IMG/VR virus record: IMGVR_UViG_3300034072_002212
Coordinates: 30,417-94,416 of that record
Strand: one strand, 5' to 3'
Origin: a virus
Taxonomy: Duplodnaviria > Heunggongvirae > Uroviricota > Caudoviricetes
Length of the DNA stretch: 64,000 bases
Shown: positions 1 to 64,000 of the stretch, in pieces
Layout of the letters: every line of letters starts with the position of its first letter
Position numbering within the stretch: position 1 is the first letter of the stretch
Made by a program: the position numbers and the translations under genes
Notes under the pieces: model-generated
What the model was told of the DNA's origin: nothing
Databases searched by the model: none
What the model saw: the letters and a program-made list of their open reading frames with translations, nothing else

Positions 1-292
1 GGAGACTGGAGCCCTTGGCTCCAAACTTCACTCCTGGAACTTGCGGATGGCTAATGTTTACGGTCCAGGTCTGGTCATCTTCTGCCTTGATCCCAAAGAC
101 GCACCCATGTGACTTGAACTTACTCACAAGCTCATGAGCTGTCTTGGTATCAGTGGAATAAGGCGGAAGTGCGACAAACTTCTTGTTCTTCATGTCGCGA
201 AGTTGATAGGCGTCGGTCTCGGTATCATGGATAACCACAACACCGAGAACCTTACGCGCTATTTCAGCATCCAGATCAGGACCAGGACGCAT
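1..292 (-). CDS. Hypothetical protein, N-terminal ~97 aa only; gene continues past the window start
   Basis: Minus-strand ORF with ATG at 292-290 overlapping the S21 stop (TAATG). Translation MRPGPDLDAEIARKVLGVVVIHDTETDAYQLRDMKNKKFVALPPYST... No recognisable motif. Confidence 0.35.
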   Translation of the reverse strand, partial: MRPGPDLDAEIARKVLGVVVIHDTETDAYQLRDMKNKKFVALPPYSTDTKTAHELVSKFKSHGCVFGIKAEDDQTWTVNISHPQVPGVKFGAKGSSL

Positions 293-555
293 TAGGCCGG
301 CTGACGGCGCAATGCCTTCTTCTGGCGACGAATCGCCTCCTGACGCTTCTTGCGACGAATCTGCCCCTTGGTCTCAACATACTCCTTGCGGCGCATATCG
401 CGGATAAGGCCTTCCTGCACCGCACGACGCTTCAGCGTCCTCATCGCAGAATCCAGATTCTTCAGAGCCTGCTCGGGAGTATGAGCTGGCTTGACTTCGA
501 CCGCAAGACCACGCTTGTGGATGTCGCGACCGTTGCCATTGTAGTGCTGTCCCAC
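292..555 (-). CDS. rpsU: Ribosomal protein S21-like
   Basis: The ORF has no ATG/GTG near the conserved S21 core other than the GTG at 555, and its first codon at 615 is TTG. The segment ...LAVEVKPAHTPEQALKNLDSAMRTLKRRAVQEGLIRDMRRKEYVETKGQIRRKKRQEA... aligns to the bacterial S21 pattern (ALRRFKR..K.G.L.E.RRRE.YEKP..RKR). The likely start is GTG at 555-553, preceded by AGGAGA 7 nt upstream. Confidence 0.6.
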   Translation of the reverse strand: MGQHYNGNGRDIHKRGLAVEVKPAHTPEQALKNLDSAMRTLKRRAVQEGLIRDMRRKEYVETKGQIRRKKRQEAIRRQKKALRRQPA

Positions 556-673
556 TGTGGGATCTCCTGTTGGTGTTAACTTTATTACTCTACTTATATG
601 ACCCCAAGAACTCAATATTCTGGTTGACGTCGTGTGACACTCTCGTTACGGAATTGCCCTGAAAGGAGAACCT

Positions 674-1003
674 ATGAAGCGAATTCTGTTGATTGCCGGA
701 GCGGCACTTGCCCTCTCGGCCTGTGATCGGATCCCCCAGAAGGTGGGCGAAGAGGTCCGCGGTGTCGAAATCGCTGACGGTGGTCGCGTCGACGACATGG
801 CCGGTGAACTGCACGTTACGATCCGCGAGATCGAGTCGGGGCAGAGCTGGGACGTGAATCTCGGCGAAGAGTGCTCGCAGTATCCGCTTCCGATGGGGCA
901 GAAGTTCCTCGCCCGCTTCGACAAGATGGCGGCCAAGGCAACCCCACAGAACGTCTCGGTCGAGCCCAACCAGCAGATGCTCTGGAATTACCTGTGCGGC
1001 TGA
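674..1003 (+). CDS. Small secreted lipoprotein (signal peptide with lipobox LSAC)
   Basis: ATG preceded by AAAGGAGA. N-terminus MKRILLIAGAALALSAC is a classic type-II signal. Mature region has two Cys (EECSQY...NYLCG). Confidence 0.55.
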   Translation: MKRILLIAGAALALSACDRIPQKVGEEVRGVEIADGGRVDDMAGELHVTIREIESGQSWDVNLGEECSQYPLPMGQKFLARFDKMAAKATPQNVSVEPNQQMLWNYLCG

Positions 1004-1326
1004 TCACCGGCACCCTCGCGGCTTTGCTGCTTGCCGGCTGCGGGGGCAATTCCTACAACCTCATCGGTCATGAAGTCCGCCAGGTCGAGGTCGTGAGCCA
1101 CAAGCCGCCCAAGCGGTTCTACGTGACGCTCAAAGATGTCCAGAACGGGCACGTGGAGGAAGTCTACGTTGCCAAGCGTTGCTGGGGCTTCGAGGACAAG
1201 GTCAAGCCCGGTATGCGCTTCATGACTCGCGTGGACATCTATCGCATCTCGAACGAAAAGAACGAGACTGTGGGCGAATCCATGGAGTTCAATTCGAGGC
1301 AGTTGAGCGACTACTTCTGCAGCTGA
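994..1326 (+). CDS. Small secreted lipoprotein, paralog of 674..1003 (lipobox LAGC)
   Basis: ORF 871..1326; plausible GTG start at 994 gives MRLITGTLAALLLAGCGG. The mature part parallels the upstream gene (EVRQVEVV...RFYVTLKDVQNGHVEEVYVAKRCWGFEDKVKPGMRF versus EVRGVEIA...ELHVTIREIESGQSWDVNLGEECSQYPLPMGQKF). It overlaps the upstream stop. Confidence 0.45.
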   Translation: MRLITGTLAALLLAGCGGNSYNLIGHEVRQVEVVSHKPPKRFYVTLKDVQNGHVEEVYVAKRCWGFEDKVKPGMRFMTRVDIYRISNEKNETVGESMEFNSRQLSDYFCS

Positions 1327-1345
1327 TTCTCCGCGAATCTTAGGG

Positions 1346-1381
1346 CCGTTCTCCACGAACTGTGGGGAGCGGTTCTTTGCG
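1346..1381 (+). terminator. Rho-independent terminator after the lipoprotein pair
   Basis: CCGTTCTCCAC-gaact-GTGGGGAGCGG hairpin (9/11 bp paired) followed by TTCTTTGCG. Confidence 0.5.
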
Positions 1382-1893
1382 AATCTTTGAATCAATGGTC
1401 GAAGTGAACGAGCGCAAGCGAGTGAATGCGGACTTGCAGTAGGTAGGAAAGTCACACCTTTATTCCCCCTACGAGTGACACGCTCAATAGTGTCACCCGA
1501 AGAGGGAATTCAGTGCTTGCAGTTAGAGGTTGTCAGCACACCTTGAAACTAGAGCAGAGTGGACTCTGCGCCGGGGTCGCCCTGTCGGCTTTTCATCTAG
1601 GAATTCTGGAGTAGCGGCGGTAACCTGATCACACGTTTCAAGTCGCATGGCCAGGTCTGTGAGTTCGAGGGATATCGAGAGCTCACATCCATTGGCGCCT
1701 GTTGTTTATCCTGGCGGCAACCTACGCTCAAGAGCGCCGGGGAATCGCACCCCAGTCAAAGATAGCCAGTCGCTCCAGCGGCTCATCCATTCCGTCTTCT
1801 TCCGGACAAGGGTTATGGCAAGGCTGGTATGAGGTGCCGTATTTACGGCTCTGATACTTGGGATAACGTACAGGACAACCCAGAGTCAATTGC

Positions 1894-2673
1894 TCAGGTT
1901 GGATTCTCAGGAAAATCTGCTTGGTAGAAGATGTCCTGGAAACGCTCAGCATATTCGTCCCAGCACTCGATTTTGGACGTTGCGAATGTAATCCTCTTAC
2001 CCGCCAAGAGCCAGCGGAACGTGTAGAGGGCAATCTCATCCTCAATGCTCATTAGCCAGTTGAACAGCCGATTGAGACGCTCGAGGTAGAGGACATTGTC
2101 CTTGCCGTATTTCTCATAGAGAACAACAATATTCGCCACGGCTTCCTGTGCGAGCTGGAAGCGTTGGATGGTGTCCATTTCAGGAAGCGGCATGCCTGTG
2201 AGCAGCAAGTCCACGGGTGTCTGCTCGATGCCTTGCTCTTCCGCGAGACTCTCGAGACGTTCTTCGAAGGTCGTCCCGTCCAGATACTCCACGGGCCACG
2301 GCCGGTGATCGATCGACTGGAACGTGTCTGCGCTGTAGCCCTCGCCGCCATATTCGAAATGCGGTTCCATGAAGGCCAGTCGCGCTTCGGTCTTCTCGTC
2401 GGCGTCGAACTCGATCTTTTTGACGTTGAAGAGATATTGGCAGGCGTAAAGCTGAACATCCTTGTTCAGACTGCCGAGCCAGAGGAACAGATTGTTGGCC
2501 CGTTCGTCGATACTCTTGCCTTCTGCCATGCGCTCGGCCAGCTTGTCGCCGGCGGCGTTCACGATCTTGACCTGCTGATCAAGCGAGAAGAGTTTCTTGG
2601 GAAACTCGCCTTTGAGGATCTTGCTGGTCTTGCTCACGTGAACTCCATTGTTAGCTTTCACTCTAGCTAACAC
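1894..2673 (-). CDS. Hypothetical protein (259 aa)
   Basis: Long clean ORF. No recognisable motif. Confidence 0.5.
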   Translation of the reverse strand: MLARVKANNGVHVSKTSKILKGEFPKKLFSLDQQVKIVNAAGDKLAERMAEGKSIDERANNLFLWLGSLNKDVQLYACQYLFNVKKIEFDADEKTEARLAFMEPHFEYGGEGYSADTFQSIDHRPWPVEYLDGTTFEERLESLAEEQGIEQTPVDLLLTGMPLPEMDTIQRFQLAQEAVANIVVLYEKYGKDNVLYLERLNRLFNWLMSIEDEIALYTFRWLLAGKRITFATSKIECWDEYAERFQDIFYQADFPENPT

Positions 2674-2687
2674 AGGTGCTCAGTTTG

Positions 2688-2876
2688 TCAACCAGCAAAG
2701 CCCTCATCAAATCCCATGTTCCAGTAGAGGTATTCCTCTGAATCCCGCTCGTAGGGATTACGGCTCATTGAGCCACAACCTAGCCGCAGGGCAACCCCAG
2801 CAAGCCAACCCTTGTGATGGGCTTCTTTGAGCTTCTGTGGGCTTGTTTCAGCCGAAAGTTGTGAACTCGAGGCCAT
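2688..2876 (-). CDS. rmf: Ribosome modulation factor (RMF)-like small protein
   Basis: ORF 2688..2891, probably starting at the ATG at 2876. KEAHHKGWLAGVALRLGCGSMSRNPYERDSEEYLYWNMGFDEG parallels E. coli RMF ERAHQRGYQAGIAGRSKEMCPYQTLNQRSQWLGGWREA (AH..G..AG.A.R...C..PY......W..G). Confidence 0.5.
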   Translation of the reverse strand: MASSSQLSAETSPQKLKEAHHKGWLAGVALRLGCGSMSRNPYERDSEEYLYWNMGFDEGFAG

Positions 2877-3007
2877 GTCGACTTCCAACAAAGGGCCGAC
2901 GGGTATCGGTCCGGGTGAGATTCAAGACTATATCAGTCCCTCGGAGGGCGACTCGGATTGCCTTGTCGCTCCTCTTCAGGATATCAGCTTCTACGGTTTT
3001 GCCGGTC

Positions 3008-3424
3008 TCAGTCGAGACGACCGAGCAGGTCTCCAAAGAGCTCTTGCGTGTCACCTTTCAGGGGTTCCTCATACTTGAACAAATGCCGGAGGGTATCCAG
3101 CAAATAGCACCGATCTGAGGTCTTGCCCTTCGAGCGATCCAGCATACCCTGGATCAGGAAGGTGACAATCTTGTGGTCGCTGCGGATCTTCTCGTCGGAG
3201 AGGTCCACGCCATGAGCAATCAGAGCCGCTTCAACTTGGCGGAACACGGGGTTCGGCCCCACCCCATGTGCGATCTTGTTGTTGATCGGAAGGCTGAGCA
3301 CTTCAGCTGGGCCAGCAGTTTTGGCCTCTACTCCCCCATTGTCGTTCTGGCTGCTGATTGGCAGCTCAGTCGTCAGAACTCCCTGAGCGGCGACCGGCCG
3401 CTCAAACATACGCACAACACCCAT
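3008..3424 (-). CDS. Hypothetical protein (138 aa)
   Basis: ORF in the same orientation as its neighbours. No motif recognised. Confidence 0.4.
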   Translation of the reverse strand: MGVVRMFERPVAAQGVLTTELPISSQNDNGGVEAKTAGPAEVLSLPINNKIAHGVGPNPVFRQVEAALIAHGVDLSDEKIRSDHKIVTFLIQGMLDRSKGKTSDRCYLLDTLRHLFKYEEPLKGDTQELFGDLLGRLD

Positions 3425-3755
3425 AGAACCTCAGGCTCCATACTTTGATTTGGAACGAGGATTGCGAAGCTTGCGACCTAGCATCCTGCTGCTCGCCACC
3501 CCCTCGTGTCGTGCTGCGATATCAAGCTACGAAAAACACCAACGCCTTACAAGCGAAATTGTTGCTTGGTGTAAGATTTTTTGCGCCTTTATGTCTCCAG
3601 TTTCTGTGGATAACTGGCTTCGACCGCTGAAATCACAGGCTTTTTGACAAAGACAGGTGTTTAGAAATCTTTGAAAACGGTCGTTTCAGGACGCTAAGAA
3701 CGTCAAAGACAGGAGACCCTCACGCAACATTATGTTACATGAGGGTCAGCTTGCT

Positions 3756-4286
3756 TTAGCCTTGAGATGGCTTCTTAGGCGCCGGTGTGATAATCGTGAA
3801 CAACTGGCGTTCACTGCGGGCTACCGGACGCTCGAACTTGAACTCACCCACTTCTCTGAGAAAGTCCTGCATCACGGATGCGCCAACGTCCAAGTGGCTG
3901 ATTTCACGGCCCTTGAACTTGATGATCACCTTGACCTTGTTGCCTTCTTCCAGGAACCCCTGGGCGCGCTTGGCCTTGACTTTCAGGTCATTACTGTCTG
4001 TGGTCGGTCGCAGCTGGATCTCTTTGAGTTCCACGCGGTTTTCGCGATTCTTCTTCGCGTTCTCACGTTCCTTGCGACTCTGATCATACTTGAACTTGCC
4101 ATAGTCCAGGATCTTGCAGATCGGAATACCGTTGCTGATGTTGATCGCGACGAGGTCAAGTCCGGCCTCACGCGCACGGCGCTTGGCTTCGAGAGTTGGA
4201 ATAACACCTAGCTGCTCACCGGTGTCGGCAATGAGACGAACCTCCCTCGCTCGGATTTGGTCGTTCACCGCGTAGTTAGAATTCAC
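3756..4286 (-). CDS. infC: Translation initiation factor IF-3
   Basis: GTG start. IRAREVRLIADTGEQLGVIPTLEAKRRAREAGLDLVAI...ICKILDYGKFKY...VELKEIQLRP matches IF-3 N- and C-domain signatures over the full 176 aa. Confidence 0.85.
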   Translation of the reverse strand: MNSNYAVNDQIRAREVRLIADTGEQLGVIPTLEAKRRAREAGLDLVAINISNGIPICKILDYGKFKYDQSRKERENAKKNRENRVELKEIQLRPTTDSNDLKVKAKRAQGFLEEGNKVKVIIKFKGREISHLDVGASVMQDFLREVGEFKFERPVARSERQLFTIITPAPKKPSQG

Positions 4287-4311
4287 AGACAGTCTTTCCT
4301 TTCAAATATAC

Positions 4312-4338
4312 GAGGGAGCCTATACGTCAGGCTCCCTC
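4312..4338 (-). terminator. Hairpin terminator between clpX and infC
   Basis: GAGGGAGCC-(9 nt)-GGCTCCCTC; on the minus strand it is followed by GUAUAUUUG. Confidence 0.45.
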
Positions 4339-4345
4339 GGGTCAA

Positions 4346-5602
4346 TTACTCATTCACCGCCTTGGGGTCAAAAACGACCAGCGGCTCACTCTTTCCTTCG
4401 ATGACATCCTTGGTCACACGTACGGTAGTCGCTCCCTGCTCCTTGAGGTCAGGAAGTTCATACTGGACCTTGATCAGACGCTTCTCAATCACGCTGCGGA
4501 GACCGCGGGCGCCTGTCTTACGGGTGATGGCATCCTTGGCAACTGCGCGAAGAGCTTCTTCGTCAAACTCCAGTGTGACGTTCTCCATCTGGAACATCTT
4601 CTGGAACTGCTTGACGAGGCTGTTCTTGGGCTCGGTGAGAACCGTAACCAGCTGAGTTTCGTCGAGTTCTTCCAAGTGCGTGATGACCGGGAGACGACCA
4701 ACCAGCTCAGGAATCAGACCGAACTTGGTGAGATCTTCAGGCTCAACAGTGGCAAGAAGCTTGCTGTTGTCCTTCTTCTCAGCTTCGCTCATCACACTGG
4801 CACCAAAGCCCATGCTGCCCTTGCCCTTGTTCTGACGCTTTGCGATGATCTCGTCCAGACCAACGAATGCGCCACCAACAATGAACAGGATGTTCTTGGT
4901 ATTGACCACAGCCATCTCCGCGTTGGGATGCTTGCGGTTACCAGTGACTGGGACGCGGACTTCGCTACCCTCAATGATCTTCAGCAGAGCCTGCTGAACA
5001 CCTTCACCCGAGACGTCACGGGAAATGCTCGCCGAGTCGCCGCGCTTGGCCTTCTTATCTACCTCGTCGAGGTAGATGATACCACGCTCTGCCTTGGCAA
5101 CATCATTGTCGCAGACCTGCAGGAGGCGCGTGATGATGGTCTCCACGTCATCGCCCACATAACCCGCCTCAGTGAGGCTCGTAGCGTCAGCGATGGTGAA
5201 GGGAACGTCCAGCAGCTTTGCGATGCTGCGGGCCATCAGGGTCTTACCGGAGCCCGTAGGGCCCAGCAGGAGGATGTTGGACTTCTCGAGCTCAACATCA
5301 TCGACAACCGGATTGGCGAGACGCTTATAGTGATTGTGGACGGCCACACTCATGACCATCTTGGCTGCGTCCTGACCAATAACATACTGATCCAGGAACT
5401 CACGAATCTGTCGTGGGCTGGGAATACCACCATCCTTGAGAGACATCTTGGTCTCTGCGTTGGTGTCTTCCTTGAGAATGTCCGCGCAAAGCTGGACGCA
5501 ATCGTTACAGATGAAAACATCTGGACCGGCGATCAATTTCTGGACTGCTTCCTGTGGCTTTCCGCAGAAGCTGCAGGTCAGATTTTTCTTCTTGTCACTC
5601 AT
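4346..5602 (-). CDS. clpX: ATP-dependent Clp protease ATP-binding subunit ClpX
   Basis: N-terminal C4 zinc finger (CSFCGK...CNDCV), Walker A GPTGSGKT and 418 aa length are all typical of ClpX. Confidence 0.9.
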
Positions 5603-5635
5603 TTACTCGACCTCAGAGTTCTCGGATACATCCGA

Positions 5636-5642
5636 TATTTAG
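5636..5642 (-). promoter_or_regulatory. T4-like late-promoter-like motif (CTAAATAT on the minus strand) ~30 nt upstream of the clpX start
   Basis: Minus strand reads CACCCACTAAATATCGG...GAGGTCGAGTAAATG. The same CTAAATA core recurs upstream of at least 8 other minus-strand genes. Confidence 0.4.
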
Positions 5643-5715
5643 TGGGTGTCGATCGCTACTCTGAGGCTCGGAGGCCACACCATGATAGTATGACCTCCGG
5701 TTGTGAAATTCACTA

Positions 5716-7167
5716 TTAAAGTCCTGGGCGCGCATTCTGCATTGCGATTGCCACCTGAACGATGTCGTTGACGATATCTGGGTTCATTTCAAGAACTTCA
5801 ATGATCATCTCCTTGGGGGAACGTGGATCGTCATCCTGTGGTTTGGGCTCTGGCTTCCAAGCGTTGATAGCTTCCTGTTGCTGCTTCAACTGCTCTTCCC
5901 ACTGACCAAGAAGTTCGCGTTCGTCGTTCAGTCGGGCTTCCATGGTGAGAAGCTGACTATGGGCCTGTTCAAGAGCCTCACGGTCCTCCGCATTTTGCGT
6001 CCTCTGAGCTTCAACGTCCTGCAGTTCTGCCTCAATCTCACTGGCAATTTCAGCACGGATCGTATCACGGTCTAGCTTGGACTCTTCCTCACCAATGAGG
6101 TTCAGACTCTCCTGGTGGTCTTCAAGCAAGTTGATGCCTTCACCCTCGCCCTCGATGATCGTGACGCCAGTGTCATCACTGATGAAACGAGCAGCGCGAT
6201 CCTCTTCGGGTGCGATACTTGCGCCTTCGCCCTCAATAGGAGTCATCTCGTCCAAGACGGCATCAGCTGGCTTCTCAGAGAATAGGTGCTCAGCGTAGGC
6301 GGCTTCCTTTTCCTTGATATCCTCTTGTTCCATGAGCTTACGCACATGGTCAACCCATTCGGGCTTCATTGTGTCAAAGACGTTCTGAGGGATATTGTCG
6401 CCAGTGACCAGCGGCTCCTCAGCCTTGCGCTTACGAGCCTCCTGGTAATCCTTGAGCGAGATGCTGCCAGCGATGAACAAGCTAAGAGCAAGCGGGTCGA
6501 AGGCGATCATGATGATCACGATGATGATGCGAACTGCGGACTCAGGATCCCAGCCAAACAATTCCGCGACATACTTGACCGGACCCAGCTTGGCCTCGAC
6601 TTCAGCACCCTGCGTCTTCAGCGGCACCAGCTTGGTGTTTAGGTCATTGATCGCCTTATTATTCTCGTCAATACGAGCCTGAATTGCCGCAGCTTCACGC
6701 CTCTGGGAATTAGCTGCGCGGAGGCCCTGACGACCGGAAGTCTCGAGACTCTTGTCCGTGATCCTGCTGATCTGGTCCATGCGCTTCATCAGCTGGTCAT
6801 TCTCGGCTTGCTTCTGCTTTAGCTGGGTCTCCAACTGAGCACTCTGGATCTCAAGACCGGCCTTTGGTGCCGCCTGCTCAAGGTGTCCCTTGCTCAGATA
6901 GCCATAAATGCCAAGACTCGTGATTGTCATGAGGGCTGCGATGAACACGCAGAAGAGCCCGCGGAAATACCACGGTGCGCGAGGATTGCGCCAGTTGCTA
7001 TGAACCCACTTGGTGGCTACGATCTTGCCAACTTCAAGAGTGCCAGCCATGATGACCACACCCCAGAAGGTAGCAGCGAACAACGCACCCATACCAGCCA
7101 AGGAGAACCAAGCGGCAACCGTGCTGATTGCCGCTGCGACAAAGAATATGAAGATGATGAATGCCAT
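5716..7167 (-). CDS. Membrane protein with N-terminal TM helices, long coiled coil and acidic C-terminal region (483 aa)
   Basis: N-terminal hydrophobic segments (MAFIIFIFFVAAAISTVAAWFSLAGMGALFAATFWGVVIMAG), a second TM region mid-protein, Q/E/K-rich heptad-like stretches, then a D/E-rich tail. Confidence 0.5.
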   Translation of the reverse strand: MAFIIFIFFVAAAISTVAAWFSLAGMGALFAATFWGVVIMAGTLEVGKIVATKWVHSNWRNPRAPWYFRGLFCVFIAALMTITSLGIYGYLSKGHLEQAAPKAGLEIQSAQLETQLKQKQAENDQLMKRMDQISRITDKSLETSGRQGLRAANSQRREAAAIQARIDENNKAINDLNTKLVPLKTQGAEVEAKLGPVKYVAELFGWDPESAVRIIIVIIMIAFDPLALSLFIAGSISLKDYQEARKRKAEEPLVTGDNIPQNVFDTMKPEWVDHVRKLMEQEDIKEKEAAYAEHLFSEKPADAVLDEMTPIEGEGASIAPEEDRAARFISDDTGVTIIEGEGEGINLLEDHQESLNLIGEEESKLDRDTIRAEIASEIEAELQDVEAQRTQNAEDREALEQAHSQLLTMEARLNDERELLGQWEEQLKQQQEAINAWKPEPKPQDDDPRSPKEMIIEVLEMNPDIVNDIVQVAIAMQNARPGL

Positions 7168-7245
7168 AGTGTGCCTCTGAGATATCTGGTAGTGATAAAG
7201 ACCGCCTGGACGGACTGTCTACTTATCACTACCAGATTGAGGCAA

Positions 7246-7668
7246 TTAGGCGAAGAGTGCCTTCAGCTTCTGCCAGAAGGTCAGCTTGGGAGCCGGGGTG
7301 AGGTCCGTCAGCCCATTGTAGCGGTCCAGGAACTTGTAGGAGATGTTCTTGGCACCGAAGGCCTTCAGCTTCTCGAATGCCATCTCTGGATCGAGGTCGC
7401 TGCAGGTGTAGATGTCGAATTCGATGAAAGGCTGATCGCACTCATCCCAGGTGTGAAGCACCATGTGGGAGGTGGTGATCAGAACGTCGGCAGTCATACC
7501 GCGGTTGCCCTCTTGCTCGCAATAAGCCGCGCTGGCCTTGCGAAGGACTTCCATACCCATGCCGTGAACGATGTCAGTGAGCCACTGCTCGACAAATCGC
7601 TCATCCTTCTTCAGGGGAGGATTGTCGACAGCGGCGTGAACAATTAGGTGCTTGTGAAGCTTTGCCAT
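7246..7668 (-). CDS. speH: Pyruvoyl-dependent S-adenosylmethionine decarboxylase (SpeH / class 1 AdoMetDC)
   Basis: HLIVHAA...ADVLITTSHMVLHTWDECDQPFIEFDIYTCSD-LDPEMAFEKLKAFGA aligns with the SpeH self-cleavage region (ESHLTIHTWPE...DLFTCGD..DP..AF). Confidence 0.65.
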   Translation of the reverse strand: MAKLHKHLIVHAAVDNPPLKKDERFVEQWLTDIVHGMGMEVLRKASAAYCEQEGNRGMTADVLITTSHMVLHTWDECDQPFIEFDIYTCSDLDPEMAFEKLKAFGAKNISYKFLDRYNGLTDLTPAPKLTFWQKLKALFA

Positions 7669-7754
7669 TGGTTACTCCTAATCAAAAGATCGCGCCTTGC
7701 GATAAGCGTGTCTCGGGAAGATTAGGATAACCGCTTCTTCCTCCGTAGCACTGT

Positions 7755-8306
7755 TTAGAAAAACTTTGCCGTAGCGGTGATATTTATCGGACTTGGGATC
7801 TTCTCATAGCCCTGTTGAGCAATGAGATCATTGGACTTTACGGGCTTGAAACCCGCCTCGCGATCCAACGACCACGTGATGTGGAAGGTCTTACCATCCG
7901 GGCGAACGGTTGTGCCGTCCACCTCGACCACCAATGCCTCGATGCCTGCTTCATCACAAGCGTAGCCCACCACACGTAAAGTGGAAGCTTCGGGCAAAGG
8001 CTGATCACTCGACACACCAAACTTATATGTGATATGGTGTCCGATGAACTCAGGGAACTTGGGTGGGAACACCTCGGCCAGAGCTGAACGCGAAGCCGCA
8101 CTCACCTCGAACGCTTGGTATCCCGCACGGGGCTTTGGGCCCTGCTCCATGAACTCTTTCGCTCGCAATCTGTCCTCCAATTGAGCATCTGATATGCAAC
8201 CAGCTGCGGTGTCTGTCAACCTTTCTGATAAATCATTCTGTATCCAGTGTGAAAATTGACGCTCTGGGTTCCTAAACCATATTGTAACACAAAGAACAAG
8301 GGTCAA
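7755..8306 (-). CDS. Hypothetical protein (183 aa)
   Basis: ORF only. Confidence 0.4.
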   Translation of the reverse strand: MTLVLCVTIWFRNPERQFSHWIQNDLSERLTDTAAGCISDAQLEDRLRAKEFMEQGPKPRAGYQAFEVSAASRSALAEVFPPKFPEFIGHHITYKFGVSSDQPLPEASTLRVVGYACDEAGIEALVVEVDGTTVRPDGKTFHITWSLDREAGFKPVKSNDLIAQQGYEKIPSPINITATAKFF

Positions 8307-8308
8307 CC

Positions 8309-10180
8309 ATGTCCAACAAGATTAAGAAACTCACAGATTATCAGCACGCCAGGCTCCGAACTGAGATGTACCTGGGTAGCCGTGCTCCACACACTCAGAC
8401 GATTCTCCAGATTGTGGATGGAAAGCCACAGCCGGTTGAGATGACATGGGTGCCAGCTCTCTACACGGCCTTTCGTGAGGTGCTCGACAACGCCCTCGAC
8501 GAGGTTATCGGCCATGGACATGGCAGCAAGATTAAGGTAACCTACGACGCAACGACACGCGAAATGAGCGTTGAAGACGACGGTCGTGGTATTCCTATCG
8601 CGTATGACGACGCTCATAAGATGCACCTCGCTACACTCGTTATGACAGAGGCACGAGCTGGTCGTAACTTCGAGGATCGCGGTGAGGTCGCAGGCACTAA
8701 CGGTATCGGTGCGAGCGTTGTGAACTTCTGCTCCGAGTATTTCAAGCTGGACATTCAGAAGGATGGTGAGCGTTTCCAGCAAGAGTTCACGCAGGGCAAC
8801 GCGGTCTTTGGTGATGAGCTACAGTTTGGCAAGGTCAAGCTGACCAAGAAGCAGGGACCCAACGGCACCAAGGTCACGTTCAAGCTTTCCAGCGAAGTCT
8901 TCCCAGATCTCAATCTCCCAGAAGAGTTCATTCGCTCGCGTGTCACTGAGGTGGCAATCTGTAATCCGCTGATCAAGATCTTCTACAACGGTGAGCAGAT
9001 CAAGGTGAAGCCTCGCCCAGAGCAGACTCTCTTCCCCGGTCAGAAGCCAATGGCCCTAGAGATCAAGGACGAGAACTTCCGTAGCCGCTTCTGGATTGTT
9101 CCCAACTGGACCACAGGTGGCGATCACGTCCACACCATTGTGAATAACATTCCTGCTTTCAACGGCGGCGTTCACATCGACACTTTCCGTCGCCTGTTCT
9201 ATGGTAACCTGCTGACTGCGCTGGAGAAGGAGAGCAAGCGTCGCAAGCTCAGCCCGAACCGCTCGGACGTCACTGAGGGTGTTCTGATCTACAACATCAC
9301 GAACATGCACGGTCCTAACTTCGACAGCCAGAGTAAGACTCGACTGATTAACGAAGAAGTGGGCAAGATCCTCAAGAACGATCTCGAGAATCCAGAGCTC
9401 TACAAGGACTTCATCAAGAAGAATCGCGACTGGATTGAGGAAATCTACAAGCGTTGTGCTGAGCGCACGATGAAGAAGGATGCCGCTGACATTGCGAAGG
9501 CGGCCAAGAAGAACCTTCGCAACAAGGTTCCTCGCCTCATGGACGCAACTGGTGGTGATCGCAGCAAGTGCATTCTCTTCCTAGCAGAGGGTGAATCGGC
9601 CATCAGCGGCATGGGTTCGGTTCGTGATCCAGACCTCCACGGTGGTCTTGGCATGAAGGGTAAGGTTCTCAACGTCAACGGCGAAATGCCCAAGAAAGTC
9701 ATTGAGAACAAGGAGCTCGCAGACATCATGAATTGTCTGGGGCTTGTCATTGGTCAGAAGGCCAAGCTTGAGGACCTGCGCTATGGCAAGGTCTATATCG
9801 CGCACGACATGGACCCTGACGGTCTGAACATCGGTGCGCTCTTGATCAACTTCTTCCACACCTACTGGCCAGAGTTGTTCGAGAATCCCACCAAGCCATT
9901 CGTTCACATTTTCCGCACTCCGTTCATCATCGCTGAGCGTGGCAAGTCCAGAAAGTACTGGTATGCCCATAACTATGGTGAATTCAAGCCGGAGGATTAC
10001 AGCGGCTGGACGATTACCCGCGCTAAGGGTCTGGGTACGCTGACTCGTGAAGACTGGGAATATTCGCTTGCGAACCCTGAGGTCTATCCGGTTATCGACG
10101 ATGGTAAGATGGGTGAGACTCTCGACTTGATCTTCAACAGCAAGCGTTCTGATGACCGCAAGGAATGGATTGGTCTATGA
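8309..10180 (+). CDS. DNA topoisomerase II large subunit (T4 gp39/gp60 fused type; GyrB-like ATPase + TOPRIM)
   Basis: GHKL ATPase motifs (EVLDNALDE, TNGIGASVVN), TOPRIM LFLAEGESA, 623 aa. Confidence 0.85.
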   Translation: MSNKIKKLTDYQHARLRTEMYLGSRAPHTQTILQIVDGKPQPVEMTWVPALYTAFREVLDNALDEVIGHGHGSKIKVTYDATTREMSVEDDGRGIPIAYDDAHKMHLATLVMTEARAGRNFEDRGEVAGTNGIGASVVNFCSEYFKLDIQKDGERFQQEFTQGNAVFGDELQFGKVKLTKKQGPNGTKVTFKLSSEVFPDLNLPEEFIRSRVTEVAICNPLIKIFYNGEQIKVKPRPEQTLFPGQKPMALEIKDENFRSRFWIVPNWTTGGDHVHTIVNNIPAFNGGVHIDTFRRLFYGNLLTALEKESKRRKLSPNRSDVTEGVLIYNITNMHGPNFDSQSKTRLINEEVGKILKNDLENPELYKDFIKKNRDWIEEIYKRCAERTMKKDAADIAKAAKKNLRNKVPRLMDATGGDRSKCILFLAEGESAISGMGSVRDPDLHGGLGMKGKVLNVNGEMPKKVIENKELADIMNCLGLVIGQKAKLEDLRYGKVYIAHDMDPDGLNIGALLINFFHTYWPELFENPTKPFVHIFRTPFIIAERGKSRKYWYAHNYGEFKPEDYSGWTITRAKGLGTLTREDWEYSLANPEVYPVIDDGKMGETLDLIFNSKRSDDRKEWIGL

Positions 10181-10422
10181 TGGAAGAAATGTGGTTCTAC
10201 AGTGGACCAATTCATCTGAACTCGTTCAATGGAGACTTTGGAGAGTGGCATGCCACTCTCCAAACTGATGATCCAACTGCGGTAGTCCAATGGGTTACTG
10301 CCAATTCTACTGGACTCTGGTGTGTTCGCCAGTCTCCCAGTGAGGGTAGGTGGCTCATTGAAATCAAGATGAAGGAAGCTTCTGATCTGAACCTGTTCAA
10401 GCAGGTTTACAAGCTCACCTAA
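10177..10422 (+). CDS. FKLTWGG-family small protein, divergent member 1 of the tandem array
   Basis: Starts at ATGATGG overlapping the topoisomerase stop. Has the W-box (VQWVTANS) and a degenerate C-terminus (EASDLNLFKQVYKLT). Confidence 0.4.
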   Translation: MMEEMWFYSGPIHLNSFNGDFGEWHATLQTDDPTAVVQWVTANSTGLWCVRQSPSEGRWLIEIKMKEASDLNLFKQVYKLT

Positions 10423-10658
10423 TGACTGTTCGCATTGTGAACATTGGTTTGAATCGACTACCACCGCACGACCATGTGGTGGTAGTTCGAACCGATGAAC
10501 CCGAAGAGTTTATGGATTGGATCAAGGTTGCTTGTCCCAATTATAGCAATGTTCGCCATCCCGGTGGACGAGACGACCGCTATCCTGATCTCCAAACCTG
10601 CATCTGTCTCGATCTCAACGATCGAGATCTCATGCTTCTCAAGCTGAGGTGGAAGTGA
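10422..10658 (+). CDS. FKLTWGG-family small protein, member 2
   Basis: TAATG overlap with member 1. W-box FMDWIKVAC. C-terminus DRDLMLLKLRWK. Confidence 0.45.
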   Translation: MTVRIVNIGLNRLPPHDHVVVVRTDEPEEFMDWIKVACPNYSNVRHPGGRDDRYPDLQTCICLDLNDRDLMLLKLRWK

Positions 10659-10936
10659 CCTACAGCTGGTTTTCTATCTGGTACACACCAGAGGATGACG
10701 ACACAATCGCCTACATGACTCAGGACCGCATAGCTGAGATTGGCGGCCTAAAGCCTCATACCATCACAAGCGCAACCCTGATCGCACCCTATGTGAATAG
10801 CGGAATCGCTATCTTGAGTCGATGGTGCCGTCAAAATTGCAAATTGCCCGGCACACCAGTTAACGTCCGCGGACGCACTGGTTGGGCCTTCAAAAACTCT
10901 GAGGATGCCCTACTGTTCAAACTGACGTGGGGTTAA
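10649..10936 (+). CDS. FKLTWGG-family small protein, member 3
   Basis: W-box LSRWCRQNC. C-terminus WAFKNSEDALLFKLTWG. GTG start overlaps the previous stop. Confidence 0.6.
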   Translation: MEVTYSWFSIWYTPEDDDTIAYMTQDRIAEIGGLKPHTITSATLIAPYVNSGIAILSRWCRQNCKLPGTPVNVRGRTGWAFKNSEDALLFKLTWG

Positions 10937-10937
10937 G

Positions 10938-11408
10938 ATGTCCTTCAAAGTCACAAAGACAACTGTAAATGCGCCTTCGCGCAAGCTGAACGTCACGTGG
11001 AATCCTAGCGAGCTGAAGCCTCTTGAGATCACTGAAAAGGGTAGCGAATACCTGATCACCAATGCGCTCAAGCGTTGGATGCTTCAGCAGCATGGCACCC
11101 GAGTGGCTGTCTACACTCGTGATTTCGAAGCCATGACCGCTTGGTGCCAGGACAACATCAAGCAGCACTTTGACTGGTGCGAAGATGAGGTCCTAATGAC
11201 TAAGGAACGCCTCCAGAGCGACACTCTTTTCGCCAAGGAAGGCAAGATGTCGCAAGAATACATGGAGACATTATTCGTCAACAGCATCGCACGTCAGGTC
11301 AATCGGGAAGCCGCTGAGAGTGAAGGTCTGCCCTTTGCTCACGCGCACTTCTGGTTCGAAGACGCCAACGAAGCCATGATGTTCAAACTCACGTGGGGTG
11401 GCTGCTAA
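10938..11408 (+). CDS. FKLTWGG-family protein, member 4 (156 aa)
   Basis: W-box MTAWCQDNI. C-terminus HFWFEDANEAMMFKLTWGGC. ATG 2 nt after the previous TAA. Confidence 0.6.
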   Translation: MSFKVTKTTVNAPSRKLNVTWNPSELKPLEITEKGSEYLITNALKRWMLQQHGTRVAVYTRDFEAMTAWCQDNIKQHFDWCEDEVLMTKERLQSDTLFAKEGKMSQEYMETLFVNSIARQVNREAAESEGLPFAHAHFWFEDANEAMMFKLTWGGC

Positions 11409-11416
11409 GTAGGTGA

Positions 11417-11713
11417 ATGAATCTCACCTACACTGAACACAAAGACTGGACCCTCCCTCATTGGATGGACCTGCAGCTAGACCATAAAGACGACAACCTC
11501 ATGGCTATGATGGATGTCAATCAGTGGTGCGCCGATCAGCTGGGAGAGCTAGGCAAGCTCTGGGGTTATGAACGTCAGCAGCTCACTCTCCCGCATCCTC
11601 AGGGCCTCAACCCCGTGAGGATCAAACTCCATTACACCAAAATACAATACTCTTGGCGCTTCAAGAACAAGGAAGATGCCATGATGTTTAAGCTTCGTTG
11701 GGGTGGTGTGTGA
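11417..11713 (+). CDS. FKLTWGG-family small protein, member 5
   Basis: W-box VNQWCADQL. C-terminus SWRFKNKEDAMMFKLRWGGV. Confidence 0.6.
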   Translation: MNLTYTEHKDWTLPHWMDLQLDHKDDNLMAMMDVNQWCADQLGELGKLWGYERQQLTLPHPQGLNPVRIKLHYTKIQYSWRFKNKEDAMMFKLRWGGV

Positions 11714-11988
11714 TTCAATTCCGCTTCAACCGTGATGGCATCGGGCGACTCATGGTCGAGTTTGGTATGAAGTGGATCCTTCTAGACTATGACACCTACA
11801 ATCGTCGAGAGAAGGAGTGGGAGCTCAATCTCACCAGAGTTATTGACGAGCTGAACATTTGGTGTAAGGATCATGGCATAGCCAATTATGCCACTGGCTT
11901 CACTCAGATCGAACTTTGTATCACCTTTGGTGTTCGTGCCGAGGCGATGCTCTTTAAGCTGAGGTGGCATGATGCCTGCACCGCCTGA
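11698..11988 (+). CDS. FKLTWGG-family small protein, member 6
   Basis: W-box LNIWCKDHG. C-terminus FGVRAEAMLFKLRWHD. The start overlaps member 5 (TTG at 11698 or GTG at 11707). Confidence 0.5.
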   Translation: MGWCVIQFRFNRDGIGRLMVEFGMKWILLDYDTYNRREKEWELNLTRVIDELNIWCKDHGIANYATGFTQIELCITFGVRAEAMLFKLRWHDACTA

Positions 11989-12175
11989 AATGGGTCACCT
12001 GAAGTTTGATCCGCCTATCCGTCCCTATACTGAAGAGTATAAGAGGGCATGGTTTCTGCTGAAGGAAATGAACCTCACCAAAGAGGTCGTGTTCAGCTAC
12101 AAGGGCAACATGGATCTTCACGGTCTGACATTCCCTACCAAGGAGCAGGCCATGATGTTTAGATTGAGGTTGTAA
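11969..12175 (+). CDS. FKLTWGG-family small protein, member 7 (short)
   Basis: C-terminus TFPTKEQAMMFRLRL. Overlaps member 6. Confidence 0.4.
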   Translation: MMPAPPEMGHLKFDPPIRPYTEEYKRAWFLLKEMNLTKEVVFSYKGNMDLHGLTFPTKEQAMMFRLRL

Positions 12176-12426
12176 TGGGAACAGTTCACCGCAACGGCAC
12201 GCCGCCAAAGCGTCTACCTTTCAAGAAGGTCATGACGTTCAGCGACATGGACTTCAACGAGGATATCATCGCAAAATGGGCTCGAGAGCACCTCGAGAAC
12301 CACATGCAGTATGACTACATCGTGTTCAACGGCACCAAGGGCAAGCTCAACAGGTCGATTGAATTCACCGCGTGGTTCCAGACTCGTATTGATGCGGAAC
12401 GATTCGAGAGGGCTTGGTTTAAGTGA
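12175..12426 (+). CDS. FKLTWGG-family small protein, member 8 (degenerate C-terminus)
   Basis: TAATG overlap. C-terminus FQTRIDAERFERAWFK keeps the DA..F...W spacing. Confidence 0.45.
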   Translation: MGTVHRNGTPPKRLPFKKVMTFSDMDFNEDIIAKWAREHLENHMQYDYIVFNGTKGKLNRSIEFTAWFQTRIDAERFERAWFK

Positions 12427-12719
12427 ACCTCCGCATTTACATTGTTGATCGGGTGGATCAGGTTCGTTGGTATTTGGATCCAAAGACCTGCACCTCCTTC
12501 TGTCTCCAGCTCAAGGACAATCATCATGAGATTCGTTCCTGGCTAGAGCAGATGACCAAAGATGTCGTTGTGATAAGTGGCCAAGGTATCATGCCTCGCA
12601 TGGGTGTCAATGACCATCCCAACAACGTCTACCAGTCACTTTCGCGCGAACAGTTCAAGCTCTATTTTGCGAGCGAGGACGATGCTATGCTTTTCAAACT
12701 CACATGGGGTGGCCAATGA
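12423..12719 (+). CDS. FKLTWGG-family small protein, member 9
   Basis: W-box IRSWLEQMT. C-terminus LYFASEDDAMLFKLTWGGQ. Confidence 0.6.
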   Translation: MNLRIYIVDRVDQVRWYLDPKTCTSFCLQLKDNHHEIRSWLEQMTKDVVVISGQGIMPRMGVNDHPNNVYQSLSREQFKLYFASEDDAMLFKLTWGGQ

Positions 12720-12901
12720 GCTTTACCTGCAAGCTCTGGAAGATTGTTCTAGGGCACGACATGGCGGACGATAACACCGATCTAACTTTCTGGGGTTACC
12801 ACTTCAGCGAAGGCAAGGCGCGTGACGCTGCTCTCAATTGGGCAGAGGGTCAGAAACCAGGCAGCGTGATCACGATCAAAAGCGTTGACTTGATCAAGTA
12901 A
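12704..12901 (+). CDS. Small ORF at the array position with only weak family resemblance
   Basis: FSEGKARDAALNWAEG weakly echoes the motif but is not C-terminal. Overlaps member 9. May be spurious or a decayed copy. Confidence 0.3.
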   Translation: MGWPMSFTCKLWKIVLGHDMADDNTDLTFWGYHFSEGKARDAALNWAEGQKPGSVITIKSVDLIK

Positions 12902-12983
12902 GCTGCTATTCAGGACACATGACCAACCGTAAGGCCCTTCACAGCGAGCACTAGGAAGCAATCACGCTTCCTGGAGAATCGCT

Positions 12984-13229
12984 ATGTCAAATTGGACGCC
13001 GCCCCGCGGCTACAAGGGCCTTCGCACTGGCTACCGTCAGGCCGTGCGAGTCAAACTTCGGGTTCCTGAAGACTACCACGCTCGTGTGGCATTCTTCGCC
13101 CGTCGTTCCGAAATGGAAGATTGGTGCGAAGAAAATTGCCATCACTCTTGGAGTCACGTTGATGGCTTCTTTTGGTTTGACAAAACCAGCGAGGCTGTGC
13201 TCTTTAAGATGATCTTTGGAGGCCGCTAA
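12984..13229 (+). CDS. FKLTWGG-family small protein, member 11
   Basis: W-box MEDWCEENC. C-terminus WFDKTSEAVLFKMIFGGR. Preceded by a GGAAGC-aatcac-GCTTCC hairpin and a GGAGAA ribosome-binding site. Confidence 0.55.
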   Translation: MSNWTPPRGYKGLRTGYRQAVRVKLRVPEDYHARVAFFARRSEMEDWCEENCHHSWSHVDGFFWFDKTSEAVLFKMIFGGR

Positions 13230-13574
13230 TTGCTAGATCCCAACAATCCTCAGTTCCAAAGCTTCAAGATCACGCAGGGATTCAAAGTCACGATCCCAGC
13301 GCCCAAGCATCCAGGTAATGGACGAGTCAATGGCTTCTACAAGCATGGCTTTCCTCTTGAGGTCAAAGAGTGGCTTGATACCAATGTGGGTGAAACGTGT
13401 GGCAACCACCTTTGGGAACTAGAGGGCCAAGGGGACTGGCTTCACACGGGGGCCAAGCAAGGATCGTTTAAGAACGTCGAAGGTCACAATACCCGACGTT
13501 CCATGTTGGACTTCTATTTCCGAGACAAACGCAAAGCTGCCTTGTTTTTGGTGAGGTGGCACGGCTACCTCTAA
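13230..13574 (+). CDS. FKLTWGG-family protein, member 12
   Basis: Starts 1 nt after the previous stop. C-terminus FRDKRKAALFLVRWHGYL. Confidence 0.5.
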   Translation: MLDPNNPQFQSFKITQGFKVTIPAPKHPGNGRVNGFYKHGFPLEVKEWLDTNVGETCGNHLWELEGQGDWLHTGAKQGSFKNVEGHNTRRSMLDFYFRDKRKAALFLVRWHGYL

Positions 13575-13641
13575 ACAACCAGAAAGTTGACGCGGCTCTG
13601 GTGTGCTAAGTAAACTGCACACATAAACAGAGGCCAACTCA

Positions 13642-14994
13642 ATGACCCAAGAAAATAGCTCAAACTATATCCTAGACACTTCCCGCGAATATTCCATCTA
13701 CGTTTGTGAATCCCGCGCAATTCCCAAGGTCGCAGACGGCCTCAAGGACGCGCAGCGCAAGGCGCTTTGGCTTGTTAAGAGCCGATCGGACAAGATCAAG
13801 ACGGTGTCCCTCGCAGGCGAGATGATCTCCTCGGGACTCTATCTGCACGGTGACCAGTCAGCAGCTGGTGCTATCTCGATGCTGGCCGCTCCCTACGTCA
13901 ACAACGTGCCCTTGCTTGAGGGTATTGGTTCGTTCGGCACGCGCGTTGCGCCAGTCGACGGTATCGGTGCTCCTCGTTACACCTACGTCAAGCGCGGCAA
14001 AGCTGCTCAGGAACTCATGTTCCCCGACATGGACATTGTTCCGGTCAAGGAGAACTATGACGGGTCAACGATTGAGCCTCAGCACTTCCTCCCACTTATC
14101 CCTACGGTGCTCTTAAACGGCGTCTCAGGCATCGCAGTGGGTTGGAGCACCGAGATCCTACCTAGGTCCTTCAAGGCCCTCGTTGATGCCACGCTGAACG
14201 TCCTAGACGGCAAAAAGCTGAAGCGCATTGCTCCCAACTACGAGCTCTACAACGTGGGCGTCAGCCACCTCGAGGACAACTCGTGGGAGTTTCAGGGCAA
14301 GCTGGAAATCGTCGACACGTCGACCATTAAGATCACTGAGCTGCCACCCGAACTGACCCTCGAGAAGTTCAAGGAACGCCTGAACACGTTTGAAGACGAG
14401 AACAAGATCTCGACCTATATCGACCGTTCCACTGATACCATTGACATCACGATCAAGATGGCTCGTGGCTCGGTCAAGGGTTGGAGCGTCACTCGCGCCA
14501 TCGACTACTTCAAGCTCAAGCAGAAGAAGACCGAGCGCATCGTTGTCATCGACTGGAACGGCTCTTCGATCCGCCAGTATGAGAGCGCAGAGAAGCTTAT
14601 TGAGGACTTCGTTGCGTGGCGCTTGGGTTGGTATGAGACCCGCTACCAGAACAAGGTCAACAAGGACGACTACGAGCTAGGCTTCTGGAAGGGCGTCAAG
14701 CTTTGCTTCGACGACAAGCTGCCAGCACGCCTGGGCACAATCAAGAGTCGCACTGAACTGGATGCTGATGTCCAGGCTGTCACTGCCAAGCTCAAGCTGG
14801 ACGACAAGCGCGTTGATCGCATCGTGAACTTGCCGGCTCACCGTTGGACCAAGGATGCCTATGCTGATGTTCTCCAGAAGATCAAGGATCTGGAAGCAAA
14901 CATCAAGGAATACAAGGCCATCCTCAAGGATCCTGAAAGGCGAAAGGCCATCTACCGGGAAGAGGTAGAGGCCTTGAAGAAGGTTAAGTTCTAA
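13642..14994 (+). CDS. DNA topoisomerase II medium subunit (T4 gp52-like, GyrA-like breakage-reunion domain)
   Basis: IPKVADGLKDAQRKALW (compare IPDVRDGLKPVQRRILY), active-site tyrosine context APRYTYV, 450 aa. Confidence 0.85.
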   Translation: MTQENSSNYILDTSREYSIYVCESRAIPKVADGLKDAQRKALWLVKSRSDKIKTVSLAGEMISSGLYLHGDQSAAGAISMLAAPYVNNVPLLEGIGSFGTRVAPVDGIGAPRYTYVKRGKAAQELMFPDMDIVPVKENYDGSTIEPQHFLPLIPTVLLNGVSGIAVGWSTEILPRSFKALVDATLNVLDGKKLKRIAPNYELYNVGVSHLEDNSWEFQGKLEIVDTSTIKITELPPELTLEKFKERLNTFEDENKISTYIDRSTDTIDITIKMARGSVKGWSVTRAIDYFKLKQKKTERIVVIDWNGSSIRQYESAEKLIEDFVAWRLGWYETRYQNKVNKDDYELGFWKGVKLCFDDKLPARLGTIKSRTELDADVQAVTAKLKLDDKRVDRIVNLPAHRWTKDAYADVLQKIKDLEANIKEYKAILKDPERRKAIYREEVEALKKVKF

Positions 14995-15000
14995 GACAAT

Positions 15001-15022
15001 GGGGAGGGTCTAGACCCTCCCC
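15001..15022. terminator. Bidirectional terminator hairpin between convergent genes
   Basis: Perfect palindrome GGGGAGGGTC-TA-GACCCTCCCC, then ATTTCCTTT on the plus side. It sits between the gp52-like stop (14994) and the minus-strand stop (15030). Confidence 0.6.
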
Positions 15023-15029
15023 ATTTCCT

Positions 15030-16274
15030 TTACTCGTCGCCGTTGATCGGCACCTCACAATACTTGGTCTTGAGGGTCAGCAGGTATTGCGTGACCTTCT
15101 CGGGCATGTCCGTGTGGCTCTGCCGGTCAGGACCCGTGTTGTTGGACCCATAGTAGTAACCACGGCTCTGGGGCTGGGTGCTCACAAACTCCTTGTCGTT
15201 CTCGATTTTATCCTTGTCGTAGGAGTGAATCCAGACCTTATCGAAGCCGTTGCGGTTGTGCCGCACCGTGTCGTGATACTGCTTCATCGAGAACGCGCAC
15301 CAGCGACCATTCTGCCCCGGCATCTCACCGAAGAAGACACCCTCAGGACGCTTGCTTGCGACCGCGAAGTCTTCCTCGGTGATGGTGAGGATCAGGTCAC
15401 TTTTTTTTAGAGCCTCCGAGGAAACCGCGACCACGTAGCCGTCGGAATAGGCGTTCTCGTTCACGCACGAGCCATAGTTGCGGCCCTTGCGATACTTGAT
15501 GATCGCCTCATTGATCTCCTTCTCCGCAGCTTCCTGCGTGAGGGTACCGTCGCCCTGTTCGACTTCGGCAATCTTCGGGGTCGCGATCGAGCGCCACTCG
15601 CCCGCGCCATGGCCGCTGGTCACCTTGAACAGGAACCGCTTCTTGTCGCCGAAGTTCTGATTGATGCCGTTGTGGCCGTAGCGCGCATGGGCGAGGAAGA
15701 AGTAGCCGTAGAAGATGCCCTCGTCACCATTCTGCATGATGATCTTGTCGCCCAGCTTGACCTCGCTGGGCTTGACCTTCTTGGCGGCGCGCTCGGTGTT
15801 GGCCTGTGCCGCTCGGTAGGCGTCGCTGTCCACTGGGACCAGCACGTTCTCAGAGCCGAGCCGGCCCCAGATAAGCTGTTCCTGGATCTCGCCCTTCTCC
15901 ATGGTGCAGAGCATCAGGATCTGTGCGAAGTTGGAACTGCTGATCTCGAGCTCGAACCCACGCGGGTCCTCGATGCGCCACTTGACGTTGCCGTTGCCGA
16001 AGCTCGCATAGCGGCGAACTTCGCGCGACAGCTTGAAGCCGACCATGGGCTTGTTCTCATAGGTCACCGCAGGCGGCACGTCCTTGGTCTTGCCGTAGCC
16101 ATAACCCTGTGCCCACTGGTCCACCGTTGCCTTGCGCTTGACTGCCGCGGCATCGGTGCCATCCGGGGTCATGAAGCCCAGCGGCGTATTGTCCTGCGTG
16201 GGACGGCTCTGGAAACCCACGTAGTGGTGGGACGGGAACTTGATAGCCTTGTTGTCTGCTTCGATTTTGCTCAT
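15030..16274 (-). CDS. Hypothetical protein (414 aa)
   Basis: Long clean ORF. No motif recognised. Confidence 0.5.
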   Translation of the reverse strand: MSKIEADNKAIKFPSHHYVGFQSRPTQDNTPLGFMTPDGTDAAAVKRKATVDQWAQGYGYGKTKDVPPAVTYENKPMVGFKLSREVRRYASFGNGNVKWRIEDPRGFELEISSSNFAQILMLCTMEKGEIQEQLIWGRLGSENVLVPVDSDAYRAAQANTERAAKKVKPSEVKLGDKIIMQNGDEGIFYGYFFLAHARYGHNGINQNFGDKKRFLFKVTSGHGAGEWRSIATPKIAEVEQGDGTLTQEAAEKEINEAIIKYRKGRNYGSCVNENAYSDGYVVAVSSEALKKSDLILTITEEDFAVASKRPEGVFFGEMPGQNGRWCAFSMKQYHDTVRHNRNGFDKVWIHSYDKDKIENDKEFVSTQPQSRGYYYGSNNTGPDRQSHTDMPEKVTQYLLTLKTKYCEVPINGDE

Positions 16275-16286
16275 TCGATCGCCCCT

Positions 16287-16523
16287 TTATCGGCTTTGGA
16301 GTTTCAGATACATGGCATAGCGGCGCTCGATCTTTTCGATCGCCTCGAGGTAGGGCTTTGCCGCTTCCTCCGCCGCAGCCTTTTTGGCGGCGTTCATTTC
16401 CAGCTTGAGTGTCTGGATTTGATCCCACATGGCCGTGATGGCCGAACCCTCGCTCAGAATCTCCTGTTCGGTGGACTCTGTGCTCTTCATCAGTTGCTTG
16501 CGGATATCCGCCAGAATGCTCAT
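16287..16523 (-). CDS. Small coiled-coil protein (78 aa)
   Basis: Ala/Glu/Lys-rich helical sequence. Translationally coupled to its upstream gene. Confidence 0.4.
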   Translation of the reverse strand: MSILADIRKQLMKSTESTEQEILSEGSAITAMWDQIQTLKLEMNAAKKAAAEEAAKPYLEAIEKIERRYAMYLKLQSR

Positions 16524-16975
16524 GCGTAGTTGACCTCAAAGCCACACTGGCGCAAGAGATCGATGCCCTGCATCATCTTGCGTTCCCAGACCATGGGCTG
16601 TTCGTTGCGTTCAAATTGGGTGAGCTCGACCACTTGGGTCAAGAGTTCTGCGTCCTCGACCACCTTCTTGGCCTGCGCTAGGCCGAAACCGGTCATAGCA
16701 CGGACCTCCTTGATCGCTTTGATCTTGAAGGAGACGTCATTGGAGCCTGCGCGATAACGCTCGGGATCAACGAGGCGGAAGGAGATCTTGTTGGTGGTCT
16801 GGTAGGTGCCCGAGAGCTTGTGGAGGATTACTCTATCCTTCCACGCTTTGCCCATAGGGCCCTCGAGAGCAGCCATGACCTCGGCGGACTTGTCAGCACC
16901 CATGGATAGCTTGACGGCCCGCAGAAACTGCTGGCTGATCTCGTCAAGCAACTGGGTATCTGGTTCGCCGTTCAC
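16520..16975 (-). CDS. Protein with a ribosomal L7/L12 C-terminal-domain-like region
   Basis: KIKAIKEVRAMTGFGLAQAKKVVEDAELLTQVV...GFEVNYA matches the L7/L12 CTD ([35 protein letters not shown]...GAEVEVK). The N-terminal ~80 aa are unrelated. Confidence 0.5.
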   Translation of the reverse strand: MNGEPDTQLLDEISQQFLRAVKLSMGADKSAEVMAALEGPMGKAWKDRVILHKLSGTYQTTNKISFRLVDPERYRAGSNDVSFKIKAIKEVRAMTGFGLAQAKKVVEDAELLTQVVELTQFERNEQPMVWERKMMQGIDLLRQCGFEVNYA

Positions 16976-17075
16976 GCTGCCTCCTGTTACCCTGTCACAT
17001 CTATACTCTAGGTGTCACCTGTCAACCGTCCAGATAAGTATTGTATTGAAAAGGAGACTTTGCTAGACAGAACGA

Positions 17076-17672
17076 ATGCCTTGGACTTTTGAACAGAGGA
17101 TCCAAAGGGCGTGTAATGCGCTGGTAGATCGTAGCTTGCTAGAGGAGTCGCAGATCGAGACCCTCCGCAGACCGCTCTACTTTGGGCATTTTGCCTATGG
17201 CGTTGGCTTGTCGCTGAACCTGGCACATTGGGGTGATTGGATTCATGTAAAGGACATGATTCTCAAGGGCCTCGAGCGCATGGATGCGACCCTTCAGAGC
17301 AATCAACGCACCTATCAGTTCAATGCCTTTAGTAGTGATCCGGCGATGCTTCGCTGGTTTATTCAGCATCAGTCCATGTTCGCATTCAACCATGTCCGCA
17401 TCGTCGATCGATCGTGCTGGCACCTTGCCCTCCCTAAACCTCGCCCCAAGGCGAAGTTCTATGGAGAGTATGGCTGGCGCTTTGAGTTTAAGAATCCCAA
17501 GTGGGGTTTGGAAGCGGACAATGTTGCCGAGTTGGAGAAGCTATCTGGCCCAACCAAGTTGGTAACCTATCCTCGAACCTTTCTCTACTTGGATAAGCTC
17601 TCAGACGTCCTGATGTTCAAACTCATCGTGGGCGAGCAACTGTTGAGCTTGGATGACCGACACGAACTTTAG
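17076..17672 (+). CDS. FKLTWGG-family protein, long solo member (198 aa)
   Basis: C-terminal region YGWRFEFKNPKWG...YLDKLSDVLMFKLIVGEQ carries the family signature. AAAAGGAGA lies upstream of the ATG. Confidence 0.5.
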   Translation: MPWTFEQRIQRACNALVDRSLLEESQIETLRRPLYFGHFAYGVGLSLNLAHWGDWIHVKDMILKGLERMDATLQSNQRTYQFNAFSSDPAMLRWFIQHQSMFAFNHVRIVDRSCWHLALPKPRPKAKFYGEYGWRFEFKNPKWGLEADNVAELEKLSGPTKLVTYPRTFLYLDKLSDVLMFKLIVGEQLLSLDDRHEL

Positions 17673-17678
17673 GTTCGG

Positions 17679-17708
17679 TTGACATCTCACCTCTCTCCGA
17701 GGTATAAA
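17679..17708 (+). promoter_or_regulatory. Sigma70-like promoter TTGACA-N18-TATAAA(GG) upstream of the SleB-like hydrolase gene
   Basis: Hexamers read directly. The same TTGACA...TATAAAGG arrangement lies upstream of the tmRNA gene. Confidence 0.4.
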
Positions 17709-17741
17709 GGGAGATCGGATTAACAACTTATGAGGTGATGG

Positions 17742-18287
17742 TTGAAATTATTTGGAGCAGTAGTGCTCCTCTTGTCGCTCTTGCTAACGCCAGACCAAGC
17801 CGCAGCGGCGACACCTACGAGATACCAAAATCTGCATACTGCGGTTCGAAATCTGGGCACACTCATCCCTGAGGTCCAGAATGCCAATCGAACCGATCAA
17901 GACGAGATGTTGTGCTTGGCACTAAACATCTATCATGAGATTCGCGGGGGGAGTACGCGACACCAGTGGGCAGTGGCTTTTGTCACTATGAACAGGACGA
18001 AAAGGGCAGTCTTCAATGCCAAGACGATCTGCCAAGTAGTCTGGGCAAGGGGGCAATTTTCATGGACCGTATGGAATTTGAGGGCACAGTTACCGCGTGA
18101 ACGAGGCGCATGGGCAGAATCACAGAGAAAAGCTGCCTTGCTCGTTTCCGGTGAGAAGATGAATGACCCTACGAATGGCTCAACGCATTTCTACCAGGCA
18201 CGGTTGAATCCTGGTTGGGCCCGACGCCTCGTTTCGAGGATTCGTATTGAGAACCACACGTTCGCAAGGTTGCCTGGCAGCAACTAG
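17742..18287 (+). CDS. Secreted cell-wall hydrolase, SleB/CwlJ (Hydrolase_2) family; candidate lysin
   Basis: Signal peptide MKLFGAVVLLLSLLLTPDQAAA. MLCLALNIYHEIRGG...QWAVAFVTMNR...ICQVVWARGQFSW matches the SleB-family core. Confidence 0.7.
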   Translation: MKLFGAVVLLLSLLLTPDQAAAATPTRYQNLHTAVRNLGTLIPEVQNANRTDQDEMLCLALNIYHEIRGGSTRHQWAVAFVTMNRTKRAVFNAKTICQVVWARGQFSWTVWNLRAQLPRERGAWAESQRKAALLVSGEKMNDPTNGSTHFYQARLNPGWARRLVSRIRIENHTFARLPGSN

Positions 18288-18324
18288 GGTTTGCCCATTA
18301 ACTCAAGATAACCAAAGAAAGGAC

Positions 18325-18356
18325 GACCCCCGGCTTTGCCGGGGGTCTTTGTTTCT
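18325..18356. terminator. Bidirectional rho-independent terminator between the SleB-like gene and queD
   Basis: GACCCCCGGC-tttg-CCGGGGGTC followed by TTTGTTTCT on plus; T-rich on minus as well. Confidence 0.7.
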
Positions 18357-18372
18357 GCGCTACAGTGGAAGC

Positions 18373-18912
18373 TTAGCCGTAATAAACAGCCGAGTTCGCA
18401 CCATGCTCAAAGCACTCAACAGACACGAGGCGCACGTCTGGGTTCACATTGTAGCGACCCAGCTTGCCGGCCTTCATCTCTTCCAGCATCTCGACGCTCT
18501 TCTCGTAAACGAGCTTCGCGGTCAGCTCACAGCCAACGCCGGGAACGATGCGGAGATTACAGACGCGGCCTTCCTCATAGAGACCAACTTCCTTCTCAGT
18601 GGGCACGCCATTGAGTTCTGGGTTCAGCGAGAACGCTGCTAGGGTCTTGAAGGTTTCGAGTGCGGGATCATCCTCGGCCACCAGGATCGTGTGGTCGAAC
18701 ATATGGTCGAGGAAGTTCTTGATGGGCTTCATACCACCAAAGTCAAAGCACCAGTTCTTCTCGTCCAGAGTCTCAGACTCCCAGACAAACTTGAAACCCA
18801 GGCTATAGCCGTGGAGCGTTGAACAGTGCGAGTGATTGGCCTTCCACTGACGGAAGCAGCAAGAGAGACCACGGTCGGTGCCGTAGGTCTTGGTCGATTG
18901 GAATTTAGGCAT
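18373..18912 (-). CDS. queD: 6-pyruvoyl-tetrahydropterin synthase / QueD-family protein
   Basis: FRQWKANHSHCSTLHGYSLGF and DFGGMKPIKNFLDHMFDHTIL parallel the QueD zinc and catalytic motifs (AAHRL..C..LHGHS; DFAELK...LDHHYL). Confidence 0.6.
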   Translation of the reverse strand: MPKFQSTKTYGTDRGLSCCFRQWKANHSHCSTLHGYSLGFKFVWESETLDEKNWCFDFGGMKPIKNFLDHMFDHTILVAEDDPALETFKTLAAFSLNPELNGVPTEKEVGLYEEGRVCNLRIVPGVGCELTAKLVYEKSVEMLEEMKAGKLGRYNVNPDVRLVSVECFEHGANSAVYYG

Positions 18913-18969
18913 TTTCTGCTCTCATTCTTGCGACGCAGAATCTTTAGAGAGGGTTGAGTCGTTGTCCTC

Positions 18970-19419
18970 TTGCTATTTATCTACGATATTCTGGTTATTG
19001 CCCGCAATATAGACATCACCAGAATGTCACTCTATATGGATCACATGACCCGAGGACTCACTAAGGAGGATAGCGAGCTATGGACTCGCGTAACCAAGGA
19101 CGTTAGGCCCCTTGGCAAAGCCCCTGTGAGCTCCTCTGAGGGTCAGAGCTACCCGAGAGCACCCGAACCCCGTAGCGCACCCTATAACCCACGAGTGGAC
19201 CTCCACGGGGTAACAATCCATGAAGCATGGGGTGTGGTCAACGACCACATCTATCATGGGGTACAGAACGGCTATAAGAAGCTGCTCATTATCACTGGCC
19301 GCTCAGGCCAGATCAACCAAGAACTTCCGCGCTGGCTTGAGCGCAACCCGCACGTCAGATCGGTTACACAGATGCCAAACGGTGGTTCATGGGAAATAGC
19401 AATCAAGCCCGTTACGTAG
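18970..19419 (+). CDS. Smr (small MutS-related) domain protein
   Basis: VDLHGVTIHEAWGVVNDHIY...LLIITGRSGQ...LPRWLERNPHVRSV matches the Smr core. The true start may be an internal Met (about 19024). Confidence 0.55.
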   Translation: MLFIYDILVIARNIDITRMSLYMDHMTRGLTKEDSELWTRVTKDVRPLGKAPVSSSEGQSYPRAPEPRSAPYNPRVDLHGVTIHEAWGVVNDHIYHGVQNGYKKLLIITGRSGQINQELPRWLERNPHVRSVTQMPNGGSWEIAIKPVT

Positions 19420-19653
19420 ACGCTGACAAACTCAAGATGGCGCTTTATTCGCTCCATCCCGCAGTTGGAGCATCATATTCTAGCGGGCTGTTGGACCAGC
19501 AGGTCAATCAGCTGATTCTCAACGCTCTCACGAACTCCTTTGAGTCGTTCAAGCATCAGCTCATAAATGCCATTGATCAGGCGTCAGTGCCCTACGACAA
19601 GTGTATGCTTTGCGTCCAGCGAGACTCCTGCATCCCGCCTGATCCCCGACTGC

Positions 19654-20013
19654 CTAGTTGAGCCGGATCTCGATGTCACCACCCTCGGTCTTGAGATATT
19701 TCATAACCTCGAGGCCATAATCAGTGAACGTGTAGAGCTCACGCTTACCCGTGATGGTCGTTGAATCCCAGACATAATCCCAAGAGTATTCGATCAGACC
19801 CACGTCCTGAAGACGCTTGAGGTCTTTGACCTGGAAGCCCTTGCACAACTTCGCCACTTCACTGACAGTCAGAACCGTCTTCTCGCCCGGTTCAGCGGCC
19901 AGCTTCTTCATCACAAGCTTGGAGTTCATAGCCTTGAGGAAGGTGTGAGCCGGCGACCCTTCGCAGATCACCGCATAGTTGTGGCCGTCGATAACTTCGA
20001 TGTCGTACATCAC
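19654..20013 (-). CDS. Hypothetical protein (119 aa), last gene of the cca–family operon
   Basis: ORF only. No family motif. Confidence 0.4.
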   Translation of the reverse strand: MMYDIEVIDGHNYAVICEGSPAHTFLKAMNSKLVMKKLAAEPGEKTVLTVSEVAKLCKGFQVKDLKRLQDVGLIEYSWDYVWDSTTITGKRELYTFTDYGLEVMKYLKTEGGDIEIRLN

Positions 20014-20018
20014 CTACC

Positions 20019-20321
20019 TCAGAACTTCTGGTGCGCCTTACAAGCAAGTTCGCCACCGAAAGTCAACTTGAAACGCACCGCATCTGAACGGTTTTCAAAA
20101 GACAGGTTGTGTGGTGCCATGGTATAATCCACCGAATAGCAACCTGTGGTGTGGTTGTTCAGCCAGTCATAGTCAGCATCCGTGAGTGGACGCGTCAGTC
20201 CAACACGGTGGGTATAATACTTGAGGGACTGGCGATGCGGATGGCGAATGCTCTCGAGACGGGCCTTGTTCTTGCCCGTGAATTGGAGGATCTTGGCCTC
20301 GATCTGCTTGAGCTTCTTCAT
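20019..20321 (-). CDS. FKLTWGG-family small protein
   Basis: W-box DYDWLNNH. C-terminus FENRSDAVRFKLTFGGE. Confidence 0.55.
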   Translation of the reverse strand: MKKLKQIEAKILQFTGKNKARLESIRHPHRQSLKYYTHRVGLTRPLTDADYDWLNNHTTGCYSVDYTMAPHNLSFENRSDAVRFKLTFGGELACKAHQKF

Positions 20322-20581
20322 AGGAAAGACAGTTTGAACATTGCCGCATGGGCGGGATTGGAAAAGAAGATGCGTGTTCCTCTGTCCCTATTTACGCTAT
20401 GCCAGTTGTTGGCAATGATGTAATGGTCCTTGTCACCACTGTAGGGTTCGCTGTCGGGGTGGCGGAACTGCTGGATTCCCACAAAGGTCTCCAACCAACG
20501 CTCAGCTTCCTCGGTTAGCTTGACACTACCGCTCTGCTCCCAAACGCGATCGTTGAGTTGAGGAACCTCAATCGGTGTCAC
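20318..20581 (-). CDS. FKLTWGG-family small protein
   Basis: C-terminus FFSNPAHAAMFKLSFL. Overlapping start/stop with both neighbours. Confidence 0.5.
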   Translation of the reverse strand: MTPIEVPQLNDRVWEQSGSVKLTEEAERWLETFVGIQQFRHPDSEPYSGDKDHYIIANNWHSVNRDRGTRIFFSNPAHAAMFKLSFL

Positions 20582-20865
20582 GCAAAGGTCAGCTTGAACA
20601 GAGCCGCAAGGTCTGCGCGATCCTTGGGAAAGAAGAACGTTGTGATGTCCGGCTCGTCTGAACTGTTGCTCGACAACACAGTGAGACCGTGGCGCTTGTA
20701 GAAGTCCTCAATCTCGGGACCTGCGACCCACTGGAAAGTGTCCTCCCCAGTGGATCGCTTCGTGAAGTGCGCCTTGCCCTTGATGTCTACACCCATGGAC
20801 TCAGCTTGCTTCTGTTTGATGCTCTCCCAGAGAGCTTCATAGGCCGAATGGCGAGGATCGGTCAT
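20578..20865 (-). CDS. FKLTWGG-family small protein
   Basis: W-box DTFQWVAGP. C-terminus FFPKDRADLAALFKLTFA. ATG overlaps the cca stop (TAATG). Confidence 0.5.
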   Translation of the reverse strand: MTDPRHSAYEALWESIKQKQAESMGVDIKGKAHFTKRSTGEDTFQWVAGPEIEDFYKRHGLTVLSSNSSDEPDITTFFFPKDRADLAALFKLTFA

Positions 20866-21998
20866 TACTCGATCTCCAGCAGTTCTTCCTTGGTCTTCGT
20901 GAAGCGCGAGAACACCCAGGCATTCTCCAGCTTACGCAGACGCTGCCCCATAGCCGGCCCCGGCTTCATCCCCGAAGCCAGCAGGTCCTTCCCCGTTACC
21001 GGGAACGTCGGGACCACAAAGTTGCGGGCGTATTCAGCCAGCATCGGTTCCCCGGCGATCTCCAGCATGGACACGACATGATCCAGAGGGAACTTGTCGC
21101 GGGTCAGGTAGATCTCGACCTTCTCCTCGGTCCAGTTCACGCACCGGTTGCGGATCAGGTTGCGGACCTTGGCCTCTTCGGCCGAGCTCAGCTTCCAGAA
21201 CTGGAAGAACTTTTCCTCGTCGGTACTGGCCACCAGCGTCGACAGTGCCGCGACCGCATCATCCGAACGCGCCAGCTCAACAGGGTTGAACCGGAAGACT
21301 CCCAGCGAACGGTTGACGCGCGTCTTGAACATCGCGTCGACCACCCGAACCCGAGCCGGCATCGAGGGATCCAGCAGCTTTGACATTTCCAGCCAGAACC
21401 GCTCGACCGACACGACGTTCAGCTTGTCCAGGGTCTCGCCCACGCTGAACAGGTCCAGCGTGTCGTCGTCCATGGTCGCATCGAAGCGCGCCGCAAAGCG
21501 GAAGTAGCGCAGGATACGCAGGTAGTCCTCCTGGATTCGCAGCTCTGCGATCCCGACGAAACGGACGACCTTGTTCTTCAGGTCATCGCGTCCGCCAAAG
21601 TAATCGTAGACGTTGCCCTCGAAGTCCATCGACATTGCGTTGATGGTCAGGTCGCGCCGCTCTGCGTCCAGCTCGAAGGAGCGGGTGAACTCCACGGTCG
21701 CATGACGCCCGTCGGTCTCTGCGTCGATCCGCAGCGTGGTGACCTCGAACGGCTCCTTGTTGACCACGATGGTCGCCGTGCCGTGTGCGATGCCGGTTTC
21801 GATGAAGCCGAACTTGTTGGCCGTTGCGATCTCGCGCATCTCTTCCGGCGTTGCGTCGGTGCAGAAGTCCACGTCCTTGGGGACCACGCCCAGGATCGCG
21901 TCACGGACACAGCCACCCACGAAGCGGATCTCGAAGCCGGCGGCCTTGAAGGCATCGCCCAGCTTGCGCGTTTCCGTGGTCATCAGCTTGTCCAGCAC
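20865..21998 (-). CDS. cca: tRNA nucleotidyltransferase (CCA-adding enzyme) / poly(A) polymerase family
   Basis: Head-domain motifs GGCVRDAILG...DVDF and 377 aa length. Confidence 0.8.
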   Translation of the reverse strand: MLDKLMTTETRKLGDAFKAAGFEIRFVGGCVRDAILGVVPKDVDFCTDATPEEMREIATANKFGFIETGIAHGTATIVVNKEPFEVTTLRIDAETDGRHATVEFTRSFELDAERRDLTINAMSMDFEGNVYDYFGGRDDLKNKVVRFVGIAELRIQEDYLRILRYFRFAARFDATMDDDTLDLFSVGETLDKLNVVSVERFWLEMSKLLDPSMPARVRVVDAMFKTRVNRSLGVFRFNPVELARSDDAVAALSTLVASTDEEKFFQFWKLSSAEEAKVRNLIRNRCVNWTEEKVEIYLTRDKFPLDHVVSMLEIAGEPMLAEYARNFVVPTFPVTGKDLLASGMKPGPAMGQRLRKLENAWVFSRFTKTKEELLEIE

Positions 21999-22057
21999 GT
22001 CGATCTCCTCTTTGTTACAAGGCGAGATCTAACACCAATTTGGTGAGTGTCAACCAG

Positions 22058-22633
22058 TCAGGATAGATCTTCTGGGTCTATGGATGAGTTGGCCACCTTT
22101 TTGGCAAACCGCTCATCCTTTTTGCGTTGGATCTCAGCAAAATGCTCTCTGATCTCATTGACCACGACATTCCATTCAGGCTTCACATAGAGCAAAATGG
22201 CGATCTTCCAGATAAAGGCCGCACGAGCATCTGCTCGCTTCTCTTTGACTTTGACCTTGCGCTGCTGGAGTGAAGCCGCCTTCATCTTCACGTAGACCCG
22301 CCATGCCTCGGGATCACGCCGCAGCTTGAGGAACTTGTTGAACTTCATGTCCCCACGCAGGTTATTACACCCTGAGCAGCTCATGACGAGATTGCTCAGG
22401 TGGTCAGTGCCACCTTTGCCCTGACACAGAACATGCTCCAACGTGGCGCGACGATTGTTGGAAATTGGTGTGTCGCCGGGTAACCAAGTCTGCTTGCCAC
22501 AGAAATAGCAGAGACCGCCTTGCTTGTGGAACAGCTGAGTGGTCTTCTTGCGCCGGGCCAACGTGAACTTGGTGTACCACCACTCCTTGTCCTCAGGAGT
22601 GTGCCACTTCTTACGAACCGCGCGGCCTACCAC
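22058..22633 (-). CDS. HNH endonuclease
   Basis: CYFCGK...LEHVLCQGKGGTDHLSNLVMSCSGCNNLRG is an HNH motif with zinc-binding cysteines. The 277-aa ORF has a Ser-rich low-complexity N-terminus that looks non-coding. A GTG start at 22633 is proposed. Confidence 0.5.
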   Translation of the reverse strand: MVGRAVRKKWHTPEDKEWWYTKFTLARRKKTTQLFHKQGGLCYFCGKQTWLPGDTPISNNRRATLEHVLCQGKGGTDHLSNLVMSCSGCNNLRGDMKFNKFLKLRRDPEAWRVYVKMKAASLQQRKVKVKEKRADARAAFIWKIAILLYVKPEWNVVVNEIREHFAEIQRKKDERFAKKVANSSIDPEDLS

Positions 22634-22847
22634 CTTTGTGTAGCTGGTCCCATCCGAGGAACGACCAGGCCTTGCGCTTGGCACTGTGGCAAAGTCGAAG
22701 GGGAATGACAAAGATGAGAGCGAGGAGGAAACCGATGGTAGCGAGGATGCGACCAATGAAGCCACCGGTGCCCTTGACACTGAATATGACGATGAGCAGG
22801 ATGAAGAGGAGCAGATCCCCTCGCTTGCTTCGGTTACTTGACCACAT
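22611..22847 (-). CDS. Small two-TM membrane protein (78 aa)
   Basis: MWSSNRSKRGDLLLFILLIVIFSVKGTGGFIGRILATIGFLLALIFVIPL has two strongly hydrophobic helices. It lies in the frame overlapping the HNH ORF's Ser-rich extension. Confidence 0.4.
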   Translation of the reverse strand: MWSSNRSKRGDLLLFILLIVIFSVKGTGGFIGRILATIGFLLALIFVIPLRLCHSAKRKAWSFLGWDQLHKGGRPRGS

Positions 22848-22877
22848 TGCGGCGCCTCCATAATTTCGCGCAATAGG

Positions 22878-23096
22878 TTACTCGCCACCAAATGTCAACT
22901 TGAACAATAGGGCGTGCTGCTTTTCCCGGAAGGCGAATGGGATTTTGTCCTGGGTCTGCCCACCGAAGCGGAAGTCCAAACCAATCTTCAGCTTGTGGTC
23001 AGCCATCCATGTAAAGATGGCGTTGATCGAGTTGCGTGAGGAAACGTGGACCTCATGCCAGTTCAGGAGACTAACGATAGCCATCGAACAATCCAT
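22878..23096 (-). CDS. FKLTWGG-family small protein, solo copy
   Basis: W-box IFTWMADHK. C-terminus FAFREKQHALLFKLTFGGE. Confidence 0.5.
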   Translation of the reverse strand: MDCSMAIVSLLNWHEVHVSSRNSINAIFTWMADHKLKIGLDFRFGGQTQDKIPFAFREKQHALLFKLTFGGE

Positions 23097-23811
23097 CTAT
23101 CTCGTCGTCGCTGTAGCCCTCTTCGAACCACCGCGCTCTGGACTCTTCCTCACTGATGAGATCCTCAAGATCTTCATCATCCTCAGGATCATCATCTAAT
23201 GCCGGGTTATAAGCCCAGCGAGCGTCAGCAGCGTCAGTGAACTTGAAGTCACGCTCCAAGGCACTACAGGTCAAACGGTAGCATGTCTGACCCTGAGAAT
23301 CACTGTCATAGACCTGCTCAGTTGCGTAGATCCCATAGGACGCAAGGCCTAGAAGCAGGCAGTTGATGTTGAACCGGCCTTTGTTGGGATAGACCAGCAG
23401 TTCAAAGGTCCACCCATCCCCATCAACGTCCTCTTCCGTGTAGTCATCATGACGAAACTTGGTTGAGATGTTGGCTTCTGCGACCCGGTCGATTGTGACC
23501 TTTTCATAGGCCGTGGGAGTGCGGGTGTCTATGAGGATATTGAGAGGACAGGCATAGACCTCGAATTGCTCACTGTTGATCCACGTCATCAACTGCTCAA
23601 TGGACGTGAATGCCTGGACCTTGTCCCGATAGACTTGATATTGGGTAATCGCATGGCGGAGAACTCGATAGGCTCGGGCGCTCTTTCCCCACGAACCTAG
23701 GTTACGCATCTCCCAAAAGAGATTGCGATAGTATTCCCAGACAGGAGACTTCCCGACCTCTCCGGGCTGGAGAGGCGGGATTCTTTCATTGTTGATGAGG
23801 CTCCGGATCAA
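23071..23811 (-). CDS. Hypothetical protein with acidic C-terminus (246 aa)
   Basis: ORF with a D/E-rich tail. Confidence 0.45.
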   Translation of the reverse strand: MIRSLINNERIPPLQPGEVGKSPVWEYYRNLFWEMRNLGSWGKSARAYRVLRHAITQYQVYRDKVQAFTSIEQLMTWINSEQFEVYACPLNILIDTRTPTAYEKVTIDRVAEANISTKFRHDDYTEEDVDGDGWTFELLVYPNKGRFNINCLLLGLASYGIYATEQVYDSDSQGQTCYRLTCSALERDFKFTDAADARWAYNPALDDDPEDDEDLEDLISEEESRARWFEEGYSDDEIDGLFDGYR

Positions 23812-24953
23812 AGCACCTTGACCCGAGTGAGGGTGGTGGACTTCATGCCCTTGAACTCATTGTGGTCCTTGACCGTGCCACGGATCTTGACCGACTTGCC
23901 GAGGAAGGGACGGAGGACAGCCTTGCTGGCGAACCACGTGTAGCGGTTGCCATGCGCGTCGCGCATCTTGCACAAGTAGTTGAACTCGCGGTCCCTGACC
24001 TCATCAACGGTCACCTCGATCTCTAGCTTCTGCCCCTTGACGCCCTGGAACGTGCTGTTGGCGCTTCGCGGCTGATTCTTGGCATAATAGCTGCCCACGA
24101 TCGAAGCCGCAATGCCAATGCTGCGGGGCTCAATGGCCTCGCTCATCGCGATCACGTGGATGTTGTGCTCATAGTCGTTGAGCTCACCCTCGAGGCCCTG
24201 TGCCCAGTCGAGAGCAGCCGCAGCGAGGTTCTTTGCGTTGTCGCTGACCAACGGAAGCCGATCATGCATCCGCGACCACACGTCATCGGCCGTGCTATTC
24301 AGGCCAGTCTCGTTGGACTTCTTGCGCGAGGTCCAGCCGCGCTCCAGAATGCTCTCCGCACAAAGCTGGAGGAACATCTCCGTGCCGATCCAGCGATGAT
24401 CGATCAGTGCTGACCCGTCCTCGCCCTTGTTCCATGCGATGCGACGCAGTTCACCCAGGCTGGCGACCATCTCTGCCAGCTTGGCCCACTTGTCAGCATC
24501 ACCATGGCCCAGGAAGTCCTTGAGGCACGAGCTACCGACCTGCTTGAACTCGTTGAGTTCCTCGTTGAAGACCACGAACGTGTCGCGCCGACGACGCTTG
24601 TGACCGCAATGGTCACAAACAGGATCGCTGGTCCGATATGCTTCGGGAAGGTCGCGGGTATCCGTGGTGCGAACAATGTTCCCGGCTTCGTTAGCGTGGT
24701 CGATGCGAGCCACGAACTCCCACCCGGCCAGCTTGGGCTCGGGATAGGCCACGAAGACCTCCATGATCTTCTGGTTGAAGAACTTGCTGTCCTTGGACTC
24801 TTCGAAGTGGAAGCCGACCACGGTCATGAAGAGACGCTCACCGGTGAGCTTCTTGGCGCGCTTGCCCAGCCGCTCCATCTGAGCCTTGAACCAATCAAAG
24901 CCAGCTGCCGGAATGTCGAGCGTCTTACCTTCGGCCATTGTCGATCTCCTCAT
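23808..24953 (-). CDS. Hypothetical protein (381 aa) with an internal CxxC...basic patch
   Basis: CDHCGHKRRRRD lies mid-protein. Otherwise unrecognised. Confidence 0.45.
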   Translation of the reverse strand: MRRSTMAEGKTLDIPAAGFDWFKAQMERLGKRAKKLTGERLFMTVVGFHFEESKDSKFFNQKIMEVFVAYPEPKLAGWEFVARIDHANEAGNIVRTTDTRDLPEAYRTSDPVCDHCGHKRRRRDTFVVFNEELNEFKQVGSSCLKDFLGHGDADKWAKLAEMVASLGELRRIAWNKGEDGSALIDHRWIGTEMFLQLCAESILERGWTSRKKSNETGLNSTADDVWSRMHDRLPLVSDNAKNLAAAALDWAQGLEGELNDYEHNIHVIAMSEAIEPRSIGIAASIVGSYYAKNQPRSANSTFQGVKGQKLEIEVTVDEVRDREFNYLCKMRDAHGNRYTWFASKAVLRPFLGKSVKIRGTVKDHNEFKGMKSTTLTRVKVL

Positions 24954-25026
24954 CTGTTATCCTGTTTCTATAACCAGGTGAGAGGATGTCAACCAGAAAA
25001 GTGGCGCCGGTCTCCCAGCGCCACTT

Positions 25027-25371
25027 TTAGTCTACGATGCGGACCTTTGATCCCTTGAGCTTGACCAGCTTGTCATAGACCTCTGGGCTTACATTTACGC
25101 ACCCGTTGGTAATGAACTTGCGGTCTTCTGCGTTGGGGCTCTGAAGCCTTTCCCGCCTGCGCTCTCTGGGTCTCAGCGTCCAGACCCGGTGTATGGCATA
25201 GACATACTTGTCATCCTCGTGGAACTGAAGCACATCGCCGCCATACCCTTGGGCCAGGACCATCCTCTGCTGGATCGTGAACTCTCCCTTGGGAGTGTTC
25301 CCTCCAACAAGTGCCGGGTGACACTGTTGGAGGAAACAGATCAGAGCCAGCTTGAGGTGGACCGTGATCAC
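25027..25371 (-). CDS. L,D-transpeptidase (YkuD-like) catalytic domain protein
   Basis: YAIHRVW...ITNGCVNVSPEVYDKL resembles the YkuD (H/S)xGC(I/V)R catalytic region. Start overlaps the upstream stop. Confidence 0.5.
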   Translation of the reverse strand: MITVHLKLALICFLQQCHPALVGGNTPKGEFTIQQRMVLAQGYGGDVLQFHEDDKYVYAIHRVWTLRPRERRRERLQSPNAEDRKFITNGCVNVSPEVYDKLVKLKGSKVRIVD

Positions 25372-27017
25372 TGGCGGATCGGCTTGGCCGGGACCTCCAC
25401 GATAGTGGGCTGGGGAACCAGCGTTCCGACCTGGCAGCTCACCAGCTGGATGTTGGTCACCAGGCGGGTGTTGGACGAGCTGTTGCCGAAGCCGCCCTGA
25501 CCCCAGTCACCGTTGCCCGAACCGCCACCGATTGCGATGTTGCCACCGCCCGAGATGCCGACCACAGTCGTGAACATCACGACCTGGTGCCCGAAGAGCT
25601 GGATCGAACCATCCGGGAGAACGACCCGACGGTAGTCCAGGATATTGCCCGACGCGTCGAGGAACGGAGCCAGGTCATACGTGAAGCCCTGATCGACCTT
25701 GCTGCGGGTGAAGATGCCCGAGCGGGTGCCGATGATCGGGGTGCGGATCACGCTCTGGAGTGGACCGCAAGCCAGGGTCTCCTTGATGATGTTGCCGATA
25801 GCAACATGCGAGGGCGGAGTTGCAGGCACGACCGGCGGGATGAAGATCACGCGCGAATTGTCCGTGTAGGACGACGAGCTGCGGTCGCTTGCATCGACCA
25901 TCGTGGTGTTGCCCTGGGCCGCATTGGTGCTGTTGTTGCCAGCATTGCTCTGCGTCGAACGGCTGTTGTTGCCGGCATTGCTCTGCGAGGTGTTGCCGGT
26001 GGTCAGAGCCGTGTTCTGCGAGTTGCGGTTGTCGGAGTTGCCCGAACCATTGTTGCTCGCCGAATTGCGGTTCTGATTGGCGCTCGAAGCGTCGACATTG
26101 TTGCGCTGGTCCGCGCTGTTGCGCTGATCGGCCGTGGTGTTGTTGGACACGTTGGTCCGCTGATCACCACCGGTCATGGACTGGTTGCCGCCGGTCAGCG
26201 TCTGGTCGCCACCGGTCACGCGGGTATCACCGCCGTAGATCGACGAGTCCACGCTCAGCTTGTTGCCCGAGCCATTGCCGTTGCCGACGTCACCGATTGC
26301 CTGGCCCATGGTGTTGCCACCCGAATTGGAGCCGCTGATCGACTTGGAATCGTTGTTGAAGTCGTTGCCCGAACCGTTGCCGTTGCCGCTGTTCGCACCA
26401 GCGCCGGCACCTGCGAGAAGACCCGCACCAGCACCTGCTCCGGCGCCCGCATACTGACCCGCATTCGCACCAGCGCCTGCGCCAGCATACTGGCCTGCGT
26501 TCTGGCCCGCATGGGTGCCCACGTTGCCGACGGTCGAGGACGAAGCCGAATTGCCCGAATGGCCGACCGAACCACCAGCTGCATTGCCGCCCTGACCGTA
26601 GCCTACGCCGAGGCCCAGACCGGTGCCGCCCGTAGCATGTCCGCCGGAAGCGTTCGAGTTGGCGCCTGCGTTCGAGTTGGAGTTGGCCGTGCCGCCGCCG
26701 CCACCCTGACCTCCGTGACCGGTTCCACCGGAACCACCATAGCCGGTCCCGCCGTTGCCACCGTAGCCAGTGCCACCGTGACCACCTGCTCCGCCCTGGC
26801 CGCCGTTACCACCATTGCCACCATTGTTGCCGGTGGAAGGAGTCGGCGTGGGCGTCGGCGAAGGGGTCGGTGTGCCGCAGCCGTTGGTCTGTTGGCCTAC
26901 GCCACAACCACCGTTGCCGCCACCATTGTTGCCGTTATTGCTACCCTTGTTCGTCGCAAGGGCTGGCGACGCGATCACGCTGAGCGCAACGGCCGCCAAA
27001 AGAAGACTGCGATTCAT
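25368..27017 (-). CDS. Secreted Gly/Asn/Ser/Ala-rich low-complexity protein with a structured C-terminal domain (549 aa)
   Basis: Signal peptide MNRSLLLAAVALSVIASPALA, a TPTPSPTPTPTPS linker, GGxGGxGY and AGQYAGAGAG repeats, and a ~150-aa non-repetitive C-terminus. Confidence 0.55.
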   Translation of the reverse strand: MNRSLLLAAVALSVIASPALATNKGSNNGNNGGGNGGCGVGQQTNGCGTPTPSPTPTPTPSTGNNGGNGGNGGQGGAGGHGGTGYGGNGGTGYGGSGGTGHGGQGGGGGTANSNSNAGANSNASGGHATGGTGLGLGVGYGQGGNAAGGSVGHSGNSASSSTVGNVGTHAGQNAGQYAGAGAGANAGQYAGAGAGAGAGLLAGAGAGANSGNGNGSGNDFNNDSKSISGSNSGGNTMGQAIGDVGNGNGSGNKLSVDSSIYGGDTRVTGGDQTLTGGNQSMTGGDQRTNVSNNTTADQRNSADQRNNVDASSANQNRNSASNNGSGNSDNRNSQNTALTTGNTSQSNAGNNSRSTQSNAGNNSTNAAQGNTTMVDASDRSSSSYTDNSRVIFIPPVVPATPPSHVAIGNIIKETLACGPLQSVIRTPIIGTRSGIFTRSKVDQGFTYDLAPFLDASGNILDYRRVVLPDGSIQLFGHQVVMFTTVVGISGGGNIAIGGGSGNGDWGQGGFGNSSSNTRLVTNIQLVSCQVGTLVPQPTIVEVPAKPIRQ

Positions 27018-27150
27018 AAACGATCCTTATCCTGTGTTCTGGACAGGAACGTCTATGGCTAATCCTAAACAGGATGTCAATGCCAGAGTGTCAGAATATT
27101 TGACACAAGAATGGGGAGAGGTTGCCCTCTCCCCATTCTCATTAGAAAGC

Positions 27151-27555
27151 TTAGACGCCAGCGTCTGGATCGACTGGTGGCTCTTCCTCTTCCTCTTCGG
27201 TGACTTCTGCGTCAACGATCTGGACAGTGCCAGTGGTCGCTGGAGCAAACTTCCAAGCAACGCGCGAGTCGTCTGCGAGGACCGCGGTGTGGCCCTTGAT
27301 GACCTTGACGTTCTGCTTGTCGCCGTCTACGTCAACGCTCTGAATGACCATTTCGCCTGCGAGCAGGTCCGCGTCAGCCTTGTCGACCAGGTAGCAAACG
27401 CCAGTTTCCGAACCAGCCTTGACGATGAAACGCTTGGTGCCAGTCTGCTTCACGATCTCCGCGGTAGCAACTGCGCCGGAACCGATCTTAGCGAGAACGA
27501 CGAAATGGTCGCCTGCACCGGTGCCGAAGAACTTCTTGTTTAGTGGACGTCCCAT
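27151..27555 (-). CDS. Hypothetical protein (134 aa) with acidic tail
   Basis: ATG preceded by TAGGAGAA and a CTAAATAGG late-promoter-like motif. Confidence 0.45.
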   Translation of the reverse strand: MGRPLNKKFFGTGAGDHFVVLAKIGSGAVATAEIVKQTGTKRFIVKAGSETGVCYLVDKADADLLAGEMVIQSVDVDGDKQNVKVIKGHTAVLADDSRVAWKFAPATTGTVQIVDAEVTEEEEEEPPVDPDAGV

Positions 27556-27582
27556 GGATGTTCTCCTAACTAGGGGTTTAGC

Positions 27583-27590
27583 CTATTTAG
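27583..27590 (-). promoter_or_regulatory. Late-promoter-like CTAAATAG motif
   Basis: 22 nt upstream of the ribosome-binding site of gene 27151..27555. Confidence 0.4.
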
Positions 27591-27613
27591 CGGATCTTGG
27601 GAAGAATTAACTG

Positions 27614-28057
27614 TTAGGGGATCGCCAGACGCAGAAACATCGCCCGTTTGGGCGCCTTGGAAAGCGGTTCGTCAATCATAGTGCCAATCTGCTCCAGCAG
27701 ACCAGGAATGCCTTCCATGAGACTAGGTTGCTTGCTCAGAAGATCCATAGCGTTTTGGCGAAGATCAAACCAGTAGTTGGCACCTGGCTTGCTATATTCA
27801 CCTGGGCCGACTTTCAGGGCATCAACATACGCCACGAAGTAGAACACCATCTTCTCTTGCTTGTGAAGCAAGCAAAGGTCTTTGAGCGTCTGGCCCAAGC
27901 GAGTGCAGCTACGGGTTAGTCTTCCCCGTTCATAGGGAGTGACCTGATTACAGTCCACGAATTCATTTTGCGTGGCATCTTTATGACTGCGGGAGACGTT
28001 GCGGACCACCCGTAGATGCTTGATCACATCCTTGTAGAGGTCCGCTACATCGCTCAC
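27614..28057 (-). CDS. Hypothetical protein (147 aa)
   Basis: ORF only. Confidence 0.45.
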   Translation of the reverse strand: MSDVADLYKDVIKHLRVVRNVSRSHKDATQNEFVDCNQVTPYERGRLTRSCTRLGQTLKDLCLLHKQEKMVFYFVAYVDALKVGPGEYSKPGANYWFDLRQNAMDLLSKQPSLMEGIPGLLEQIGTMIDEPLSKAPKRAMFLRLAIP

Positions 28058-28620
28058 GCGGTGGGCAACCCGTCCGGGCCGATGCCGATGATCTCACCGC
28101 CCACAAACTTGACCCGGCCTAGCTTGTCCGTGCCAGCTTGTGCCCAGCGCATCCACCAGATGTCCTCACGAACTTGCGTGACAATTTCACCTAGCCAGTT
28201 GGTGCCCTGCCAGGTGTTGCGGTCCTGGGCCAGGGGATCGTTGGACGCGAGGCCAATACCCCAGATCTTGTCCCACGGGCTTGCTTCGACCAGCGTGGTG
28301 CCTCGGGTACCCATCAGCCATTTCATCGCCTCGTGGTTCTGCGTGAACTTGGCAAAGTTGGCGCGGTAGACATACACCTTGGCATTGGCTTCCCAGATCG
28401 CCTTGTCGAAGTTCTGAACCGTGCGACCGGCGGCTTTCTGAATCTTGGGATTGTCGGTCCCCATGATGATTGCCAGCGCGGCCTGGTCGTCGAACAGGAT
28501 AGCCTTCTGAGCCATCATATACTGCTCGGCGCAGTTATACTTCACCCCGTCGAGAATGAACTCGCTGGGAGCCCACTGGCTTGCCCAGCCGCCATAGAAG
28601 AACGTGAACTGCTCAGCCAT
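28054..28620 (-). CDS. NADAR domain protein (YbiA-like, DUF1768)
   Basis: FFYGGWASQW...AEQYMMAQKA...FAKFTQNHEAMKWLMGTRGTTLVEASPWDKIWGIG aligns along the length of E. coli YbiA (FYS...SEHYFQAQKF...LVEHTENDAYWGDG). Confidence 0.7.
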   Translation of the reverse strand: MAEQFTFFYGGWASQWAPSEFILDGVKYNCAEQYMMAQKAILFDDQAALAIIMGTDNPKIQKAAGRTVQNFDKAIWEANAKVYVYRANFAKFTQNHEAMKWLMGTRGTTLVEASPWDKIWGIGLASNDPLAQDRNTWQGTNWLGEIVTQVREDIWWMRWAQAGTDKLGRVKFVGGEIIGIGPDGLPTA

Positions 28621-29095
28621 TGGGGCACCATCCCTTGCGCGCGCCGCCCACGTAGGGTCGTGCGTAGCTTTGCATGATCAGGTCCTGCGCGAGGTTCCGA
28701 CCGTTGACGTAGACGTCTGCGTCCACGCGCCCGCCATACTTGTCCCATTTGAGATTGGTCAGGGTGACCTTGTTACCAGCCAGCCTGATCATGCGGGTTG
28801 TGTAGAGCTTGGCACCGGCAGCGTTGCGCTTCTCGAACTCGCACTTGCCGCGCATCTCAGGGGTGTCCACTCCACGCACCCGAACGCCAATGCGGCTCAA
28901 CTCGGGCGGCAGGCCATCCATGCGGATGTAGAAGGTGTCTCCATCATAGATATCCACTACATCGTAGGTATAGGAACGAGAAGTCTGGGCTTGTGCCTCA
29001 TAGTGGCAAGCCCCGAGGCTTAGGGCCGCTGCGGCCAGGAGAGTGGATAGAATCTTCATGTCCATATCGCTATAGGATAGGTGACCGGTTGTCAA
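28613..29095 (-). CDS. Secreted staphylococcal-nuclease (thermonuclease) family lipoprotein
   Basis: Lipobox LSLGAC. DGDTFYI...VRVRGVDTPE...DKYGGRVDADVYVNGRNLAQDL matches SNase catalytic motifs. Confidence 0.7.
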   Translation of the reverse strand: MTTGHLSYSDMDMKILSTLLAAAALSLGACHYEAQAQTSRSYTYDVVDIYDGDTFYIRMDGLPPELSRIGVRVRGVDTPEMRGKCEFEKRNAAGAKLYTTRMIRLAGNKVTLTNLKWDKYGGRVDADVYVNGRNLAQDLIMQSYARPYVGGARKGWCPNG

Positions 29096-29137
29096 CCAGT
29101 CATGGAAAAGGCCCCGGTTTCCCGAGGCCTTTCCAGT

Positions 29138-30343
29138 TTAGCGAGCTGCCAGCTGAGCCTGCCGGTTGGCTGCGCTGAGCAGCGTTTCCTTGAGCTTCTG
29201 CTCGGCGCCCTGGAGCGCCACTTCGGCCGCAGCGCGCTTGGCCTTGCCCTGCTCCGCGAGGTCGATGCTCTCGTTGATCGTCGAGATCAGGTATTCGTTG
29301 GCCTCGACCGCCGCCTCGACGTCGAAGATACCACGCTCCATTTCCGTCCGGGTGATCCGGTTGGTCTCGTTGATCTGCTTCGCGCTGGCGACCAGCAGTT
29401 CGTTGGTGAAGTCGGTCGCGGCCTTGCTGGCCTTGCCGGCTTCCGCCGCGCGCCATGCGGCGATCTGAACCGCCATCGTGCGCTTCCAGAGGGGAACGGC
29501 CGTCAGGATCTGCGTCTGGATCTTCTCGGCCATGCCCTTGTCGTTGGCCTGGACGATGCGGATGCTGGGCAGCGCCTGGATGGTCACGTTGCGGGTCAGC
29601 AGCAGGTCAGCGCGCTTGCGCTCCAGCGAATCGCGCGCTTCGATCATGTCGCGCACTTCCTGGGTGTCGGCCATGTCCTGCGTCTCGTTGGCCTTTGCCT
29701 GGAGCCGCGGGATCTCGACGGTGTTGACCTCGTTGAGCAGCCACTCGACCGCCGCGATCTGCTCGTCGAGCGAATCCAGCAGGCCCAGCGTGGCCTCGTA
29801 TTGCTTGTCCAGCGCAACGATGTCCTTGAGCATCTGAACGCGATGACCCTCGAGCACGTTGGTCGACTTGATGATCTGCGCTTCGACCGTCTGATACTTG
29901 TCCAGGAACTTCTGGAGAACCGACGCGCCGCCGAACAGCTTCTTCAGGAAGCCAGGCTTCTTGCCCGCTGCCAGCTCACCAAAGTCCAGACCCTTCATGT
30001 CGCGCACCATCAGATTCAGCGCATCGCCGGCCGGACCCGTGTCCTTGGTGCGGACTCCCTGAAGCATCTGCTCCGAGACCTGAGTGGTCGCCTTCTGAGC
30101 TTCGACGCCGAAGGTGATGATCGACTGGCTGTCCTTGAGGTTGATCTTGCTGGCGAGCTCCTTGGCGCGCTCCGGCGAGATCTTGCGCGGCGCGCGTCCG
30201 GCGGCATTGTTGAGCGAGACGATTTCCTGCGAGCCGATCTCCGGCACGATCAGGGCATTGTCCGCCTGTGGGGTCGGGAGGAGTTCGCCGGTCAGAGACG
30301 GGGTTGCCGTCGCCGTGCCGACCTTGGTAGGATCAGTCGCCAT
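29138..30343 (-). CDS. TelA-like (toxic anion resistance / KlaB family) protein
   Basis: 401 aa, helical throughout, with a TelA-like organisation. An XpaC-like gene is adjacent, as in the Bacillus yaaN–xpaC operon. Confidence 0.55.
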   Translation of the reverse strand: MATDPTKVGTATATPSLTGELLPTPQADNALIVPEIGSQEIVSLNNAAGRAPRKISPERAKELASKINLKDSQSIITFGVEAQKATTQVSEQMLQGVRTKDTGPAGDALNLMVRDMKGLDFGELAAGKKPGFLKKLFGGASVLQKFLDKYQTVEAQIIKSTNVLEGHRVQMLKDIVALDKQYEATLGLLDSLDEQIAAVEWLLNEVNTVEIPRLQAKANETQDMADTQEVRDMIEARDSLERKRADLLLTRNVTIQALPSIRIVQANDKGMAEKIQTQILTAVPLWKRTMAVQIAAWRAAEAGKASKAATDFTNELLVASAKQINETNRITRTEMERGIFDVEAAVEANEYLISTINESIDLAEQGKAKRAAAEVALQGAEQKLKETLLSAANRQAQLAAR

Positions 30344-30348
30344 AGTGT

Positions 30349-31008
30349 TCAGATTCCCTCGTTCTGGAGACGGTTGTTCATGACCGTCATGTTCACGTCA
30401 AAATCCATGACGTCGTTGGACAGAAGCTTGTCGAGCAGCTTCTGAAAGTTGATCTCGATGGTGTCGAGCATTTCGTCGAACTTGGCCATCTGCTTCTGCG
30501 CCTCGAGGCTGCGCGAACCAGTGCGGCTCAAATGCGCGTAACCCTTGACCAGCGTGATAGTCTCGTCCAGGTAGCTGTTGAGCCAGCTCTGTGCAAGGAC
30601 CACGTCCTTGGGGTCGACGTGGAAGTCTTCGATGATCTTGCGACCGATGGCATCAATGTGCTTGATGCGCCGAACCGTGTTGGGGCTCTTGATCTGGGCG
30701 GCTTCCATGAGGATGCGGTCCAGCTTGTCGCTGCCCATCTTGATTGCTTCGACGACCAGCTTGGTGTCAACACCCGAGGTGCCGGCCGCGATGTCGTCGA
30801 TATGCTTGTGAAGAGCGCGGATGTCGTCAGCCGTTACGGGCTTGCGACCAGGCCAGAAATACCAGATGCCCGATCCTGTGAGTAGCGCCAGCGGCGCGCT
30901 GATCAGGATATCACCGATGAAGCCCGTGGGCAGAGCGGCCATGCCGCCGATGAAAACACAAGCGGCTCCTCCCAGCGCAGCCGCCTTACTCACTAGACTA
31001 TTTGCCAT
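30349..31008 (-). CDS. XpaC-like membrane protein (tentative)
   Basis: N-terminal TM segments followed by a helical cytoplasmic domain. Positioned next to TelA as in the Bacillus yaaN–xpaC pair. Confidence 0.35.
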   Translation of the reverse strand: MANSLVSKAAALGGAACVFIGGMAALPTGFIGDILISAPLALLTGSGIWYFWPGRKPVTADDIRALHKHIDDIAAGTSGVDTKLVVEAIKMGSDKLDRILMEAAQIKSPNTVRRIKHIDAIGRKIIEDFHVDPKDVVLAQSWLNSYLDETITLVKGYAHLSRTGSRSLEAQKQMAKFDEMLDTIEINFQKLLDKLLSNDVMDFDVNMTVMNNRLQNEGI

Positions 31009-31129
31009 TGCTACCTCGTTGTTACAGAGCTCTGTATAGTCCTAATTGGACATCTGTCTACCACTCATTTGTTCAGAAAGGAAGGGCCACGGTTTCCCGC
31101 AGCCCTTCCCCTACGAAGCCCAGTGAGGG

Positions 31130-32869
31130 TTATTCAGCGTCGGGATGAATCCCTGCCAGCCGCTGAAGTTCCTCACGCTCGTCGGCCGGGAGAGGCTCGT
31201 CGCGCACCCGGCGGGGCTTGGGGGCCGGAACCGCCTTGGCCACCGGCGCATCACCGTTGCCGGTGATCGGAGCCGAAAGACCATCGACCACACCCGACAT
31301 GCCCTTGCTCAGGTCAATGCCAAGTTCCTTGGCCAGCTCGTCCACGAAGGGAGCCTGGAGCCGGTAGCCCAGCAGAGCGTCAGTCATCTGGCCGGGCAGA
31401 CCGTTACCGCCGTTTCCCGAGGTCTCGCCCTCCTCACCGCCGAAGGTGCGACCGCCACCGATGCCGCCGTTCATGTGAACAACGCGGAAGCTGTCAATCT
31501 TCTCGATGGGCTTGCCCATCTGCTCGAGGATCTCAGGCAGCTTGTCGATGAGCTTGAGGCGGATCTGCAGCGCAGCCTGCTCAGGGCTCATGAGGTTCGC
31601 AGCTTCGTTCAGCGCCCGCTGACCCTCGGCCTCAACCTCGTAACGACGTGCGTCTGCCTCGACTAGGCGCTCCTTGGCCTTGGCGCTGGCGTCAGCTGCC
31701 GCGAGCTCAGCTTCCGCACGGATGCGGATACCAGCGGCCTCTTCCTGTGCCTTGGTCTCGGCCGCGATGACCGCAACCTTCTGGTCACGCTGGGCGCGCG
31801 CTTCGGCCTCAACGGTCTTCACCGCTTCAGCAGCCGCGACCGCAGTCGCGCGGGCTTCGTCAGCCTTGGCACGAGCAGTCGACTCTTCCTCGGACTTCTG
31901 GGCGACCGCAATGCGCGATGCCTGTGCCGCAATCTCGAGAGCCTGTGCGGCCTCGGTCTCTGCGACCTGAATCCGGCGCTTCTGCTCGACACGCGCTGCC
32001 TCGGTGGCCTGGTTGGCCTCGATTTCAGCGATGTCAGCTTCGCGAGTGCGCTCAGCGCGGATCTTCGCAAGACTAGCAGCCTGCTCGGCGCGCTGGGTCT
32101 CGACCTGACGCTCCTGCTCCAGGGTTGCGAATTCGTCCTGCTGCTTGATTTCGAGCGAACGCTTGTTCGCCTCGAAGTTCTTCTGCTCGATGGCGACGCG
32201 GTTGTCGGCCTCGATTTCGTTGCGCTCCTTGCGGCGGGTCTCGGTCACGCTCGTGAGCTTAGCCAGACCTTCAGCGTCGAACGCATTGTTGGGGTTGAAG
32301 TGCTCGACCGACGTCTGGTCCAGACCGGTCAGCGAGACCGATTCCAGTTCCAGACCGTTCTTCTTCAGGTCTTCAGCCGCTGTGGTCTGGACCTGCTTCA
32401 CGAAGTCGGCCCGCTTCTCATGAAGGTCCTGCATGTCCATGCCCGCCGCAACAGCGCGCAGAACGTCGACGAACTTGCCTTCAATCAGCTCAGCGAGCTG
32501 CTGGGGGTTGGTCGTCCGCTTACCCAGGGTCTGCGCCGCTGCCGCGATGCTTTCCAGATCCGGCGACACACGAACGTAGAACTCAGCCTTCACGTCAACG
32601 CGCAGGCGGTCCTTGGTGATCAGCGAGTCCTTGGCCTTGCGATCGACGGTGAGGCGCAGGGTCTGCATATTGATGTCCACAGTCTCGTGGAACACCGGCA
32701 GAATCAGAGCACCGCCGTCCTTGACGACCTTCTGACCGCCCATACCCGTGCGGACGAATGCCATTTCCTTGGACGCTCGCTTATAAAGCTGCGTCATGAA
32801 GAAGACAATCACACCAAGGACGACAACCGCCCCCAGGATGATCGCCCCAATAAAGGTGAGATTATCCAA
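31130..32869 (-). CDS. Flotillin / band-7 (SPFH) protein, YqiK-like
   Basis: N-terminal TM, SPFH core (ILPVFHETVDINMQTLRLTVD...) and a very long A/E/K/R coiled coil. 579 aa. Confidence 0.75.
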   Translation of the reverse strand: MDNLTFIGAIILGAVVVLGVIVFFMTQLYKRASKEMAFVRTGMGGQKVVKDGGALILPVFHETVDINMQTLRLTVDRKAKDSLITKDRLRVDVKAEFYVRVSPDLESIAAAAQTLGKRTTNPQQLAELIEGKFVDVLRAVAAGMDMQDLHEKRADFVKQVQTTAAEDLKKNGLELESVSLTGLDQTSVEHFNPNNAFDAEGLAKLTSVTETRRKERNEIEADNRVAIEQKNFEANKRSLEIKQQDEFATLEQERQVETQRAEQAASLAKIRAERTREADIAEIEANQATEAARVEQKRRIQVAETEAAQALEIAAQASRIAVAQKSEEESTARAKADEARATAVAAAEAVKTVEAEARAQRDQKVAVIAAETKAQEEAAGIRIRAEAELAAADASAKAKERLVEADARRYEVEAEGQRALNEAANLMSPEQAALQIRLKLIDKLPEILEQMGKPIEKIDSFRVVHMNGGIGGGRTFGGEEGETSGNGGNGLPGQMTDALLGYRLQAPFVDELAKELGIDLSKGMSGVVDGLSAPITGNGDAPVAKAVPAPKPRRVRDEPLPADEREELQRLAGIHPDAE

Positions 32870-32891
32870 CTACTTTCTCCTGGTGATCTGT

Positions 32892-33551
32892 TTAGATCTT
32901 GCGAACGATGAATGCGTAAGCGCGTTCTCGGTGTGGACCGATTAGCACCACCTGTGAACCATTTGCAATACTTTCTTCTCCCTCCCCACAAACCATTACT
33001 GTGTGATCGGTTCCATGCGCGTCAGTAAAGCGCGCCATGCCAAAGTCCTCGCGGGCAATTGGACCAACAGTCACAACGCCGGCAGAACCCGTGAGACTCT
33101 CGAGGCTAACGGCATTCGACTCATCCTTGGGAAGGACGGGAGCGAGCCCCAGAGAACACAAACGAACGGTTGGAAGGGTGAGAGCGAGCACGATGGGCGC
33201 ACCAAAGAGCGCAGGCGCTAGGGAGCCCGTCAGTCCATCATAGATCCACTGAGCACTGTAGCCCAGGAGAGCAAAGCTGCCGCAGAATAGCGTGAGGAAG
33301 ATTGTGCTGGGCACATGGCCGGGATTGGCCCAACCGATGATACCAGCATGGCCGATTTCCAGATGATCTGGAATGCCGTTGCCGTTGAGGTCTAGGCTAA
33401 AATCAGCATGGCCATGGAGGGCATCAAAGCCAGCGCCCAGCGCCATTCCAATGATGCCGAAGAGGAGAAGGGCGAGAACCACACATCCTGAAATTAGGTA
33501 TGGGAGGTTGGGCCCGGCTGTAAGGAAATCCATGAGGCTCATAAGCCCCAC
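32892..33551 (-). CDS. NfeD/YqiJ-like membrane protein, partner of the flotillin gene
   Basis: Multiple TM helices plus a C-terminal OB-fold-like segment (GSAGVVTVGPIAR...ARFTDAHGTDHTVMV...GSQVVLIG). Lies immediately upstream of the flotillin gene. Confidence 0.55.
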   Translation of the reverse strand: MGLMSLMDFLTAGPNLPYLISGCVVLALLLFGIIGMALGAGFDALHGHADFSLDLNGNGIPDHLEIGHAGIIGWANPGHVPSTIFLTLFCGSFALLGYSAQWIYDGLTGSLAPALFGAPIVLALTLPTVRLCSLGLAPVLPKDESNAVSLESLTGSAGVVTVGPIAREDFGMARFTDAHGTDHTVMVCGEGEESIANGSQVVLIGPHRERAYAFIVRKI

Positions 33552-33588
33552 ATACAGGACTAGGAAGCCCTATGTCAAATGTATTGGA

Positions 33589-33891
33589 TCACTTTTCCTT
33601 GGGCTTTGATGCGTCTGCCAAACGAGCAAGGACCTGACCGTGGCAAGGAGCAGGGTGGCACCAGCAACCGAGGCGCTTTCCCTTGAGTTCGTGTAATGCT
33701 TCCATAAGGTGCTTTTGGTCCACGATCCATTCGGCAAATTGCTGAATGCATTCCTCGCGGGTGCCATCTTTACCAACTACGAAAGGATTGCCCCACTTGG
33801 TCTTGCGGTCAATACGAACGTCGTAGTGATCCTCTTTGAGGTTCACCACAGTGGTTCCAGGTGGGGGCCAGTGGAATAGATCGTCTGCCAT
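33589..33891 (-). CDS. Small Cys-rich protein (DUF4326-like, tentative)
   Basis: GNPF...LGCWCHPAPCHGQVL motif. The longer track ORF (to 34023) runs into the tRNA; an internal ATG at 33891 is proposed. Confidence 0.35.
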   Translation of the reverse strand: MADDLFHWPPPGTTVVNLKEDHYDVRIDRKTKWGNPFVVGKDGTREECIQQFAEWIVDQKHLMEALHELKGKRLGCWCHPAPCHGQVLARLADASKPKEK

Positions 33892-34103
33892 CGATCTACT
33901 TATCGGGCAGAACTTGCGGATGGGGGCTAGGCAGCTTGCGACCAATCCTAGCCCCCTACGTCCTGCAAAGAGGGGTAAGCACGACGCCTTCCACCGTTGT
34001 AAAGAACAATACGACGAAAGCAAGAGCTTTTGCGATGAGTTGTACTTTCACGTAGCCCCAGAACTCATGGAAACGGGTGGCAATCGGCCACCCGTTCGTC
34101 CTA

Positions 34104-34178
34104 TGGTGCTGTTGGGGAGGATTGAACTCCCGACTTCCTCATTACCAATGAGGTACTCTACCACTGAGTTACAACAGC
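34104..34178 (-). tRNA. tRNA-Thr (anticodon GGU), 75 nt with encoded CCA
   Basis: Folded by hand: acceptor GCTGTTG/CAACAGC, D-arm ACTC-AGTGGTA-GAGT, anticodon arm CCTCA-TTGGTAA-TGAGG, T-arm GGGAG-TTCAATC-CTCCC, discriminator A, CCA. Confidence 0.75.
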
Positions 34179-34194
34179 ATTGTGTTGTGCTCTC

Positions 34195-34222
34195 TGTATA
34201 GCACCAACACGCCTATTTATCA
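34195..34222 (-). promoter_or_regulatory. Sigma70-like promoter TTGATA-N16-TATACA upstream of tRNA-Thr
   Basis: -10 at 34200-34195 and -35 at 34222-34217 on the minus strand. Predicted start about 10 nt before the tRNA 5' end. Confidence 0.4.
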
Positions 34223-34582
34223 AAATAGATATACCATCTTTTTCAAATGGTCCTGCGCTTCCTGAGGGCGGTAGGGCTTCATGAGAACCTCCCAACCCGC
34301 ATAGCAATCATGAAGGGCATTGGAATCACTGCCTGAGCAAACGACTACATGGATGCCCATACCACGAAGCTTTTCAGCTACCGGCTGGCTAGTCCCGTCG
34401 TGAAGGTTCACGTCGAGGATCACCCCGGTGAGATTGGAACCATGCTTGTCGATAATCTCCAGGGCCTCACCGCTTGTCATTGCTATCCCTGCTATCTCGA
34501 TGTCAGCGAGGGCGCAAATGTCTTCCCATAGGAAGTGAAGCATCGGCTCGTCTTCTACGAGCAGGATTAGACCTTTGGTCAT
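34220..34582 (-). CDS. Single-domain response regulator (CheY-like receiver)
   Basis: LILLVEDEP...GVILDVNLHDG...KPY: the acidic pocket, phospho-acceptor Asp and conserved Lys are in their expected positions. Confidence 0.7.
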   Translation of the reverse strand: MTKGLILLVEDEPMLHFLWEDICALADIEIAGIAMTSGEALEIIDKHGSNLTGVILDVNLHDGTSQPVAEKLRGMGIHVVVCSGSDSNALHDCYAGWEVLMKPYRPQEAQDHLKKMVYLF

Positions 34583-34596
34583 ACTGGCCTCCGTGC

Positions 34597-35127
34597 TTAG
34601 AACGCGGCCAGTTTTGCAAGCATCACCTGATCGACAGTCCCCTTGTCGAGGATCATCGCGCTGGAGGGCTTACCAACACGAACCATTGCGTTCTTGATTT
34701 CATGGTTGCCCAAACCGCTCTTGAACAGTCGAGCGTAAATGGTGCCCTTGTCCGAGATCTTGCGAACAGTGCCCATGACCATGTCCACACGGGCGCCGTC
34801 AGTGCCACGGGGGAACAAAATCGTATGGCCGACCTCAATCGTGCGACCCATCAGGTCGTGATAGGCCGGAGTGGTCTTGTCCTCTGCGAAATGAGTACCG
34901 CCATGCCAGTCCACAAGATGCTCCAAATTCGAGCCCTTGACCCAAAAAGGACGTTTGCCCTTGACTGCGAGCTGGTATTCGTGGGCGCTGAAATACTTGG
35001 AGTTAACCTGCATTACGCGACCCACCGTGCCAGCACGGGGTCCAGTCGTTACGCGAACAAACTGTGGACCTTCTTCCATGGACTTCAGAAGACTCATAGC
35101 AGCATAATGGTTATTCAGGCTCATCAA
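34597..35127 (-). CDS. Hypothetical protein (176 aa)
   Basis: ORF only. Confidence 0.45.
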   Translation of the reverse strand: MMSLNNHYAAMSLLKSMEEGPQFVRVTTGPRAGTVGRVMQVNSKYFSAHEYQLAVKGKRPFWVKGSNLEHLVDWHGGTHFAEDKTTPAYHDLMGRTIEVGHTILFPRGTDGARVDMVMGTVRKISDKGTIYARLFKSGLGNHEIKNAMVRVGKPSSAMILDKGTVDQVMLAKLAAF

Positions 35128-35418
35128 ACGCTAACCCTTACAACTTTGGTTCGATCTTGCTGCTACGAGGCTCAGGAGGTCCTTAGTTCCCACCCCACAA
35201 AAATTAAGCACATTGTGCAACTAAACAGCGCGCTAGTGCGTTGTTTGCTGCCCATACAAGCTATGATAAAGCGCGCTGCCAGTCTAGCGGATAGTCAGGT
35301 GTCACCTGTAAAAATTACTGACATACGCACTTTTGAGACTTGACGTCCTCGCAAGTCACAGAAAAGCGCGGGCCTCGACACATAAGACCCGCGCTTACTC
35401 TGTGGATAACTCTGTGAA

Positions 35419-35607
35419 TTATCCTACGAGTTCTTCGTCAAATTGGAGACGGAAACGAAAGGCATCGTCAATGCTCAGAAAGTCAACCTGCACGGCATCA
35501 TTCGTGGGAATCAACACATAACCCTTGGTCGCTTCCTCGTCGAGCCAAGCTTCGACCTTTTCCTTCGACTCGGGTGCGACACGCAGAATCCAAGAACTTG
35601 CGACCAT
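35419..35607 (-). CDS. Possible short FKLTWGG-family member (62 aa)
   Basis: C-terminus LSIDDAFRFRLQFDEE resembles the family signature. Short, so low confidence. Confidence 0.3.
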   Translation of the reverse strand: MVASSWILRVAPESKEKVEAWLDEEATKGYVLIPTNDAVQVDFLSIDDAFRFRLQFDEELVG

Positions 35608-35676
35608 TACTCTTACCTCAACTGTCTTGCTAGGACCTGATTATTAACTGTTTAACCAGCTAGGAATCAATATGTT

Positions 35677-37428
35677 CTAGCCATTCTTGGATGCGAGTTC
35701 GTTCACAACCATGTGATTGAGGTCAGAGATCCTGTAGGGCTTGCCTAGCACCTTGATCTTATGACTGCGGTCTCGCTTGAGCTCCCTAAGGGCCACTTCA
35801 GCATGACCTGTGGTGAAGATCACGGGTAAATCCGGACGGATATTGCTGGCAGCTTTGGCAAGCTGGAAACCATCAATGCCATTGGGCATCACAACGTCGG
35901 TGAACAATAGGTCAATGGGAATGTCGAGATTCTGAATGATCTCCAGTGCGCTTTTGCCATCTTGTGCGCTCAGGACATTGTAGCCCATTTCCATCAAAGC
36001 CTGCGCTGCGAGCTCTCTGACGCCGGGCTCGTCATCTACCACAAGAATGCTGGCCTTGGTAGCGTCGTAGTTGAAGTCTTCCTCGTCCCGCGTTTCTTCG
36101 ACCGTTTCTCCGGCTGTGTAGGGGAAGAGCATCTCTACGGTTGTTCCCTTGCCCAACACGCTGTCAATGAAGACCTTGCCGTTGCTCTGCTGACAGAAGC
36201 CATAGACCATGGAGAGACCAAGCCCACTACCCTTGCCCACGTCCTTGGTCGTGTAGAATGGTTCAAAGGCCCGTTCTTTGGTTTCCTGAGTCATGCCTTC
36301 GCCAGTATCACTGACGCTGACACTCACAAAGCGCGTGTCGTCAATGGAACGGTTTTGTGTCTTAATACAGATCCGACCACCATTGGGCATTGCGTCTCTG
36401 GCGTTGATGCCAAGGTTGAGAATAGCACTCTCGAGCTGTGATTTGTCGCTCAAGCAAAGCCAGACGTCTTCCTGGAGATCAATCTCAACAGGAATACTAA
36501 CACCGACCGCCCGCTGGACCATTTCCTGGACGCCAACGACGACCTCGTTGACGTTCAGTCGCTCGGGATGGAGTCGCGATTTACGAGAGAACGCAAGCAA
36601 TTGGCTCGTGAGCTTTTCTGCCTTGAGGGCGGCCTCGATCGCCATGGAAGTCTGACGTTCAATACGCTTTGCCACGGAGTTGTCTGGCAAGTTGGCCAGA
36701 CTCATCTTCGAGAGCTCGAGGTTCCCGATGATCACTGTGAGCATGTTGTTGAAATCGTGCGCGATACCACCGGTCAACTGCCCAACGCTCTCCATCTTTT
36801 GTGCCTGGCGGAGAGCATCCTGTGTTTTCTGCCGCTCTTCAATCTCTTGAAGGAGGCGCTCATTTGCTTCCTCGAGCTCTTGAGTGCGTTCGCGGACTTT
36901 GGTCTCTAGCAGTTCGTGAGCGTGGATAGATTCTTCCTGAGCCATTTTGAGCTCATGAATTATTGAAGCAACACCCAGCCATTTTACGAGGTTTTCGTTA
37001 TCATCCTTGATGGCTCGAGTGGTTGCACGGAACCAGCGATATTCTCCGTCATGTCGACGAATGCGAAACTCGGCTTCGTATGCTAACCCCTTGACATAAT
37101 GCTCTTCCATTGCCAGACGAATTACTGCTATATCGTCGGGATGAATGCATGTCTTCCAAAGATAATCATCATCAAGGGAGTATTTTACTCCCGTGAATTC
37201 AAACCAAAAATTATTGAGATAGGTGAGATTTCCCTGATCGTCTCGGGTCCAGATAATTGTCGGCGCAAGATCTGTGAGCATCTTGATATTGATGTCAGAT
37301 TTGATCGCCTTATCCACAAAACCCTCATCGCCCACTCCGCAGACAAGAAGACCTTGGGGTAATGGCCTACCTCCGGTCTGTCGCTTTGGCATCGAGAACC
37401 CCTTTAGAAGCGTAACGAATAGAACCAA
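35677..37428 (-). CDS. Hybrid sensor histidine kinase (PAS – HisKA – HATPase – receiver)
   Basis: H-box IAHDFNNMLTVI; ATPase DTGEGM...GSGLGLSMV; C-terminal receiver ILVVDDEP...DLLFTDVVMP. Uses a TAG stop. Confidence 0.8.
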   Translation of the reverse strand: MVLFVTLLKGFSMPKRQTGGRPLPQGLLVCGVGDEGFVDKAIKSDINIKMLTDLAPTIIWTRDDQGNLTYLNNFWFEFTGVKYSLDDDYLWKTCIHPDDIAVIRLAMEEHYVKGLAYEAEFRIRRHDGEYRWFRATTRAIKDDNENLVKWLGVASIIHELKMAQEESIHAHELLETKVRERTQELEEANERLLQEIEERQKTQDALRQAQKMESVGQLTGGIAHDFNNMLTVIIGNLELSKMSLANLPDNSVAKRIERQTSMAIEAALKAEKLTSQLLAFSRKSRLHPERLNVNEVVVGVQEMVQRAVGVSIPVEIDLQEDVWLCLSDKSQLESAILNLGINARDAMPNGGRICIKTQNRSIDDTRFVSVSVSDTGEGMTQETKERAFEPFYTTKDVGKGSGLGLSMVYGFCQQSNGKVFIDSVLGKGTTVEMLFPYTAGETVEETRDEEDFNYDATKASILVVDDEPGVRELAAQALMEMGYNVLSAQDGKSALEIIQNLDIPIDLLFTDVVMPNGIDGFQLAKAASNIRPDLPVIFTTGHAEVALRELKRDRSHKIKVLGKPYRISDLNHMVVNELASKNG

Positions 37429-37564
37429 ACTGATCCTGTGTCACGCACAAAGTAGGCTTTCTCGAGATATCTATCGCGGGATTGGCGCTTCCCTATTAAT
37501 CCATCATTATCGCACTATACGACACGAGACCTTAACCGCGTATTGCGGTAAGGTTTTGATTCTG

Positions 37565-37768
37565 TAAAGAAAGCTAAAAGGCCCGTCCTGTTCCGCGGTG
37601 GAGCCCATACCGGTTTGGCAAACCCTAAGGGTTAAGCCGCAACTGCCATTGCTGGCTCGTTGTCGTTGACATTTCTGTCGTTGGCCTTTTCGGATCCGAA
37701 GATCCCAGGGAACCACCCCTCGTTGTCTCTCGCAGCCGTTCGCGCACACGTCGATCCTGGTTCGGCCC
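37565..37768 (-). ncRNA. ssrA: tmRNA coding piece (5' acceptor strand, tag reading frame, post-stop helix)
   Basis: 5' end GGGGCCGAACCAGGAUCGACG at 37768. Resume codon GCC at 37684-37682. Tag stop UAA at 37633-37631, followed by the AACCC-UUA-GGGUU hairpin. Confidence 0.6.
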
Positions 37769-37815
37769 CTTGCTTCAGGATTGCTCCCGATAAGGTTTCC
37801 AGTATTGCCACCTGG

Positions 37816-37880
37816 TTGGTGGAGCCGGCGGGTACTGCCCCCGCGTCCGCTGATTGCTATTGAGCTTTGGTCATCAACAA
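37816..37880 (-). ncRNA. ssrA: tmRNA acceptor piece (T-arm + 3' acceptor strand + CCA)
   Basis: The 3' end ...GCGGG-GGCAGUA-CCCGC-CGGCUCC-A-CCA lies at 37816. The last 12 nt (CCGGCUCCACCA) match the E. coli tmRNA 3' terminus. Confidence 0.6.
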
Positions 37881-37887
37881 CCCCGCC

Positions 37888-37916
37888 TTTATAGCGCGCT
37901 CGTAACCAAATGTCAA
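37888..37916 (-). promoter_or_regulatory. Sigma70-like promoter TTGACA-N17-TATAAA(GG) driving the tmRNA locus
   Basis: -35 at 37916-37911 and -10 at 37893-37888 on the minus strand, immediately after the PAAR stop codon. Confidence 0.5.
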
Positions 37917-37919
37917 CAG

Positions 37920-38195
37920 CTATCCTACAAAAACGTCGCTGCTGCCTTGTGCAACCTTGCTACCACAGGCCACGGGGTCAGATAACCTGCCCTGTCCGCG
38001 TCCATTGACGAAGACTGTGGATGATCCCCTAGCCAAAACACTTGGATGACCACTATGTGGTGCCCATTTATCGCCTTGCCTGTGAGCCGGCTTGCCGTTG
38101 ATAAAGACGTCAGGGCTTCCCTGAACGTTTGGACGTGGAGGAGCGCCGGGATGGCCCGTGCATTTGTCTCCCATACGGGCCGCTGGCTTACCCAC
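37920..38195 (-). CDS. PAAR-repeat protein (spike-tip, T4 gp5.4-like)
   Basis: N-terminus (M)GKPAARMGDKC...HPG...VFINGKPAHRQGD...VFVNG are PAAR repeats. GTG start overlaps the upstream stop. Confidence 0.75.
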   Translation of the reverse strand: MGKPAARMGDKCTGHPGAPPRPNVQGSPDVFINGKPAHRQGDKWAPHSGHPSVLARGSSTVFVNGRGQGRLSDPVACGSKVAQGSSDVFVG

Positions 38196-39042
38196 CTAGC
38201 ACCGCCGCCGCAGCACCAGTTGCCACGCTACCTAGGAGACCACGCAGGCAAGGATCCTGTGGCAGATTAGCCATTAGGTCAGCCAAACCCTGACGGATCT
38301 GTGCCAGCATTGCCTTGGCAAACTTCATGACTTCTTCTTTGGCCTTTGCGATCATCTGTGCGATCGCAGCTTTTGCCTGAGCAATGCCCGCCTTGATCTG
38401 GTCGATGATAGGGCCAATGGCTTCGTTGACCGCATTCTTAACCTGCGAGATCATATCAGAAATCTTGGCCCTGATCTGATTTAGCAAAGCTTTTCCAGAA
38501 TCCATGATGCTGCCAAGGAAGCCATCCAGACCAAGGCAGGGATTGCTGAGCAAGTTCATCACCGTAGCGAGCGCCATTGCTCCCTGGGCGATACCTGCTA
38601 GGCTTGGTAGGTTGTTGGTCAGGCGATCCGTGTGATCTTCAATCTGATCCAGATCTTCGTTGATGTCCTGACAGTCAGCATCGAACTCAGGCTTATAGGC
38701 CGCCCAAGTGCCATTGTCGCTGAAACGACCAATGAGGTAGATGCTGAAGTCCTGAAGATCTGTGCGAATCGGAGAGATCAAACATTCAGTGGGATTGACA
38801 ATCACTCCCTGGTAAGGATTGAACAGGGAGAGATTATTGAAAGAGTCAACGTGGGCCTGAAGGCTGACGTCAACTTCCCCTGGAGTCACAAGCGGAGGAC
38901 GACGCGGAGTGGTCCTCGTGTCCACAATGGGCGTGCTCTCCATAATCTCCTGGAGCATCAAGACCTTGGGATCCAGAGGTGGATTGTAGAGGCTGCTCTC
39001 TAGCGCCTCGGTGTTCACCAGCTTCGACATGGATTGCATCAC
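38188..39042 (-). CDS. Hypothetical virion-associated protein (284 aa)
   Basis: ORF directly upstream of PAAR. Helical A/I/Q-rich C-terminal half. Confidence 0.45.
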   Translation of the reverse strand: MMQSMSKLVNTEALESSLYNPPLDPKVLMLQEIMESTPIVDTRTTPRRPPLVTPGEVDVSLQAHVDSFNNLSLFNPYQGVIVNPTECLISPIRTDLQDFSIYLIGRFSDNGTWAAYKPEFDADCQDINEDLDQIEDHTDRLTNNLPSLAGIAQGAMALATVMNLLSNPCLGLDGFLGSIMDSGKALLNQIRAKISDMISQVKNAVNEAIGPIIDQIKAGIAQAKAAIAQMIAKAKEEVMKFAKAMLAQIRQGLADLMANLPQDPCLRGLLGSVATGAAAAVLGG

Positions 39043-39343
39043 TATCCTCCAAATCGGGATTCAAATGGATCCCGTGAGTATATTGGTCACCGTCGTTGCC
39101 GCTACGGACAACCACGTGCTGATCGGAGGTCAGGTAGAGGTTGCCTGATGCGCGAATCTCGAAATCGCCTTCTATGACCAAACGACGGTTGACCGGGTCA
39201 TAGGAAATCAGCTGGCCCGAATGTGCTGCCACGACGTGGCTTGGAGCCACAAGCACATTACAGGCCAGCTTGACTCTCTGGAACAAGTCCAGAAACACTT
39301 TAGCCAGCGATGGCGTGCTCATACTGATCCGCAGCGTCATCAC
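38870..39343 (-). CDS. Small beta-rich protein, possible spike/baseplate component; 3' boundary uncertain
   Basis: First ~100 aa look protein-like (LVIEGDFEIRASGNLYLTSDQHVVVRSGNDGD). The last ~55 codons overlap 38188..39042 in another frame and look non-coding. Confidence 0.3.
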   Translation of the reverse strand: MMTLRISMSTPSLAKVFLDLFQRVKLACNVLVAPSHVVAAHSGQLISYDPVNRRLVIEGDFEIRASGNLYLTSDQHVVVRSGNDGDQYTHGIHLNPDLEDSDAIHVEAGEHRGAREQPLQSTSGSQGLDAPGDYGEHAHCGHEDHSASSSACDSRGS

Positions 39344-39596
39344 GAGCAGGAGTCACAGCAACCACGTGGGCGTTCTTGATCGTCACAACTTCCTTGCCCG
39401 AAGCCACCATCCAAGGCGTGAACATCACACGAGTCTGGGTTGGGTTATCGGGATTCTCAGCCATGACCATAGCCAGTGGACGGCTAACAATGATGTGCTG
39501 ATCGTCATCGCTGATCTTACGAGCAATAACTTCCTCACCAGTTACCAACTTGATGGCAACCACGACGGAATCTTGGGTTTTCTTTTCAACTAGCAT
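39300..39596 (-). CDS. Hypothetical small protein (98 aa)
   Basis: ORF only. Confidence 0.4.
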   Translation of the reverse strand: MLVEKKTQDSVVVAIKLVTGEEVIARKISDDDQHIIVSRPLAMVMAENPDNPTQTRVMFTPWMVASGKEVVTIKNAHVVAVTPARDDAADQYEHAIAG

Positions 39597-39617
39597 GTTG
39601 GTATTTATCCATGTAGT

Positions 39618-40136
39618 TTATACAATTGGGTGCTTTTTGTTCAAAAGCGCGCGATGAAAGCCTTTGTAGTTCTCTAGCGTCATATAACCCACAAGCCTGC
39701 TACTCTGCATGAGAGGATAACGGTCAAAGGCTCCAATGGCCACCACACTATCCCCAAAGCGCACAAACTCATCATCAACAATCATGAAGCTGTCCTGATA
39801 GTCGATTTGAATCTGCCAATCCCTATCACCTTTGTTGGTGCCTAGGAAAGTCTCCCCACCATCCCAGAGGCGAACCTCATAAGTGGGCTTGGGCATTGCT
39901 CGGGCCTTAGCATCAGCTTCATCTGCTGCTCTGACGATGTCCTGAAGTCTTTCCTTTTGGCCTTTGCCGCCGGAGAGTTTCAGGATTTTTAGTGCCTCTC
40001 TTACCCAGAGAGCTTCACTGAGGGCATCTATGTCCGCTTCAGTCATCTGGGCTACACTGTCGATTAGAGCCTGCAGGCGGGGCTTTTTCTTGGCCGCCGC
40101 CAGCAGCATCTCATCCTTGGTATAGGACGAACGCAT
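39618..40136 (-). CDS. Hypothetical protein (172 aa)
   Basis: ATG overlaps the glutaredoxin stop (TAACATG). Confidence 0.45.
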   Translation of the reverse strand: MRSSYTKDEMLLAAAKKKPRLQALIDSVAQMTEADIDALSEALWVREALKILKLSGGKGQKERLQDIVRAADEADAKARAMPKPTYEVRLWDGGETFLGTNKGDRDWQIQIDYQDSFMIVDDEFVRFGDSVVAIGAFDRYPLMQSSRLVGYMTLENYKGFHRALLNKKHPIV

Positions 40137-40137
40137 G

Positions 40138-40494
40138 TTAGCCCTTGAAGTGGGCTTCCAGCTCAGTGTAGCCGCCGACGTACTTGCCGTCGAGCCAGAT
40201 CTGAGGGACAGTCCTTGGTGCCGCGCCGGTCTCCTTGGTCACTTCCTCGATGAGCTGGTCACGATGATCAACTGCGCTGATCTCAGTGATCTCGACACCC
40301 TTGCTCTGGAGGAGCATCTTGGCGCGAACGCAGAATGGGCAGTTGGGCTTGCTGTAAATCGTTGCCTGCATTGTATTTCTCCTAGTGTTTTCTTCAAGCC
40401 AAGGAATGGTCTTGCGACCGGCCGCGGTGCTGGGCTCTTCATTCAAAAGAGCTTCTTTGACCGCGGCCCAATTGGCTTCAAATAGGTTGCTCAT
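40138..40494 (-). CDS. Glutaredoxin (NrdH/Grx-like) for RNR
   Basis: CPFC active site in TIYSKPNCPFCVRAKMLL. Its start overlaps the nrdB stop by 1 nt. Confidence 0.75.
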   Translation of the reverse strand: MSNLFEANWAAVKEALLNEEPSTAAGRKTIPWLEENTRRNTMQATIYSKPNCPFCVRAKMLLQSKGVEITEISAVDHRDQLIEEVTKETGAAPRTVPQIWLDGKYVGGYTELEAHFKG

Positions 40495-41624
40495 TAGAGC
40501 TTGAAGGTGTTGAAATCGTCTGCGCTTGCGTCCTGCTTAACGCCGCCCACGACGTAGCTGGAGATCTCAGTCTCCTGTGGGGCGACCTGAACCGACTTCG
40601 AGGCAATCCACGAAGAAGTCCATGGGAGCGGGTTGCGAGCTGGAACGGGGAACGGTGGCTTGAGACCAACGCCGCGCATACGGGTGCCGGCAATGTAGTC
40701 CACGTATTCGTTCAGCAGAGCCTCATTGAGACCGATGATCGAACCGTCCTTGAACAGGTAACGTGCCCACTGCTTCTCCTGGCGGATAGCCGACAGATAC
40801 ATCTCGATGGCCAGATCCTCAGTTTCTTCAGCAATCTTGATGAAGTCTGGGTCGTCCATCTTGAGGATGTTGCGGATCAGGTTCTGCGTGCCTGCGAGAT
40901 GAAGGTTCTCGTCGCGAGCAATGAACTTGATGATCTTCGCGTTGCCTTCCATGCGCTTGTTCTCGGCAAACGCCCAGGAGCAAGCGAACGAAACGTAGAA
41001 ACGAACACCCTCAAGGATGTTCACTGACATCAAGCAGAGCCACAGCTTCTTCTTGAGATCATAGAGATCAACAGTGATCTTCTTGCCGTTGACAGTGTGG
41101 GTGCCTTCGCCCAAGAGCTCATACCACTTGGAAGCCTCGATTAGTTCGTCGTAGTTGGCGCTGATATCCTTAGCGCAATCGACGATTTCCTGGATCTCCT
41201 TCATGGTATCGAAAACCTCGCCTGGGTTTGGATACACATTACGGATGATGTGTGTGTAGGAACGGCTATGGATCGTCTCAATGAACGCCCAAGTCTGTGC
41301 CCACGTCTCCATCTCTGGCAGCGACGTGATGTTGCCGAACGCCTGTGTGGGCGAACGACCCTGCACCGAGTCCAGCAGGATCTGACGCTTCAGATTGCTG
41401 GTGAAGATGTGCTTTTCATGATCGGTCAGCTTCATGAAGTCGCCACGATCGGTGTTGAGATCGACCTCTTCAGGACGCCAGAAAAAGCCCAGCTGTTGAT
41501 TGGTTAGGTGTTCTAGTTCAGGATACTTGACCTGGTCAAAACGCTGGATGTCAACGGGTCCCGAGGGATCGAAGAACATCTTAGCGGTCAGATGGTCAAC
41601 CTTGTTCAGGTTAAAAACGGACAT
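40494..41624 (-). CDS. nrdB: Ribonucleotide reductase small (beta) subunit
   Basis: Ferritin-like di-iron motifs (FACSWAFAENKRMEGNAKIIKFIARDENLH), 376 aa. Confidence 0.85.
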   Translation of the reverse strand: MSVFNLNKVDHLTAKMFFDPSGPVDIQRFDQVKYPELEHLTNQQLGFFWRPEEVDLNTDRGDFMKLTDHEKHIFTSNLKRQILLDSVQGRSPTQAFGNITSLPEMETWAQTWAFIETIHSRSYTHIIRNVYPNPGEVFDTMKEIQEIVDCAKDISANYDELIEASKWYELLGEGTHTVNGKKITVDLYDLKKKLWLCLMSVNILEGVRFYVSFACSWAFAENKRMEGNAKIIKFIARDENLHLAGTQNLIRNILKMDDPDFIKIAEETEDLAIEMYLSAIRQEKQWARYLFKDGSIIGLNEALLNEYVDYIAGTRMRGVGLKPPFPVPARNPLPWTSSWIASKSVQVAPQETEISSYVVGGVKQDASADDFNTFKL

Positions 41625-41728
41625 GATCTGCCTCTTGTTCTATTTGTGTAAGAATACTGGATCCTCACCAGTTTTGTCTATTTGTGACAGGTGGGGCCAT
41701 GGGAGATAAACCCATGGCCCTGAACACC

Positions 41729-44056
41729 TTAGAGCTTGCAGGAGTCGCAGTCGTCTTCTGGTAGCTCTTCCATTGCTTCTTCAGCCTGGGCGTTCAGATC
41801 AGCCTTGTCAGCGGCCAAGGTAGCAATCGCTGCGGCGTCTTCCTGACCGTCATAGGTGTTGAAGTAATAGAGGTTCTTGCCGCCATACTTGTAGAACGTC
41901 AGCAGGTCCGTGATCATTTCCTTCATCGAGATCTCACGATCAGGATAGTGGTCAGGGTTGTAGCTGGTGTTCACCGATGCGCTCTGATCCAGATACTTCA
42001 AGAGCACGCAAGCAATCTTGAGGTAACCACGTGGGCTCTTCTGGTCCCACAGGAGCTCATACTTGTTCTTGAGCTTCTGAATCTCAGGCACAACCTGCTT
42101 GAGCACGCCGTGCTTAGACACCTTCTCCGACACGAGCGCGCGAACTGGCTCGATACCGTTGGTCGAGTTCGAGAGCTGCGCCGAGGTCTCTGCTGGCATG
42201 AGAGCCGTCAGGGTCGAGTTGCGGATACCAACCTTGAGCATCTTCTCACGGAGTTCACCCCATGGCATACGCTCCTGATGTGGAACCAGCTCATCCAGAT
42301 CACGCTTGTAGGTGTCGATGGGCAGGATACCGCGGCTATACTTGGTCTTGCTGACCTCTAGGCAAGCGCCCTTTTCTTCAGCGAGATCAACCGAAGCCTT
42401 GGTCAGGTAGTAGGAGAACGCTTCCGCGTATTCGTCCACCAGAGCCAGAGCAGAGTCATCATACTTGAGTCCATTCTTGGCCAGGAAGTAGGCCAGGTTG
42501 ATGATGCCAACACCAAGAGGACGGAACTCCTTGGTAGCGATTTCAGCGGCCTTCACAGGATAGTTCTGGTAGGTCAGGATTTCATCGAGGAAACGCACAA
42601 CCAGCTTGGCTGGCTTCTCGAAATCATGAGGCGTCTTAACGCGACCCCAGTTGAGTGCGCTGAGCGTGCAGAGCGAAATGCGACCCTCTGGATCGTCATA
42701 ATACTGCATTGGCACCGTTGGCAGCGTGATCTCCTGGCAGAGGTTGCTCTGAGTGATTGGAGCATATTCTGGGAGGTAGGAGCCGTGGGTGTTCGCGTGG
42801 TCGATGTTCATCAAGTAGATGCGACCAGTTTCCTTGCGCTCGGTCATAAAGGCGACGAAAACGTCGAGTGCCTTCATGGAGTGCTTACGGATTGAAGGAT
42901 CGTTCTCATACTTGACGTAGAGCTCGTCAAACTTGTCCTGGTCAGCGTAGAAAGCATCGAGGAGACCTGGAACGTCCTTGGGCGAGAAGAACGTGATGTC
43001 GCCACCGGTGACAAGACGCTGATACATCATGCGGTTAAACAGGAAGCTGTAGTCCAACTGACGAATGCGGTTGAACTCAGTGCCCTTGTTGTTCTTGAGC
43101 ACGATCAGCTCAGGGAACTCATAGTGCCACAGTGGGAAGTGGACGGTAGCAGCACCACCACGAACACCGCCCTGCGAGCAGCTCTTGACCGCAGTCTGGA
43201 ACCAACGAATGAATGGCAGAAGACCAGTGTGTTCTGCGTCACCCTTGCGAATCTTGGAACCAAGCGCACGGATGCGCCCCATGTCGATACCGAGACCAGC
43301 TTTCTGGCTGATATACTTGACGATCGCACCGTTGGTGGCGACAAGCGAATCCAAGGAGTCATCAGTGGAAATGGTAACGCACGAGCTGAACTGCTTCTGT
43401 GGCGTCCTCAGACCTGCCATGATGGGCGTGGGCAGGCTGATGTCGAACTGGCTGACCGCATCATAGAAATCCTTGATGTAGTCCATGCGCGTTTCCTTGG
43501 GATACGCCATGAAGCCAATCGCGCTGATCAGAACCAGAGCAATCTGTGGGGTCTCGAAGAACTGGTTGGTGACACGGTCCTTGACGAGGTACTTGCCGCG
43601 CCACTGTTCCATACCTGCGTAGGCAATTAGGTCGTCGCGCGAATGCTTGACGATCTTCTCAATCTTCTTCCAGTCTTCATCGTCGAAGTTGTCGAGCAAC
43701 TCCTGGGTGTAGTGACCAAGAGCAACGTTCTTCTCAACAACCTGCTTGACGGTCCAAGGCTCATAACGGCCATAGACTTCCTTGCGAAGCTGATAGCTTG
43801 CAAGACGCGAAGCAACGAACTGGTAATTGGGAGTGTCTTCGCTGATCAGTTCAGCGGCACTCTTGACCAGCAGTTCGTGGATCTTGGTAGAAAGGGTGCC
43901 GTCTTCAAGCTGAAGCTGAGCACGCAATTCGATTTCCGAGGGCGACACACCAGTGAGGTCTTCGCACGCCCAGAACACAACCTTATGGATTTTCTCGAGG
44001 TCCAAAGCCTCCTTGCGGCCGTCACGCTTGACGACCATAATCGGTGTGTTGCCCAT
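41729..44056 (-). CDS. nrdA: Ribonucleotide reductase large (alpha) subunit, class Ia with ATP cone
   Basis: ATP-cone VVKRDGRKEALDLEKIHKVV plus the catalytic core. The track ORF extends to 44104, but the ATG at 44056 has an AAGGA ribosome-binding site and follows a CTAAATAT motif. Confidence 0.9.
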   Translation of the reverse strand: MGNTPIMVVKRDGRKEALDLEKIHKVVFWACEDLTGVSPSEIELRAQLQLEDGTLSTKIHELLVKSAAELISEDTPNYQFVASRLASYQLRKEVYGRYEPWTVKQVVEKNVALGHYTQELLDNFDDEDWKKIEKIVKHSRDDLIAYAGMEQWRGKYLVKDRVTNQFFETPQIALVLISAIGFMAYPKETRMDYIKDFYDAVSQFDISLPTPIMAGLRTPQKQFSSCVTISTDDSLDSLVATNGAIVKYISQKAGLGIDMGRIRALGSKIRKGDAEHTGLLPFIRWFQTAVKSCSQGGVRGGAATVHFPLWHYEFPELIVLKNNKGTEFNRIRQLDYSFLFNRMMYQRLVTGGDITFFSPKDVPGLLDAFYADQDKFDELYVKYENDPSIRKHSMKALDVFVAFMTERKETGRIYLMNIDHANTHGSYLPEYAPITQSNLCQEITLPTVPMQYYDDPEGRISLCTLSALNWGRVKTPHDFEKPAKLVVRFLDEILTYQNYPVKAAEIATKEFRPLGVGIINLAYFLAKNGLKYDDSALALVDEYAEAFSYYLTKASVDLAEEKGACLEVSKTKYSRGILPIDTYKRDLDELVPHQERMPWGELREKMLKVGIRNSTLTALMPAETSAQLSNSTNGIEPVRALVSEKVSKHGVLKQVVPEIQKLKNKYELLWDQKSPRGYLKIACVLLKYLDQSASVNTSYNPDHYPDREISMKEMITDLLTFYKYGGKNLYYFNTYDGQEDAAAIATLAADKADLNAQAEEAMEELPEDDCDSCKL

Positions 44057-44087
44057 GTTTTTCCTTGTTCTCTTTATCGTAGGGCAG

Positions 44088-44095
44088 ATATTTAG
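44088..44095 (-). promoter_or_regulatory. Late-promoter-like CTAAATAT motif upstream of nrdA
   Basis: Minus strand reads GGACTCACTAAATATCTGCC...AAGGAAAAACATG. Confidence 0.4.
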
Positions 44096-44147
44096 TGAGT
44101 CCAATTTGGCATTCTCCAGGGCGTTAGAAGGCCCTGGTAGGTGCTAA

Positions 44148-44600
44148 TTAGACTTCCACGTGTCCCTGTTCGGGATCTACCTGGTAGCTAACCAAATATG
44201 CACAATCTGCCCGCTCAATGTCAAAATTCAGGACCTCTGCGTGAAGATAATTCAGGGCCCATTTGTTATCCACGAGCAACACCATGGTTTCCATGCTGGC
44301 ACTCTGGTTCCTCACATAGTGGAGGCGGAAACGCTGAGGAGCCCAACCCGCCATGATCAGGGTCTGCTCCATCAAGTAAGCCTTGGCGGTGTCATCAAAG
44401 TCACCCACGTTGAGCAACTCCCATGGACCAGGCCAGGAGGCGGTGTCATTATAATCCAAAACGTAGTTTGATGTTGGAGCCTGAGCGACCCAACGAGCTA
44501 CCATCTTGAGCTGTTCCATCTCCTCAAAAGCAGGCAGAGCGAGTCGGAACGTCCTCCACTCAGCGAGACGCTCGCTGGGAGGGAGTAGGAATGGATTCAT
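44148..44600 (-). CDS. Hypothetical protein (150 aa)
   Basis: ORF only. Confidence 0.45.
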   Translation of the reverse strand: MNPFLLPPSERLAEWRTFRLALPAFEEMEQLKMVARWVAQAPTSNYVLDYNDTASWPGPWELLNVGDFDDTAKAYLMEQTLIMAGWAPQRFRLHYVRNQSASMETMVLLVDNKWALNYLHAEVLNFDIERADCAYLVSYQVDPEQGHVEV

Positions 44601-44623
44601 GGAATTCTCCTAAGAGAAGATTA

Positions 44624-45262
44624 TCAGACTGAGGGGTTGGACCATTCACGTCCAGAGACGCTGAGGATAAACTCAGAACCGGCTGGGACGTCATTGAGGA
44701 ATGACAACCACGTTACACCGCTATCCAAGCCTTCATTGTCGAAACGAGTTAGCTTGAACTTGCCTGGACGAGAAGCATCACCGACGATGGTATCGAGGTA
44801 ATCCCTAGTCTCAGACCAACCCATAACGCTATGAGTCTTAACGGTTACAATACTCTGATCGGGATCAGTGGGATGAACACAAACCGACAGAGTACCAACA
44901 ACCTTAGTGGAACGGTTGTTCGCTGATAGCGCGAAATCATAAGTAGCAAAATCGCGCGAACTATGAGCGAAGAGAGGCACCACAGAAGACCACACACCAT
45001 TGCGTGGACAGCGTGCGCCCACAAGTGCACCATGGTAATAGACGTCACCCTTAATACCGCGCTGAACATCTAGTTCAGTGAGAATCTTGATGTTCTGATA
45101 GGGATAGGACTTACGGCCTGAAACCGCTGGATGATCCGATGCGCCGATGAAGACCTCACCGGTATCAGTCGTCATACCAATCTCGCCGTCAGCGAGTGCG
45201 TCAGGAAGCTCACCGCTAGTGCCCCTGCGATGCTGAATCCTGGAGATTTGATATACCGCCAT
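44624..45262 (-). CDS. Hypothetical protein (~212 aa)
   Basis: Track ORF begins with TTG at 45274. The ATG at 45262 follows GGAGGGCAGA and a CTAAATATAGG motif (45282-45290). Confidence 0.45.
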   Translation of the reverse strand: MAVYQISRIQHRRGTSGELPDALADGEIGMTTDTGEVFIGASDHPAVSGRKSYPYQNIKILTELDVQRGIKGDVYYHGALVGARCPRNGVWSSVVPLFAHSSRDFATYDFALSANNRSTKVVGTLSVCVHPTDPDQSIVTVKTHSVMGWSETRDYLDTIVGDASRPGKFKLTRFDNEGLDSGVTWLSFLNDVPAGSEFILSVSGREWSNPSV

Positions 45263-45281
45263 TCTGCCCTCCAAATTACCC

Positions 45282-45290
45282 TATATTTAG
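45282..45290 (-). promoter_or_regulatory. Late-promoter-like CTAAATATAG motif
   Basis: About 22 nt upstream of the ribosome-binding site of gene 44624..45262. Confidence 0.4.
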
Positions 45291-45334
45291 TGCTCAACTG
45301 TTGACTTTGGCGACAGACTTGCTACGTTAGTCCT

Positions 45335-45754
45335 ATGAGCGAGATCGAAGTTCCTCCGCGCGGCACGCGGGTAGAAGTCCTGACCCGTTATTCCCTCGAG
45401 TGGATGAACCAGTATCGGCGTCCAACCGTTGGTATTGTGGCCCACAGCAACCCCTGGGACAAACCAGGCACGTTCCGCCTAATTGGCGTCGACAACTGCT
45501 TGGGCGAGAGCGTCATCAACCTTGAGAACGTTGAATACCTCAAGGTTCTTGGCACTTCCAATGAGCCCAACAACCCAGAAGCCGCCAATATCCCAGATCC
45601 CAAGAAGGCCGAAACCTTCGAGATCAAGGGCAGCAAGGACAACGTCTATATCGTCACACTCGACGGAGATAAGTCGTCCTGTACCTGCCCCGCCGGCACC
45701 CATGGGCGCCAGTGTAAGCACGTCAAAGCTGCTCGGGAGATGCAGGCTTCGTGA
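45335..45754 (+). CDS. SWIM zinc-finger protein
   Basis: C-terminal CTCPAGTHGRQCKHV fits the SWIM CxC...CxH pattern. Confidence 0.45.
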   Translation: MSEIEVPPRGTRVEVLTRYSLEWMNQYRRPTVGIVAHSNPWDKPGTFRLIGVDNCLGESVINLENVEYLKVLGTSNEPNNPEAANIPDPKKAETFEIKGSKDNVYIVTLDGDKSSCTCPAGTHGRQCKHVKAAREMQAS

Positions 45755-46418
45755 AGAACTGATCCAGTCGGTCCATCCATTCTTGGACCGCCTTTTCAAA
45801 CTCTTCACCCTCGAATACATACTCCTGGAAGCTCAAGTCACGAGCAACCATAAAGATCACGCCCTTCTTGATGTTGGTGCCGAAGAGCTCGTTGTGAGCG
45901 AGCGCATAAGCGGCCAACTGACAAGCATAGTTGTTGATCTTGTCCTTGCTCTTCATCTTGTTTGTGGTCTTATAGTCCATGATCGCCGGCTCGCCCTTAT
46001 GGAGGCCAATCAAGTCGGCGGTGCCAGCATATAGACCTGGGAAGTAGAGCATCTCTTCCATGGCCCAGACTTCACTGACATTCACGAGACCGCGCTCGAT
46101 GATCGTGTCAGCCATGTTGCGCGCCATCTGACGAACAACATTGTTGCCACCAGGACGGTCGATGCCTTCCATCCAGTTTTCCAGATGAGTGTGCATCAGT
46201 GAGCCAAGACCAGTGGCTTCGTCGCGAATCTGATCCGCTTTCTTATCACCAACCCAAGCTCGCCACTCCAAGAGGCCAGTCTTGTCCTCTGTGGCTGAAA
46301 GAATCGTGGTTACGCTGGCATGAGGGATCTGCTGATCGCAGATATAGTGACGGGTTCCGTCCTCTTGCGTCACGCGCTCGAGGGTCGGATAGGTGAATTG
46401 TTTGTTGATTGGGATCAT
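45723..46418 (-). CDS. PD-(D/E)xK nuclease (RecB/YqaJ-like exonuclease fold)
   Basis: GTADLIGLH...EPAIMDYKTT (D...D/ExK) plus QLAAYALAH (QhxxY) motifs. Confidence 0.55.
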   Translation of the reverse strand: MIPINKQFTYPTLERVTQEDGTRHYICDQQIPHASVTTILSATEDKTGLLEWRAWVGDKKADQIRDEATGLGSLMHTHLENWMEGIDRPGGNNVVRQMARNMADTIIERGLVNVSEVWAMEEMLYFPGLYAGTADLIGLHKGEPAIMDYKTTNKMKSKDKINNYACQLAAYALAHNELFGTNIKKGVIFMVARDLSFQEYVFEGEEFEKAVQEWMDRLDQFFTKPASPEQL

Positions 46419-46487
46419 GTCTTTTTCTTTCAGCTATACGGATTCTGGGTACGTTTTGTCTATATCCGATCTAGCCCTGACATGGCT

Positions 46488-46512
46488 GGAGCGGGGATTA
46501 CCTCCCCGCTCC
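46488..46512 (-). terminator. Stable hairpin just downstream of the 546-aa gene (no U-tract)
   Basis: GGAGCGGGGA-ttacc-TCCCCGCTCC, 10-bp perfect stem. Lies 10 nt after the stop at 46522. Confidence 0.4.
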
Positions 46513-46521
46513 ATATTTACC

Positions 46522-48162
46522 TCAATTCATGTACTTGGTCTTGACGATCGTTTTTGGACGAGCAACCCTTTCACCACGAGCATCAGCGTTGAACTCATCA
46601 AGCGAGCCATACTCGAACTCGGCCTGTGCTTCCACTTCCTCGCTCAGGCTAACATCACCGTGAAGCTTGTGGCAAACTGCCTTGATAGCCTGGCGAACCG
46701 AAGCTTGTGGGTTCTGCTTGAGGGTCTCCTTGACTACGCGGAGAGTGTGAGCCAGCTGGCCCTGCGAAAGACGGGTTTCGGTAATCGTCTGTGCTTCTTC
46801 CTCAACTGCTTCCATGTAGGACTGAGTTAGGGCTTCTAGGCGGGCGCGGGTCTCATGAACGCTTGGGGTGCCCTTGTTCTCGTAGGTACCATGCCTTATG
46901 CCTGCGAGCTTGTCCATTTCCATGACCTGCTGCTGGAAGAATACCTCCTCAGTGGTTTCCTCTTCAACTACGTCTTCTTCCTCGACAGCTTCATAGAACT
47001 GACGATACTCACCAGTTGGCATGACATCGATACCCAGGACGTATGCGCCCTCAGCGATCTCAACTTCATGCTCACCAGCCGCGACCTTAGCTGCCAGAGC
47101 GCGTGCCTCACCATAGTTGGTGAAACCTTCTTGAACCAGCTGAACCTTGGTGCCAGCCGTTGCCCAGCTGGGGTTTTCAGCCGAGCCAATGTTTTCCATC
47201 ATCTGGGTGTGAACCACCACAGCAAAGTTGTTGGCCTCCATCACGGGCTCCTCTTCTAGTTCTTCTTGTTCAACAAAGGCGTGATCGTCAGATGCCACAT
47301 CACAAACATCAGACAAACCACCATCAAGTCCAAGCTCTTCCTCAAGATCTTCACAGAAGTTATCCTCCACATCGGTGAGGAGAGCGTCAGTCTCCATGAT
47401 ATAGTTTAGCGCACGGCTGCGGAACTCATCCTCATCCAGCTTACCCAGAGTGTGCATGTAGCTGGTGTTCAGATAGTGACCATATGCGCGGTTGAGAACG
47501 GTCTCAATGGGGAAACCCTCGTCCATTCCGCCCCACTCGAGGCACTCTAGGAGGTCACCCTTATCCAGGCTACCGGCAATATCGGAAAGGCCCTCAGACA
47601 AGCTCTCTGACACTCTACGAGCAACCATGAGGGGCGACTTAATACCCTGGGTGATCAAACCCTTCTTCTTGAATTCCTGATAGGTCTTCTCGTCGGTGAG
47701 CATCGCGTGACTCTTGCTGGCACTGTAAGCCGCGAGCTGGAAATGCTCCATGTCAAACTCAGTGCAGCCACCATACATCAGGTTAGGCTTGAAGGTGTAT
47801 TTCTTGAACGCCTTGATGGCTTCATGCTTGCTGGAATAGCCAAGCATAACCTTGTCCTCGTCAAAACGAGAACCATCAACGGTCAGCTGGTGCATGACGT
47901 AAACTTTGGCGTTGTGCTTGGGAGCCTTCCTCAGATAGCAATCGAGGTGCTCACCGTCTGGGCTATGCGTGCCCCTGATGTAGCCATAGTTGTCATCAAT
48001 CTTGTGAGACCACTCCTCGCCGGTCTTCTTGTTCTTGCCACGACGGTAACCGCCGGCAGGAACCTCGACACTGATGTCGAGACCTTCGAAGTGCATGCGA
48101 GAGTGGAGTTTGGCTTCGTTTAGCATCTTGAGGAAGTCCATTGTCACCAGAGAATCTCCCAA
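46522..48162 (-). CDS. Hypothetical protein (546 aa), acidic central region
   Basis: Long ORF. E/D-rich middle segment. No recognised domain. Confidence 0.5.
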   Translation of the reverse strand: MGDSLVTMDFLKMLNEAKLHSRMHFEGLDISVEVPAGGYRRGKNKKTGEEWSHKIDDNYGYIRGTHSPDGEHLDCYLRKAPKHNAKVYVMHQLTVDGSRFDEDKVMLGYSSKHEAIKAFKKYTFKPNLMYGGCTEFDMEHFQLAAYSASKSHAMLTDEKTYQEFKKKGLITQGIKSPLMVARRVSESLSEGLSDIAGSLDKGDLLECLEWGGMDEGFPIETVLNRAYGHYLNTSYMHTLGKLDEDEFRSRALNYIMETDALLTDVEDNFCEDLEEELGLDGGLSDVCDVASDDHAFVEQEELEEEPVMEANNFAVVVHTQMMENIGSAENPSWATAGTKVQLVQEGFTNYGEARALAAKVAAGEHEVEIAEGAYVLGIDVMPTGEYRQFYEAVEEEDVVEEETTEEVFFQQQVMEMDKLAGIRHGTYENKGTPSVHETRARLEALTQSYMEAVEEEAQTITETRLSQGQLAHTLRVVKETLKQNPQASVRQAIKAVCHKLHGDVSLSEEVEAQAEFEYGSLDEFNADARGERVARPKTIVKTKYMN

Positions 48163-48473
48163 AGGAAGGTGTTGCCCGTGCTGGTATTCTTCAGTGGCGT
48201 GACCTGATAGCCAAGATCCACGAAGTTCTTCTGCACGATATCGATCTGTTCCTTGAGAGAACGGTCATTGAAGTCCTCAAAGAGAACTTTGTAATAAGCA
48301 TGACTGCCCATGGCTAGAGGATTGGTCATCGGGCTGTTGGTAATGCGAACACTCAGGGCACCATCAGCGATCGCCGTGTAGATGGATTGCTCAATGGAGC
48401 GAATCTCGGCATGAATCGTTAGATTGTTACGTGAGCCGGCGCGGGCTTCTGCTGCGGTGGGGAAGGTGCTCAT
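48144..48473 (-). CDS. Hypothetical protein (109 aa)
   Basis: ORF only. Confidence 0.4.
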   Translation of the reverse strand: MSTFPTAAEARAGSRNNLTIHAEIRSIEQSIYTAIADGALSVRITNSPMTNPLAMGSHAYYKVLFEDFNDRSLKEQIDIVQKNFVDLGYQVTPLKNTSTGNTFLWEILW

Positions 48474-48835
48474 TCGGCGTTGTTCCTCTCTACGGAACGC
48501 AGGGCTGCGCTACGGATCGCCTTGTCATCCTTCTCAGCCTGCTTCTGGTCAACCTGACGTCCAGCCGTTGGATTATCCCAGAACACCGTCATCTGGCCAG
48601 TCTCAGGATCGGGCTCAATCTTTATGCCCTTGACGCCCTGTAGAGCCTGGTTAACAAGATCCCCCTCAACATTGGTGCCGTCGAAGTCTGGGCTCTTGGA
48701 GATCTGATCAACAATCTGCTGAACTGTGATGCTGTCCATACCCTGAGCTTTGAGGGGAGCAATGATGTCCATAGCATAGCTCTTGGCTAGTTGGACAACG
48801 CTAATTTCCTCAGTGACGATTTCGTTCCAGCGCAT
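48470..48835 (-). CDS. Hypothetical protein (~121 aa)
   Basis: Track ORF 48470..49063. The first 76 codons lie in the alternate frame of the upstream gene's acidic tail; an ATG at 48835 is proposed. Confidence 0.4.
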   Translation of the reverse strand: MRWNEIVTEEISVVQLAKSYAMDIIAPLKAQGMDSITVQQIVDQISKSPDFDGTNVEGDLVNQALQGVKGIKIEPDPETGQMTVFWDNPTAGRQVDQKQAEKDDKAIRSAALRSVERNNAE

Positions 48836-48917
48836 GGGCGGCCTCCTAATTTCAGTGTATTTACCGCTTTCGCTCAGAGACGGCGATGCCCGGAGTTTCC
48901 TCCGGGCACCTTCGTTC

Positions 48918-51032
48918 TTACTTCTCGGAGTCGTCGCTGTCGGACTCTTCCTTGGGCTCTTCAGCCTTTGGCTCTTCCGACTTCTTCTCCCAGGGCTTAC
49001 CACCCTCTGGAGCCTTAGAACCAGCAACCTCGTCGGCCTTTGGCTCAGCAGCCTTCTCACCACCTTCGGTCTTTGCGGCCTTTGGTGCGGTCAGTGGCTT
49101 CAGCTTCTGGTAATCGGTCTGGAAAGGCTCACCCTTATACTGGCCCGCGGAATCAATTGGCCAGTGGGCAGCATTGATGTTCTCGTCTAGGCTTTCATCG
49201 ACATTATCACGAGTTCCGTGGACTTCGACATTGCCTTCATTACGTTCCAACCAAGCCATGAAAGAACGACCATCCTTGAAAGTCTTACGCCAAGGGCGGC
49301 TCTTTAGACCAGCCACACCATAAGCCTCAACTTTGCCAGTCCAGCCACCGTTTGGATCTTCCTCTCCAAAGGATTCATTGGTTTCATCACCAACCATTGC
49401 TGCCGCCTTCTGTGCGAACTCACCTGCGTTCTTTGGGTTCTCACCGTCCTGCTTCATCTTGTTCAGCATCTTGTTTGCTGCGCTACGCTCTGCGCCGTCC
49501 ATGCCGGCCATTGCGCTCTGAACACTCTTGGTACCTGCGTTCTTGTCAGCACCCATAACGCCGCTCATCTTGGCTAGAGCAGCATTACCGTTCTTCTTGT
49601 CCTGGCTGTTGAGCTCCAGGAACTCACGTAGCTTGCGGACTGAGAAAGCAGCTGGCTTCATGCCATACTCTGCGTGGAATGCTTCGAGAACCAGAGCCTC
49701 AACGTCAGTGTCACCTTCAACGAGGTTCTGACCAGCGAGGTAAGCAACCGCTTCCTTGACCGCCTTAGCAGCATTACCCTTGCCTTCGCGTGCGATCGAA
49801 GCTTCGATCAGCTGGGCAACGGCACGAGCAGCGAGAACGGTCTCATCAACCTTCTCTTCGCCCTTGCGCTTGCGTGCGTCCTTGCGAGCAATGTCCTTGC
49901 CCTTCTTGGACCAGTTGTCATCGTCTTCGTCGTTGGCCTTGTAGGACTTGCCTTCGTCAACCTTTTCGTCGTGCTTGCGCTTGCGAGCATCCTTGCGAGC
50001 GACGTCCTTGGACTTCTTATCTTCATATTCGTCGGCGTCATCGCCACGACGGAAAGTCTTGCCTTCGTCAACCTTCTCTTCCTTTTCACGGCGAGCAGAC
50101 TTACGAGCGATGTCCTTGCCCTTCTTCTCTTCATAGTCCTCGTCGCCCTTACGGAAGGTCTTACCCTCCTCGAGGTCAACAACCGAGAGATCAGGAGTTG
50201 CGGTATAGGTTGGTTCAGCGAGCTGAGCCATTGCTGCCATACCGTGCTTCTTCTTACCAATCCAGCCAGCGAGCTTCACTGGATCCTTTGCTGCCTTCTG
50301 AGCAACGCTGGTAGCAAAAGTGCGGAAGTGCTCTTCTGGCATACCTGCGGCTGCTTCTGCGAGCACCCAGGAGATCAGCGAATCAAGACCTTCGGTCTCA
50401 ATCAACTTCTGACCAGCTGCTTCGAGGATGATGGACTCGTTAAGAGCCTTACCGCCTTCACGCGATTCCTTACGTGCGCGACCCAGTGGTTCTGCGTCAG
50501 GTCCAGCGGCGGCATCAGCACCACCGAAGTCATCCATAGCAGCATCTAGATCAGCGCCGGCATCAGCTGACATCTCAGGAGCAGCGGCGGCCATATCAGT
50601 TGGCTCCGGAGCAGGAGAAGCACCAGCTGCCATATCATTGGCTGGCATCTTGCCTTCGAGGCGCAGGATGGCGTTGCCCATCTCGTCCTTGGCATGACGA
50701 ACAGTGTTCATTGCCTGGGTGATAACTTCCTGTGCGGAAGCCTCAAATGCGTGAGCGCCTTCCTGGCCGAACGAAGCCTTCATCTTGTCGACGAGTGGGA
50801 AGAGGTCCTGAGCGTTCATCTTGGCGAGATCTTCCGCCATGTTCTGAAGCTTATGCATCATGTCCTGGGCAGCGAGGATCAGCTCAGCCTGGTCCAGGTC
50901 GTTTTCGAGAAGGGTTGCCATGCCAGCTGGCTGGGCGGACTCTTCAAGCTTACGGACTTCCGCGAGACGAGCCTGCGTGCGAGCAAACTCCTCCTTGATA
51001 GCCTTAAGCCTTTCAATCTTGGTCTGTGTCAT
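48918..51032 (-). CDS. Large coiled-coil protein with three tandem 36-aa basic/acidic repeats and acidic C-terminus (704 aa)
   Basis: Repeats GKTFRKGDEDYEEKKGKDIARKSARREKEEKVDE / GKTFRRGDDADEYEDKKSKDVARKDARKRKHDEKVDE / GKSYKANDEDDDNWSKKGKDIARKDARKRKGEEKVDE. Tail EEPKAEEPKEESDSDDSEK. Confidence 0.55.
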   Translation of the reverse strand: MTQTKIERLKAIKEEFARTQARLAEVRKLEESAQPAGMATLLENDLDQAELILAAQDMMHKLQNMAEDLAKMNAQDLFPLVDKMKASFGQEGAHAFEASAQEVITQAMNTVRHAKDEMGNAILRLEGKMPANDMAAGASPAPEPTDMAAAAPEMSADAGADLDAAMDDFGGADAAAGPDAEPLGRARKESREGGKALNESIILEAAGQKLIETEGLDSLISWVLAEAAAGMPEEHFRTFATSVAQKAAKDPVKLAGWIGKKKHGMAAMAQLAEPTYTATPDLSVVDLEEGKTFRKGDEDYEEKKGKDIARKSARREKEEKVDEGKTFRRGDDADEYEDKKSKDVARKDARKRKHDEKVDEGKSYKANDEDDDNWSKKGKDIARKDARKRKGEEKVDETVLAARAVAQLIEASIAREGKGNAAKAVKEAVAYLAGQNLVEGDTDVEALVLEAFHAEYGMKPAAFSVRKLREFLELNSQDKKNGNAALAKMSGVMGADKNAGTKSVQSAMAGMDGAERSAANKMLNKMKQDGENPKNAGEFAQKAAAMVGDETNESFGEEDPNGGWTGKVEAYGVAGLKSRPWRKTFKDGRSFMAWLERNEGNVEVHGTRDNVDESLDENINAAHWPIDSAGQYKGEPFQTDYQKLKPLTAPKAAKTEGGEKAAEPKADEVAGSKAPEGGKPWEKKSEEPKAEEPKEESDSDDSEK
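49830..50180. repeat. Three ~108-bp direct tandem repeats (coding)
   Basis: Repeated DNA blocks (gccttcgtcaacctt... cgcttgcg...gcgatgtccttg...) correspond to the 36-aa protein repeats. Bounds are approximate. Confidence 0.5.
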
Positions 51033-51044
51033 GTGGTTTGCTCC

Positions 51045-51344
51045 TTAAGCGGAAGTCTTCTTGGTTCGCTTGATACGCTTGGGCGCAACTTCGCTGAGGA
51101 AGATATGGATAGCTTCCTGGATCAGGACAGCCTTGGTGTAAGCAGGATCATTGTTATAGGAGTTGTGTGACGACTCCTTGATAATCTTGCTGCGCTCAAG
51201 TCCATACATCTCATAGATGCTCTGGAGTTGAGCCAGGCTCTCGGCAGCATCAAAGTCAATCGTCAATCCGTAGAGTGACTCGAGAAGATTCAGAACCTTC
51301 GAAAGACGATAGCTTGCGCTGGTGTTGAGTTCACTAATGACCAT
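51045..51344 (-). CDS. Hypothetical protein (99 aa)
   Basis: ATG preceded by GGAAGGA and a CTAAATATG motif (51381-51387). Confidence 0.4.
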   Translation of the reverse strand: MVISELNTSASYRLSKVLNLLESLYGLTIDFDAAESLAQLQSIYEMYGLERSKIIKESSHNSYNNDPAYTKAVLIQEAIHIFLSEVAPKRIKRTKKTSA

Positions 51345-51380
51345 GGCATCCTTCCAGAATCATGCGCTGCGATAGTCTCA

Positions 51381-51387
51381 TATTTAG
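51381..51387 (-). promoter_or_regulatory. Late-promoter-like CTAAATA motif
   Basis: 37 nt upstream of the start of gene 51045..51344. Confidence 0.4.
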
Positions 51388-51449
51388 CGCGGACGTCATT
51401 CACTCAGCAGATAACGACTGGTAGTTAATTCTACCAGTCGTTTATCCTT

Positions 51450-52184
51450 TTAGCGGATGGATTCGAGGATGCTCTTAATCTGGTCCTGAGCGGCCAGAGC
51501 GTTTGCCTTGGCTACATTGAAGCGAGTCTTGAACACTTCAGCAGCCGCAGTTTCACCAAGTTCCATGGAACGCTGGTAGCGCGACTTGTGGCTAACGGTT
51601 TCCTTGCGGTAACGGCTGAACTCTTCCTCGAGCTCAACAACTTCCTGAACACGCGAGCTCTCAAAGGCCAGACCCTTGTTCATGAGCTTCATGATCGCCT
51701 GTGCCGACTCCTGTAGCTTGAGATCGCTGACAAGATCACGACGCTGATTGTCGACCACGTTGTAGGAACGAAATTCCTTGCCATTGCTCTCACGGAGCGA
51801 GATCAGAACCTCATATGGTGCGCCACCGGCAATTGGAACGTTCTGGTGGAAGTGGTTGCTCTCAACGAGAGCCTGAGGCTGACGCTGTGGCGCAGACGAT
51901 TCGCCGCCGTCCAGTGCGTTCAGCTTATTGAGAATGTTCTTCATTGCGTCCACTTCTTCGCGGCTAGTGCCGAAAGAAGGCATGTAGGCAGGAGCAGCTG
52001 GTGCGCGGCTCTCATGAAGAGGACGCTGGGTGCCTGCGTAACCGCCTGAGTAGTGGGCCTGCTGTGGCTGCTGAACTGCGGGAACAGAACCACCGCCTTC
52101 GCCACCGTTCATGATCTTGAGCAGACGAGCCATTTCAGCCTTGTCCGCGTTGCTTGGGCCCATAGGGATGAGAGAGTTCGACAT
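51450..52184 (-). CDS. Hypothetical protein (244 aa)
   Basis: ORF only. Confidence 0.45.
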   Translation of the reverse strand: MSNSLIPMGPSNADKAEMARLLKIMNGGEGGGSVPAVQQPQQAHYSGGYAGTQRPLHESRAPAAPAYMPSFGTSREEVDAMKNILNKLNALDGGESSAPQRQPQALVESNHFHQNVPIAGGAPYEVLISLRESNGKEFRSYNVVDNQRRDLVSDLKLQESAQAIMKLMNKGLAFESSRVQEVVELEEEFSRYRKETVSHKSRYQRSMELGETAAAEVFKTRFNVAKANALAAQDQIKSILESIR

Positions 52185-52185
52185 A

Positions 52186-52416
52186 TTATCTCCAAAGGTC
52201 GTCTAGCTTGCTTACCACATAGTAGAGAGATCCATCACGCTGGGTCCTTTCCAGGACACCTCGGCTGACCATCTTGCGGGCAACTTCACGCTGACGTTCA
52301 TCAAGTTCACTGCGCTTGATGAAGTTTCCCTCCTGAGATTCAATCAAGTCGATCAGACCCTGTTCCTCATTGGAAACAGGGATCTGAATACCACCTCGAA
52401 TCTCACGAAAGCGCAT
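52186..52416 (-). CDS. Hypothetical small protein (76 aa)
   Basis: Translationally coupled ORF. Confidence 0.4.
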   Translation of the reverse strand: MRFREIRGGIQIPVSNEEQGLIDLIESQEGNFIKRSELDERQREVARKMVSRGVLERTQRDGSLYYVVSKLDDLWR

Positions 52417-52417
52417 C

Positions 52418-53809
52418 TTACTTCTTCAGACGACGCTGTTCGCCAAGGTAATCACGGCCCATCATCTGGGCCTGGTTGGTGAGATCCTGAAGTTTCTGGA
52501 TCAGACTCTTGTATTCCGAGAGACGAATGTCTGCCAGCATGGACTGAATGCCATTAAGGCTGTCTTCAATCTGCGCCATTGCTTCGCTCTGGGTTGGCGC
52601 AGCCGGAGCCATGCCAGGAACTGGTTCAACTGGGTCAGTGCCAAGAGCACCAGGAACACCAGCATCAGCAGGAATGTCCATAGCGTCATCACCTGGGAGA
52701 GCCATGTCGTCTGCTGGGGCGTCCATACCGCCGTCCATGTCAGCCATTGGCTCTTCGACAGGATCAGCACCCATGCCATCAATGTCCATGTCAGCGGGGA
52801 CTTCTTCACCGCCAACTGGACCAGCAGCTAGGACACCCTCTGGGTCAATCTCTGGAGCATCAGCAACTTCGATACCTTCGAAGTCATCTTCTGCCATATT
52901 GCGTGGAAGACCTGCGAGTTCGCGCAGGCGGAAAAGTGGATTCACTGGCTGCATGCCCATCACTCCCTCGTTCAAGTGGCTAACTTCGGTTTCGCTGACC
53001 ATTTCCAGCTGACCGTTCATGATGACACCAATGGTGCCGTTTGGACCGCGAGGGATCTTGACCTGGCCTGCAATATCGCCGACCATGACGTCCTCGCCAA
53101 TTGCGAAATCGATCTCCTCGTCGAAACGAGGCTTGTGCTTGGCGCCACGGCCAAACTTGTCCTGCTTGCGGGGATCCTTGCCGTTATCATGATAACCAGC
53201 ACCGCTGCGAACCTTTACGGCAGCAACCATTGGATTACGGGGTTTCATGTCGGCAATTTTTTCACGAGCTTCACGCTCGCGCTTCTTGGAATTCTTGCTC
53301 ATCTTTTCCTCAATTTCAACGGAGTCACGCACCGTTGGCTTCCTGAGGATCTCAGACAGAGCACGGCCGGTGCGATAAGCCACATCACGGTCACCACATT
53401 CGATGCGGTAAGCCATTGGGCTGGTAGCCTGATACTCTACCTGATTTTCATCCAGCCAGTCAAGAACTCGGTCACGAGTCTGCTCAGAGACTTCAACGGC
53501 GTAGCTGAAGCCTTCATTGAGCTTGGTCATGACACCAAAGGTTTCATCAAGAGCCTGACCAGAGCGGACGCTCTCATACTTGGCACCTAGATAGTTGTCA
53601 CCCATGTTGTTTCTCCCTAGCTTGATACCATATTTACCAAGGATTTTCTCGGCTTCGATCTGACCACGAGCGGGCCTATCATTCCTATTGAGTGCGTTGA
53701 CGAGGTTCATGAGATCGTTACCGTCGATCTCACCCTTGAGGCGGTCAGCGGCTTCCTGGCTAACGCCACGACGCACGAGCTCAGCAGAGATGTCCATCTG
53801 ATCAACCAT
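52418..53809 (-). CDS. Hypothetical protein with acidic Met/Asp/Pro/Ala-rich segment (463 aa)
   Basis: Long ORF. Its start overlaps the upstream small ORF by 8 nt. Confidence 0.5.
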   Translation of the reverse strand: MVDQMDISAELVRRGVSQEAADRLKGEIDGNDLMNLVNALNRNDRPARGQIEAEKILGKYGIKLGRNNMGDNYLGAKYESVRSGQALDETFGVMTKLNEGFSYAVEVSEQTRDRVLDWLDENQVEYQATSPMAYRIECGDRDVAYRTGRALSEILRKPTVRDSVEIEEKMSKNSKKREREAREKIADMKPRNPMVAAVKVRSGAGYHDNGKDPRKQDKFGRGAKHKPRFDEEIDFAIGEDVMVGDIAGQVKIPRGPNGTIGVIMNGQLEMVSETEVSHLNEGVMGMQPVNPLFRLRELAGLPRNMAEDDFEGIEVADAPEIDPEGVLAAGPVGGEEVPADMDIDGMGADPVEEPMADMDGGMDAPADDMALPGDDAMDIPADAGVPGALGTDPVEPVPGMAPAAPTQSEAMAQIEDSLNGIQSMLADIRLSEYKSLIQKLQDLTNQAQMMGRDYLGEQRRLKK

Positions 53810-53978
53810 TCTTCTTAGCCTTCTTTACCACAATACGGGTCTTGACCTTTGGCCCACGATTCTCGCGAATGATTTGATCGAACTGACGCGCCCACAGATT
53901 CTTGGCATGTTCCAAGAACTTGCGTTCTTCGGCAGTCATTGACAGGGGTTCATCACCCAAGAGCTCAGAAAGAGTCAT
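53802..53978 (-). CDS. Small basic protein (58 aa), not in the supplied track
   Basis: MTLSELLGDEPLSMTAEERKFLEHAKNLWARQFDQIIRENRGPKVKTRIVVKKAKKNG. Its stop overlaps the next start (ATGGTTGA). Preceded by CTAAATACC. Confidence 0.3.
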   Translation of the reverse strand: MTLSELLGDEPLSMTAEERKFLEHAKNLWARQFDQIIRENRGPKVKTRIVVKKAKKNG

Positions 53979-54007
53979 CACTTACTCACTATTAGGATAT
54001 CCGCAGG

Positions 54008-54014
54008 TATTTAG
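54008..54014 (-). promoter_or_regulatory. Late-promoter-like CTAAATA motif, minus-strand member of a divergent pair
   Basis: 30 nt upstream of the small ORF start at 53978. Confidence 0.4.
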
Positions 54015-54080
54015 CGTATCACCAATGTTGCGAGCCCAATATGGGTAGTTAAAGCGGGACAACCCAGACAGCACTTTGCG

Positions 54081-54089
54081 GTAAATACC
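54081..54089 (+). promoter_or_regulatory. Late-promoter-like GTAAATACC motif, plus-strand member of the divergent pair
   Basis: About 34 nt upstream of the ATG at 54123, with an AGGAGA ribosome-binding site at 54106. Confidence 0.35.
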
Positions 54090-54122
54090 ATAGCAATTCC
54101 GCGAGCTAGGAGACGGCTGTTC

Positions 54123-54368
54123 ATGGGTGACATCTTTAAGAGCCTGGTCGAAATGCTCGCTAAGGGCGACGGCGGTGCCTTGACGGCACTACTGCTTGGT
54201 ATCATCGGTATTCTGGGCTGGTATGTCTGGCGCCTGACTAAGCAGTTGGAAAAGAAAGACGAAAAGATCTACAAGATCATCGACGACTATTCCAAGAACA
54301 ACATCACCATCACCGAAGCAATGAACGGTTTGAAGATGGTGCTCATCGAGATCAAGGCGAAACTGTAA
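54123..54368 (+). CDS. Small single-TM membrane protein (81 aa)
   Basis: GGALTALLLGIIGILGWYVW transmembrane helix followed by a charged tail. Confidence 0.4.
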   Translation: MGDIFKSLVEMLAKGDGGALTALLLGIIGILGWYVWRLTKQLEKKDEKIYKIIDDYSKNNITITEAMNGLKMVLIEIKAKL

Positions 54369-54369
54369 A

Positions 54370-56040
54370 ATGTTGAAGTGGATCTTTGAGAACAAAGCCG
54401 CAGCCGAAAAGAAGAAGCAACGCGAGGATGTTCTCAAGGCTGCTCTTGAATCTGGTGAGGCACTGGAGCGGGCCGCTAAGGGCACAATGAACCTGGCTCA
54501 GGATGTTACTGAGACTCTCCAGGCGAAGATTGATGACTACGCCGCGCAGATCGACCAAACCTCCCGCCTCCTAAGTGACGCACTCATGCTGGTCAGCGTC
54601 GATGGTGAGATTCAGAGCTTTAACCCAGCTGCTGAAACCATGTTTGGTTGGAAAAAGCGCGAGGTCATTGGCAAGAAGATCTCCACCATCTTCCAGTTCT
54701 CCCAAGAAACTGTTGTGAACAGTGAGTTCATGGAAAATCTCGTTGGCAAGGTCAACGACGATGATGAGTTCACGTCAGTCCACCATGAAGAGTTCATGGG
54801 CCTCTGCAAGGATGGTACCACGATCTACATTGACGTAGGCGCCAGCAAGTTCGTTCGCAGTGACAAGAAGATCTATTACATCATGCTTGTCCGCAACGTC
54901 ACACAACGCGTCAACAATAGCAAGATGATCCGAGAACTTGCTGAACGCAACCAGGAACTCCTGACTACTATTGATGCGTCCTCAACTGGTTTCATGATCC
55001 TGACCCCCGATGGTTCAGATTTCAACATCAGCTTCGTCAATGAGGGTTTTGCCAAGCTCACTGGTATGAAGCGTGCTCAGATCCGCAAAATGAGTATCAG
55101 GGATCTCTTTGGAGTTGAGTCCACATTCTGGGCTATCCGTCGAACCCTCATCGAGGGCACTGAAGGCCGTCACGAGGTTCAGTTTGAAATCGGTATGAGC
55201 CAGACCACTTGGTTTGAAGTCCACATCACCCCAGTGAAGAAGGGCATGCAACCAGTTCAGTGGATTTTGGTCTTCTATGATACGACTGAGCTCAAGAAAG
55301 CCTATCATGCGCTCAGCAAGAGTGAAGCGCACTTCCGAGCATTCTCGGATGCCAGCTCTGAAAGCATGATCATTCACGATTACAAGACCCTCATGGATTG
55401 GAACGATCGCGTAGCTCTGCTGACTGGCTACAATGACGCAGAGATCGAGAAGATGAACTTCTTCGACTTCCTACATCCTCTTCAGAGGGAAGAGGCCATG
55501 TCGAAGCAAGACCTCAGTATCGATGGCAGCTACGAAACCTTGTTCATGACCAAGACTGGTGATGTCAAGGAAGTCGCAGTGAACAGTCGTGCGATTGAGT
55601 GGGACAACGCTGAGGCACAGATCGCTATCGTGCGCGACATCACCGAGTTCAAGGACATCGAGACTCAGCTGAAGAACTCGAGGGAGCGTTACAAGACGGT
55701 CATCGAGAACACTATTGACATGGTGATCTGCTTCAACAGCAACTTTGAGATCACGTTCAGCAATCAGACGTTCCGAGACTACTTTGATGTGGAACTCGAG
55801 GATATCAATGGCTTCTCGCTCCTGGAAATCATCCCAGAGAGTGACCACAAGAAGTTCAAGGAGTATATGCTGAGTATCACTCCTGAACAGGATATTCGTC
55901 GCGGCGTTCACCGCGTTCAGCGTCATGATGAGACCCGTTGGCAGGATTGGATCGATCGTGGCATCTTTGATGAAGAGGGTAATCTGATCGAGATCCAGAG
56001 TGTGGCCCGAGACATTCAGCACCTGATGCCCAGCCAATAA
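54370..56040 (+). CDS. Multi-PAS domain protein (four PAS/PAC modules, no output domain)
   Basis: Four repeats of the PAS core pattern (for example VSVDGEIQSFNPAAETMFGWKKREVIGKKI and ILTPDGSDFNISFVNEGFAKLTGMKRAQIRKMSI). Confidence 0.65.
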   Translation: MLKWIFENKAAAEKKKQREDVLKAALESGEALERAAKGTMNLAQDVTETLQAKIDDYAAQIDQTSRLLSDALMLVSVDGEIQSFNPAAETMFGWKKREVIGKKISTIFQFSQETVVNSEFMENLVGKVNDDDEFTSVHHEEFMGLCKDGTTIYIDVGASKFVRSDKKIYYIMLVRNVTQRVNNSKMIRELAERNQELLTTIDASSTGFMILTPDGSDFNISFVNEGFAKLTGMKRAQIRKMSIRDLFGVESTFWAIRRTLIEGTEGRHEVQFEIGMSQTTWFEVHITPVKKGMQPVQWILVFYDTTELKKAYHALSKSEAHFRAFSDASSESMIIHDYKTLMDWNDRVALLTGYNDAEIEKMNFFDFLHPLQREEAMSKQDLSIDGSYETLFMTKTGDVKEVAVNSRAIEWDNAEAQIAIVRDITEFKDIETQLKNSRERYKTVIENTIDMVICFNSNFEITFSNQTFRDYFDVELEDINGFSLLEIIPESDHKKFKEYMLSITPEQDIRRGVHRVQRHDETRWQDWIDRGIFDEEGNLIEIQSVARDIQHLMPSQ

Positions 56041-56099
56041 GCGGTTGACGTTCTGATTTGTGGTGTTAGCCTCCAAACATCAAAAGGAGGTTACACCAA

Positions 56100-56357
56100 A
56101 TGCTCAACGGCAATTTCCGACTCAATATGTATCGTGGTACCGCTCGGTTCGGTGACGACACCGCCCGCAAGCGCATCTACGACTACCTGACCAAGCTTCC
56201 GGGCAGCGTCTTCGCCTATGACAACAAGGAAGTCACCGGATCGATCGTCGCCGACTTCGCAACCCGCGAAGAGCGTGATGAATTCCTCGCCCGCTTCGGC
56301 CGCGGCACCATCGTCCAGACCGCCAAGACCGCCGGCCATCTCGCCGTCGCGGCCTAA
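56100..56357 (+). CDS. Hypothetical small protein (85 aa)
   Basis: ORF followed by a strong terminator. Confidence 0.4.
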   Translation: MLNGNFRLNMYRGTARFGDDTARKRIYDYLTKLPGSVFAYDNKEVTGSIVADFATREERDEFLARFGRGTIVQTAKTAGHLAVAA

Positions 56358-56369
56358 GCCAGACACGGA

Positions 56370-56408
56370 GAAGCCCCGGACGTTGCCGTCCGGGGCTTCT
56401 TTGTCTCT
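56370..56408 (+). terminator. Rho-independent terminator
   Basis: GAAGCCCCGGACG-ttgc-CGTCCGGGGCTTC followed by TTTGTCTCT. Confidence 0.7.
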
Positions 56409-56423
56409 AGTTCTAATCTAGGA

Positions 56424-56786
56424 TTAGAACTCGAAAGCTGCGATAGCAACAGTCACCGTGTTATCGTTCAGCGCAGCGCGGAGGCCAGCCTGAACCTTAG
56501 CAGCGAAGCCCGAGAGAGTCTCGTTGTCGCCAGCTGCGTCGGTGCCGAAGATGTCGTTGTGCTCAACAGCGAAACGGAAGCCGGTTGCCGAAACCTTACC
56601 GATAACAACTGGCTGTGCGCGAACCGAGATGAGCTCGATCAGCTTGTCGAGAGCAACCGAGTGTGCCTCTTCAGTGCCAGTGGTTGCAGTCAGGTCGACG
56701 TTAGCAACAGTGACGGTGAACATTGGAAGACCGCCCGACAGGAACTGATCGGGAGCCTTTGCGAAGCCGTGAACCTTCTGAGTCAT
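56424..56786 (-). CDS. Hypothetical protein (120 aa)
   Basis: ORF only. Confidence 0.45.
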   Translation of the reverse strand: MTQKVHGFAKAPDQFLSGGLPMFTVTVANVDLTATTGTEEAHSVALDKLIELISVRAQPVVIGKVSATGFRFAVEHNDIFGTDAAGDNETLSGFAAKVQAGLRAALNDNTVTVAIAAFEF

Positions 56787-56861
56787 TGTGAATTCTCCTA
56801 AAAGAGAGTTTCTGTTCGTTTATTTATCAACCAGCTTGAAAACTGGTGTTATAAGCGTAGC

Positions 56862-57302
56862 ATGTCAATCACCAAGATCTACAAGTCTGAATACGGCGCT
56901 TGGGTCAACATGCGTCATCGCTGCTAGAACTCTAAGCATCCACAATACAAAGATTATGGAGGCAGGGGTATATCAATCTGTCCCTCCTGGGGCACATTTG
57001 ATCAGTTCTTTCAAGACGTTGGACCAAAACCTAGTCCTGAGCTAACCCTTGAGCGTCTTGACAACAATGGCAACTATGAGCCAGGAAATGTAGCTTGGCG
57101 ATCTCGATCAGAACAGCAAAAGAATCGGAGAAAACATAGCAAGTCCACTGATCGTCTAATCACGTTCAACAACCGGACTCAAACCCTAGAAGATTGGGCA
57201 AAGGAAACCGGAATCAAACGCTCAACTCTACAGATGAGGCTTGACTCCGGTTGGTCTGTTTCTGATGCTCTGACGAAGCCGGTCAGAAGCTATGGCTTTT
57301 AG
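56862..57302 (+). pseudogene. HNH-like homing-endonuclease gene interrupted by a single in-frame TAG (56925-56927)
   Basis: MSITKIYKSEYGAWVNMRHRC * NSKHPQYKDYGGRGISICPSWGTFDQFFQDVGPKP...LERLDNNGNYEPGNVAWRSRSEQQKNRR...TLEDWAKETGIKRSTLQMRLDSGWSVSDAL is continuous apart from one amber codon. The pattern matches what I recall of a phage HNH-type homing-endonuclease family (WxNMxxRC, YGGRGI, LDRIDNNGNYEPGN). Confidence 0.5.
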
Positions 57303-57523
57303 CGGCGGATTACAGGCGCAGCCTCGCTGGTCTTCTTGCGCTTCTTCTTGCGTTCAGCAGCATCATAGATGCCCTTGTGACCGTTGGGATCAAAGCCAGC
57401 ACCAATAGCGCCGCCTCCGGCTTTGCCACCATTACCAACCACAGTCGCAATGTTGCCCGATGCTGTGGCACCCGAAGATGCCGTTTCGTTTACCTTCTGT
57501 CCAACAATCTCGCTCCAGCGCAT
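57299..57523 (-). CDS. Hypothetical small protein (74 aa), Gly/Ala-rich
   Basis: ORF only. Low confidence. Confidence 0.3.
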   Translation of the reverse strand: MRWSEIVGQKVNETASSGATASGNIATVVGNGGKAGGGAIGAGFDPNGHKGIYDAAERKKKRKKTSEAAPVIRR

Positions 57524-58431
57524 TACTTCACCTTGATACCATAGCTCTTGAATATGTCGGTCGGAATATCCGCCTTCAGGCTATTTAAGCGTTCAAGATA
57601 GATATCGCAGATCTTCTTCCAATCGGCCGCATTGTAGTTATAGCGGGTAGTCACGGCAATCTGCTCAAAGGTGTTCAAACCTTCGGGATGATGATGTTCA
57701 CCCATGATCATCTCAGTGACGACCTTTGGGTCCTTGACCACGCTGGCACGCGCCTTGACTGCGCTGGGAAATTCCTTGAGGAACTCTTCCTCAGTGACTT
57801 CCTTGAGCTCCTTAACACGAGCCTTGCCATCCTTTCGCATGGGCCGATAGCGGTAGCGCCACACGCAACCCTTATCGTGGAAGAACGTGGGACCCACGCG
57901 GGCAATCATCTCACCGTTTTCTTCCAAGACCCAATCACTGTTGAAAGCAACCAGAGCCTTGATGAACTCAGTGCGGTAGAGACCCTTGAGGGCCGAGGTG
58001 TCAGCCTGCTGTCGCCAATAGCATCGTGAATACTGGACATTTTGGTCAATCTTGGCCGAATAGTAGCTGAACTTCTGCCACTCGTAGTCACCAAACATGA
58101 AGTCAACCTGAACATAGCCAAGTGCCGGATCACCCTTGATAGGCACGGCCGTGAAGATCTGATTGTTGCCGAGGCGTGGCTTCACATGGTCTTCGCCCAG
58201 CAGCTCAATCAGCGCCTTCGCTACTTCTTCCTGATTGTAGAGTTCAATGTTCAGGTTGAGATCAAGATCGCCAGAGTCGGGATTCTTACCCGCCGATCCA
58301 AGGAGGTGCTCCATATAGTTTCCACCCTGGATCTTGGATCCAGACCAGTTACTGGTGAGCCAGTTCAGAGTAGGCTCAATCTCCTCAAGCCGAATCCTGC
58401 GAGTGATTCCCTCGAATGCTTTACCGCCCAT
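57523..58431 (-). CDS. Pol-beta-superfamily nucleotidyltransferase fold protein (function unknown), adjacent to RNA ligase
   Basis: LLGSAGKNPDSGDLDLNL fits the hG[GS]x(9-13)DhD nucleotidyltransferase signature. 302 aa. Confidence 0.4.
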   Translation of the reverse strand: MGGKAFEGITRRIRLEEIEPTLNWLTSNWSGSKIQGGNYMEHLLGSAGKNPDSGDLDLNLNIELYNQEEVAKALIELLGEDHVKPRLGNNQIFTAVPIKGDPALGYVQVDFMFGDYEWQKFSYYSAKIDQNVQYSRCYWRQQADTSALKGLYRTEFIKALVAFNSDWVLEENGEMIARVGPTFFHDKGCVWRYRYRPMRKDGKARVKELKEVTEEEFLKEFPSAVKARASVVKDPKVVTEMIMGEHHHPEGLNTFEQIAVTTRYNYNAADWKKICDIYLERLNSLKADIPTDIFKSYGIKVK

Positions 58432-59590
58432 CTTCGATTCTCTTTCTTGTGTCTCGGAACATATTCAGGGTGCGCTGAGCCAGCTGTCCTGAGTAACTGT
58501 AGAGGTGGGACTTGTCACCATACGACATCAGGTAGTGGAGGGGATGACGTCCGCTCTCGAACCGGTCCAGAAGCTGCCGTAGACGAGCTAGTCTCTTATC
58601 AATCGGCCAATCCTTGGTCCTACTGAGGAAGCTGGGACGTGCCGGACGACGTCCACCCACAATCATATATTTGATCCGGTGAGTAAACTGGTTTGCCACA
58701 CTGAATTGCTGGCGATCCACAATCTTGAATACACCATTATCAGTGGCGACCACTACACCTTCCTTGAAGGATCCAGCACCAATAACACTAGGCGTCTCAT
58801 GGATAAGAACCCTCTGCGCGATGTCCTTGAACAAGAGCACAATAGAGGAGAACACTTCTCGGAGTTCCTCCCGCTCCTTCATGAGTTCCTTCTTCAGTTC
58901 GTTCCAGTTGCGATCGCCACAGTTGGGATGCTTCTTTGACAAGCTGATATCAAGGACCTCGAGGATCGTGAAACCCTTGACATTGGACTCAGTAGGGAAC
59001 CAGCGATCCAGGACCTTCTTGAGTTTCTGAGCGTGTGGTCCAAGTCGTGACTGAACCCATGGCATAGAATGCGGCGGGTTGATCTTCACAAGCCAGTTCT
59101 GATTCTGGACCTTGCGCTCAATGTCCCAACCGTTATTGCTCAATAGGGTTTCGTGCTGGAAAGAGCACTGAAACTTCTCCATAACCTTGAAGAAGCTGTC
59201 ATTGACATCATAGTCGATGGTGGTGATTACCAGCATACCATTGAGGTGTATAGGCATCTGGTAAGGGACAGTGTTGGGGAGGCATCCCTGTAGGATCTCT
59301 GCTCCCATACCTTGACCTGGACCAATGAGACCTTCCTTGCGGAGACCTTCAACTACCATACCAGCAACCGTGTGGCCAATCTTGTAGGTATCGGCCCAGC
59401 ACTCTTCAGGAAACTCCTCGAGGGTGTAGGTCTTGGAACCGCCTTTGCGCTGGGTGTAGAAGAAGCCTTCATCATCAAGGCCAAACTTGAGGTAGGATCC
59501 ATCAAGCTTTTCGCTCACCCACCACTGGAGGTCCAACGAATCATAGATCCGCTGGGCACTCAAATCTTCGAAGTGTGGAATACTGACCAT
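58421..59590 (-). CDS. ATP-dependent RNA ligase, T4 Rnl1-like
   Basis: Motif I SEKLDGSY (compare T4 Rnl1 KEDGSL), a later EGVVVATDNGVFKIVD block, 389 aa. Confidence 0.6.
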   Translation of the reverse strand: MVSIPHFEDLSAQRIYDSLDLQWWVSEKLDGSYLKFGLDDEGFFYTQRKGGSKTYTLEEFPEECWADTYKIGHTVAGMVVEGLRKEGLIGPGQGMGAEILQGCLPNTVPYQMPIHLNGMLVITTIDYDVNDSFFKVMEKFQCSFQHETLLSNNGWDIERKVQNQNWLVKINPPHSMPWVQSRLGPHAQKLKKVLDRWFPTESNVKGFTILEVLDISLSKKHPNCGDRNWNELKKELMKEREELREVFSSIVLLFKDIAQRVLIHETPSVIGAGSFKEGVVVATDNGVFKIVDRQQFSVANQFTHRIKYMIVGGRRPARPSFLSRTKDWPIDKRLARLRQLLDRFESGRHPLHYLMSYGDKSHLYSYSGQLAQRTLNMFRDTRKRIEDGR

Positions 59591-59621
59591 GCCCTGCGTT
59601 TAGCACGCTAGGGGCATGGTC
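59585..59621 (-). promoter_or_regulatory. 10-bp inverted repeat sequestering the RNA-ligase start codon
   Basis: GACCATGCCC-(17 nt)-GGGCATGGTC. The ATG at 59590-59588 lies inside the stem. A CTAAATAA late motif sits at 59627-59633. Confidence 0.45.
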
Positions 59622-59629
59622 CGCATTAT

Positions 59630-60643
59630 TTAGGTGCGTGCGCGGAGGAATGCGAACGCAATGAGGCCAAGATCCTGCATATCAGAATCGGTCATCTTGC
59701 TGATGCTGTCAACGTTCTTGACCTTGCGAGTCAAGCTCTCCAGCCATGGCTTGGTCTTTTGGAAATCGTTACGCAGAATTGCCCACATCTCTTCGGCATC
59801 ATACTGACCAGAAGGCTTGCTACCACCGGTGTTTGGGCTCAAGCGTCCGGTCTTACCACCCATCTGCTGGGCAGCGTCAGCGGTTGCTGCGGCCTGGTCA
59901 TTTCTTGGGCCATTGAGCAGGTATTCGTCGTTGATGCGAGCCGCGCTGCGATCCATGATCGCGCTAATGGTCTCACGATCTAGGATATCAGTTTCCTCGG
60001 CCTCGTTAATGGACTCAACGGCTTCTGGTTTCTCCACGTCACCCTTACTACGGTAGAAGGTCGAAGTGCCAAGAGTCAGCTTGTCACCAAATGGCATCTT
60101 ATCCAGCTTGGCCGTGATCTTCTTGCGATCCCATTCGCCGTTGGACTGACGATACTTCCTTGGGTCGTCACGGACCTCACCAGGTTCATTCTTCTTGTCA
60201 TCAACCTCAACAGCAACGCCAAGCTTTGCGAAGTCAGAGAGCTTGGTATTTAGATCCTTGGGGATAGGAACGCCTTCTTCTGGATCCCACTCATCACCCT
60301 TGGTCTCATTGCCAGTCTTGATCTTCTTCTCGACCTCTGGTTCTGTTCCATCTTCGTCATTGGCGTTATCCTCGTATGGGATGACTTCATCCAAGACTAC
60401 GTTGATGTCTTCGGGCGTGAAACCAATGCGAACAGCCATGAAGCGTTCTAGGTCTTCAATGGTGCCCTGACGGCCCGCTTGACCCAGCCACTTATAGTAT
60501 TCCTTCTTGAGGCGATCTGCCATTTCGGCACGTTCCTGGTTGCCCAGGCGCTGAGCCTTCTTGGCACCAAGCTTGTCACGCAGGTTCTGAACCCAGCCTT
60601 CGTTGAGGATCTGAGGCTTGGAGTTACCCTCGAGAAGATCCAT
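59630..60643 (-). CDS. Hypothetical protein (~338 aa); 5' end uncertain
   Basis: Track ORF runs to 60805, but its first 54 codons overlap the next gene and look non-native. The ATG at 60643 is proposed. Confidence 0.4.
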   Translation of the reverse strand: MDLLEGNSKPQILNEGWVQNLRDKLGAKKAQRLGNQERAEMADRLKKEYYKWLGQAGRQGTIEDLERFMAVRIGFTPEDINVVLDEVIPYEDNANDEDGTEPEVEKKIKTGNETKGDEWDPEEGVPIPKDLNTKLSDFAKLGVAVEVDDKKNEPGEVRDDPRKYRQSNGEWDRKKITAKLDKMPFGDKLTLGTSTFYRSKGDVEKPEAVESINEAEETDILDRETISAIMDRSAARINDEYLLNGPRNDQAAATADAAQQMGGKTGRLSPNTGGSKPSGQYDAEEMWAILRNDFQKTKPWLESLTRKVKNVDSISKMTDSDMQDLGLIAFAFLRART

Positions 60644-60665
60644 CAGTTGACGGATTCGTTCGCTT

Positions 60666-60935
60666 TCACTTGCCACGCTTGCTCTCCTCAATCTTGCGAT
60701 ATTCACGGATCTTGCGGTTGAACTTGTCAGGATCGCGATTCTTGATCGCACCCAAGAGGCGACGCTGAAGTTCATCAGCTTCATCCTCAGTAAAGCTCTC
60801 GGCAATGAGATTCATAAGGTTCACAGCACTAGCGATGACGTTAGTGGCACGAGCCTCAACAATTTGATGCTTGTCCCTCTGTGGGACAAAAAGATCGAGT
60901 TCCTCGATCAAACTTTTGACGCGACCGTCTTTCAT
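60666..60935 (-). CDS. Hypothetical small protein (~89 aa)
   Basis: Internal ATG of track ORF 60666..61034 (MKDGRVKSLIEELD...). Confidence 0.35.
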   Translation of the reverse strand: MKDGRVKSLIEELDLFVPQRDKHQIVEARATNVIASAVNLMNLIAESFTEDEADELQRRLLGAIKNRDPDKFNRKIREYRKIEESKRGK

Positions 60936-60945
60936 CTCTGACCCC

Positions 60946-61227
60946 TTACTTGCTGGAGTTACCAGAATGGCGTTCCAACAGCCTTTCGAGCATGTTGGCG
61001 GCAAGTGCCAATCCTTCTTCGACGCCGCGTGCATAGTCCAGGTTGTCGTCAGACTCGCTGTAACTGCGAAGCTTGAAAATCATATCATTGACATCTTCAA
61101 GAAGTAGGAAAGAGACATCCAGGTCAGGGACCCGGATGCTCTCTAGAATCATGTCCTCGTCATCCGACGAGGCGGTATTTTCAGTTAGCCTGATATACCT
61201 CCTAATGTCGTCGGGTTGACGGTCCAT
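60946..61227 (-). CDS. Hypothetical acidic small protein (93 aa)
   Basis: ATG preceded by AAGGAGAG and CTAAATAG (61257-61264). Confidence 0.4.
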   Translation of the reverse strand: MDRQPDDIRRYIRLTENTASSDDEDMILESIRVPDLDVSFLLLEDVNDMIFKLRSYSESDDNLDYARGVEEGLALAANMLERLLERHSGNSSK

Positions 61228-61256
61228 TCATGACTCTCCTTACTGGCGCGCTTCCA

Positions 61257-61264
61257 CTATTTAG
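61257..61264 (-). promoter_or_regulatory. Late-promoter-like CTAAATAG motif
   Basis: About 20 nt upstream of the ribosome-binding site of gene 60946..61227. Confidence 0.4.
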
Positions 61265-61274
61265 TAAAAGGAGA

Positions 61275-62777
61275 TTAGTCCTTAAACCTATTCGCTAGAG
61301 CGCGTAGTTGGGACCCGCTGGCTTGCGCCTTAGAGGCTTCTCCCGGCGTCGGGCGTGCCAGTATAGGATTCTGTGCTGCGGGCCCTGTAGGCCCCTTGTC
61401 GGGCGAAAATGACGTGCCAATGCTCTTGGGCACGACTGTCTGAACTTTGTTCAGCAAGCCTGCCTGCATTGCGCCGACACCTGAGCCTCGGCCCTCAATC
61501 ATCTCCTGCGGAGCATCTTCAATCCTCAGTGTGTTGGGATCAATCTTCAAGAAGATCTTCTGACCAACACCAGACGAAGAACGCGTCTTGAGGAACTGGA
61601 TCTGATATTCACCACGATCCTTCATGGCCGCAGTGGTCAGAATGGCCAGCACGTTATCTGCCGTGTTGATCTTCGAGATACCACCTGCGATGTGGCTTGC
61701 GTCGAAGTCCTGCTCCTGGATCGATGCTCGGTTGAGCTGCGATGCCGTAGCGCAGAGGATGTTCCATTCCACCGCAAGCGCGCGAAGTTCTTCCGACGTG
61801 AACTTGTCCTTGATGAACTGGTCACTGACGTTGATCTTGCCCGAGTTTGGATGCATAAGGTCGAGGTAGTCGACCACGATGGCGTCAGGACGCGCACCGG
61901 TCTGGATCTCAAACTCCTGAAGATAAGCACGAATATCGTTGGCCGTGGTGCCTGCCATTGGCAGCTTCTTGATCTGAAGCTTGCCCCACTTGTGAGCCTT
62001 ACCACCAGACTTCCTCATCATACCCAGTCGCATTGCGACGTCGTTGATGTCCTTGAAGATCATCTTAGTTGGCGTTTCAGTGATCATGGCGTCAAAGCGC
62101 AGACCAACGAGTTCCTCACTGAGCTCCATTGTGATGTAGATCACGCTGAGACCCATCTGGACCCAATTGAGAGCCAGGTTCTGAAGGAACAGTGACTTAC
62201 CAGTACCTGGACCACCGCAGAAGAAGGTGATTTCGCCGCGGTTTAGACCACCATAAAGCTTGCTGTCGATATCACGCCAGCCGGTCGATGTGGTGTCAGT
62301 CTTGTCCCTCATACGCTCAAGGCGTTCCTGAGGATTCGCGAAGTAATCGGTGCCCAATTCAGTCTGAAGACTGATGAGCATGTTCTCCTTGGAGCGACGC
62401 TCTAGTTCCGCGTAGTCACCCTTGGCAATGAGAGTCGGACCCTCATAGACCAGAGCTTCCATGGCCTTGTGGCGACAGAAGCCAGCAATCTCATCCAGGA
62501 ACCAATCAATGTGCTGGCTCTGAATGTTTGGGATCAGAGGAGTATCAATCCCCGTTTCCGCACGCACCTGCTCAGGAGTGGGCAGGGCACGATATTCTTC
62601 AGTGAACTTCTTGATATAGCGAACCGCAGGGCGGAGCCGCTCATTCCAATACTCTGGCTTAACGATGTTCTGACAACGCACATAGGCGCTGTTGTCGGTA
62701 AGCATGAACTGAATGAGGACCTTCTGTACGTCCTCGCTGTATTCCTTGAGCTCTTGTTGTTCTTTTTTCTGGCTCAC
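61275..62777 (-). CDS. Replicative DNA helicase (DnaB family, T4 gp41-like)
   Basis: Walker A GGPGTGKSLF and a RecA-like core. 500 aa. Confidence 0.85.
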   Translation of the reverse strand: MSQKKEQQELKEYSEDVQKVLIQFMLTDNSAYVRCQNIVKPEYWNERLRPAVRYIKKFTEEYRALPTPEQVRAETGIDTPLIPNIQSQHIDWFLDEIAGFCRHKAMEALVYEGPTLIAKGDYAELERRSKENMLISLQTELGTDYFANPQERLERMRDKTDTTSTGWRDIDSKLYGGLNRGEITFFCGGPGTGKSLFLQNLALNWVQMGLSVIYITMELSEELVGLRFDAMITETPTKMIFKDINDVAMRLGMMRKSGGKAHKWGKLQIKKLPMAGTTANDIRAYLQEFEIQTGARPDAIVVDYLDLMHPNSGKINVSDQFIKDKFTSEELRALAVEWNILCATASQLNRASIQEQDFDASHIAGGISKINTADNVLAILTTAAMKDRGEYQIQFLKTRSSSGVGQKIFLKIDPNTLRIEDAPQEMIEGRGSGVGAMQAGLLNKVQTVVPKSIGTSFSPDKGPTGPAAQNPILARPTPGEASKAQASGSQLRALANRFKD

Positions 62778-62793
62778 AGGACCTCCTGGTCTC

Positions 62794-63831
62794 TTATCTT
62801 AGGCGTTGCCGCTTTACACCTATTTCTAGCCTATTCTTGGTTCTGGCGTCAATAATGGACCAAATCGTGTAGAGTTTACCGTAGGCTCGCACGGCATCTG
62901 CGGCATCCTTGATGCCATCGTCCCAGCGGGGAAACGAAACATGCCAGCCTTCAGTGAGGGCGGTATCAACCAGCTTTCCGCCCTGGTTTACGCGGTCAGG
63001 CACCACAATGGGTGTCTTGCCCGATCTGTTGATCCAGGCAATCTGTTCCGCAGTTGATTTATCACCGAGCATACCAGCGCCATTGATTGAAATGGCGTCA
63101 AAGGGTCCTTCAGTGATGAACAGGTATTGCCAGTCTTCTTTGATCTTCTCAGTGTTGAAGATGTAGTGGGGCTGGGTGTCGCTCATATAGCGCCGTCCTG
63201 CTCCACCATTCACCAGACGACCCGTATAGCCCACGATGTCACCGTTCCAGTAGAATGGAATGATGATCCGATGGTTCCATCCCATCGTAGTGTCAGGCGT
63301 CCAATAGTATTCATTGCCCAACAGGATGTCGTCGCCGCGACTAGCCAAATAACTGATGGCTTCCACGAATGCTGGGTCTTCACAACCCTCATCCAACCAC
63401 ATGCTTACCGGCATTACCCCCTTGGGAAGCGGACGCTCTTCAAAGGTAGGCATGGGGTTGGTCTGAGGAATAGCGGCTTCGATATTGAGCGTACCGTTGT
63501 TGAGCATCTCCTTTCGCAGTTCAGCAACTGTGAAATGGAGACGCATCAACTTCTCGGCAGGCATACCTAGCCACTTGAAGTAGTCTTCCCACTTGCGTGA
63601 GAATGGAGAGCCAGGGGACCAGCTTAGACGCAAGCCACAGTTGAAGCACGATACCGAGGTTCGACCGTCATGGTCAAACAGGATACCACTGCGCTTCTTT
63701 GTGTCAGGCCTCATCTGTCCGCGATGTAGGCAACATGGCCCATTGTATGTGGTCCATCGACTGGGGGTCATTTTGCCCCCAGGGATGTTCCGCATTAGCG
63801 CGTCATAGATGAGAGTGCGTCCGTCAATCAT
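62794..63831 (-). CDS. DNA primase (T4 gp61-like: zinc ribbon + TOPRIM)
   Basis: CCLHRGQ...CFNCG zinc ribbon and ITEGPFDAISI TOPRIM. Lies immediately upstream of the helicase gene. Confidence 0.8.
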   Translation of the reverse strand: MIDGRTLIYDALMRNIPGGKMTPSRWTTYNGPCCLHRGQMRPDTKKRSGILFDHDGRTSVSCFNCGLRLSWSPGSPFSRKWEDYFKWLGMPAEKLMRLHFTVAELRKEMLNNGTLNIEAAIPQTNPMPTFEERPLPKGVMPVSMWLDEGCEDPAFVEAISYLASRGDDILLGNEYYWTPDTTMGWNHRIIIPFYWNGDIVGYTGRLVNGGAGRRYMSDTQPHYIFNTEKIKEDWQYLFITEGPFDAISINGAGMLGDKSTAEQIAWINRSGKTPIVVPDRVNQGGKLVDTALTEGWHVSFPRWDDGIKDAADAVRAYGKLYTIWSIIDARTKNRLEIGVKRQRLR

Positions 63832-63837
63832 AGTCCG

Positions 63838-64000
63838 TCAAACAGGCTCTTGTCAGCTACTTCCAGTTCTGGCTTTGCTTCTGCGAGGATCTCCTTGTCG
63901 AGGTTCCTCTTCTGCTTAACCAGATTGTTGTGGACCTTGATGTCAGGCATCTCGAAATCCACAAGGACCTGCGTGCCGCGCGACGCATTGTCGCTGGCCA
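63838..64000 (-). CDS. C-terminal fragment of a gene that starts beyond the window end
   Basis: Open minus-strand frame running to the window edge, stop near 63838. Too short to identify. Confidence 0.25.

Follow-up and report, generated by a model that had tools for sequence, protein, structure and literature searches.

A phage-encoded bL12 CTD-like module joined to an unrelated N-terminal domain in a conserved gene trio of Phosso-like jumbo phages

The gene trio and its phage genome

The window, that is, the whole stretch of 64,000 nucleotides analyzed here, carries three consecutive genes on its minus strand, referred to below as A, B, and C. Gene A (16520..16975, minus strand), delimited from the list of open reading frames and the sequence, encodes a two-domain protein of 151 aa, with 151 codons running from a GTG start at 16975 to a TGA stop at 16520-16522. 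Four nucleotides 5' of the GTG, the sequence contains a Shine-Dalgarno element AGGAGG (16980..16985, minus strand), and AGGAG is kept at the same position in related loci. Since residues 6-20 of the protein are conserved among its homologues, the GTG at 16975 is taken as the start codon. The open reading frame, which the earlier note had listed without a strand, is a genuine gene and lies on the minus strand.

Gene B (16287..16523, minus strand) encodes 78 aa and begins with an ATG that overlaps the stop codon of gene A in an ATGA (16520-16523). Its product has no Pfam or PHROG match and displays the conserved motif Q-x-L-R/K-x-E-M-N-x-A-K-K-x-A-A-E-E-A-A-x-P-Y/F-L-E; among cultured phages, it finds a match in Phosso only. 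Gene C (15030..16274, minus strand), located 12 nt 3' of gene B, encodes a beta-rich protein of 414 aa that belongs to a large phage family and has no recognisable fold. On the other side, and divergent from gene A, lies a gene of 198 aa (17076..17672, plus strand) with no Pfam or PHROG match, which is found beside gene A in every related locus of sufficient length, with identities of 34-88%.

The divergent intergenic region 5' of gene A contains a promoter-like element, GGTTGACA-N14-TATA (17002..17027, minus strand), for which a promoter function is putative. The TTGACA 5' of gene A is invariant in seven related loci. In the window, GGTTGACA is present in seven copies compared with 2.2 expected (window positions 2686, 8214, 17020, 17677, 22048, 24987, and 29090), and its recurrent form is GGTTGACA-N5-9-CACCT-N5-8-TATAG/TTAGA. 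All copies except one (6/7) lie about 40-60 nt 5' of an apparent start codon, and the motif precedes, among others, the L12-like operon and the genes for the endolysin and the CCA-adding enzyme. A standard promoter and terminator scan over 14800-17300 (sigma-70, 16-18 nt spacing) returned no sites; the spacing of the GGTTGACA motif is too short for a canonical scan.

The gene content of the window is that of a phage, with topoisomerase II subunits, a SleB-type endolysin, an HNH endonuclease, ribonucleotide reductase, and a DnaB-like helicase, together with QueD, an Smr protein, a CCA-adding enzyme, a ClpX homologue, and tRNA-Thr. The window comes from the genome of a giant phage that has soil or water Alphaproteobacteria as hosts, and the nearest cultured relative, Sinorhizobium phage Phosso (469 kb), has the same local gene order. 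A two-piece (permuted) alphaproteobacterial tmRNA at 37577-37920 (minus strand; RF01849, 84.3 bits, E 2e-21; RF04321, 84.7 bits), which was missed by ARAGORN, suggests a host among the Alphaproteobacteria and is one more translation-related element of the phage.

Several other features of the window were recorded. The region 18373-22891 is an RNA- and tRNA-related cluster of QueD, the Smr protein, the CCA-adding tRNA nucleotidyltransferase, and the HNH endonuclease, and the syntenic stretch of Phosso additionally has a polynucleotide kinase. The ClpX homologue (4346-5602, minus strand) comprises the ClpX zinc finger, AAA_2, and D2-small domains; no link was found between this phage ClpX and the presence near it of a protein of the fold class common to ClpS. 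Between about 24000 and 32000, the GC content is 0.59-0.62, against 0.52-0.54 elsewhere in the window, and this stretch, which may be a host-derived island, carries TelA (29138-30343, minus strand) and a flotillin/SPFH protein (31130-32869, minus strand). A hybrid sensor histidine kinase (PAS-HisKA-HATPase-receiver) and a four-PAS-domain protein are encoded at 35677-37428 (minus strand) and 54370-56040 (plus strand).

The gene A protein has 11 homologues with 50-99% identity on contigs of up to 468 kb, the 99%-identical one on a 468-kb metagenomic contig and the others on contigs of 372-436 kb. Beyond these, about 40 full-length relatives are more distant. Even the nearest distinct homologue shares only about 60% identity, so synonymous sites in gene A are saturated. 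Searches of gene A against phage and plasmid collections at the DNA and protein levels gave no match, including by tblastn against the records of the phage collection (E<=0.01). The cultured homologue, Phosso gp509, was reached solely through synteny, via gene C, and is related to the gene A protein over both domains (hhalign 97.5%, E 6e-12). In Phosso-like jumbo phages, gene A belongs to the core genes and is specific to the lineage.

The order A-B-C is found in all eight other lineages whose contig reaches C (8/8), down to 25% identity in A, and wherever the locus extends far enough, a gene B homologue follows A. The full trio is present in L002/L013, L014, L004, Phosso, L009/L010, L011, L016, and L017, while L018 has A, B, and a truncated start of C. 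The contig of L012, of the L011 lineage, reaches only B, and that of L015 ends inside the open reading frame after A, where B was not detected. Genes A and B overlap by ATGA in 6/8 loci, by 8 nt in L016, and by 16 nt in L017. Gene C also occurs outside the A/B context in at least 340 other phage records; A and B are absent from the three such loci that were inspected, and in XacN1 the gene C homologue adjoins an RNA ligase. Because C occurs alone and the only cultured match of B is in Phosso, A and B appear as a clade-specific addition 5' of C.

The whole neighbourhood, with QueD, the endolysin, the 198-aa gene, A, B, C, and a topoisomerase, forms a syntenic block across this phage lineage. 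Since this synteny partly reflects common descent, the A-B-C order is weak evidence of a functional linkage, and the conserved overlap between the stop of A and the start of B is a stronger sign of linkage than gene order. Gene A outpaces its neighbours in divergence: identities relative to L002 are 52%, 86%, 66%, and 83% for A, B, C, and the 198-aa gene, and those relative to L004 are 50%, 90%, 80%, and 88%, respectively. This fast divergence suggests either host-driven adaptation or relaxed constraint outside the alpha4-alpha5 hairpin described below.

The two domains of the gene A protein

In the gene A protein, the C-terminal domain (CTD) spans residues 63-151 (16523..16789, minus strand) and has a bL12-CTD-like fold. 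AlphaFold2 (AF2) generated a model in which these residues form a beta-alpha-alpha-beta-alpha-beta unit (pLDDT 82, pTM 0.59), with strands at 63-68, 114-117, and 146-150 and helices at 83-95, 99-111, and 127-143. At the sequence level, the Pfam family Ribosomal_L12 (PF00542) matches residues 84-110 with an E of 7.8e-8 and 33 bits, above its curated cutoff of 25.9 bits, and it matches 12/12 close family members. The matched alpha4-alpha5 segment, KIKAIKEVRAMTGFGLAQAKKVVEDAE (16646..16726, minus strand), corresponds to PF00542 positions 12-38 and is also the segment aligned by hhalign. Comparison of the gene A family with bL12 by hhalign, in which the bL12 side consisted of four bL12 sequences, gave a probability of 93% and an E of 3.4e-7.

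A profile of 42 family sequences searched against the PDB has bL12 chains as its 15 best matches, the first being Thermotoga maritima 1dd3_A (E 3.8e-10), aligned from beta1 through alpha6 over nearly the whole CTD. Among viral models (BFVD), Foldseek placed at the top, with a full-length alignment at E 3.3e-7, an entry that carries the name 'Ribosomal protein L7/L12, C-terminal [uncultured Caudovirales phage]'. Plain sequence similarity to bL12 is limited to about 30 residues of alpha4-alpha5, with 17/34 positions identical to Escherichia coli bL12, and the likeness of the rest of the CTD is detectable by profile and fold only. The gene A protein thus carries a bL12-CTD-like module, supported by homology and by fold. 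The earlier note had described the C-terminal 70 aa as closely parallel to the L7/L12 CTD; the presence of the domain is borne out by PF00542, hhalign, and the PDB profile search, and the AF2 model with the profile comparison gives the bL12-CTD-like fold rather than an unrelated one, while the extent requires correction, as direct similarity covers only about 30 residues and the domain begins around residue 63, not 84, comprising about 89 aa.

The N-terminal domain (NTD), residues 1-62 (16790..16975, minus strand), is predicted by AF2 as a three-helix bundle (helices 8-25, 27-41, and 43-55) followed by a short linker, compared to the two-helix hairpin of the bL12 NTD. Its conserved positions are W45, G42, and F17, with W45 and G42 nearly invariant in an 'LGKxW' motif. 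The Pfam family of the bL12 NTD (Ribosomal_L12_N, PF16320) has no match in 12 family members at E<=10, hhalign against the bL12 alignment aligned alpha4-alpha5 only and nothing in the NTD, and none of the PDB matches of the 42-sequence profile covers the NTD. These results uphold the view that the N-terminal half is unrelated to bL12 and is no L10-binding NTD. A weak in-register phmmer segment relative to Thermus thermophilus bL12 (score -1.0) had raised the possibility of a cryptic bL12 NTD, which was discarded on the Pfam search of the 12 members and on hhalign.

The interdomain linker is about seven residues long (GTYQTTN, 56-62); it contains no stretch of low complexity and forms no Ala/Gly/Pro hinge. 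At 6.6, with a family median of 6.4, the pI lies above the 4.6 of E. coli bL12, and the neighbours of gene A are the phage genes B, C, and topoisomerase, with no adjoining rplJ (uL10). As the NTD is not the dimerisation and uL10-binding domain and a flexible hinge is lacking, the gene A protein is not a bL12 orthologue; the missing PF16320 domain, the pI, and the lack of a uL10 neighbour led to the rejection of that identity. A second candidate, the ClpAP adaptor ClpS, was also rejected: the similarity is at the fold level only, with no PF02617 match in Pfam and no ClpS among the PDB profile matches, both at E<=10.

Conservation of the alpha4-alpha5 hairpin

Residue conservation was analyzed on an alignment of 42 two-domain relatives with a mean identity of 26%. 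The best-conserved columns of the CTD are K103, I88, R92, K84, E107, K89, I85, L99, G145, and G98, of which K84, I85, I88, K89, R92, L99, K103, and E107 are conserved in at least 90% of the 42 relatives; G145 is the conserved column outside the hairpin. Mean identity to the window protein is 54% in the hairpin and 41% in the NTD, but 15-30% elsewhere in the CTD, and helix alpha6 is poorly conserved. By alignment and the E. coli numbering, K103, I88, R92, K84, and E107 correspond to E. coli bL12 K84, I69, R73, K65, and E88; likewise, K89, I85, L99, and G98 correspond to K70, V66, L80, and G79. The equivalent of E. coli bL12 E82 varies in the family between Q, E, D, and A.

On its own, bL12 stimulates the GTPase activity of EF-G. 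Its helices 4 and 5 reportedly contact helix D of EF-Tu, as well as IF2, EF-G, and RF3 (Kothe 2004; Diaconu 2005; Helgstrand 2007). Judged by alignment, the top conserved positions of the CTD coincide with the alpha4/alpha5 residues of bL12 that contact EF-Tu, EF-G, IF2, and RF3. The EF-Tu-binding hairpin motif has reportedly been described by Wieden et al. 2001. The gene A family profile gave, in addition, a weak PDB match to EF-Ts (Thermus thermophilus 1aip_C, E 0.0016). This is consistent with the published view of a single 'EF-Tu-binding alpha-hairpin' that recurs in bL12 and EF-Ts (Alva 2015, PMC4739770).

The hairpin is also found well outside the two-domain family. An exhaustive profile search with the gene A family returned 1116 matches at E<=0.001. 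Full-length two-domain relatives, 130-178 aa in length, account for about 40 of them. The remainder are mostly non-ribosomal proteins with 3-7 tandem bL12-CTDs or alpha4-alpha5 hairpins alone, and several of these tandem-repeat proteins have their copies behind a predicted transmembrane segment. Examples of tandem-repeat proteins are P0140, P0147, P0148, P0157, P0174, and P0226; in the first of these, a protein of 953 aa, HEAT-like repeats are fused to six full CTDs. We know of no described function for tandem bL12-CTD or hairpin proteins.

Possible roles of the gene A protein

Since the conserved hairpin corresponds to the factor contact face of bL12, we tentatively favor an off-ribosome role in which the gene A protein would act as an adaptor recruiting host translational GTPases to the A-B-C module, a proposal that we hold with more doubt than confidence. 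The CTD would bind the G domain of these GTPases, as the ribosomal stalk does; EF-Tu would be bound through helix D, and EF-G, IF2, or RF3 possibly too. The NTD would attach to something other than uL10, its likeliest partners being B, which is translationally coupled to A, and/or C, which would be co-transcribed with A. The gene A protein would then amount to a factor-recruiting 'stalk arm' detached from the ribosome within a three-protein phage module, and such recruitment would presumably affect the host or the phage.

That the gene A protein functions in a complex is suggested by its translational coupling to B, followed by C, in every lineage examined. The targets would be host factors, since EF-Tu-like matches were found in 88 phage records, Phosso not among them, and none in the window. 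The adaptor role is further supported by the translation-oriented context formed by the tmRNA, tRNA-Thr, and CCA-adding enzyme. It is weakened by the part of the conserved gene order that is due to common descent, by the variability of the position equivalent to E. coli E82, and by the fast divergence of gene A, which fits relaxed constraint as well as host adaptation. The recurrence of the hairpin as tandem repeats in many non-ribosomal or membrane-anchored proteins also weakens it, and alpha4-alpha5 may be a general interaction module. The lack of a recognisable fold or function in gene C, which would suggest a purpose for factor recruitment, also counts against it. In a more specific version, A-B-C would form a ribosome-independent platform on which A captures a host GTPase, most plausibly EF-Tu, and hands it to C, where it could be modified, protected, or used as a host cofactor; we consider this version distinctly improbable.

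Three other explanations were weighed against the adaptor role. The hairpin could be an ancient, portable element that serves a purpose unrelated to translation by binding another partner, such as B, C, or a host protein, its conservation then reflecting an interface or folding. The many non-ribosomal proteins with hairpin repeats fit this explanation, which we nonetheless judge somewhat unlikely: translational GTPases are the only partners of the hairpin defined by experiment, in bL12 and EF-Ts; the basic contact residues K84, K89, R92, and K103, which are exposed, are kept beyond the hydrophobic core; and neither Pfam nor the PDB profile search detects a ClpS signal. Alternatively, a soluble gene A protein could be a free decoy that competes with the stalk for GTPases and thereby lowers or re-tunes host translation, as the earlier note had suggested. 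The conservation of the factor-binding hairpin, the lack of a uL10-binding NTD and of a hinge, and the failure to detect a translational GTPase of the phage's own in Phosso or the window are all compatible with a decoy. Single contacts between the bL12 CTD and factors are, however, weak and transient, and EF-Tu is very abundant, several-fold over ribosomes, so that very high expression would be needed; moreover, a decoy leaves unexplained both the conserved NTD, with G42 and W45 nearly invariant, and the conserved translational coupling to B. Simple titration is thus unlikely in our estimation and would seem to fit less well than the adaptor role; a scarce factor, such as IF2 or RF3, might be titrated.

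The gene A protein might also reside on host ribosomes, replacing a bL12 dimer on uL10 or docking its CTD on uL11 and the GTPase-associated center, where it would favor phage mRNAs or block factor entry. A precedent is the bL12-domain protein of Salmonella phage FSL SP-076, for which one peptide was found by mass spectrometry in purified 70S ribosomes (Mizuno et al. 2019, Nat Commun 10:752, PMC6375957); the bL12 CTD naturally docks on the NTD of uL11 (PMC3505967), and the fold of the gene A CTD is complete. Against such a location, a tagged viral bL12 protein failed to purify ribosomes in the same study (PMC6375957), the NTD of the gene A protein has no similarity to that of bL12 by Pfam or hhalign, a flexible hinge is lacking, the pI is near neutral rather than acidic, and conservation across the family is low for alpha6, one half of the uL11-binding cleft. 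We regard a ribosome-bound role as quite unlikely.

The gene A family offers a tractable test case, being small, with two clean domains and conserved CTD residues that match factor contacts, and its homologue gp509 is available in culture through Sinorhizobium phage Phosso and its host S. meliloti. If the proposed adaptor does bind GTPases off the ribosome, it would be a concrete case of a phage redeploying the stalk module, and if the A-B-C platform exists, it would give the first functional handle on the orphan C family, present in at least 340 phage genomes. If GTPase binding proves false, the hairpin would be a general interaction motif, and caution would be called for with automatic 'ribosomal protein L7/L12' annotations of phage genes. 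To our knowledge, no mechanism is known for any catalogued phage bL12-domain protein.

Comparison with known systems

The CTD of the gene A protein shares with bL12 the beta-alpha-alpha-beta-alpha-beta fold, the alpha4/alpha5 motif K-[IV]-x-x-I-K-x-x-R-x-x-T-G-x-G-L-x-x-A-K-x-x-V-E, and a C-terminal L-x3-G-x2-V. Unlike bL12, the gene A protein has no dimerising or uL10-binding NTD and no Ala/Gly/Pro hinge, its pI is near neutral, the beta1-alpha4 and beta2-alpha6 loops of its CTD are longer, and its gene is not found in an rplJ-rplL context. The EF-Tu-binding hairpin motif is common to the gene A family and the N-terminal domain of EF-Ts. However, EF-Ts has the hairpin within a UBA-like helical domain, with the nucleotide-exchange core after it, and the gene A protein has neither that domain nor that core.

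Among phage proteins, bL12 domains have been reported in diverse contexts, stand-alone or inside larger proteins and with conserved factor-contact residues, and it has been speculated that they offer interfaces for translation factors (Mizuno et al. 2019, PMC6375957). The examples include Ralstonia phage RSB3, roseophages DFL12phi1 and DSS3P2, and Salmonella phages FSL SP-058/076, and the bL12-bearing cultivated phages have genomes of less than 80 kb and are mostly N4-like or small podoviruses (PMC6375957). Gene A adds a further example to the phage bL12-domain proteins on record (Mizuno et al. 2019): it is phage-encoded, matches PF00542 with the factor-contact residues, lacks a bL12 NTD, and has its CTD joined to unrelated sequence in a non-ribosomal genomic context. 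UniProt/BFVD entries such as A0A6J7WGF4, 'Ribosomal protein L7/L12, C-terminal', belong to the same kind of protein. What sets gene A apart from the known phage bL12 proteins is the jumbo-phage lineage, gene A being a core gene of Phosso-like phages of about 470 kb, together with a conserved three-helix NTD of its own and a fixed A-B-C operon.

Follow-up and report, generated by a model that had tools for sequence, protein, structure and literature searches.

The three small genes that follow the cca gene in this 64,000-nucleotide stretch of a Caudoviricetes genome (the window) are protein-coding genes of the expressed type, kept by selection, and belong to a large, undescribed, virus-restricted family, here called the FKLTWGG family. 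The position behind cca is one of several slots conserved from the window phage to the cultured Sinorhizobium phage Phosso, and its content changes by gain, loss, and recombination. In our reading, these genes probably belong to a diversifying accessory multigene family whose members sit in conserved slots and serve as binding modules rather than as dedicated cofactors of the CCA enzyme, the train in this slot being co-transcribed with cca.

The cca gene (20865-21998, minus strand, GTG start) encodes a tRNA nucleotidyltransferase (CCA-adding enzyme) of 377 aa. As the signature of a class II CCA enzyme we took the PolyA_pol head (PF01743) together with the tRNA_NucTran2_2 C-terminal domain, each above its Pfam cut-off, and the product contains both (PF01743, 5.2e-35, 121 bits against a cut-off of 23; PF13735, 1.6e-9, 38.4 bits against a cut-off of 27), besides matching phrog_2244 in PHROGs at 1.7e-59. 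By its head and C-terminal domains it is assigned to the class II CCA-adding enzymes/tRNA nucleotidyltransferases, with CCA-adding activity predicted; it is 44% identical to the Atu_ph07 tRNA nucleotidyltransferase and 39% identical to the Phosso enzyme. Three minus-strand family genes are joined to it, as the earlier note had described, through the junctions TAATG, GTGA, and ATGA: gene A (20578-20865, 95 aa, ending ...FFPKDRADLAALFKLTFA), gene B (20318-20581, 87 aa, ending ...FFSNPAHAAMFKLSFL), and gene C (20019-20321, 100 aa, ending ...FENRSDAVRFKLTFGGELACKAHQKF). The C termini given in that note were exact, and all three end in a ...DAxxFKLxF/W motif; its overlaps also held, the first ATG lying over the cca stop and 4 nt being shared by A and B and by B and C, with the corrections that A shares a single base with the cca TAA stop and that B starts with GTG. 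A fourth, non-family gene (19654-20013, minus strand, 119 aa) starts 5 nt past the C stop with a GAGG Shine-Dalgarno sequence of its own. It scored –1.6 bits with the family HMM and gave nothing above threshold in Pfam; in the relatives L004 and L006, the C-type gene is immediately followed by its orthologs, of 120 to 124 aa.

The chain cca-A-B-C-119 aa thus runs on one strand with overlaps of 1, 4, and 4 nt and then the 5-nt gap, and a scan of the minus strand from 21998 to 19654 found no terminator-like or sigma-70-like site, the earlier note having named separate promoters or terminators there as evidence against an operon. Single strandedness of direction, virtual lack of spacing, and no internal terminator or promoter are the sequence marks of an operon, and the five genes would be co-transcribed. 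Transcription of cca and the train may start from a candidate sigma-70-like promoter at 22026-22055 (minus strand; GGTTGACA, 16 nt, TAGATC, with TGT directly before the –10 hexamer). Its GGTTGAC and TGGTG(T/C)TAG blocks are unchanged in the window, L004, L001, and L002, the last of which keeps both despite a different gene upstream, and the window has a single copy of the element, just upstream of cca, where 0.04 would be expected. A palindrome, CACCAA-A-TTGGTG, lies inside the spacer and is missing from L002, and in a generic promoter scan the score of the element was under threshold. Its promoter function is therefore given here as putative; if it holds, cca and the train would be transcribed together from this conserved site. 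Gene A has a GGAG Shine-Dalgarno sequence within the 3' end of cca; translational coupling is suggested for gene B, because no Shine-Dalgarno sequence is evident there; C likewise lacks one, and B and C would both be translated by termination-reinitiation.

The family is defined by alignment A3 and the HMM built on it, which A, B, and C match with E values of 4.8e-4, 4.8e-6, and 5.7e-20, respectively; all three are part of that training alignment and of an earlier 7-seed motif HMM, and orthologs from relatives outside the training set score like them. Gene A, with its weak score, is the most divergent. Three features mark the family, namely a tryptophan in helix 1, a strand with the aromatic pattern x-F-x-F, and the helix [DE]A-x-x-F-K-L-x-[WF] at the C terminus, and each product has them: W46, FFF, and LAALFKLTF in A; W29, IFF, and HAAMFKLSF in B; W53, LSF, and DAVRFKLTF in C. 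Orthologs of A are found in L001 (47% identity) and L050 and are missing from L004 and L002, so its presence is variable. Those of B occur in L004 (77%) and L002 (51%), with dN/dS values of 0.10 to 0.35, and those of C (P0003, P0005, P0007, P0009, P0012, and P0162) are 54 to 77% identical, with dN/dS values of 0.12 to 0.27. The C-type proteins are a conserved subfamily, recognizable by a helical hairpin at the N terminus that is basic (pI 9.7), a GGxLxCxxH tail, an HxH...CxxH pattern, and an extension of 10 residues past the motif; the A and B products are acidic, and pI values across the family range from 4.3 to 9.8 (median, 6.2). In all ortholog pairs pN is far below pS (dN/dS, 0.10 to 0.35), indicating purifying selection. 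The codons of the motif vary synonymously from copy to copy, and the motif is therefore not a conserved DNA site. An exhaustive profile search of 1.84 billion proteins returned 369 cluster representatives at E ≤ 1e-3. Because of the synonymous codon differences, the low pN relative to pS, and the 369 representatives, the DAxxFKLxW motif cannot be put down to chance.

Family members are about 60 to 110 aa long, and AlphaFold models of B (pLDDT 75.5, moderate) and C (pLDDT 84.5, pTM 0.72) share a common topology, which places the core as a two-layer α/β unit, β1-α1-β2-β3-α2. The model of B has strands at 2-6, 54-56, 60-65, and 68-73 and helices at 24-33 and 76-86; that of C has helices at 4-12, 17-25, 48-57 (containing W53), and 78-88 and strands at 38-42, 62-65, and 72-75. 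In these models the invariant tryptophan of α1 packs on the C-terminal helix DAxxFKLx(W/F)(GG), and in a 130-sequence alignment W53 is invariant, with conservation above 90% at F75, A81, F84, and L86. The loops that connect the core elements differ greatly from member to member, both in length and in sequence. Zinc binding through a common WCxxNC motif was considered as a family-wide feature and rejected, the cysteines being missing from A, B, and C. In nearly all members the conserved block reaches the C terminus or stops a few residues short of it, and the sequence before it is highly divergent, which is what would be seen if the shared C terminus were a linear signal (a degron, or a packaging, secretion, or docking tag) borne by otherwise unrelated small proteins with no common fold. 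We consider this highly improbable: the models put the motif in the core-packed helix α2 (pLDDT of about 88 to 92), the tryptophan helix and F-x-F strand co-vary with it family-wide, 10 residues follow it in C-type members, and it is also internal in two-domain proteins.

Known families gave no home to these proteins. Scans of Pfam, PHROGs, NCBIfam, and PADLOC with single proteins and with 130 family members returned nothing consistent; the PADLOC defence models gave only five single-member matches (E values of 0.002 to 0.008), which did not place the family among known anti-phage defence proteins. The best hit of a profile search against PDB sequences was Rab9 (E ≥ 0.3), and Foldseek against BFVD returned only uncharacterised phage proteins (E ≥ 0.025). 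Ferredoxin-like α/β sandwich domains (ACT, RRM, and HMA) are among the closest known systems; however, the features that would mark an RRM (RNP1/RNP2 aromatics on β3/β1, a four-stranded sheet, and a Pfam match) or an ACT domain (a Pfam match, a β-α-β-β-α-β fold, and a ligand-binding loop) were not found in combination. Forty larger family proteins scanned for domain fusions showed no informative partner and one unexplained Gp23 match. Only 1 of 185,579 bacterial species genomes carried the canonical motif. Among cultured phages, a nucleotide search with 19000-24000 and tblastn with protein C and the family consensus found no match, and Phosso was reached only via cca. In a literature search on the motif, Phosso, and paralog families, the family went unmentioned in Iyer et al. 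2021 (PMC7824862) and in the Atu_ph07 and AP-J-162 papers.

With the family HMM, 16 members are recognized in the window at E < 0.01, close to the 17 or so copies first counted, and they lie at separate places, in keeping with the dispersal claimed for the family: 11 in a main array, 3 behind cca, and 2 single. The main array (10156-13574, plus strand) is situated between a topoisomerase II large-subunit gene (8309-10180) and a gp52-like subunit gene (13642-14994), and its genes occupy 10165-10422, 10422-10658, 10649-10936, 10938-11408, 11417-11713, 11698-11988, 11969-12175, 12175-12426, 12423-12719, 12984-13229, and 13230-13574. One single member (22878-23096, minus strand, 72 aa, ...ALLFKLTFGGE, E=1.6e-10) belongs to the run of minus-strand genes that includes cca and precedes an HNH gene there; its slot is filled in L001, L004, and L002 as well, with two copies in L002. 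The other (35419-35640, minus strand, stop-to-stop coordinates, ending ...FLSIDDAFRFRLQFDE..., E=2.3e-5) is isolated and falls outside the training alignment.

The family is strongly amplified in Phosso-like jumbo phages of about 290 to 480 kb, whose hosts are probably alphaproteobacteria. Phosso has 57 copies in 27 groups, against about 673 annotated protein genes, and IMG/VR loci rich in members, located with a degenerate DNA pattern for AMLFKLTWG, reach 23 to 30 members per 10 to 13 kb (L015, L030, and L035), several of them on contigs of 416 to 465 kb. Copies are concatenated in gene trains, the stop codon of one gene overlapping the start of the following one (NTGA or TAATG); all junctions in L049 and L050 are NTGA, and such overlaps are seen in Phosso as well. 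The earlier note had proposed to look for cca followed by family members in related phages, and this order was found in L001, L002, L004, L022, L049, L050, and Phosso, that is, in eight phages with the window; Atu_ph07 has no family gene after cca. The number of family genes in the cca train differs between relatives, from about 2 to 6 or more, with a C-type gene last in six of them. In Phosso a polynucleotide kinase gene follows the array behind cca. The topoisomerase slot that carries the main array of the window holds three members in Phosso (377243-378116, between the genes for topoisomerase IV subunit A and the topoisomerase large subunit), Phosso has a further array at 2.8-14 kb, and other arrays lie upstream of an HNH gene and, in an unrelated phage, next to 7-deazaguanine genes. 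Orthology between slots of the window and Phosso is weak (B against 370319-370678, 27% over 100 aa); two topoisomerase-slot members match each other, likewise a weak hint of slot-level orthology.

Such turnover also bears on whether the small genes might be selfish or mobile cassettes that do the phage little good and that recombine at the conserved 3' motif or NTGA junction, or hitch-hike with homing endonucleases, to reach permissive intergenic slots. Close relatives do differ in copy number and content, the slots lie between conserved core genes, in four phages an HNH gene is immediately preceded by a member, L004 has an HNH_3 gene two genes downstream of its train, and the extra L002 member is 80% identical at the nucleotide level over 56 nt to a window cluster-1 gene. 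However, orthologs are under purifying selection at the protein level, slot occupancy is kept out to Phosso, the synonymous variation of the motif codons leaves no conserved DNA site, and nuclease, integrase, and transposase domains are absent from the family proteins. Moreover, paralogs are only 15 to 30% identical, so the duplications are old and the copies have been maintained, and we find the cassette explanation quite unlikely.

The earlier note had tied the family to tRNA maturation or repair, and this link does not extend to the family as a whole. Only 3 of the 16 window members and 4 to 5 of the 57 in Phosso adjoin cca, arrays occur in other contexts, and the family is not enriched near tRNA or tRNA-processing genes: of the 57 Phosso members, 7 have a tRNA gene no more than 1 kb away, and random positions would give 6.7 (P=0.5), while the tRNA-dense zone at 410-452 kb holds 45 tRNAs and 1 family member. 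The content behind cca turns over, and the window and L004, 91% identical as far as the cca stop codon, are 70% identical beyond it, with a recombination breakpoint at exactly this point. Third-position GC content is 0.85 in cca against 0.61 to 0.70 in the genes downstream, and dS of cca is three-fold below that of the neighboring family genes; because GC3 (0.85 versus about 0.65) and dS differ, cca and the family genes appear to have separate histories.

These observations also weigh on a narrower proposal, that the cca-proximal proteins assist the CCA enzyme, as accessory subunits or as partners that bind RNA, in a tRNA 3'-end repair module held at a fixed ratio by translational coupling. 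In its favor, the cca-then-family order is kept in eight phages even where, as in Phosso, cca is only 39% identical, the train is closed by a C-type gene in six relatives, and the Phosso array is flanked by cca and the polynucleotide kinase gene. The Phosso cca product is further extended at its C terminus by about 98 aa that end in ...HFLAFFKSKDSAMIAKL... and bear a weak likeness to the motif (6.8 bits, E=3e-4 in a single-sequence test), and that of Atu_ph07 ends ...YKFIVNEKDAVNMIV.... However, the Phosso likeness is not significant by BLASTP (E=0.19), and a fusion of the family domain to the Phosso enzyme, suggestive as it is, was not relied on; the Atu_ph07 gene has no family gene behind it. 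The scarcity of members near cca, the unrelated contexts of the arrays, the random placement relative to tRNA genes, the breakpoint, and the GC3 and dS differences speak against such a partnership, as do the variable interior of the train (A is missing from two relatives), the acidity of A and B, and the want of a Pfam RRM match. We judge the partnership unlikely, although the bracket formed by cca and the C-type gene in eight phages, together with the Phosso polynucleotide kinase gene, could reflect a true functional tie for the cca-proximal subfamilies.

We therefore return to the reading of a diversifying accessory family. Its proteins, with a stable scaffold, variable loops, and no conserved catalytic residues, would be diversifying binding modules rather than dedicated cofactors of the CCA enzyme, and during early infection they may have accessory functions, for instance in taking over the host or in counter-defence; this role is suggested by the anatomy of modeled scaffold and loops, by paralog turnover, and by analogy. 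The MGF110, MGF360, and MGF505 families of African swine fever virus (ASFV) and the host-range arrays of poxviruses are likewise tandem divergent paralogs under purifying selection, with gain and loss from strain to strain, whereas the FKLTWGG genes are phage genes, much smaller, of unrelated fold, and arranged in internal and dispersed rather than terminal arrays. T4-like phages have hyperplastic regions in which conserved core genes, e.g., the topoisomerase genes 39, 60, and 52, are separated by small early ORFs. There too, small co-transcribed accessory genes of varying content fill gaps between replication genes; however, those fillers are mostly unrelated ORFans, and here one homologous family occupies many slots. 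Jumbo phages show lineage-specific expansions of small domains, e.g., the zinc-ribbon family of about 35 copies in Bacillus phage G, with regulation or binding proposed as its role (Iyer et al. 2021, PMC7824862). The likeness lies in one small domain present in dozens of copies in a very large phage genome; the FKLTWGG family differs in its α/β sandwich, its higher copy number (57 in Phosso), its translationally coupled trains, and slots that are kept between distant relatives. In phage tRNA-repair gene sets a CCA-adding enzyme is accompanied by polynucleotide kinase and RNA ligases (Iyer et al. 2021, PMC7824862, section 3.4.9), and the train attached to cca, followed in Phosso by the polynucleotide kinase gene, resembles these sets; however, no described tRNA-repair system has such small proteins, and most of the family lies away from those genes.

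If this reading is right, the family is a new one, absent from Pfam, PHROGs, and NCBIfam, that accounts for about 8% of Phosso genes and a sizeable coding share of a clade of jumbo phages with genomes near 470 kb, one with a cultured, tractable member in Sinorhizobium phage Phosso. It also corrects guilt by association with cca: the adjacency is real and conserved, yet it is one slot among many. A bolder and rather doubtful extension is that the repertoire of small binders is the main tool of Phosso-like phages against host factors or defence, and that a C-type/A-type subset partners the CCA enzyme, perhaps as a fusion in Phosso and Atu_ph07, in the protection or repair of attacked tRNA 3' ends. 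With one scaffold, variable loops, and conserved slots, the family would offer a practical way into those jumbo-phage genes that lack annotation.

Between 19.6 and 22.1 kb, the ORF list and sequence of the window reveal a minus-strand gene chain without gaps. It opens with the tRNA CCA-adding enzyme gene cca (20865-21998, 377 aa, GTG start) and continues with three small genes of the DAxxFKLxW(GG) family: gene A (20578-20865, 95 aa), which overlaps the cca stop by 1 nt in a TAATG junction; gene B (20318-20581, 87 aa, GTG start), entered through a GTGA junction; and gene C (20019-20321, 100 aa), entered through ATGA. The unbroken cca-A-B-C order described in the earlier note is confirmed by these junctions, and the three C termini that it quoted match the window exactly. 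A 119-aa gene (19654-20013, minus strand) begins 5 nt past C with its own GAGG Shine-Dalgarno sequence. The Shine-Dalgarno sequence of A (GGAG) lies within the 3' end of cca; none is found upstream of B and C in the window sequence, suggesting that these two would be made by translational coupling. The cca product matches PF01743 (5e-35), PF13735 (1.6e-9), and phrog_2244 (1.7e-59) and is, by sequence, a genuine tRNA nucleotidyltransferase of class II.

A generic scan of the chain (minus strand, 21998-19654) found neither terminator-like nor promoter-like sites between cca and the family ORFs, sites that would speak against the operon proposed previously. The 59-nt gap upstream of cca holds a promoter-like element (22026-22055, minus strand) with -35-like and -10-like hexamers, composed of GGTTGACA, then 16 nt of spacer, then TAGATC; TGT directly precedes the -10 hexamer. 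The core blocks of this element do not vary among the window and the related loci L004, L001, and L002, the last of which has a different upstream gene, and the element occurs once in the window versus 0.04 times expected. A single transcript starting from it and covering cca, A, B, C, and the 119-aa gene is thus plausible but unproven. In the window, L004, and L001, the spacer contains a perfect palindrome (CACCAA-A-TTGGTG), which is not kept in L002 and could be an operator. A strong, bidirectional terminator-like hairpin (18325-18347; 10-bp stem, 9 G-C pairs) is flanked by convergent Hydrolase_2-like (17742-18287, plus strand) and PTPS/QueD-like (18373-18912, minus strand) genes.

The order of cca followed directly by family genes recurs in seven relatives (loci L001, L002, L004/L006, L022, L049, and L050 and the Sinorhizobium phage Phosso), and as regards operon structure and synteny the earlier interpretation is supported; no such arrangement follows cca in Agrobacterium phage Atu_ph07. 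In the metagenomic relatives, a gene of the C-type subfamily stands at the end of the train (a run of small genes with overlapping start and stop codons) and the interior is variable. The window has A, B, and C; L004 has B and C, with A absent; L001 has an A-like gene, an uncalled member, and C; and L002 has B, two others, and C. L049 carries four small genes before C, with three of the five recognized by the family HMM, C included, and L050 has, before C, five called small genes and an uncalled stretch of 250 nt, with six recognized, again including C; all junctions checked in these two trains are NTGA. In Phosso, five small genes and then a polynucleotide kinase gene follow cca, and there is no C-type gene.

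The window derives from a 468,011-bp JGI metagenome contig, and the nearest counterparts of its cca are those of Atu_ph07 (44%) and Phosso (39%). The gene order cca-Smr-PTPS-L12-like-topoisomerase genes is common to the window, Phosso, and several metagenomic contigs of 288 to 481 kb. An alphaproteobacterial-type permuted (two-piece) tmRNA gene at 37577-37920 (minus strand; Rfam RF01849, 84.3 bits; RF04321, 84.7 bits), not reported by ARAGORN, suggests that the host may be alphaproteobacterial.

The cca gene and the train appear to have partly separate histories, as indicated by their third-position composition and divergence. The GC content of cca is 0.616 and its GC3 0.85, versus GC3 values of 0.61 to 0.70 for A, B, and C and 0.61 to 0.72 for surrounding genes; its dS against relatives is 0.47 to 0.71, roughly one-third of the value for the neighboring family genes (at least 1.4). 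This outlying composition and low dS could stem from strong codon bias, or from cca having been exchanged more recently between phages or acquired from a host. Nucleotide identity between the window and L004 is 91% over 24998-20867, up to the cca stop, and 70% from 20581 onward. Gene A (20578-20865) is also absent from L004, and a mosaic breakpoint (recombination or indel) thus coincides with the cca/train boundary.

A first motif HMM, seeded with seven obvious copies, recovered 10 to 12 ORFs in the window; the HMM of the enlarged family (alignment A3) identifies 16 members at E<0.01, 4 of which lay outside the training alignment. The dispersal described in the earlier note therefore stands, whereas its count of about 17 copies in 64 kb becomes 16 at this threshold. 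Eleven consecutive family genes (10165-13574, plus strand) fill precisely the interval that separates the genes for the two topoisomerase II subunits, and single members lie at 35419-35640 (minus strand, A3 HMM) and at 22878-23096 (minus strand), upstream of an HNH gene. The latter, of 72 aa, is inside the 91% block, and its protein is 100% identical in the window and L004. Nearby, the long HNH ORF (22058-22891) is overlapped in its serine-rich N-terminal part by a 78-aa hydrophobic ORF in a different frame (22611-22847, minus strand), in which two transmembrane helices are apparent by eye. In L001 and L004, gene callers annotate this small ORF together with a shorter HNH gene, of 191 aa, so the true HNH start is uncertain.

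Amplification is greater still elsewhere. A whole-genome scan of Phosso (about 673 annotated protein genes) found 57 members in 27 groups, one array having 15 members at 2.8 to 14 kb. Its first 21 kb (L038 1-21000) are dense in hypothetical genes of about 90 to 100 aa, and about 16 of these belong to the family. Interspersed among them are single tRNA genes, a fragment of histidyl-tRNA synthetase, and a gene for peptidyl-tRNA hydrolase. Three IMG/VR loci hold 23 (L015), 23 (L030), and 30 (L035) members; the L030 run spans about 7 kb of a 416-kb contig, and other arrays are on 462- and 465-kb contigs. In an unrelated phage contig of 92 kb (L009), a train of seven genes (3705-5641) lies between Ogg-HhH-like and QueD-like genes, with GTP cyclohydrolase I further downstream. 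The window train, too, is followed at about 1.1 kb by a PTPS/QueD-like gene, and one occurs in Phosso.

The family matches nothing described. Searches of Pfam, PHROGs, NCBIfam, and PADLOC with the window proteins and 130 family members gave scattered single-member noise only; the best profile match among PDB sequences had E of at least 0.3, and BFVD yielded only uncharacterized proteins (uncultured Caudovirales, Atu_ph07, and CcrPW; E of at least 0.025). One of 40 larger family-containing proteins (alignment A7) matches Pfam Gp23, the T4 major capsid protein (E=1.2e-11), and may be either a true fusion or a gene-calling artifact. Searched exhaustively with the family profile, 1.84 billion cluster representatives yielded 369 proteins at E<=1e-3, nearly all of 50 to 110 aa with the domain C-terminal, and some of them two-domain tandems. 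Sought as a degenerate DNA pattern, the canonical motif occurs in 27 IMG/VR loci and in only 1 of 185,579 species genomes of bacteria and archaea, and the family is thus essentially virus restricted. The single cellular genome, Novosphingobium guangzhouense (NZ_LYMM01000033.1; L048 2034-3307), has two members about 600 bp apart and may carry them on a prophage.

Members share an invariant Trp in a helix xxW[CL]xx[NH], an aromatic strand x-F-x-F, and a terminal helix [DE]A-x-x-F-K-L-x-[WF](GG). Motif codons vary synonymously among copies, so it is the protein, rather than a DNA site, that is conserved. In related contigs, A, B, and C have orthologs of 47 to 77% identity, for which pN is much below pS and dN/dS is 0.10 to 0.35 where dS is unsaturated. 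AlphaFold2 models built from a 107-sequence alignment (C, pLDDT 84.5, pTM 0.72; B, pLDDT 75.5) predict a common core, beta1-alpha1(Trp)-beta2-beta3-alpha2(motif), to which C would add a basic helical hairpin at its N terminus and a short tail at its C terminus. Conserved polar residues are limited to the D/E that caps the helix and the Lys of FKL, and net charge differs widely among members (pI 4.3 to 9.8; median, 6.2); the anatomy is that of a stable scaffold with highly variable loops. C-type proteins keep H-P-H (residues 27 to 29), P-H-N (around residue 70), and a tail L-x-C-x-x-H, which together could form a candidate metal site; the tail is missing from members P0015, P0019, P0024, and P0040.

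The tie to tRNA maturation drawn in the earlier note is unsupported family-wide: 7 of the 57 Phosso members have a tRNA gene within 1 kb, versus 6.7 expected at random (P=0.5), and the 410- to 452-kb region of Phosso, with 45 tRNA genes, has one member only. The main rival reading, that the cca-proximal subfamilies are linked to tRNA metabolism, draws on the conserved bracket of cca and C-type gene, the basic C protein, and the polynucleotide kinase gene directly after the Phosso array. It also draws on cca proteins longer at the C terminus than that of the window, by about 98 aa in Phosso (L008 4001-5569) and about 45 to 55 aa in Atu_ph07 (L007 4001-5266), whose extensions weakly resemble the family motif (6.8 bits; BLASTP E=0.19). 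These segments (Phosso, ...HFLAFFKSKDSAMIAKL...; Atu_ph07, ...YKFIVNEKDAVNMIV...) are loosely like the family strand plus helix, a likeness that is statistically not established. We consider this rival unlikely: members are not enriched near tRNA genes, and most copies lie away from cca, with only 3 of 16 in the window and 4 to 5 of 57 in Phosso adjoining it. The slot that lies between the genes for the topoisomerase subunits is likewise conserved (11 copies in the window, 3 in Phosso), and a specific link of the family to cca is weak.

We favor instead a general accessory function for a selected, structurally coherent, virus-only multigene family, whose overlapping-codon trains sit in conserved slots with their content turning over. 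The trains would be expressed by read-through from promoters of neighboring early or middle genes, together with translational coupling, and the proteins may be binding modules whose surfaces have diversified, serving accessory functions such as host take-over or counter-defense. Multigene families in large eukaryotic DNA viruses are among the closest analogies. So are the lineage-specific small-domain expansions of jumbo phages, such as the phage G zinc ribbon (PMC7824862). The family, previously undescribed, belongs among the accessory paralog expansions of giant phages, and its size, its conserved slots, and the availability of cultured Phosso make it directly testable.

What the first reader, a model, noticed from the sequence alone, without database searches (positions are those of the whole stretch)
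28054..28620. Phage NADAR (YbiA-like) protein
The ORF aligns along its full length to E. coli YbiA (NADAR family; FFYGGW...AEQYMMAQKA...LVEASPWDKIWGIG). As I recall, NADAR proteins have been reported to reverse guanine ADP-ribosylation of DNA by DarT-type toxins. If so, a phage copy is a plausible counter-defence against DarTG-like abortive infection. It sits in a cassette with a secreted nuclease and membrane-stress proteins.
Basis: partly seen in the sequence, partly recalled or inferred. Interest (0 to 1): 0.6.

Follow-up and report, generated by a model that had tools for sequence, protein, structure and literature searches.

The report
Jumbo-phage NADAR ADP-ribose-removing enzyme
This gene in a giant phage encodes an intact NADAR enzyme, a kind that strips ADP-ribose off DNA or RNA bases and that other phages use to defeat the bacterial DarTG1 defence, so it is a real but fairly ordinary new example of something already described.

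Summary
The ORF at 28054-28620 (-) is real and encodes a 188-aa NADAR protein (Pfam 3.7e-46). The AlphaFold2 model has pLDDT 97, and the only significant PDB fold matches are the two NADAR structures. All catalytic and ADP-ribose-binding residues mapped in PnNADAR are kept: E32, K39, K62, R66, W76, E112, D117, W120. The gene is under purifying selection. "YbiA-like" holds only in the older, broad sense. The protein is closer to PnNADAR and to AdfN-Bas60, a phage NADAR shown experimentally to neutralise DarT1, than to E. coli YbiA, and it is unrelated in sequence to T4 gp30.3. The window is part of a ~468-kb jumbo phage related to Sinorhizobium phage Phosso and Agrobacterium phage Atu_ph07. The gene sits in a conserved block: DUF4326, YqiJ, flotillin, XpaC-like, TelA, exported SNase, NADAR, 147-aa ORF. 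The closest cellular homologues lie in NADAR-PARG-Macro operons, which favours ADP-ribose chemistry over riboflavin metabolism. Verdict: new member of a known kind, low to moderate interest. The physiological substrate is inferred, not shown.

The parts
28054..28620 (-). NADAR gene, 188 aa including the stop codon; no signal peptide, so presumably cytoplasmic
   Evidence: ORF list; Pfam NADAR 3.7e-46; AF2 pLDDT 97.1; Foldseek hits 8bau (TM 0.70) and 2b3w only; dN/dS 0.08-0.18 against relatives
28156..28590 (-). NADAR catalytic domain (aa 11-155) carrying E32, K39, K62, G65, R66, F71, W76, E112, D117 and W120
   Evidence: Pfam envelope; residue mapping onto PnNADAR E43/K50/K75/G78/R79/Y84/W89/E125/D130/W133; invariance in alignment A1
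28057..28155 (-). Clade-specific C-terminal tail (aa 156-188), predicted beta-hairpin at aa 170-180; function unknown
   Evidence: Present only in the closest relatives (P0002-P0007); pLDDT above 90; dN/dS 0.13-0.40
28613..29095 (-). Exported staphylococcal-nuclease homologue. Its stop overlaps the NADAR start by 8 nt. The real start is probably the internal ATG giving MKILSTLLAAAALSLGAC...
   Evidence: Pfam SNase 3.7e-6 and phrog_452 endonuclease 1.1e-13; signal-like N-termini and two conserved Cys in all relatives
27614..28057 (-). 147-aa all-helical ORF, GTG start overlapping the NADAR stop (GTGA); clade-restricted, function unknown
33589..34023 (-). DUF4326 protein at the head of the cassette (domain at aa 60-133; the true start is probably internal). 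The family has been predicted in the literature to process ADP-ribose derivatives and is often fused to NADAR, Macro or SLOG domains
   Evidence: PF14216 1.7e-28; Iyer et al. 2022 PMC9503650 and 2021 PMC7824862; conserved position in L001, L005 and L007
29138..33551 (-). Context only: membrane module of TelA (29138-30343), XpaC-like (30349-31008), flotillin/SPFH (31130-32869) and YqiJ (32892-33551). It is conserved without the NADAR in phage Phosso, so it is not obligatorily linked to the NADAR
   Evidence: Pfam hits; Phosso locus L010; raised GC shared by all relatives

Best explanation
The gene encodes a catalytically competent, cytoplasmic, stand-alone NADAR-family ADP-ribosyl N-glycohydrolase. 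It binds the ADP-ribose moiety through K39, K62, R66, F71, W76 and W120. Using E32 and E112 on either side of the distal ribose, it cleaves the N-glycosidic bond between ribose C1'' and an exocyclic nitrogen of a nucleobase. The expected substrates are guanine-N2, and probably also cytosine, in single-stranded DNA or RNA. The reaction releases ADP-ribose and restores the base. During infection of an alphaproteobacterial host, probably a Rhizobiaceae, it erases ADP-ribose marks that host ADP-ribosyltransferase toxins of the DarT1 type place on replicating phage DNA. It therefore acts as an orphan-antitoxin counter-defence like AdfN. What is shown: the fold, the conserved residues, the family placement and purifying selection. 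What is inferred: the enzymatic activity, the substrate and the in vivo role.
For: NADAR domain and fold. All PnNADAR ADP-ribose contacts and catalytic residues are conserved, and E32, K39, R66, W76, E112 and D117 are invariant in 56 sequences that include AdfN-Bas60 and YbiA. The nearest characterised relatives are PnNADAR, a guanine-ADPr hydrolase with a crystal structure bound to ADPr, and AdfN-Bas60 (bas60_0111; 79 bits, E 6e-23). AdfN-Bas60 neutralises DarT1 in cells and rescues three DarTG1-sensitive phages. Every NADAR family tested so far removes G-ADPr from DNA and RNA in vitro, and the 'NADAR' and YbiA families also remove C-ADPr. The gene is an orphan, with no DarT or other ART found among the scanned neighbours. 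The closest cellular homologues (53-56% identity) sit directly upstream of a microbial PARG and a Macro-domain gene in 24 Bacillota loci, which is an ADP-ribose-removal context and not a riboflavin one. A DUF4326 gene is in the same cassette. The Atu_ph07 NADAR lies near a macro-domain gene. Host plausibility: the relatives infect Sinorhizobium and Agrobacterium, the window carries an alpha-type tmRNA, and a DarT1-DarG1 pair from Sinorhizobium fredii has been characterised. Purifying selection: dN/dS 0.08-0.18.
Against: There are no biochemical or genetic data for this protein. In vitro activity does not predict in vivo protection: E. coli YbiA and T4 gp30.3 remove G-ADPr in vitro but do not rescue DarT1 toxicity when expressed alone. 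[quoted passage not shown] The protein has Glu, not the Asp of DarG1 antitoxins, at the E125-equivalent position. It passes the TIGR02464 cut-off, a model named for the riboflavin-intermediate N-glycosidase. The host is not known, and its DarT1 content was not examined.
Confidence: 0.55

Rival explanations
1. The enzyme's main substrates are soluble, low-molecular-weight ADP-ribose derivatives, not modified DNA. Candidates are cyclic ADPR variants with N-glycosidic ring closure made by host TIR/Thoeris-type or other NAD-consuming defences. It would work together with DUF4326, and elsewhere in the genome with Macro or Nudix enzymes, to destroy immune signals or toxic metabolites.
For: Comparative genomics by Iyer, Burroughs and Aravind argues that the very wide distribution of NADAR, Macro, SLOG and Nudix in large phages reflects action on diffusible ADPr derivatives. 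The same work finds DUF4326 repeatedly fused to these domains. A DUF4326 gene sits in the same conserved cassette. The high prevalence of phage NADARs (48% of large phages) fits a broad target.
Against: No NADAR has been shown to cleave a signalling nucleotide, and the literature search found no such report. All experimentally tested NADARs act on base-linked ADPr in nucleic acids. DUF4326 lies 5 kb away and is separated from the NADAR by a membrane module. That module persists in Phosso, where SNase and NADAR are absent from the corresponding locus.
Confidence: 0.2
2. It is an antidote or toggle for a phage-encoded ADP-ribosyltransferase, or a component of RNA repair. In this reading it removes ADP-ribose that the phage's own enzymes place on nucleic acids, analogous to the YarT-YbiA toxin-antitoxin pair.
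For: NADARs serve as antitoxins for DarT1 and for the unrelated ART YarT. In T4-like phages NADAR genes are co-expressed with phage ARTs, and NADARs have been linked to RNA-repair contexts. The window carries RNA-related genes: a CCA-adding enzyme, a tmRNA and a tRNA.
Against: No ART domain was detected in any scanned ORF of the window. The coupled 147-aa partner is an all-helical bundle, not an ART fold. Only 64 kb of a ~468-kb genome could be inspected, so an ART elsewhere cannot be excluded.
Confidence: 0.12
3. It is a metabolic housekeeping N-glycosidase like E. coli YbiA or plant COG3236. It would hydrolyse reactive riboflavin-pathway intermediates (the GTP cyclohydrolase II and RibD products), as implied by the database names 'GTP cyclohydrolase II' and 'ribA/ribD-fused protein'.
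For: TIGR02464 'riboflavin biosynthesis intermediates N-glycosidase' scores 148 bits, above its cut-off. Many homologues are auto-annotated this way.
Against: The protein is more distant from YbiA (45 bits) than from PnNADAR and AdfN-Bas60. No riboflavin genes were found among the scanned ORFs of the window. The closest cellular homologues neighbour PARG and Macro genes, not rib genes. The 'GTP cyclohydrolase II' labels are transferred from fusion proteins and do not apply to a stand-alone 188-aa NADAR. A lytic jumbo phage has no obvious need for riboflavin damage control.
Confidence: 0.06

Closest known systems
AdfN-Bas60 (bas60_0111, Escherichia phage PaulScherrer), a phage orphan NADAR that neutralises DarT1 (Johannesman et al. 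2025, PMC11825919)
   Same: Both are phage-encoded, stand-alone NADARs with no adjacent toxin. Similarity is significant over the whole domain (30% identity over 165 aa, 79 bits). They share the EQYMM..K, VEASP.D.I.GI and W.G.N.LG motifs and the Glu at the E125-equivalent position. Both belong to the non-YbiA, non-DarG1 branch.
   Different: Identity is only about 30%. AdfN-Bas60 has an N-terminal insertion (aa ~25-40) and Y in place of W120, and it lacks the C-terminal hairpin tail. The phage lineage, host and gene neighbourhood all differ. Activity has been demonstrated for AdfN-Bas60 only.
Phytophthora nicotianae NADAR (PDB 8BAU), archetype of the 'NADAR' family (Schuller et al. 2023, PMC11543638)
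   Same: It is the best solved-structure match by sequence (2.3e-14) and by fold (TM 0.70, E 1.6e-10). E43, K50, K75, G78, R79, W89, E125, D130 and W133 are all conserved, and Y84 is conservatively replaced by F71.
   Different: It is eukaryotic and 36% identical. D86, the proximal-ribose contact, is K73 here. The window protein also has an extra C-terminal hairpin.
E. coli YbiA (PDB 2B3W), riboflavin-intermediate N-glycosidase, also a weak G-ADPr and C-ADPr hydrolase
   Same: Same fold (TM 0.67-0.74), same Glu-type active site, and both pass TIGR02464.
   Different: It is more distant (27% identity, 45 bits). YbiA lacks the loop between the WGIG motif and the last helix. It lies in a LexA-regulated dinG-ybiB context. 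It does not protect against DarT1 in vivo.
DarG1 (BC4488-type NADAR antitoxin of DarTG1) and T4 gp30.3 / AdfN-T4
   Same: Same superfamily and the same reaction on guanine-ADPr. AdfN-T4 is also a phage counter-defence.
   Different: DarG1 has Asp and T4-type NADARs have His at the position of E112. DarG1 is encoded next to DarT1. Similarity to T4 gp30.3 is not significant (E 0.2). No DarG1 structure appeared among the significant fold matches.

Membership tests
NADAR superfamily (Pfam PF08719) | Sequence match to the family model above the curated threshold | tested here: met
   157.8 bits against a cut-off of 35.1, E 3.7e-46, nearly full profile coverage
NADAR superfamily (Pfam PF08719) | NADAR alpha+beta fold | tested here: met
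   AF2 pLDDT 97.1. The only significant PDB matches are 8bau (TM 0.70) and 2b3w (TM 0.67-0.74)
NADAR superfamily (Pfam PF08719) | Conserved catalytic Glu and phosphate-binding Lys (PnNADAR E43 and K50; E. coli C7 E88 and K95) | tested here: met
   E32 and K39 align with them and are invariant in 56 sequences
'NADAR' family in the narrow sense (PnNADAR, SCO5665, E. coli sigma70-linked NADAR; the branch nearest AdfN-Bas60) | Closer to members of this family than to the YbiA, DarG1 or T4-phage families | tested here: met
   PnNADAR 71 bits and AdfN-Bas60 79 bits, against YbiA 45 bits and T4 gp30.3 19 bits. PDB phmmer 2.3e-14 against 2.5e-4. No full four-family phylogeny was built, and SCO5665 and EcNADAR were not compared
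YbiA family in the broad sense of de Souza and Aravind | Glu at the PnNADAR E125-equivalent position (Asp in BC4488/DarG1, His in T4-type) | tested here: met
   E112 lies in the motif LVEASP
YbiA-type riboflavin N-glycosidase (narrow sense) | Association with riboflavin genes (fusion to or neighbourhood of RibA/RibD), or orthology to YbiA | tested here: not met
   No rib genes were found among about 60 scanned ORFs of the window. The nearest cellular homologues neighbour PARG and Macro genes. YbiA is not the closest relative. TIGR02464 is passed, but it is a domain-level model
DarG1 antitoxin (DarTG1) | Encoded next to a DarT1 toxin, with Asp at the catalytic position | tested here: not met
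   The neighbours are an SNase and a helical 147-aa ORF, with no DarT hit in Pfam or PADLOC. The residue is Glu, not Asp. The Lys equivalent to C7 K115 is present (K62)
AdfN (phage anti-DarT factor NADAR; defined by function) | Phage-encoded orphan NADAR with intact catalytic residues | tested here: met
   Phage context, orphan status, residues
AdfN (phage anti-DarT factor NADAR; defined by function) | Removes ADP-ribose from DarT1-modified DNA and restores phage replication on DarTG1 hosts | not testable with these tools
   This needs biochemistry and plaque assays. It has been shown only for AdfN-T4, AdfN-Bas32 and AdfN-Bas60
NADAR-containing anti-phage defence systems (NCBIfam DS32_2; PADLOC PDC-M42) | Match above the family cut-off, with the partner genes of the system adjacent | tested here: not met
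   NF053876 scores 32 bits against a cut-off of 240. PDC-M42C matches at domain level (2.7e-38), but no other PADLOC component was found among the neighbours

The most novel reading that the evidence does not exclude
The translationally coupled trio of exported SNase, NADAR with a clade-specific C-terminal hairpin, and a 147-aa helical ORFan forms a dedicated module. In it the small helical protein and/or the tail target the NADAR to a substrate other than DarT1-modified DNA. One candidate substrate is an N-glycosidically cyclised ADP-ribose immune signal, which would make this the first enzymatic NADAR-based anti-signalling counter-defence. Alternatively, they could act as the phage co-factor that AdfN-T4 is known to need.
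Probability: 0.1. Interest if true: 0.7.

Novelty: new member of a known kind. Interest (0 to 1): 0.25.

Why it matters
If the inference is right, it extends the AdfN orphan-antitoxin counter-defence from E. coli phages to ~470-kb jumbo phages of soil alphaproteobacteria. It also adds a well-behaved candidate (very confident model, complete active site) from the NADAR branch for which only one phage representative, AdfN-Bas60, has been tested. It corrects misleading database names such as 'GTP cyclohydrolase II' and 'riboflavin N-glycosidase'. The NADAR-PARG-Macro operons found among the closest cellular homologues are a useful pointer that this subfamily deals with ADP-ribose adducts. It does not open a new question, because the concept, the chemistry and the prevalence of NADARs in large phages are already in the literature.

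Tried and rejected
1. Megablast of 24-34 kb against 50,697 phage records gave no match, so the phage is known only from metagenomes. Distant blastn found only Phosso's SPFH gene and short NADAR segments.
2. The supplement of Johannesman 2025 (reference alignment and accessions) is not held. I rebuilt references from the Bas60, T4 and K-12 genome records instead. AdfN-Bas32, SCO5665 and the E. coli sigma70-linked NADAR were not retrieved.
4. Promoter and terminator scans over 26.9-34.6 kb gave counts at or below the shuffle expectation, so they say nothing about operon boundaries.
5. The idea that the raised-GC block was recently acquired from the host is rejected. The GC elevation is shared by all relatives, including Phosso. 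The nearest cellular NADARs are at most 60% identical and none is from Rhizobiaceae.
6. A functional link between the NADAR and the TelA/flotillin membrane module is not supported. Phosso keeps the module without SNase or NADAR at that locus.
7. A search for ART, Macro, Nudix, SLOG or sirtuin genes elsewhere in the window found none among about 60 ORFs scanned.
8. A literature search for NADAR action on Thoeris or TIR signals found no such report.

Full report
OBSERVATION. The three quoted motifs are all in the translation. It matches Pfam NADAR (PF08719) at E = 3.7e-46 (157.8 bits, cut-off 35.1) over residues 11-155 and almost the whole profile. It also matches TIGR02464 at 148 bits (cut-off 73.7) and phrog_1017 at 4.2e-45. 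An AlphaFold2 model built on 54 homologues has mean pLDDT 97.1. Its only significant matches among solved structures are the two NADAR structures, 8BAU (TM 0.70, E 1.6e-10) and 2B3W (TM 0.67-0.74).

WHAT GENOME THIS IS. The window carries topoisomerase II in two genes, class I ribonucleotide reductase, a DnaB-type helicase, a primase, a CCA-adding enzyme and virion proteins. The NADAR protein itself is recorded on a 468,011-bp metagenomic contig. The helicase is 69% identical to that of Sinorhizobium phage Phosso (469 kb) and 57% identical to that of Agrobacterium phage Atu_ph07 (490 kb). No phage record matches at the DNA level. An alphaproteobacterial-type permuted tmRNA at 37577-37920 fits an alphaproteobacterial host. 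So this is a jumbo phage of the Phosso/Atu_ph07 lineage, known only from metagenomes.

ANATOMY AND CONTEXT. All genes from about 20.8 to 37.4 kb read on the minus strand. The order upstream to downstream is:
- DUF4326 (33589-34023; PF14216 1.7e-28)
- YqiJ (32892-33551)
- flotillin/SPFH (31130-32869)
- an XpaC-like PF10112 protein (30349-31008)
- TelA (29138-30343)
- a staphylococcal-nuclease homologue (28613-29095)
- the NADAR (28054-28620)
- a 147-aa ORF (27614-28057)

The nuclease stop overlaps the NADAR start by 8 nt, and the NADAR stop overlaps the GTG start of the 147-aa ORF (GTGA). That suggests translational coupling of the three genes. The nuclease and its homologues in related contigs all begin with a hydrophobic signal-like segment and share two cysteines, so 'secreted nuclease' is a fair description. 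The NADAR has no such segment.

The whole block is conserved in related metagenomic jumbo-phage contigs, with NADAR identities of 68-86%. In the cultured relative Phosso the four membrane genes are present in the same order, but SNase, NADAR and the 147-aa ORF are absent from that locus. Atu_ph07 has a NADAR elsewhere, 37% identical, lying 1.7 kb from a macro-domain gene. The NADAR is therefore a movable sub-module and not an obligate partner of the TelA/flotillin genes. The raised GC of the block (0.59-0.62 against about 0.52-0.54) is shared by all relatives including Phosso, so it is old. It does not indicate recent capture.

ACTIVE SITE. I used the 8BAU alignment and the residue roles in Schuller et al. 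2023. The PnNADAR residues that bind ADP-ribose or catalyse hydrolysis map as follows:
- E43 = E32
- K50 = K39
- K75 = K62
- G78 = G65
- R79 = R66
- Y84 = F71
- W89 = W76
- E125 = E112
- D130 = D117
- W133 = W120
- D86 is the only change (K73 here).

In a 56-sequence alignment that includes AdfN-Bas60 and E. coli YbiA, E32, K39, G65, R66, W76, E112 and D117 are invariant. The domain is under purifying selection (dN/dS 0.08-0.18 against three relatives; dS is near saturation).

WHICH NADAR FAMILY. The older two-way classification separates a YbiA family (Glu at the E125 position) from the BC4488/DarG1 family (Asp), with His in T4-type phage proteins. The current four-family scheme has NADAR, YbiA-type, phage (T4) and DarG1 families. 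Under it the protein falls with the 'NADAR' family. It scores 71 bits against PnNADAR and 79 bits (E 6e-23, 30% over 165 aa) against the Bas60 NADAR. It scores only 45 bits against YbiA and nothing significant against T4 gp30.3. The Bas60 protein (bas60_0111) is the only NADAR in that genome, so it is AdfN-Bas60. Johannesman et al. showed that AdfN-Bas60 neutralises DarT1 on its own and restores plating of three DarTG1-sensitive phages. They placed it with non-YbiA, non-DarG1 bacterial NADARs.

EVIDENCE FROM CELLULAR RELATIVES. A scan of one genome per bacterial and archaeal species found homologues of at most 60% identity. They occur in Microscilla, Paenibacillus, Myxococcota, Planctomycetota, Sphingomonadaceae and others, with none in Rhizobiaceae. 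The gene was therefore not recently taken from the host. Clustering the neighbours of the 80 best loci showed one conserved partner. In 24 Bacillota loci the NADAR is followed, after a median of 23 bp, by a microbial-type PARG (PF10021, 2.5e-52). In 9 of those loci a Macro-domain protein follows as well. PARG and Macro enzymes remove ADP-ribose from other linkages. This operon argues that the subfamily works on ADP-ribose adducts, not on riboflavin intermediates.

MECHANISM PROPOSED. The enzyme holds the ADP-ribose diphosphate with K39, R66, W76 and W120, stacks the adenine on F71, and places the distal ribose between E32 and E112. It then hydrolyses the C1''-N bond to a nucleobase. By analogy with every NADAR tested, the substrate is N2-ADP-ribosyl-guanine in ssDNA or RNA. 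By analogy with 'NADAR' and YbiA family members, ADP-ribosyl-cytosine is also likely. In infection this would undo DarT1-type modification of replicating phage DNA. A DarT1-DarG1 pair from Sinorhizobium fredii has been characterised, so the threat exists in the likely host group. I put this at 0.55.

The rivals are:
- Destruction of soluble ADP-ribose-derived signals or toxins together with DUF4326, as Iyer, Burroughs and Aravind proposed for phage NADARs in general: 0.2.
- Antidote to a phage-encoded ART, or RNA repair: 0.12. No ART was found in the window, but only 14% of the genome was visible.
- A riboflavin housekeeping N-glycosidase: 0.06.

UNRESOLVED DETAILS. The last 33 residues form a confidently predicted beta-hairpin (aa 170-180) found only in the closest relatives. 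It is under moderate constraint (dN/dS 0.13-0.40). The coupled 147-aa ORF is restricted to this phage clade (8 clusters) and folds as a helical bundle with no informative structural neighbour. AdfN-T4 requires an unidentified phage factor to work. A co-factor role for one of these elements is therefore conceivable but untested.

NOVELTY AND VERDICT. [quoted passage not shown] Their guanine de-ADP-ribosylase activity was established in 2023, and their use by phages against DarTG1 in 2025. This gene is a new, well-preserved member of that known kind in a little-studied jumbo-phage lineage. Interest is 0.25. The label should read 'NADAR family ADP-ribosyl-nucleobase glycohydrolase, AdfN-like (predicted)', not 'YbiA' or 'GTP cyclohydrolase II'.

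Noticed in passing
window 37577-37920 (-): A permuted, alphaproteobacterial-type tmRNA is encoded by the phage (Rfam RF01849 84.3 bits, RF04321 84.7 bits). ARAGORN did not report it. It supports an alphaproteobacterial host.
   Followed up: partly
window 29138-33551 (-): A membrane module of YqiJ, flotillin/SPFH (YqiK-like), an XpaC-like PF10112 protein and TelA. It is conserved in order in related contigs and in Sinorhizobium phage Phosso, and its GC is 5-6 points above the flanks in all of them. The literature suggests phage TelA may act in superinfection exclusion.
   Followed up: partly
window 33589-34023 (-): A DUF4326 protein (PF14216 1.7e-28) sits at the head of the cassette, next to tRNA-Thr(GGT) at 34104-34178. 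The family is predicted to process ADP-ribose-derived phosphates and is often fused to NADAR, Macro or SLOG domains.
   Followed up: partly
window 3756-4286 (-), 16520-16975 (-), 20865-21998 (-): Phage-encoded translation parts: a full IF3 (IF3_N plus IF3_C), an L7/L12-like protein and a CCA-adding enzyme.
   Followed up: no
window 35677-37428 (-), 34220-34582 (-): Phage-encoded two-component signalling parts: a PAS-HisKA-HATPase-receiver hybrid kinase and a single receiver-domain protein. Both are conserved upstream of the cassette in related contigs.
   Followed up: no
window 25027-27017 (-): A 549-aa Gly/Asn/Ser-rich low-complexity protein with an N-terminal signal-like segment (25368-27017) overlaps the start of a 114-aa YkuD-like ORF (phrog_38499 6.9e-48; weak L,D-transpeptidase hit).
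   Followed up: no
window 7246-7668 (-), 18373-18912 (-), 18970-19419 (+): An S-adenosylmethionine decarboxylase homologue, a PTPS/QueD-like protein (possible link to 7-deazaguanine or pterin chemistry) and an Smr-domain protein.
   Followed up: no
window 8309-10180 (+) and 13642-14994 (+): The two topoisomerase II subunit genes are separated by about 3.4 kb of small plus-strand ORFs (78-156 aa) with no family matches.
   Followed up: partly
L033 4001-6070, and 23 other Bacillota loci among L019-L087: There is a conserved NADAR - microbial PARG (PF10021) - Macro gene arrangement in Paenibacillus and related Bacillota. It looks like a candidate multi-linkage ADP-ribose-removal operon. I did not find it described in the papers I read.
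   Followed up: partly
L097 4998-7717 (Atu_ph07): The Atu_ph07 NADAR (ASV44752.1, 37% identical to the window protein) lies 1.7 kb from a macro-domain gene annotated as ADP-ribose 1''-phosphate phosphatase-related.
   Followed up: no
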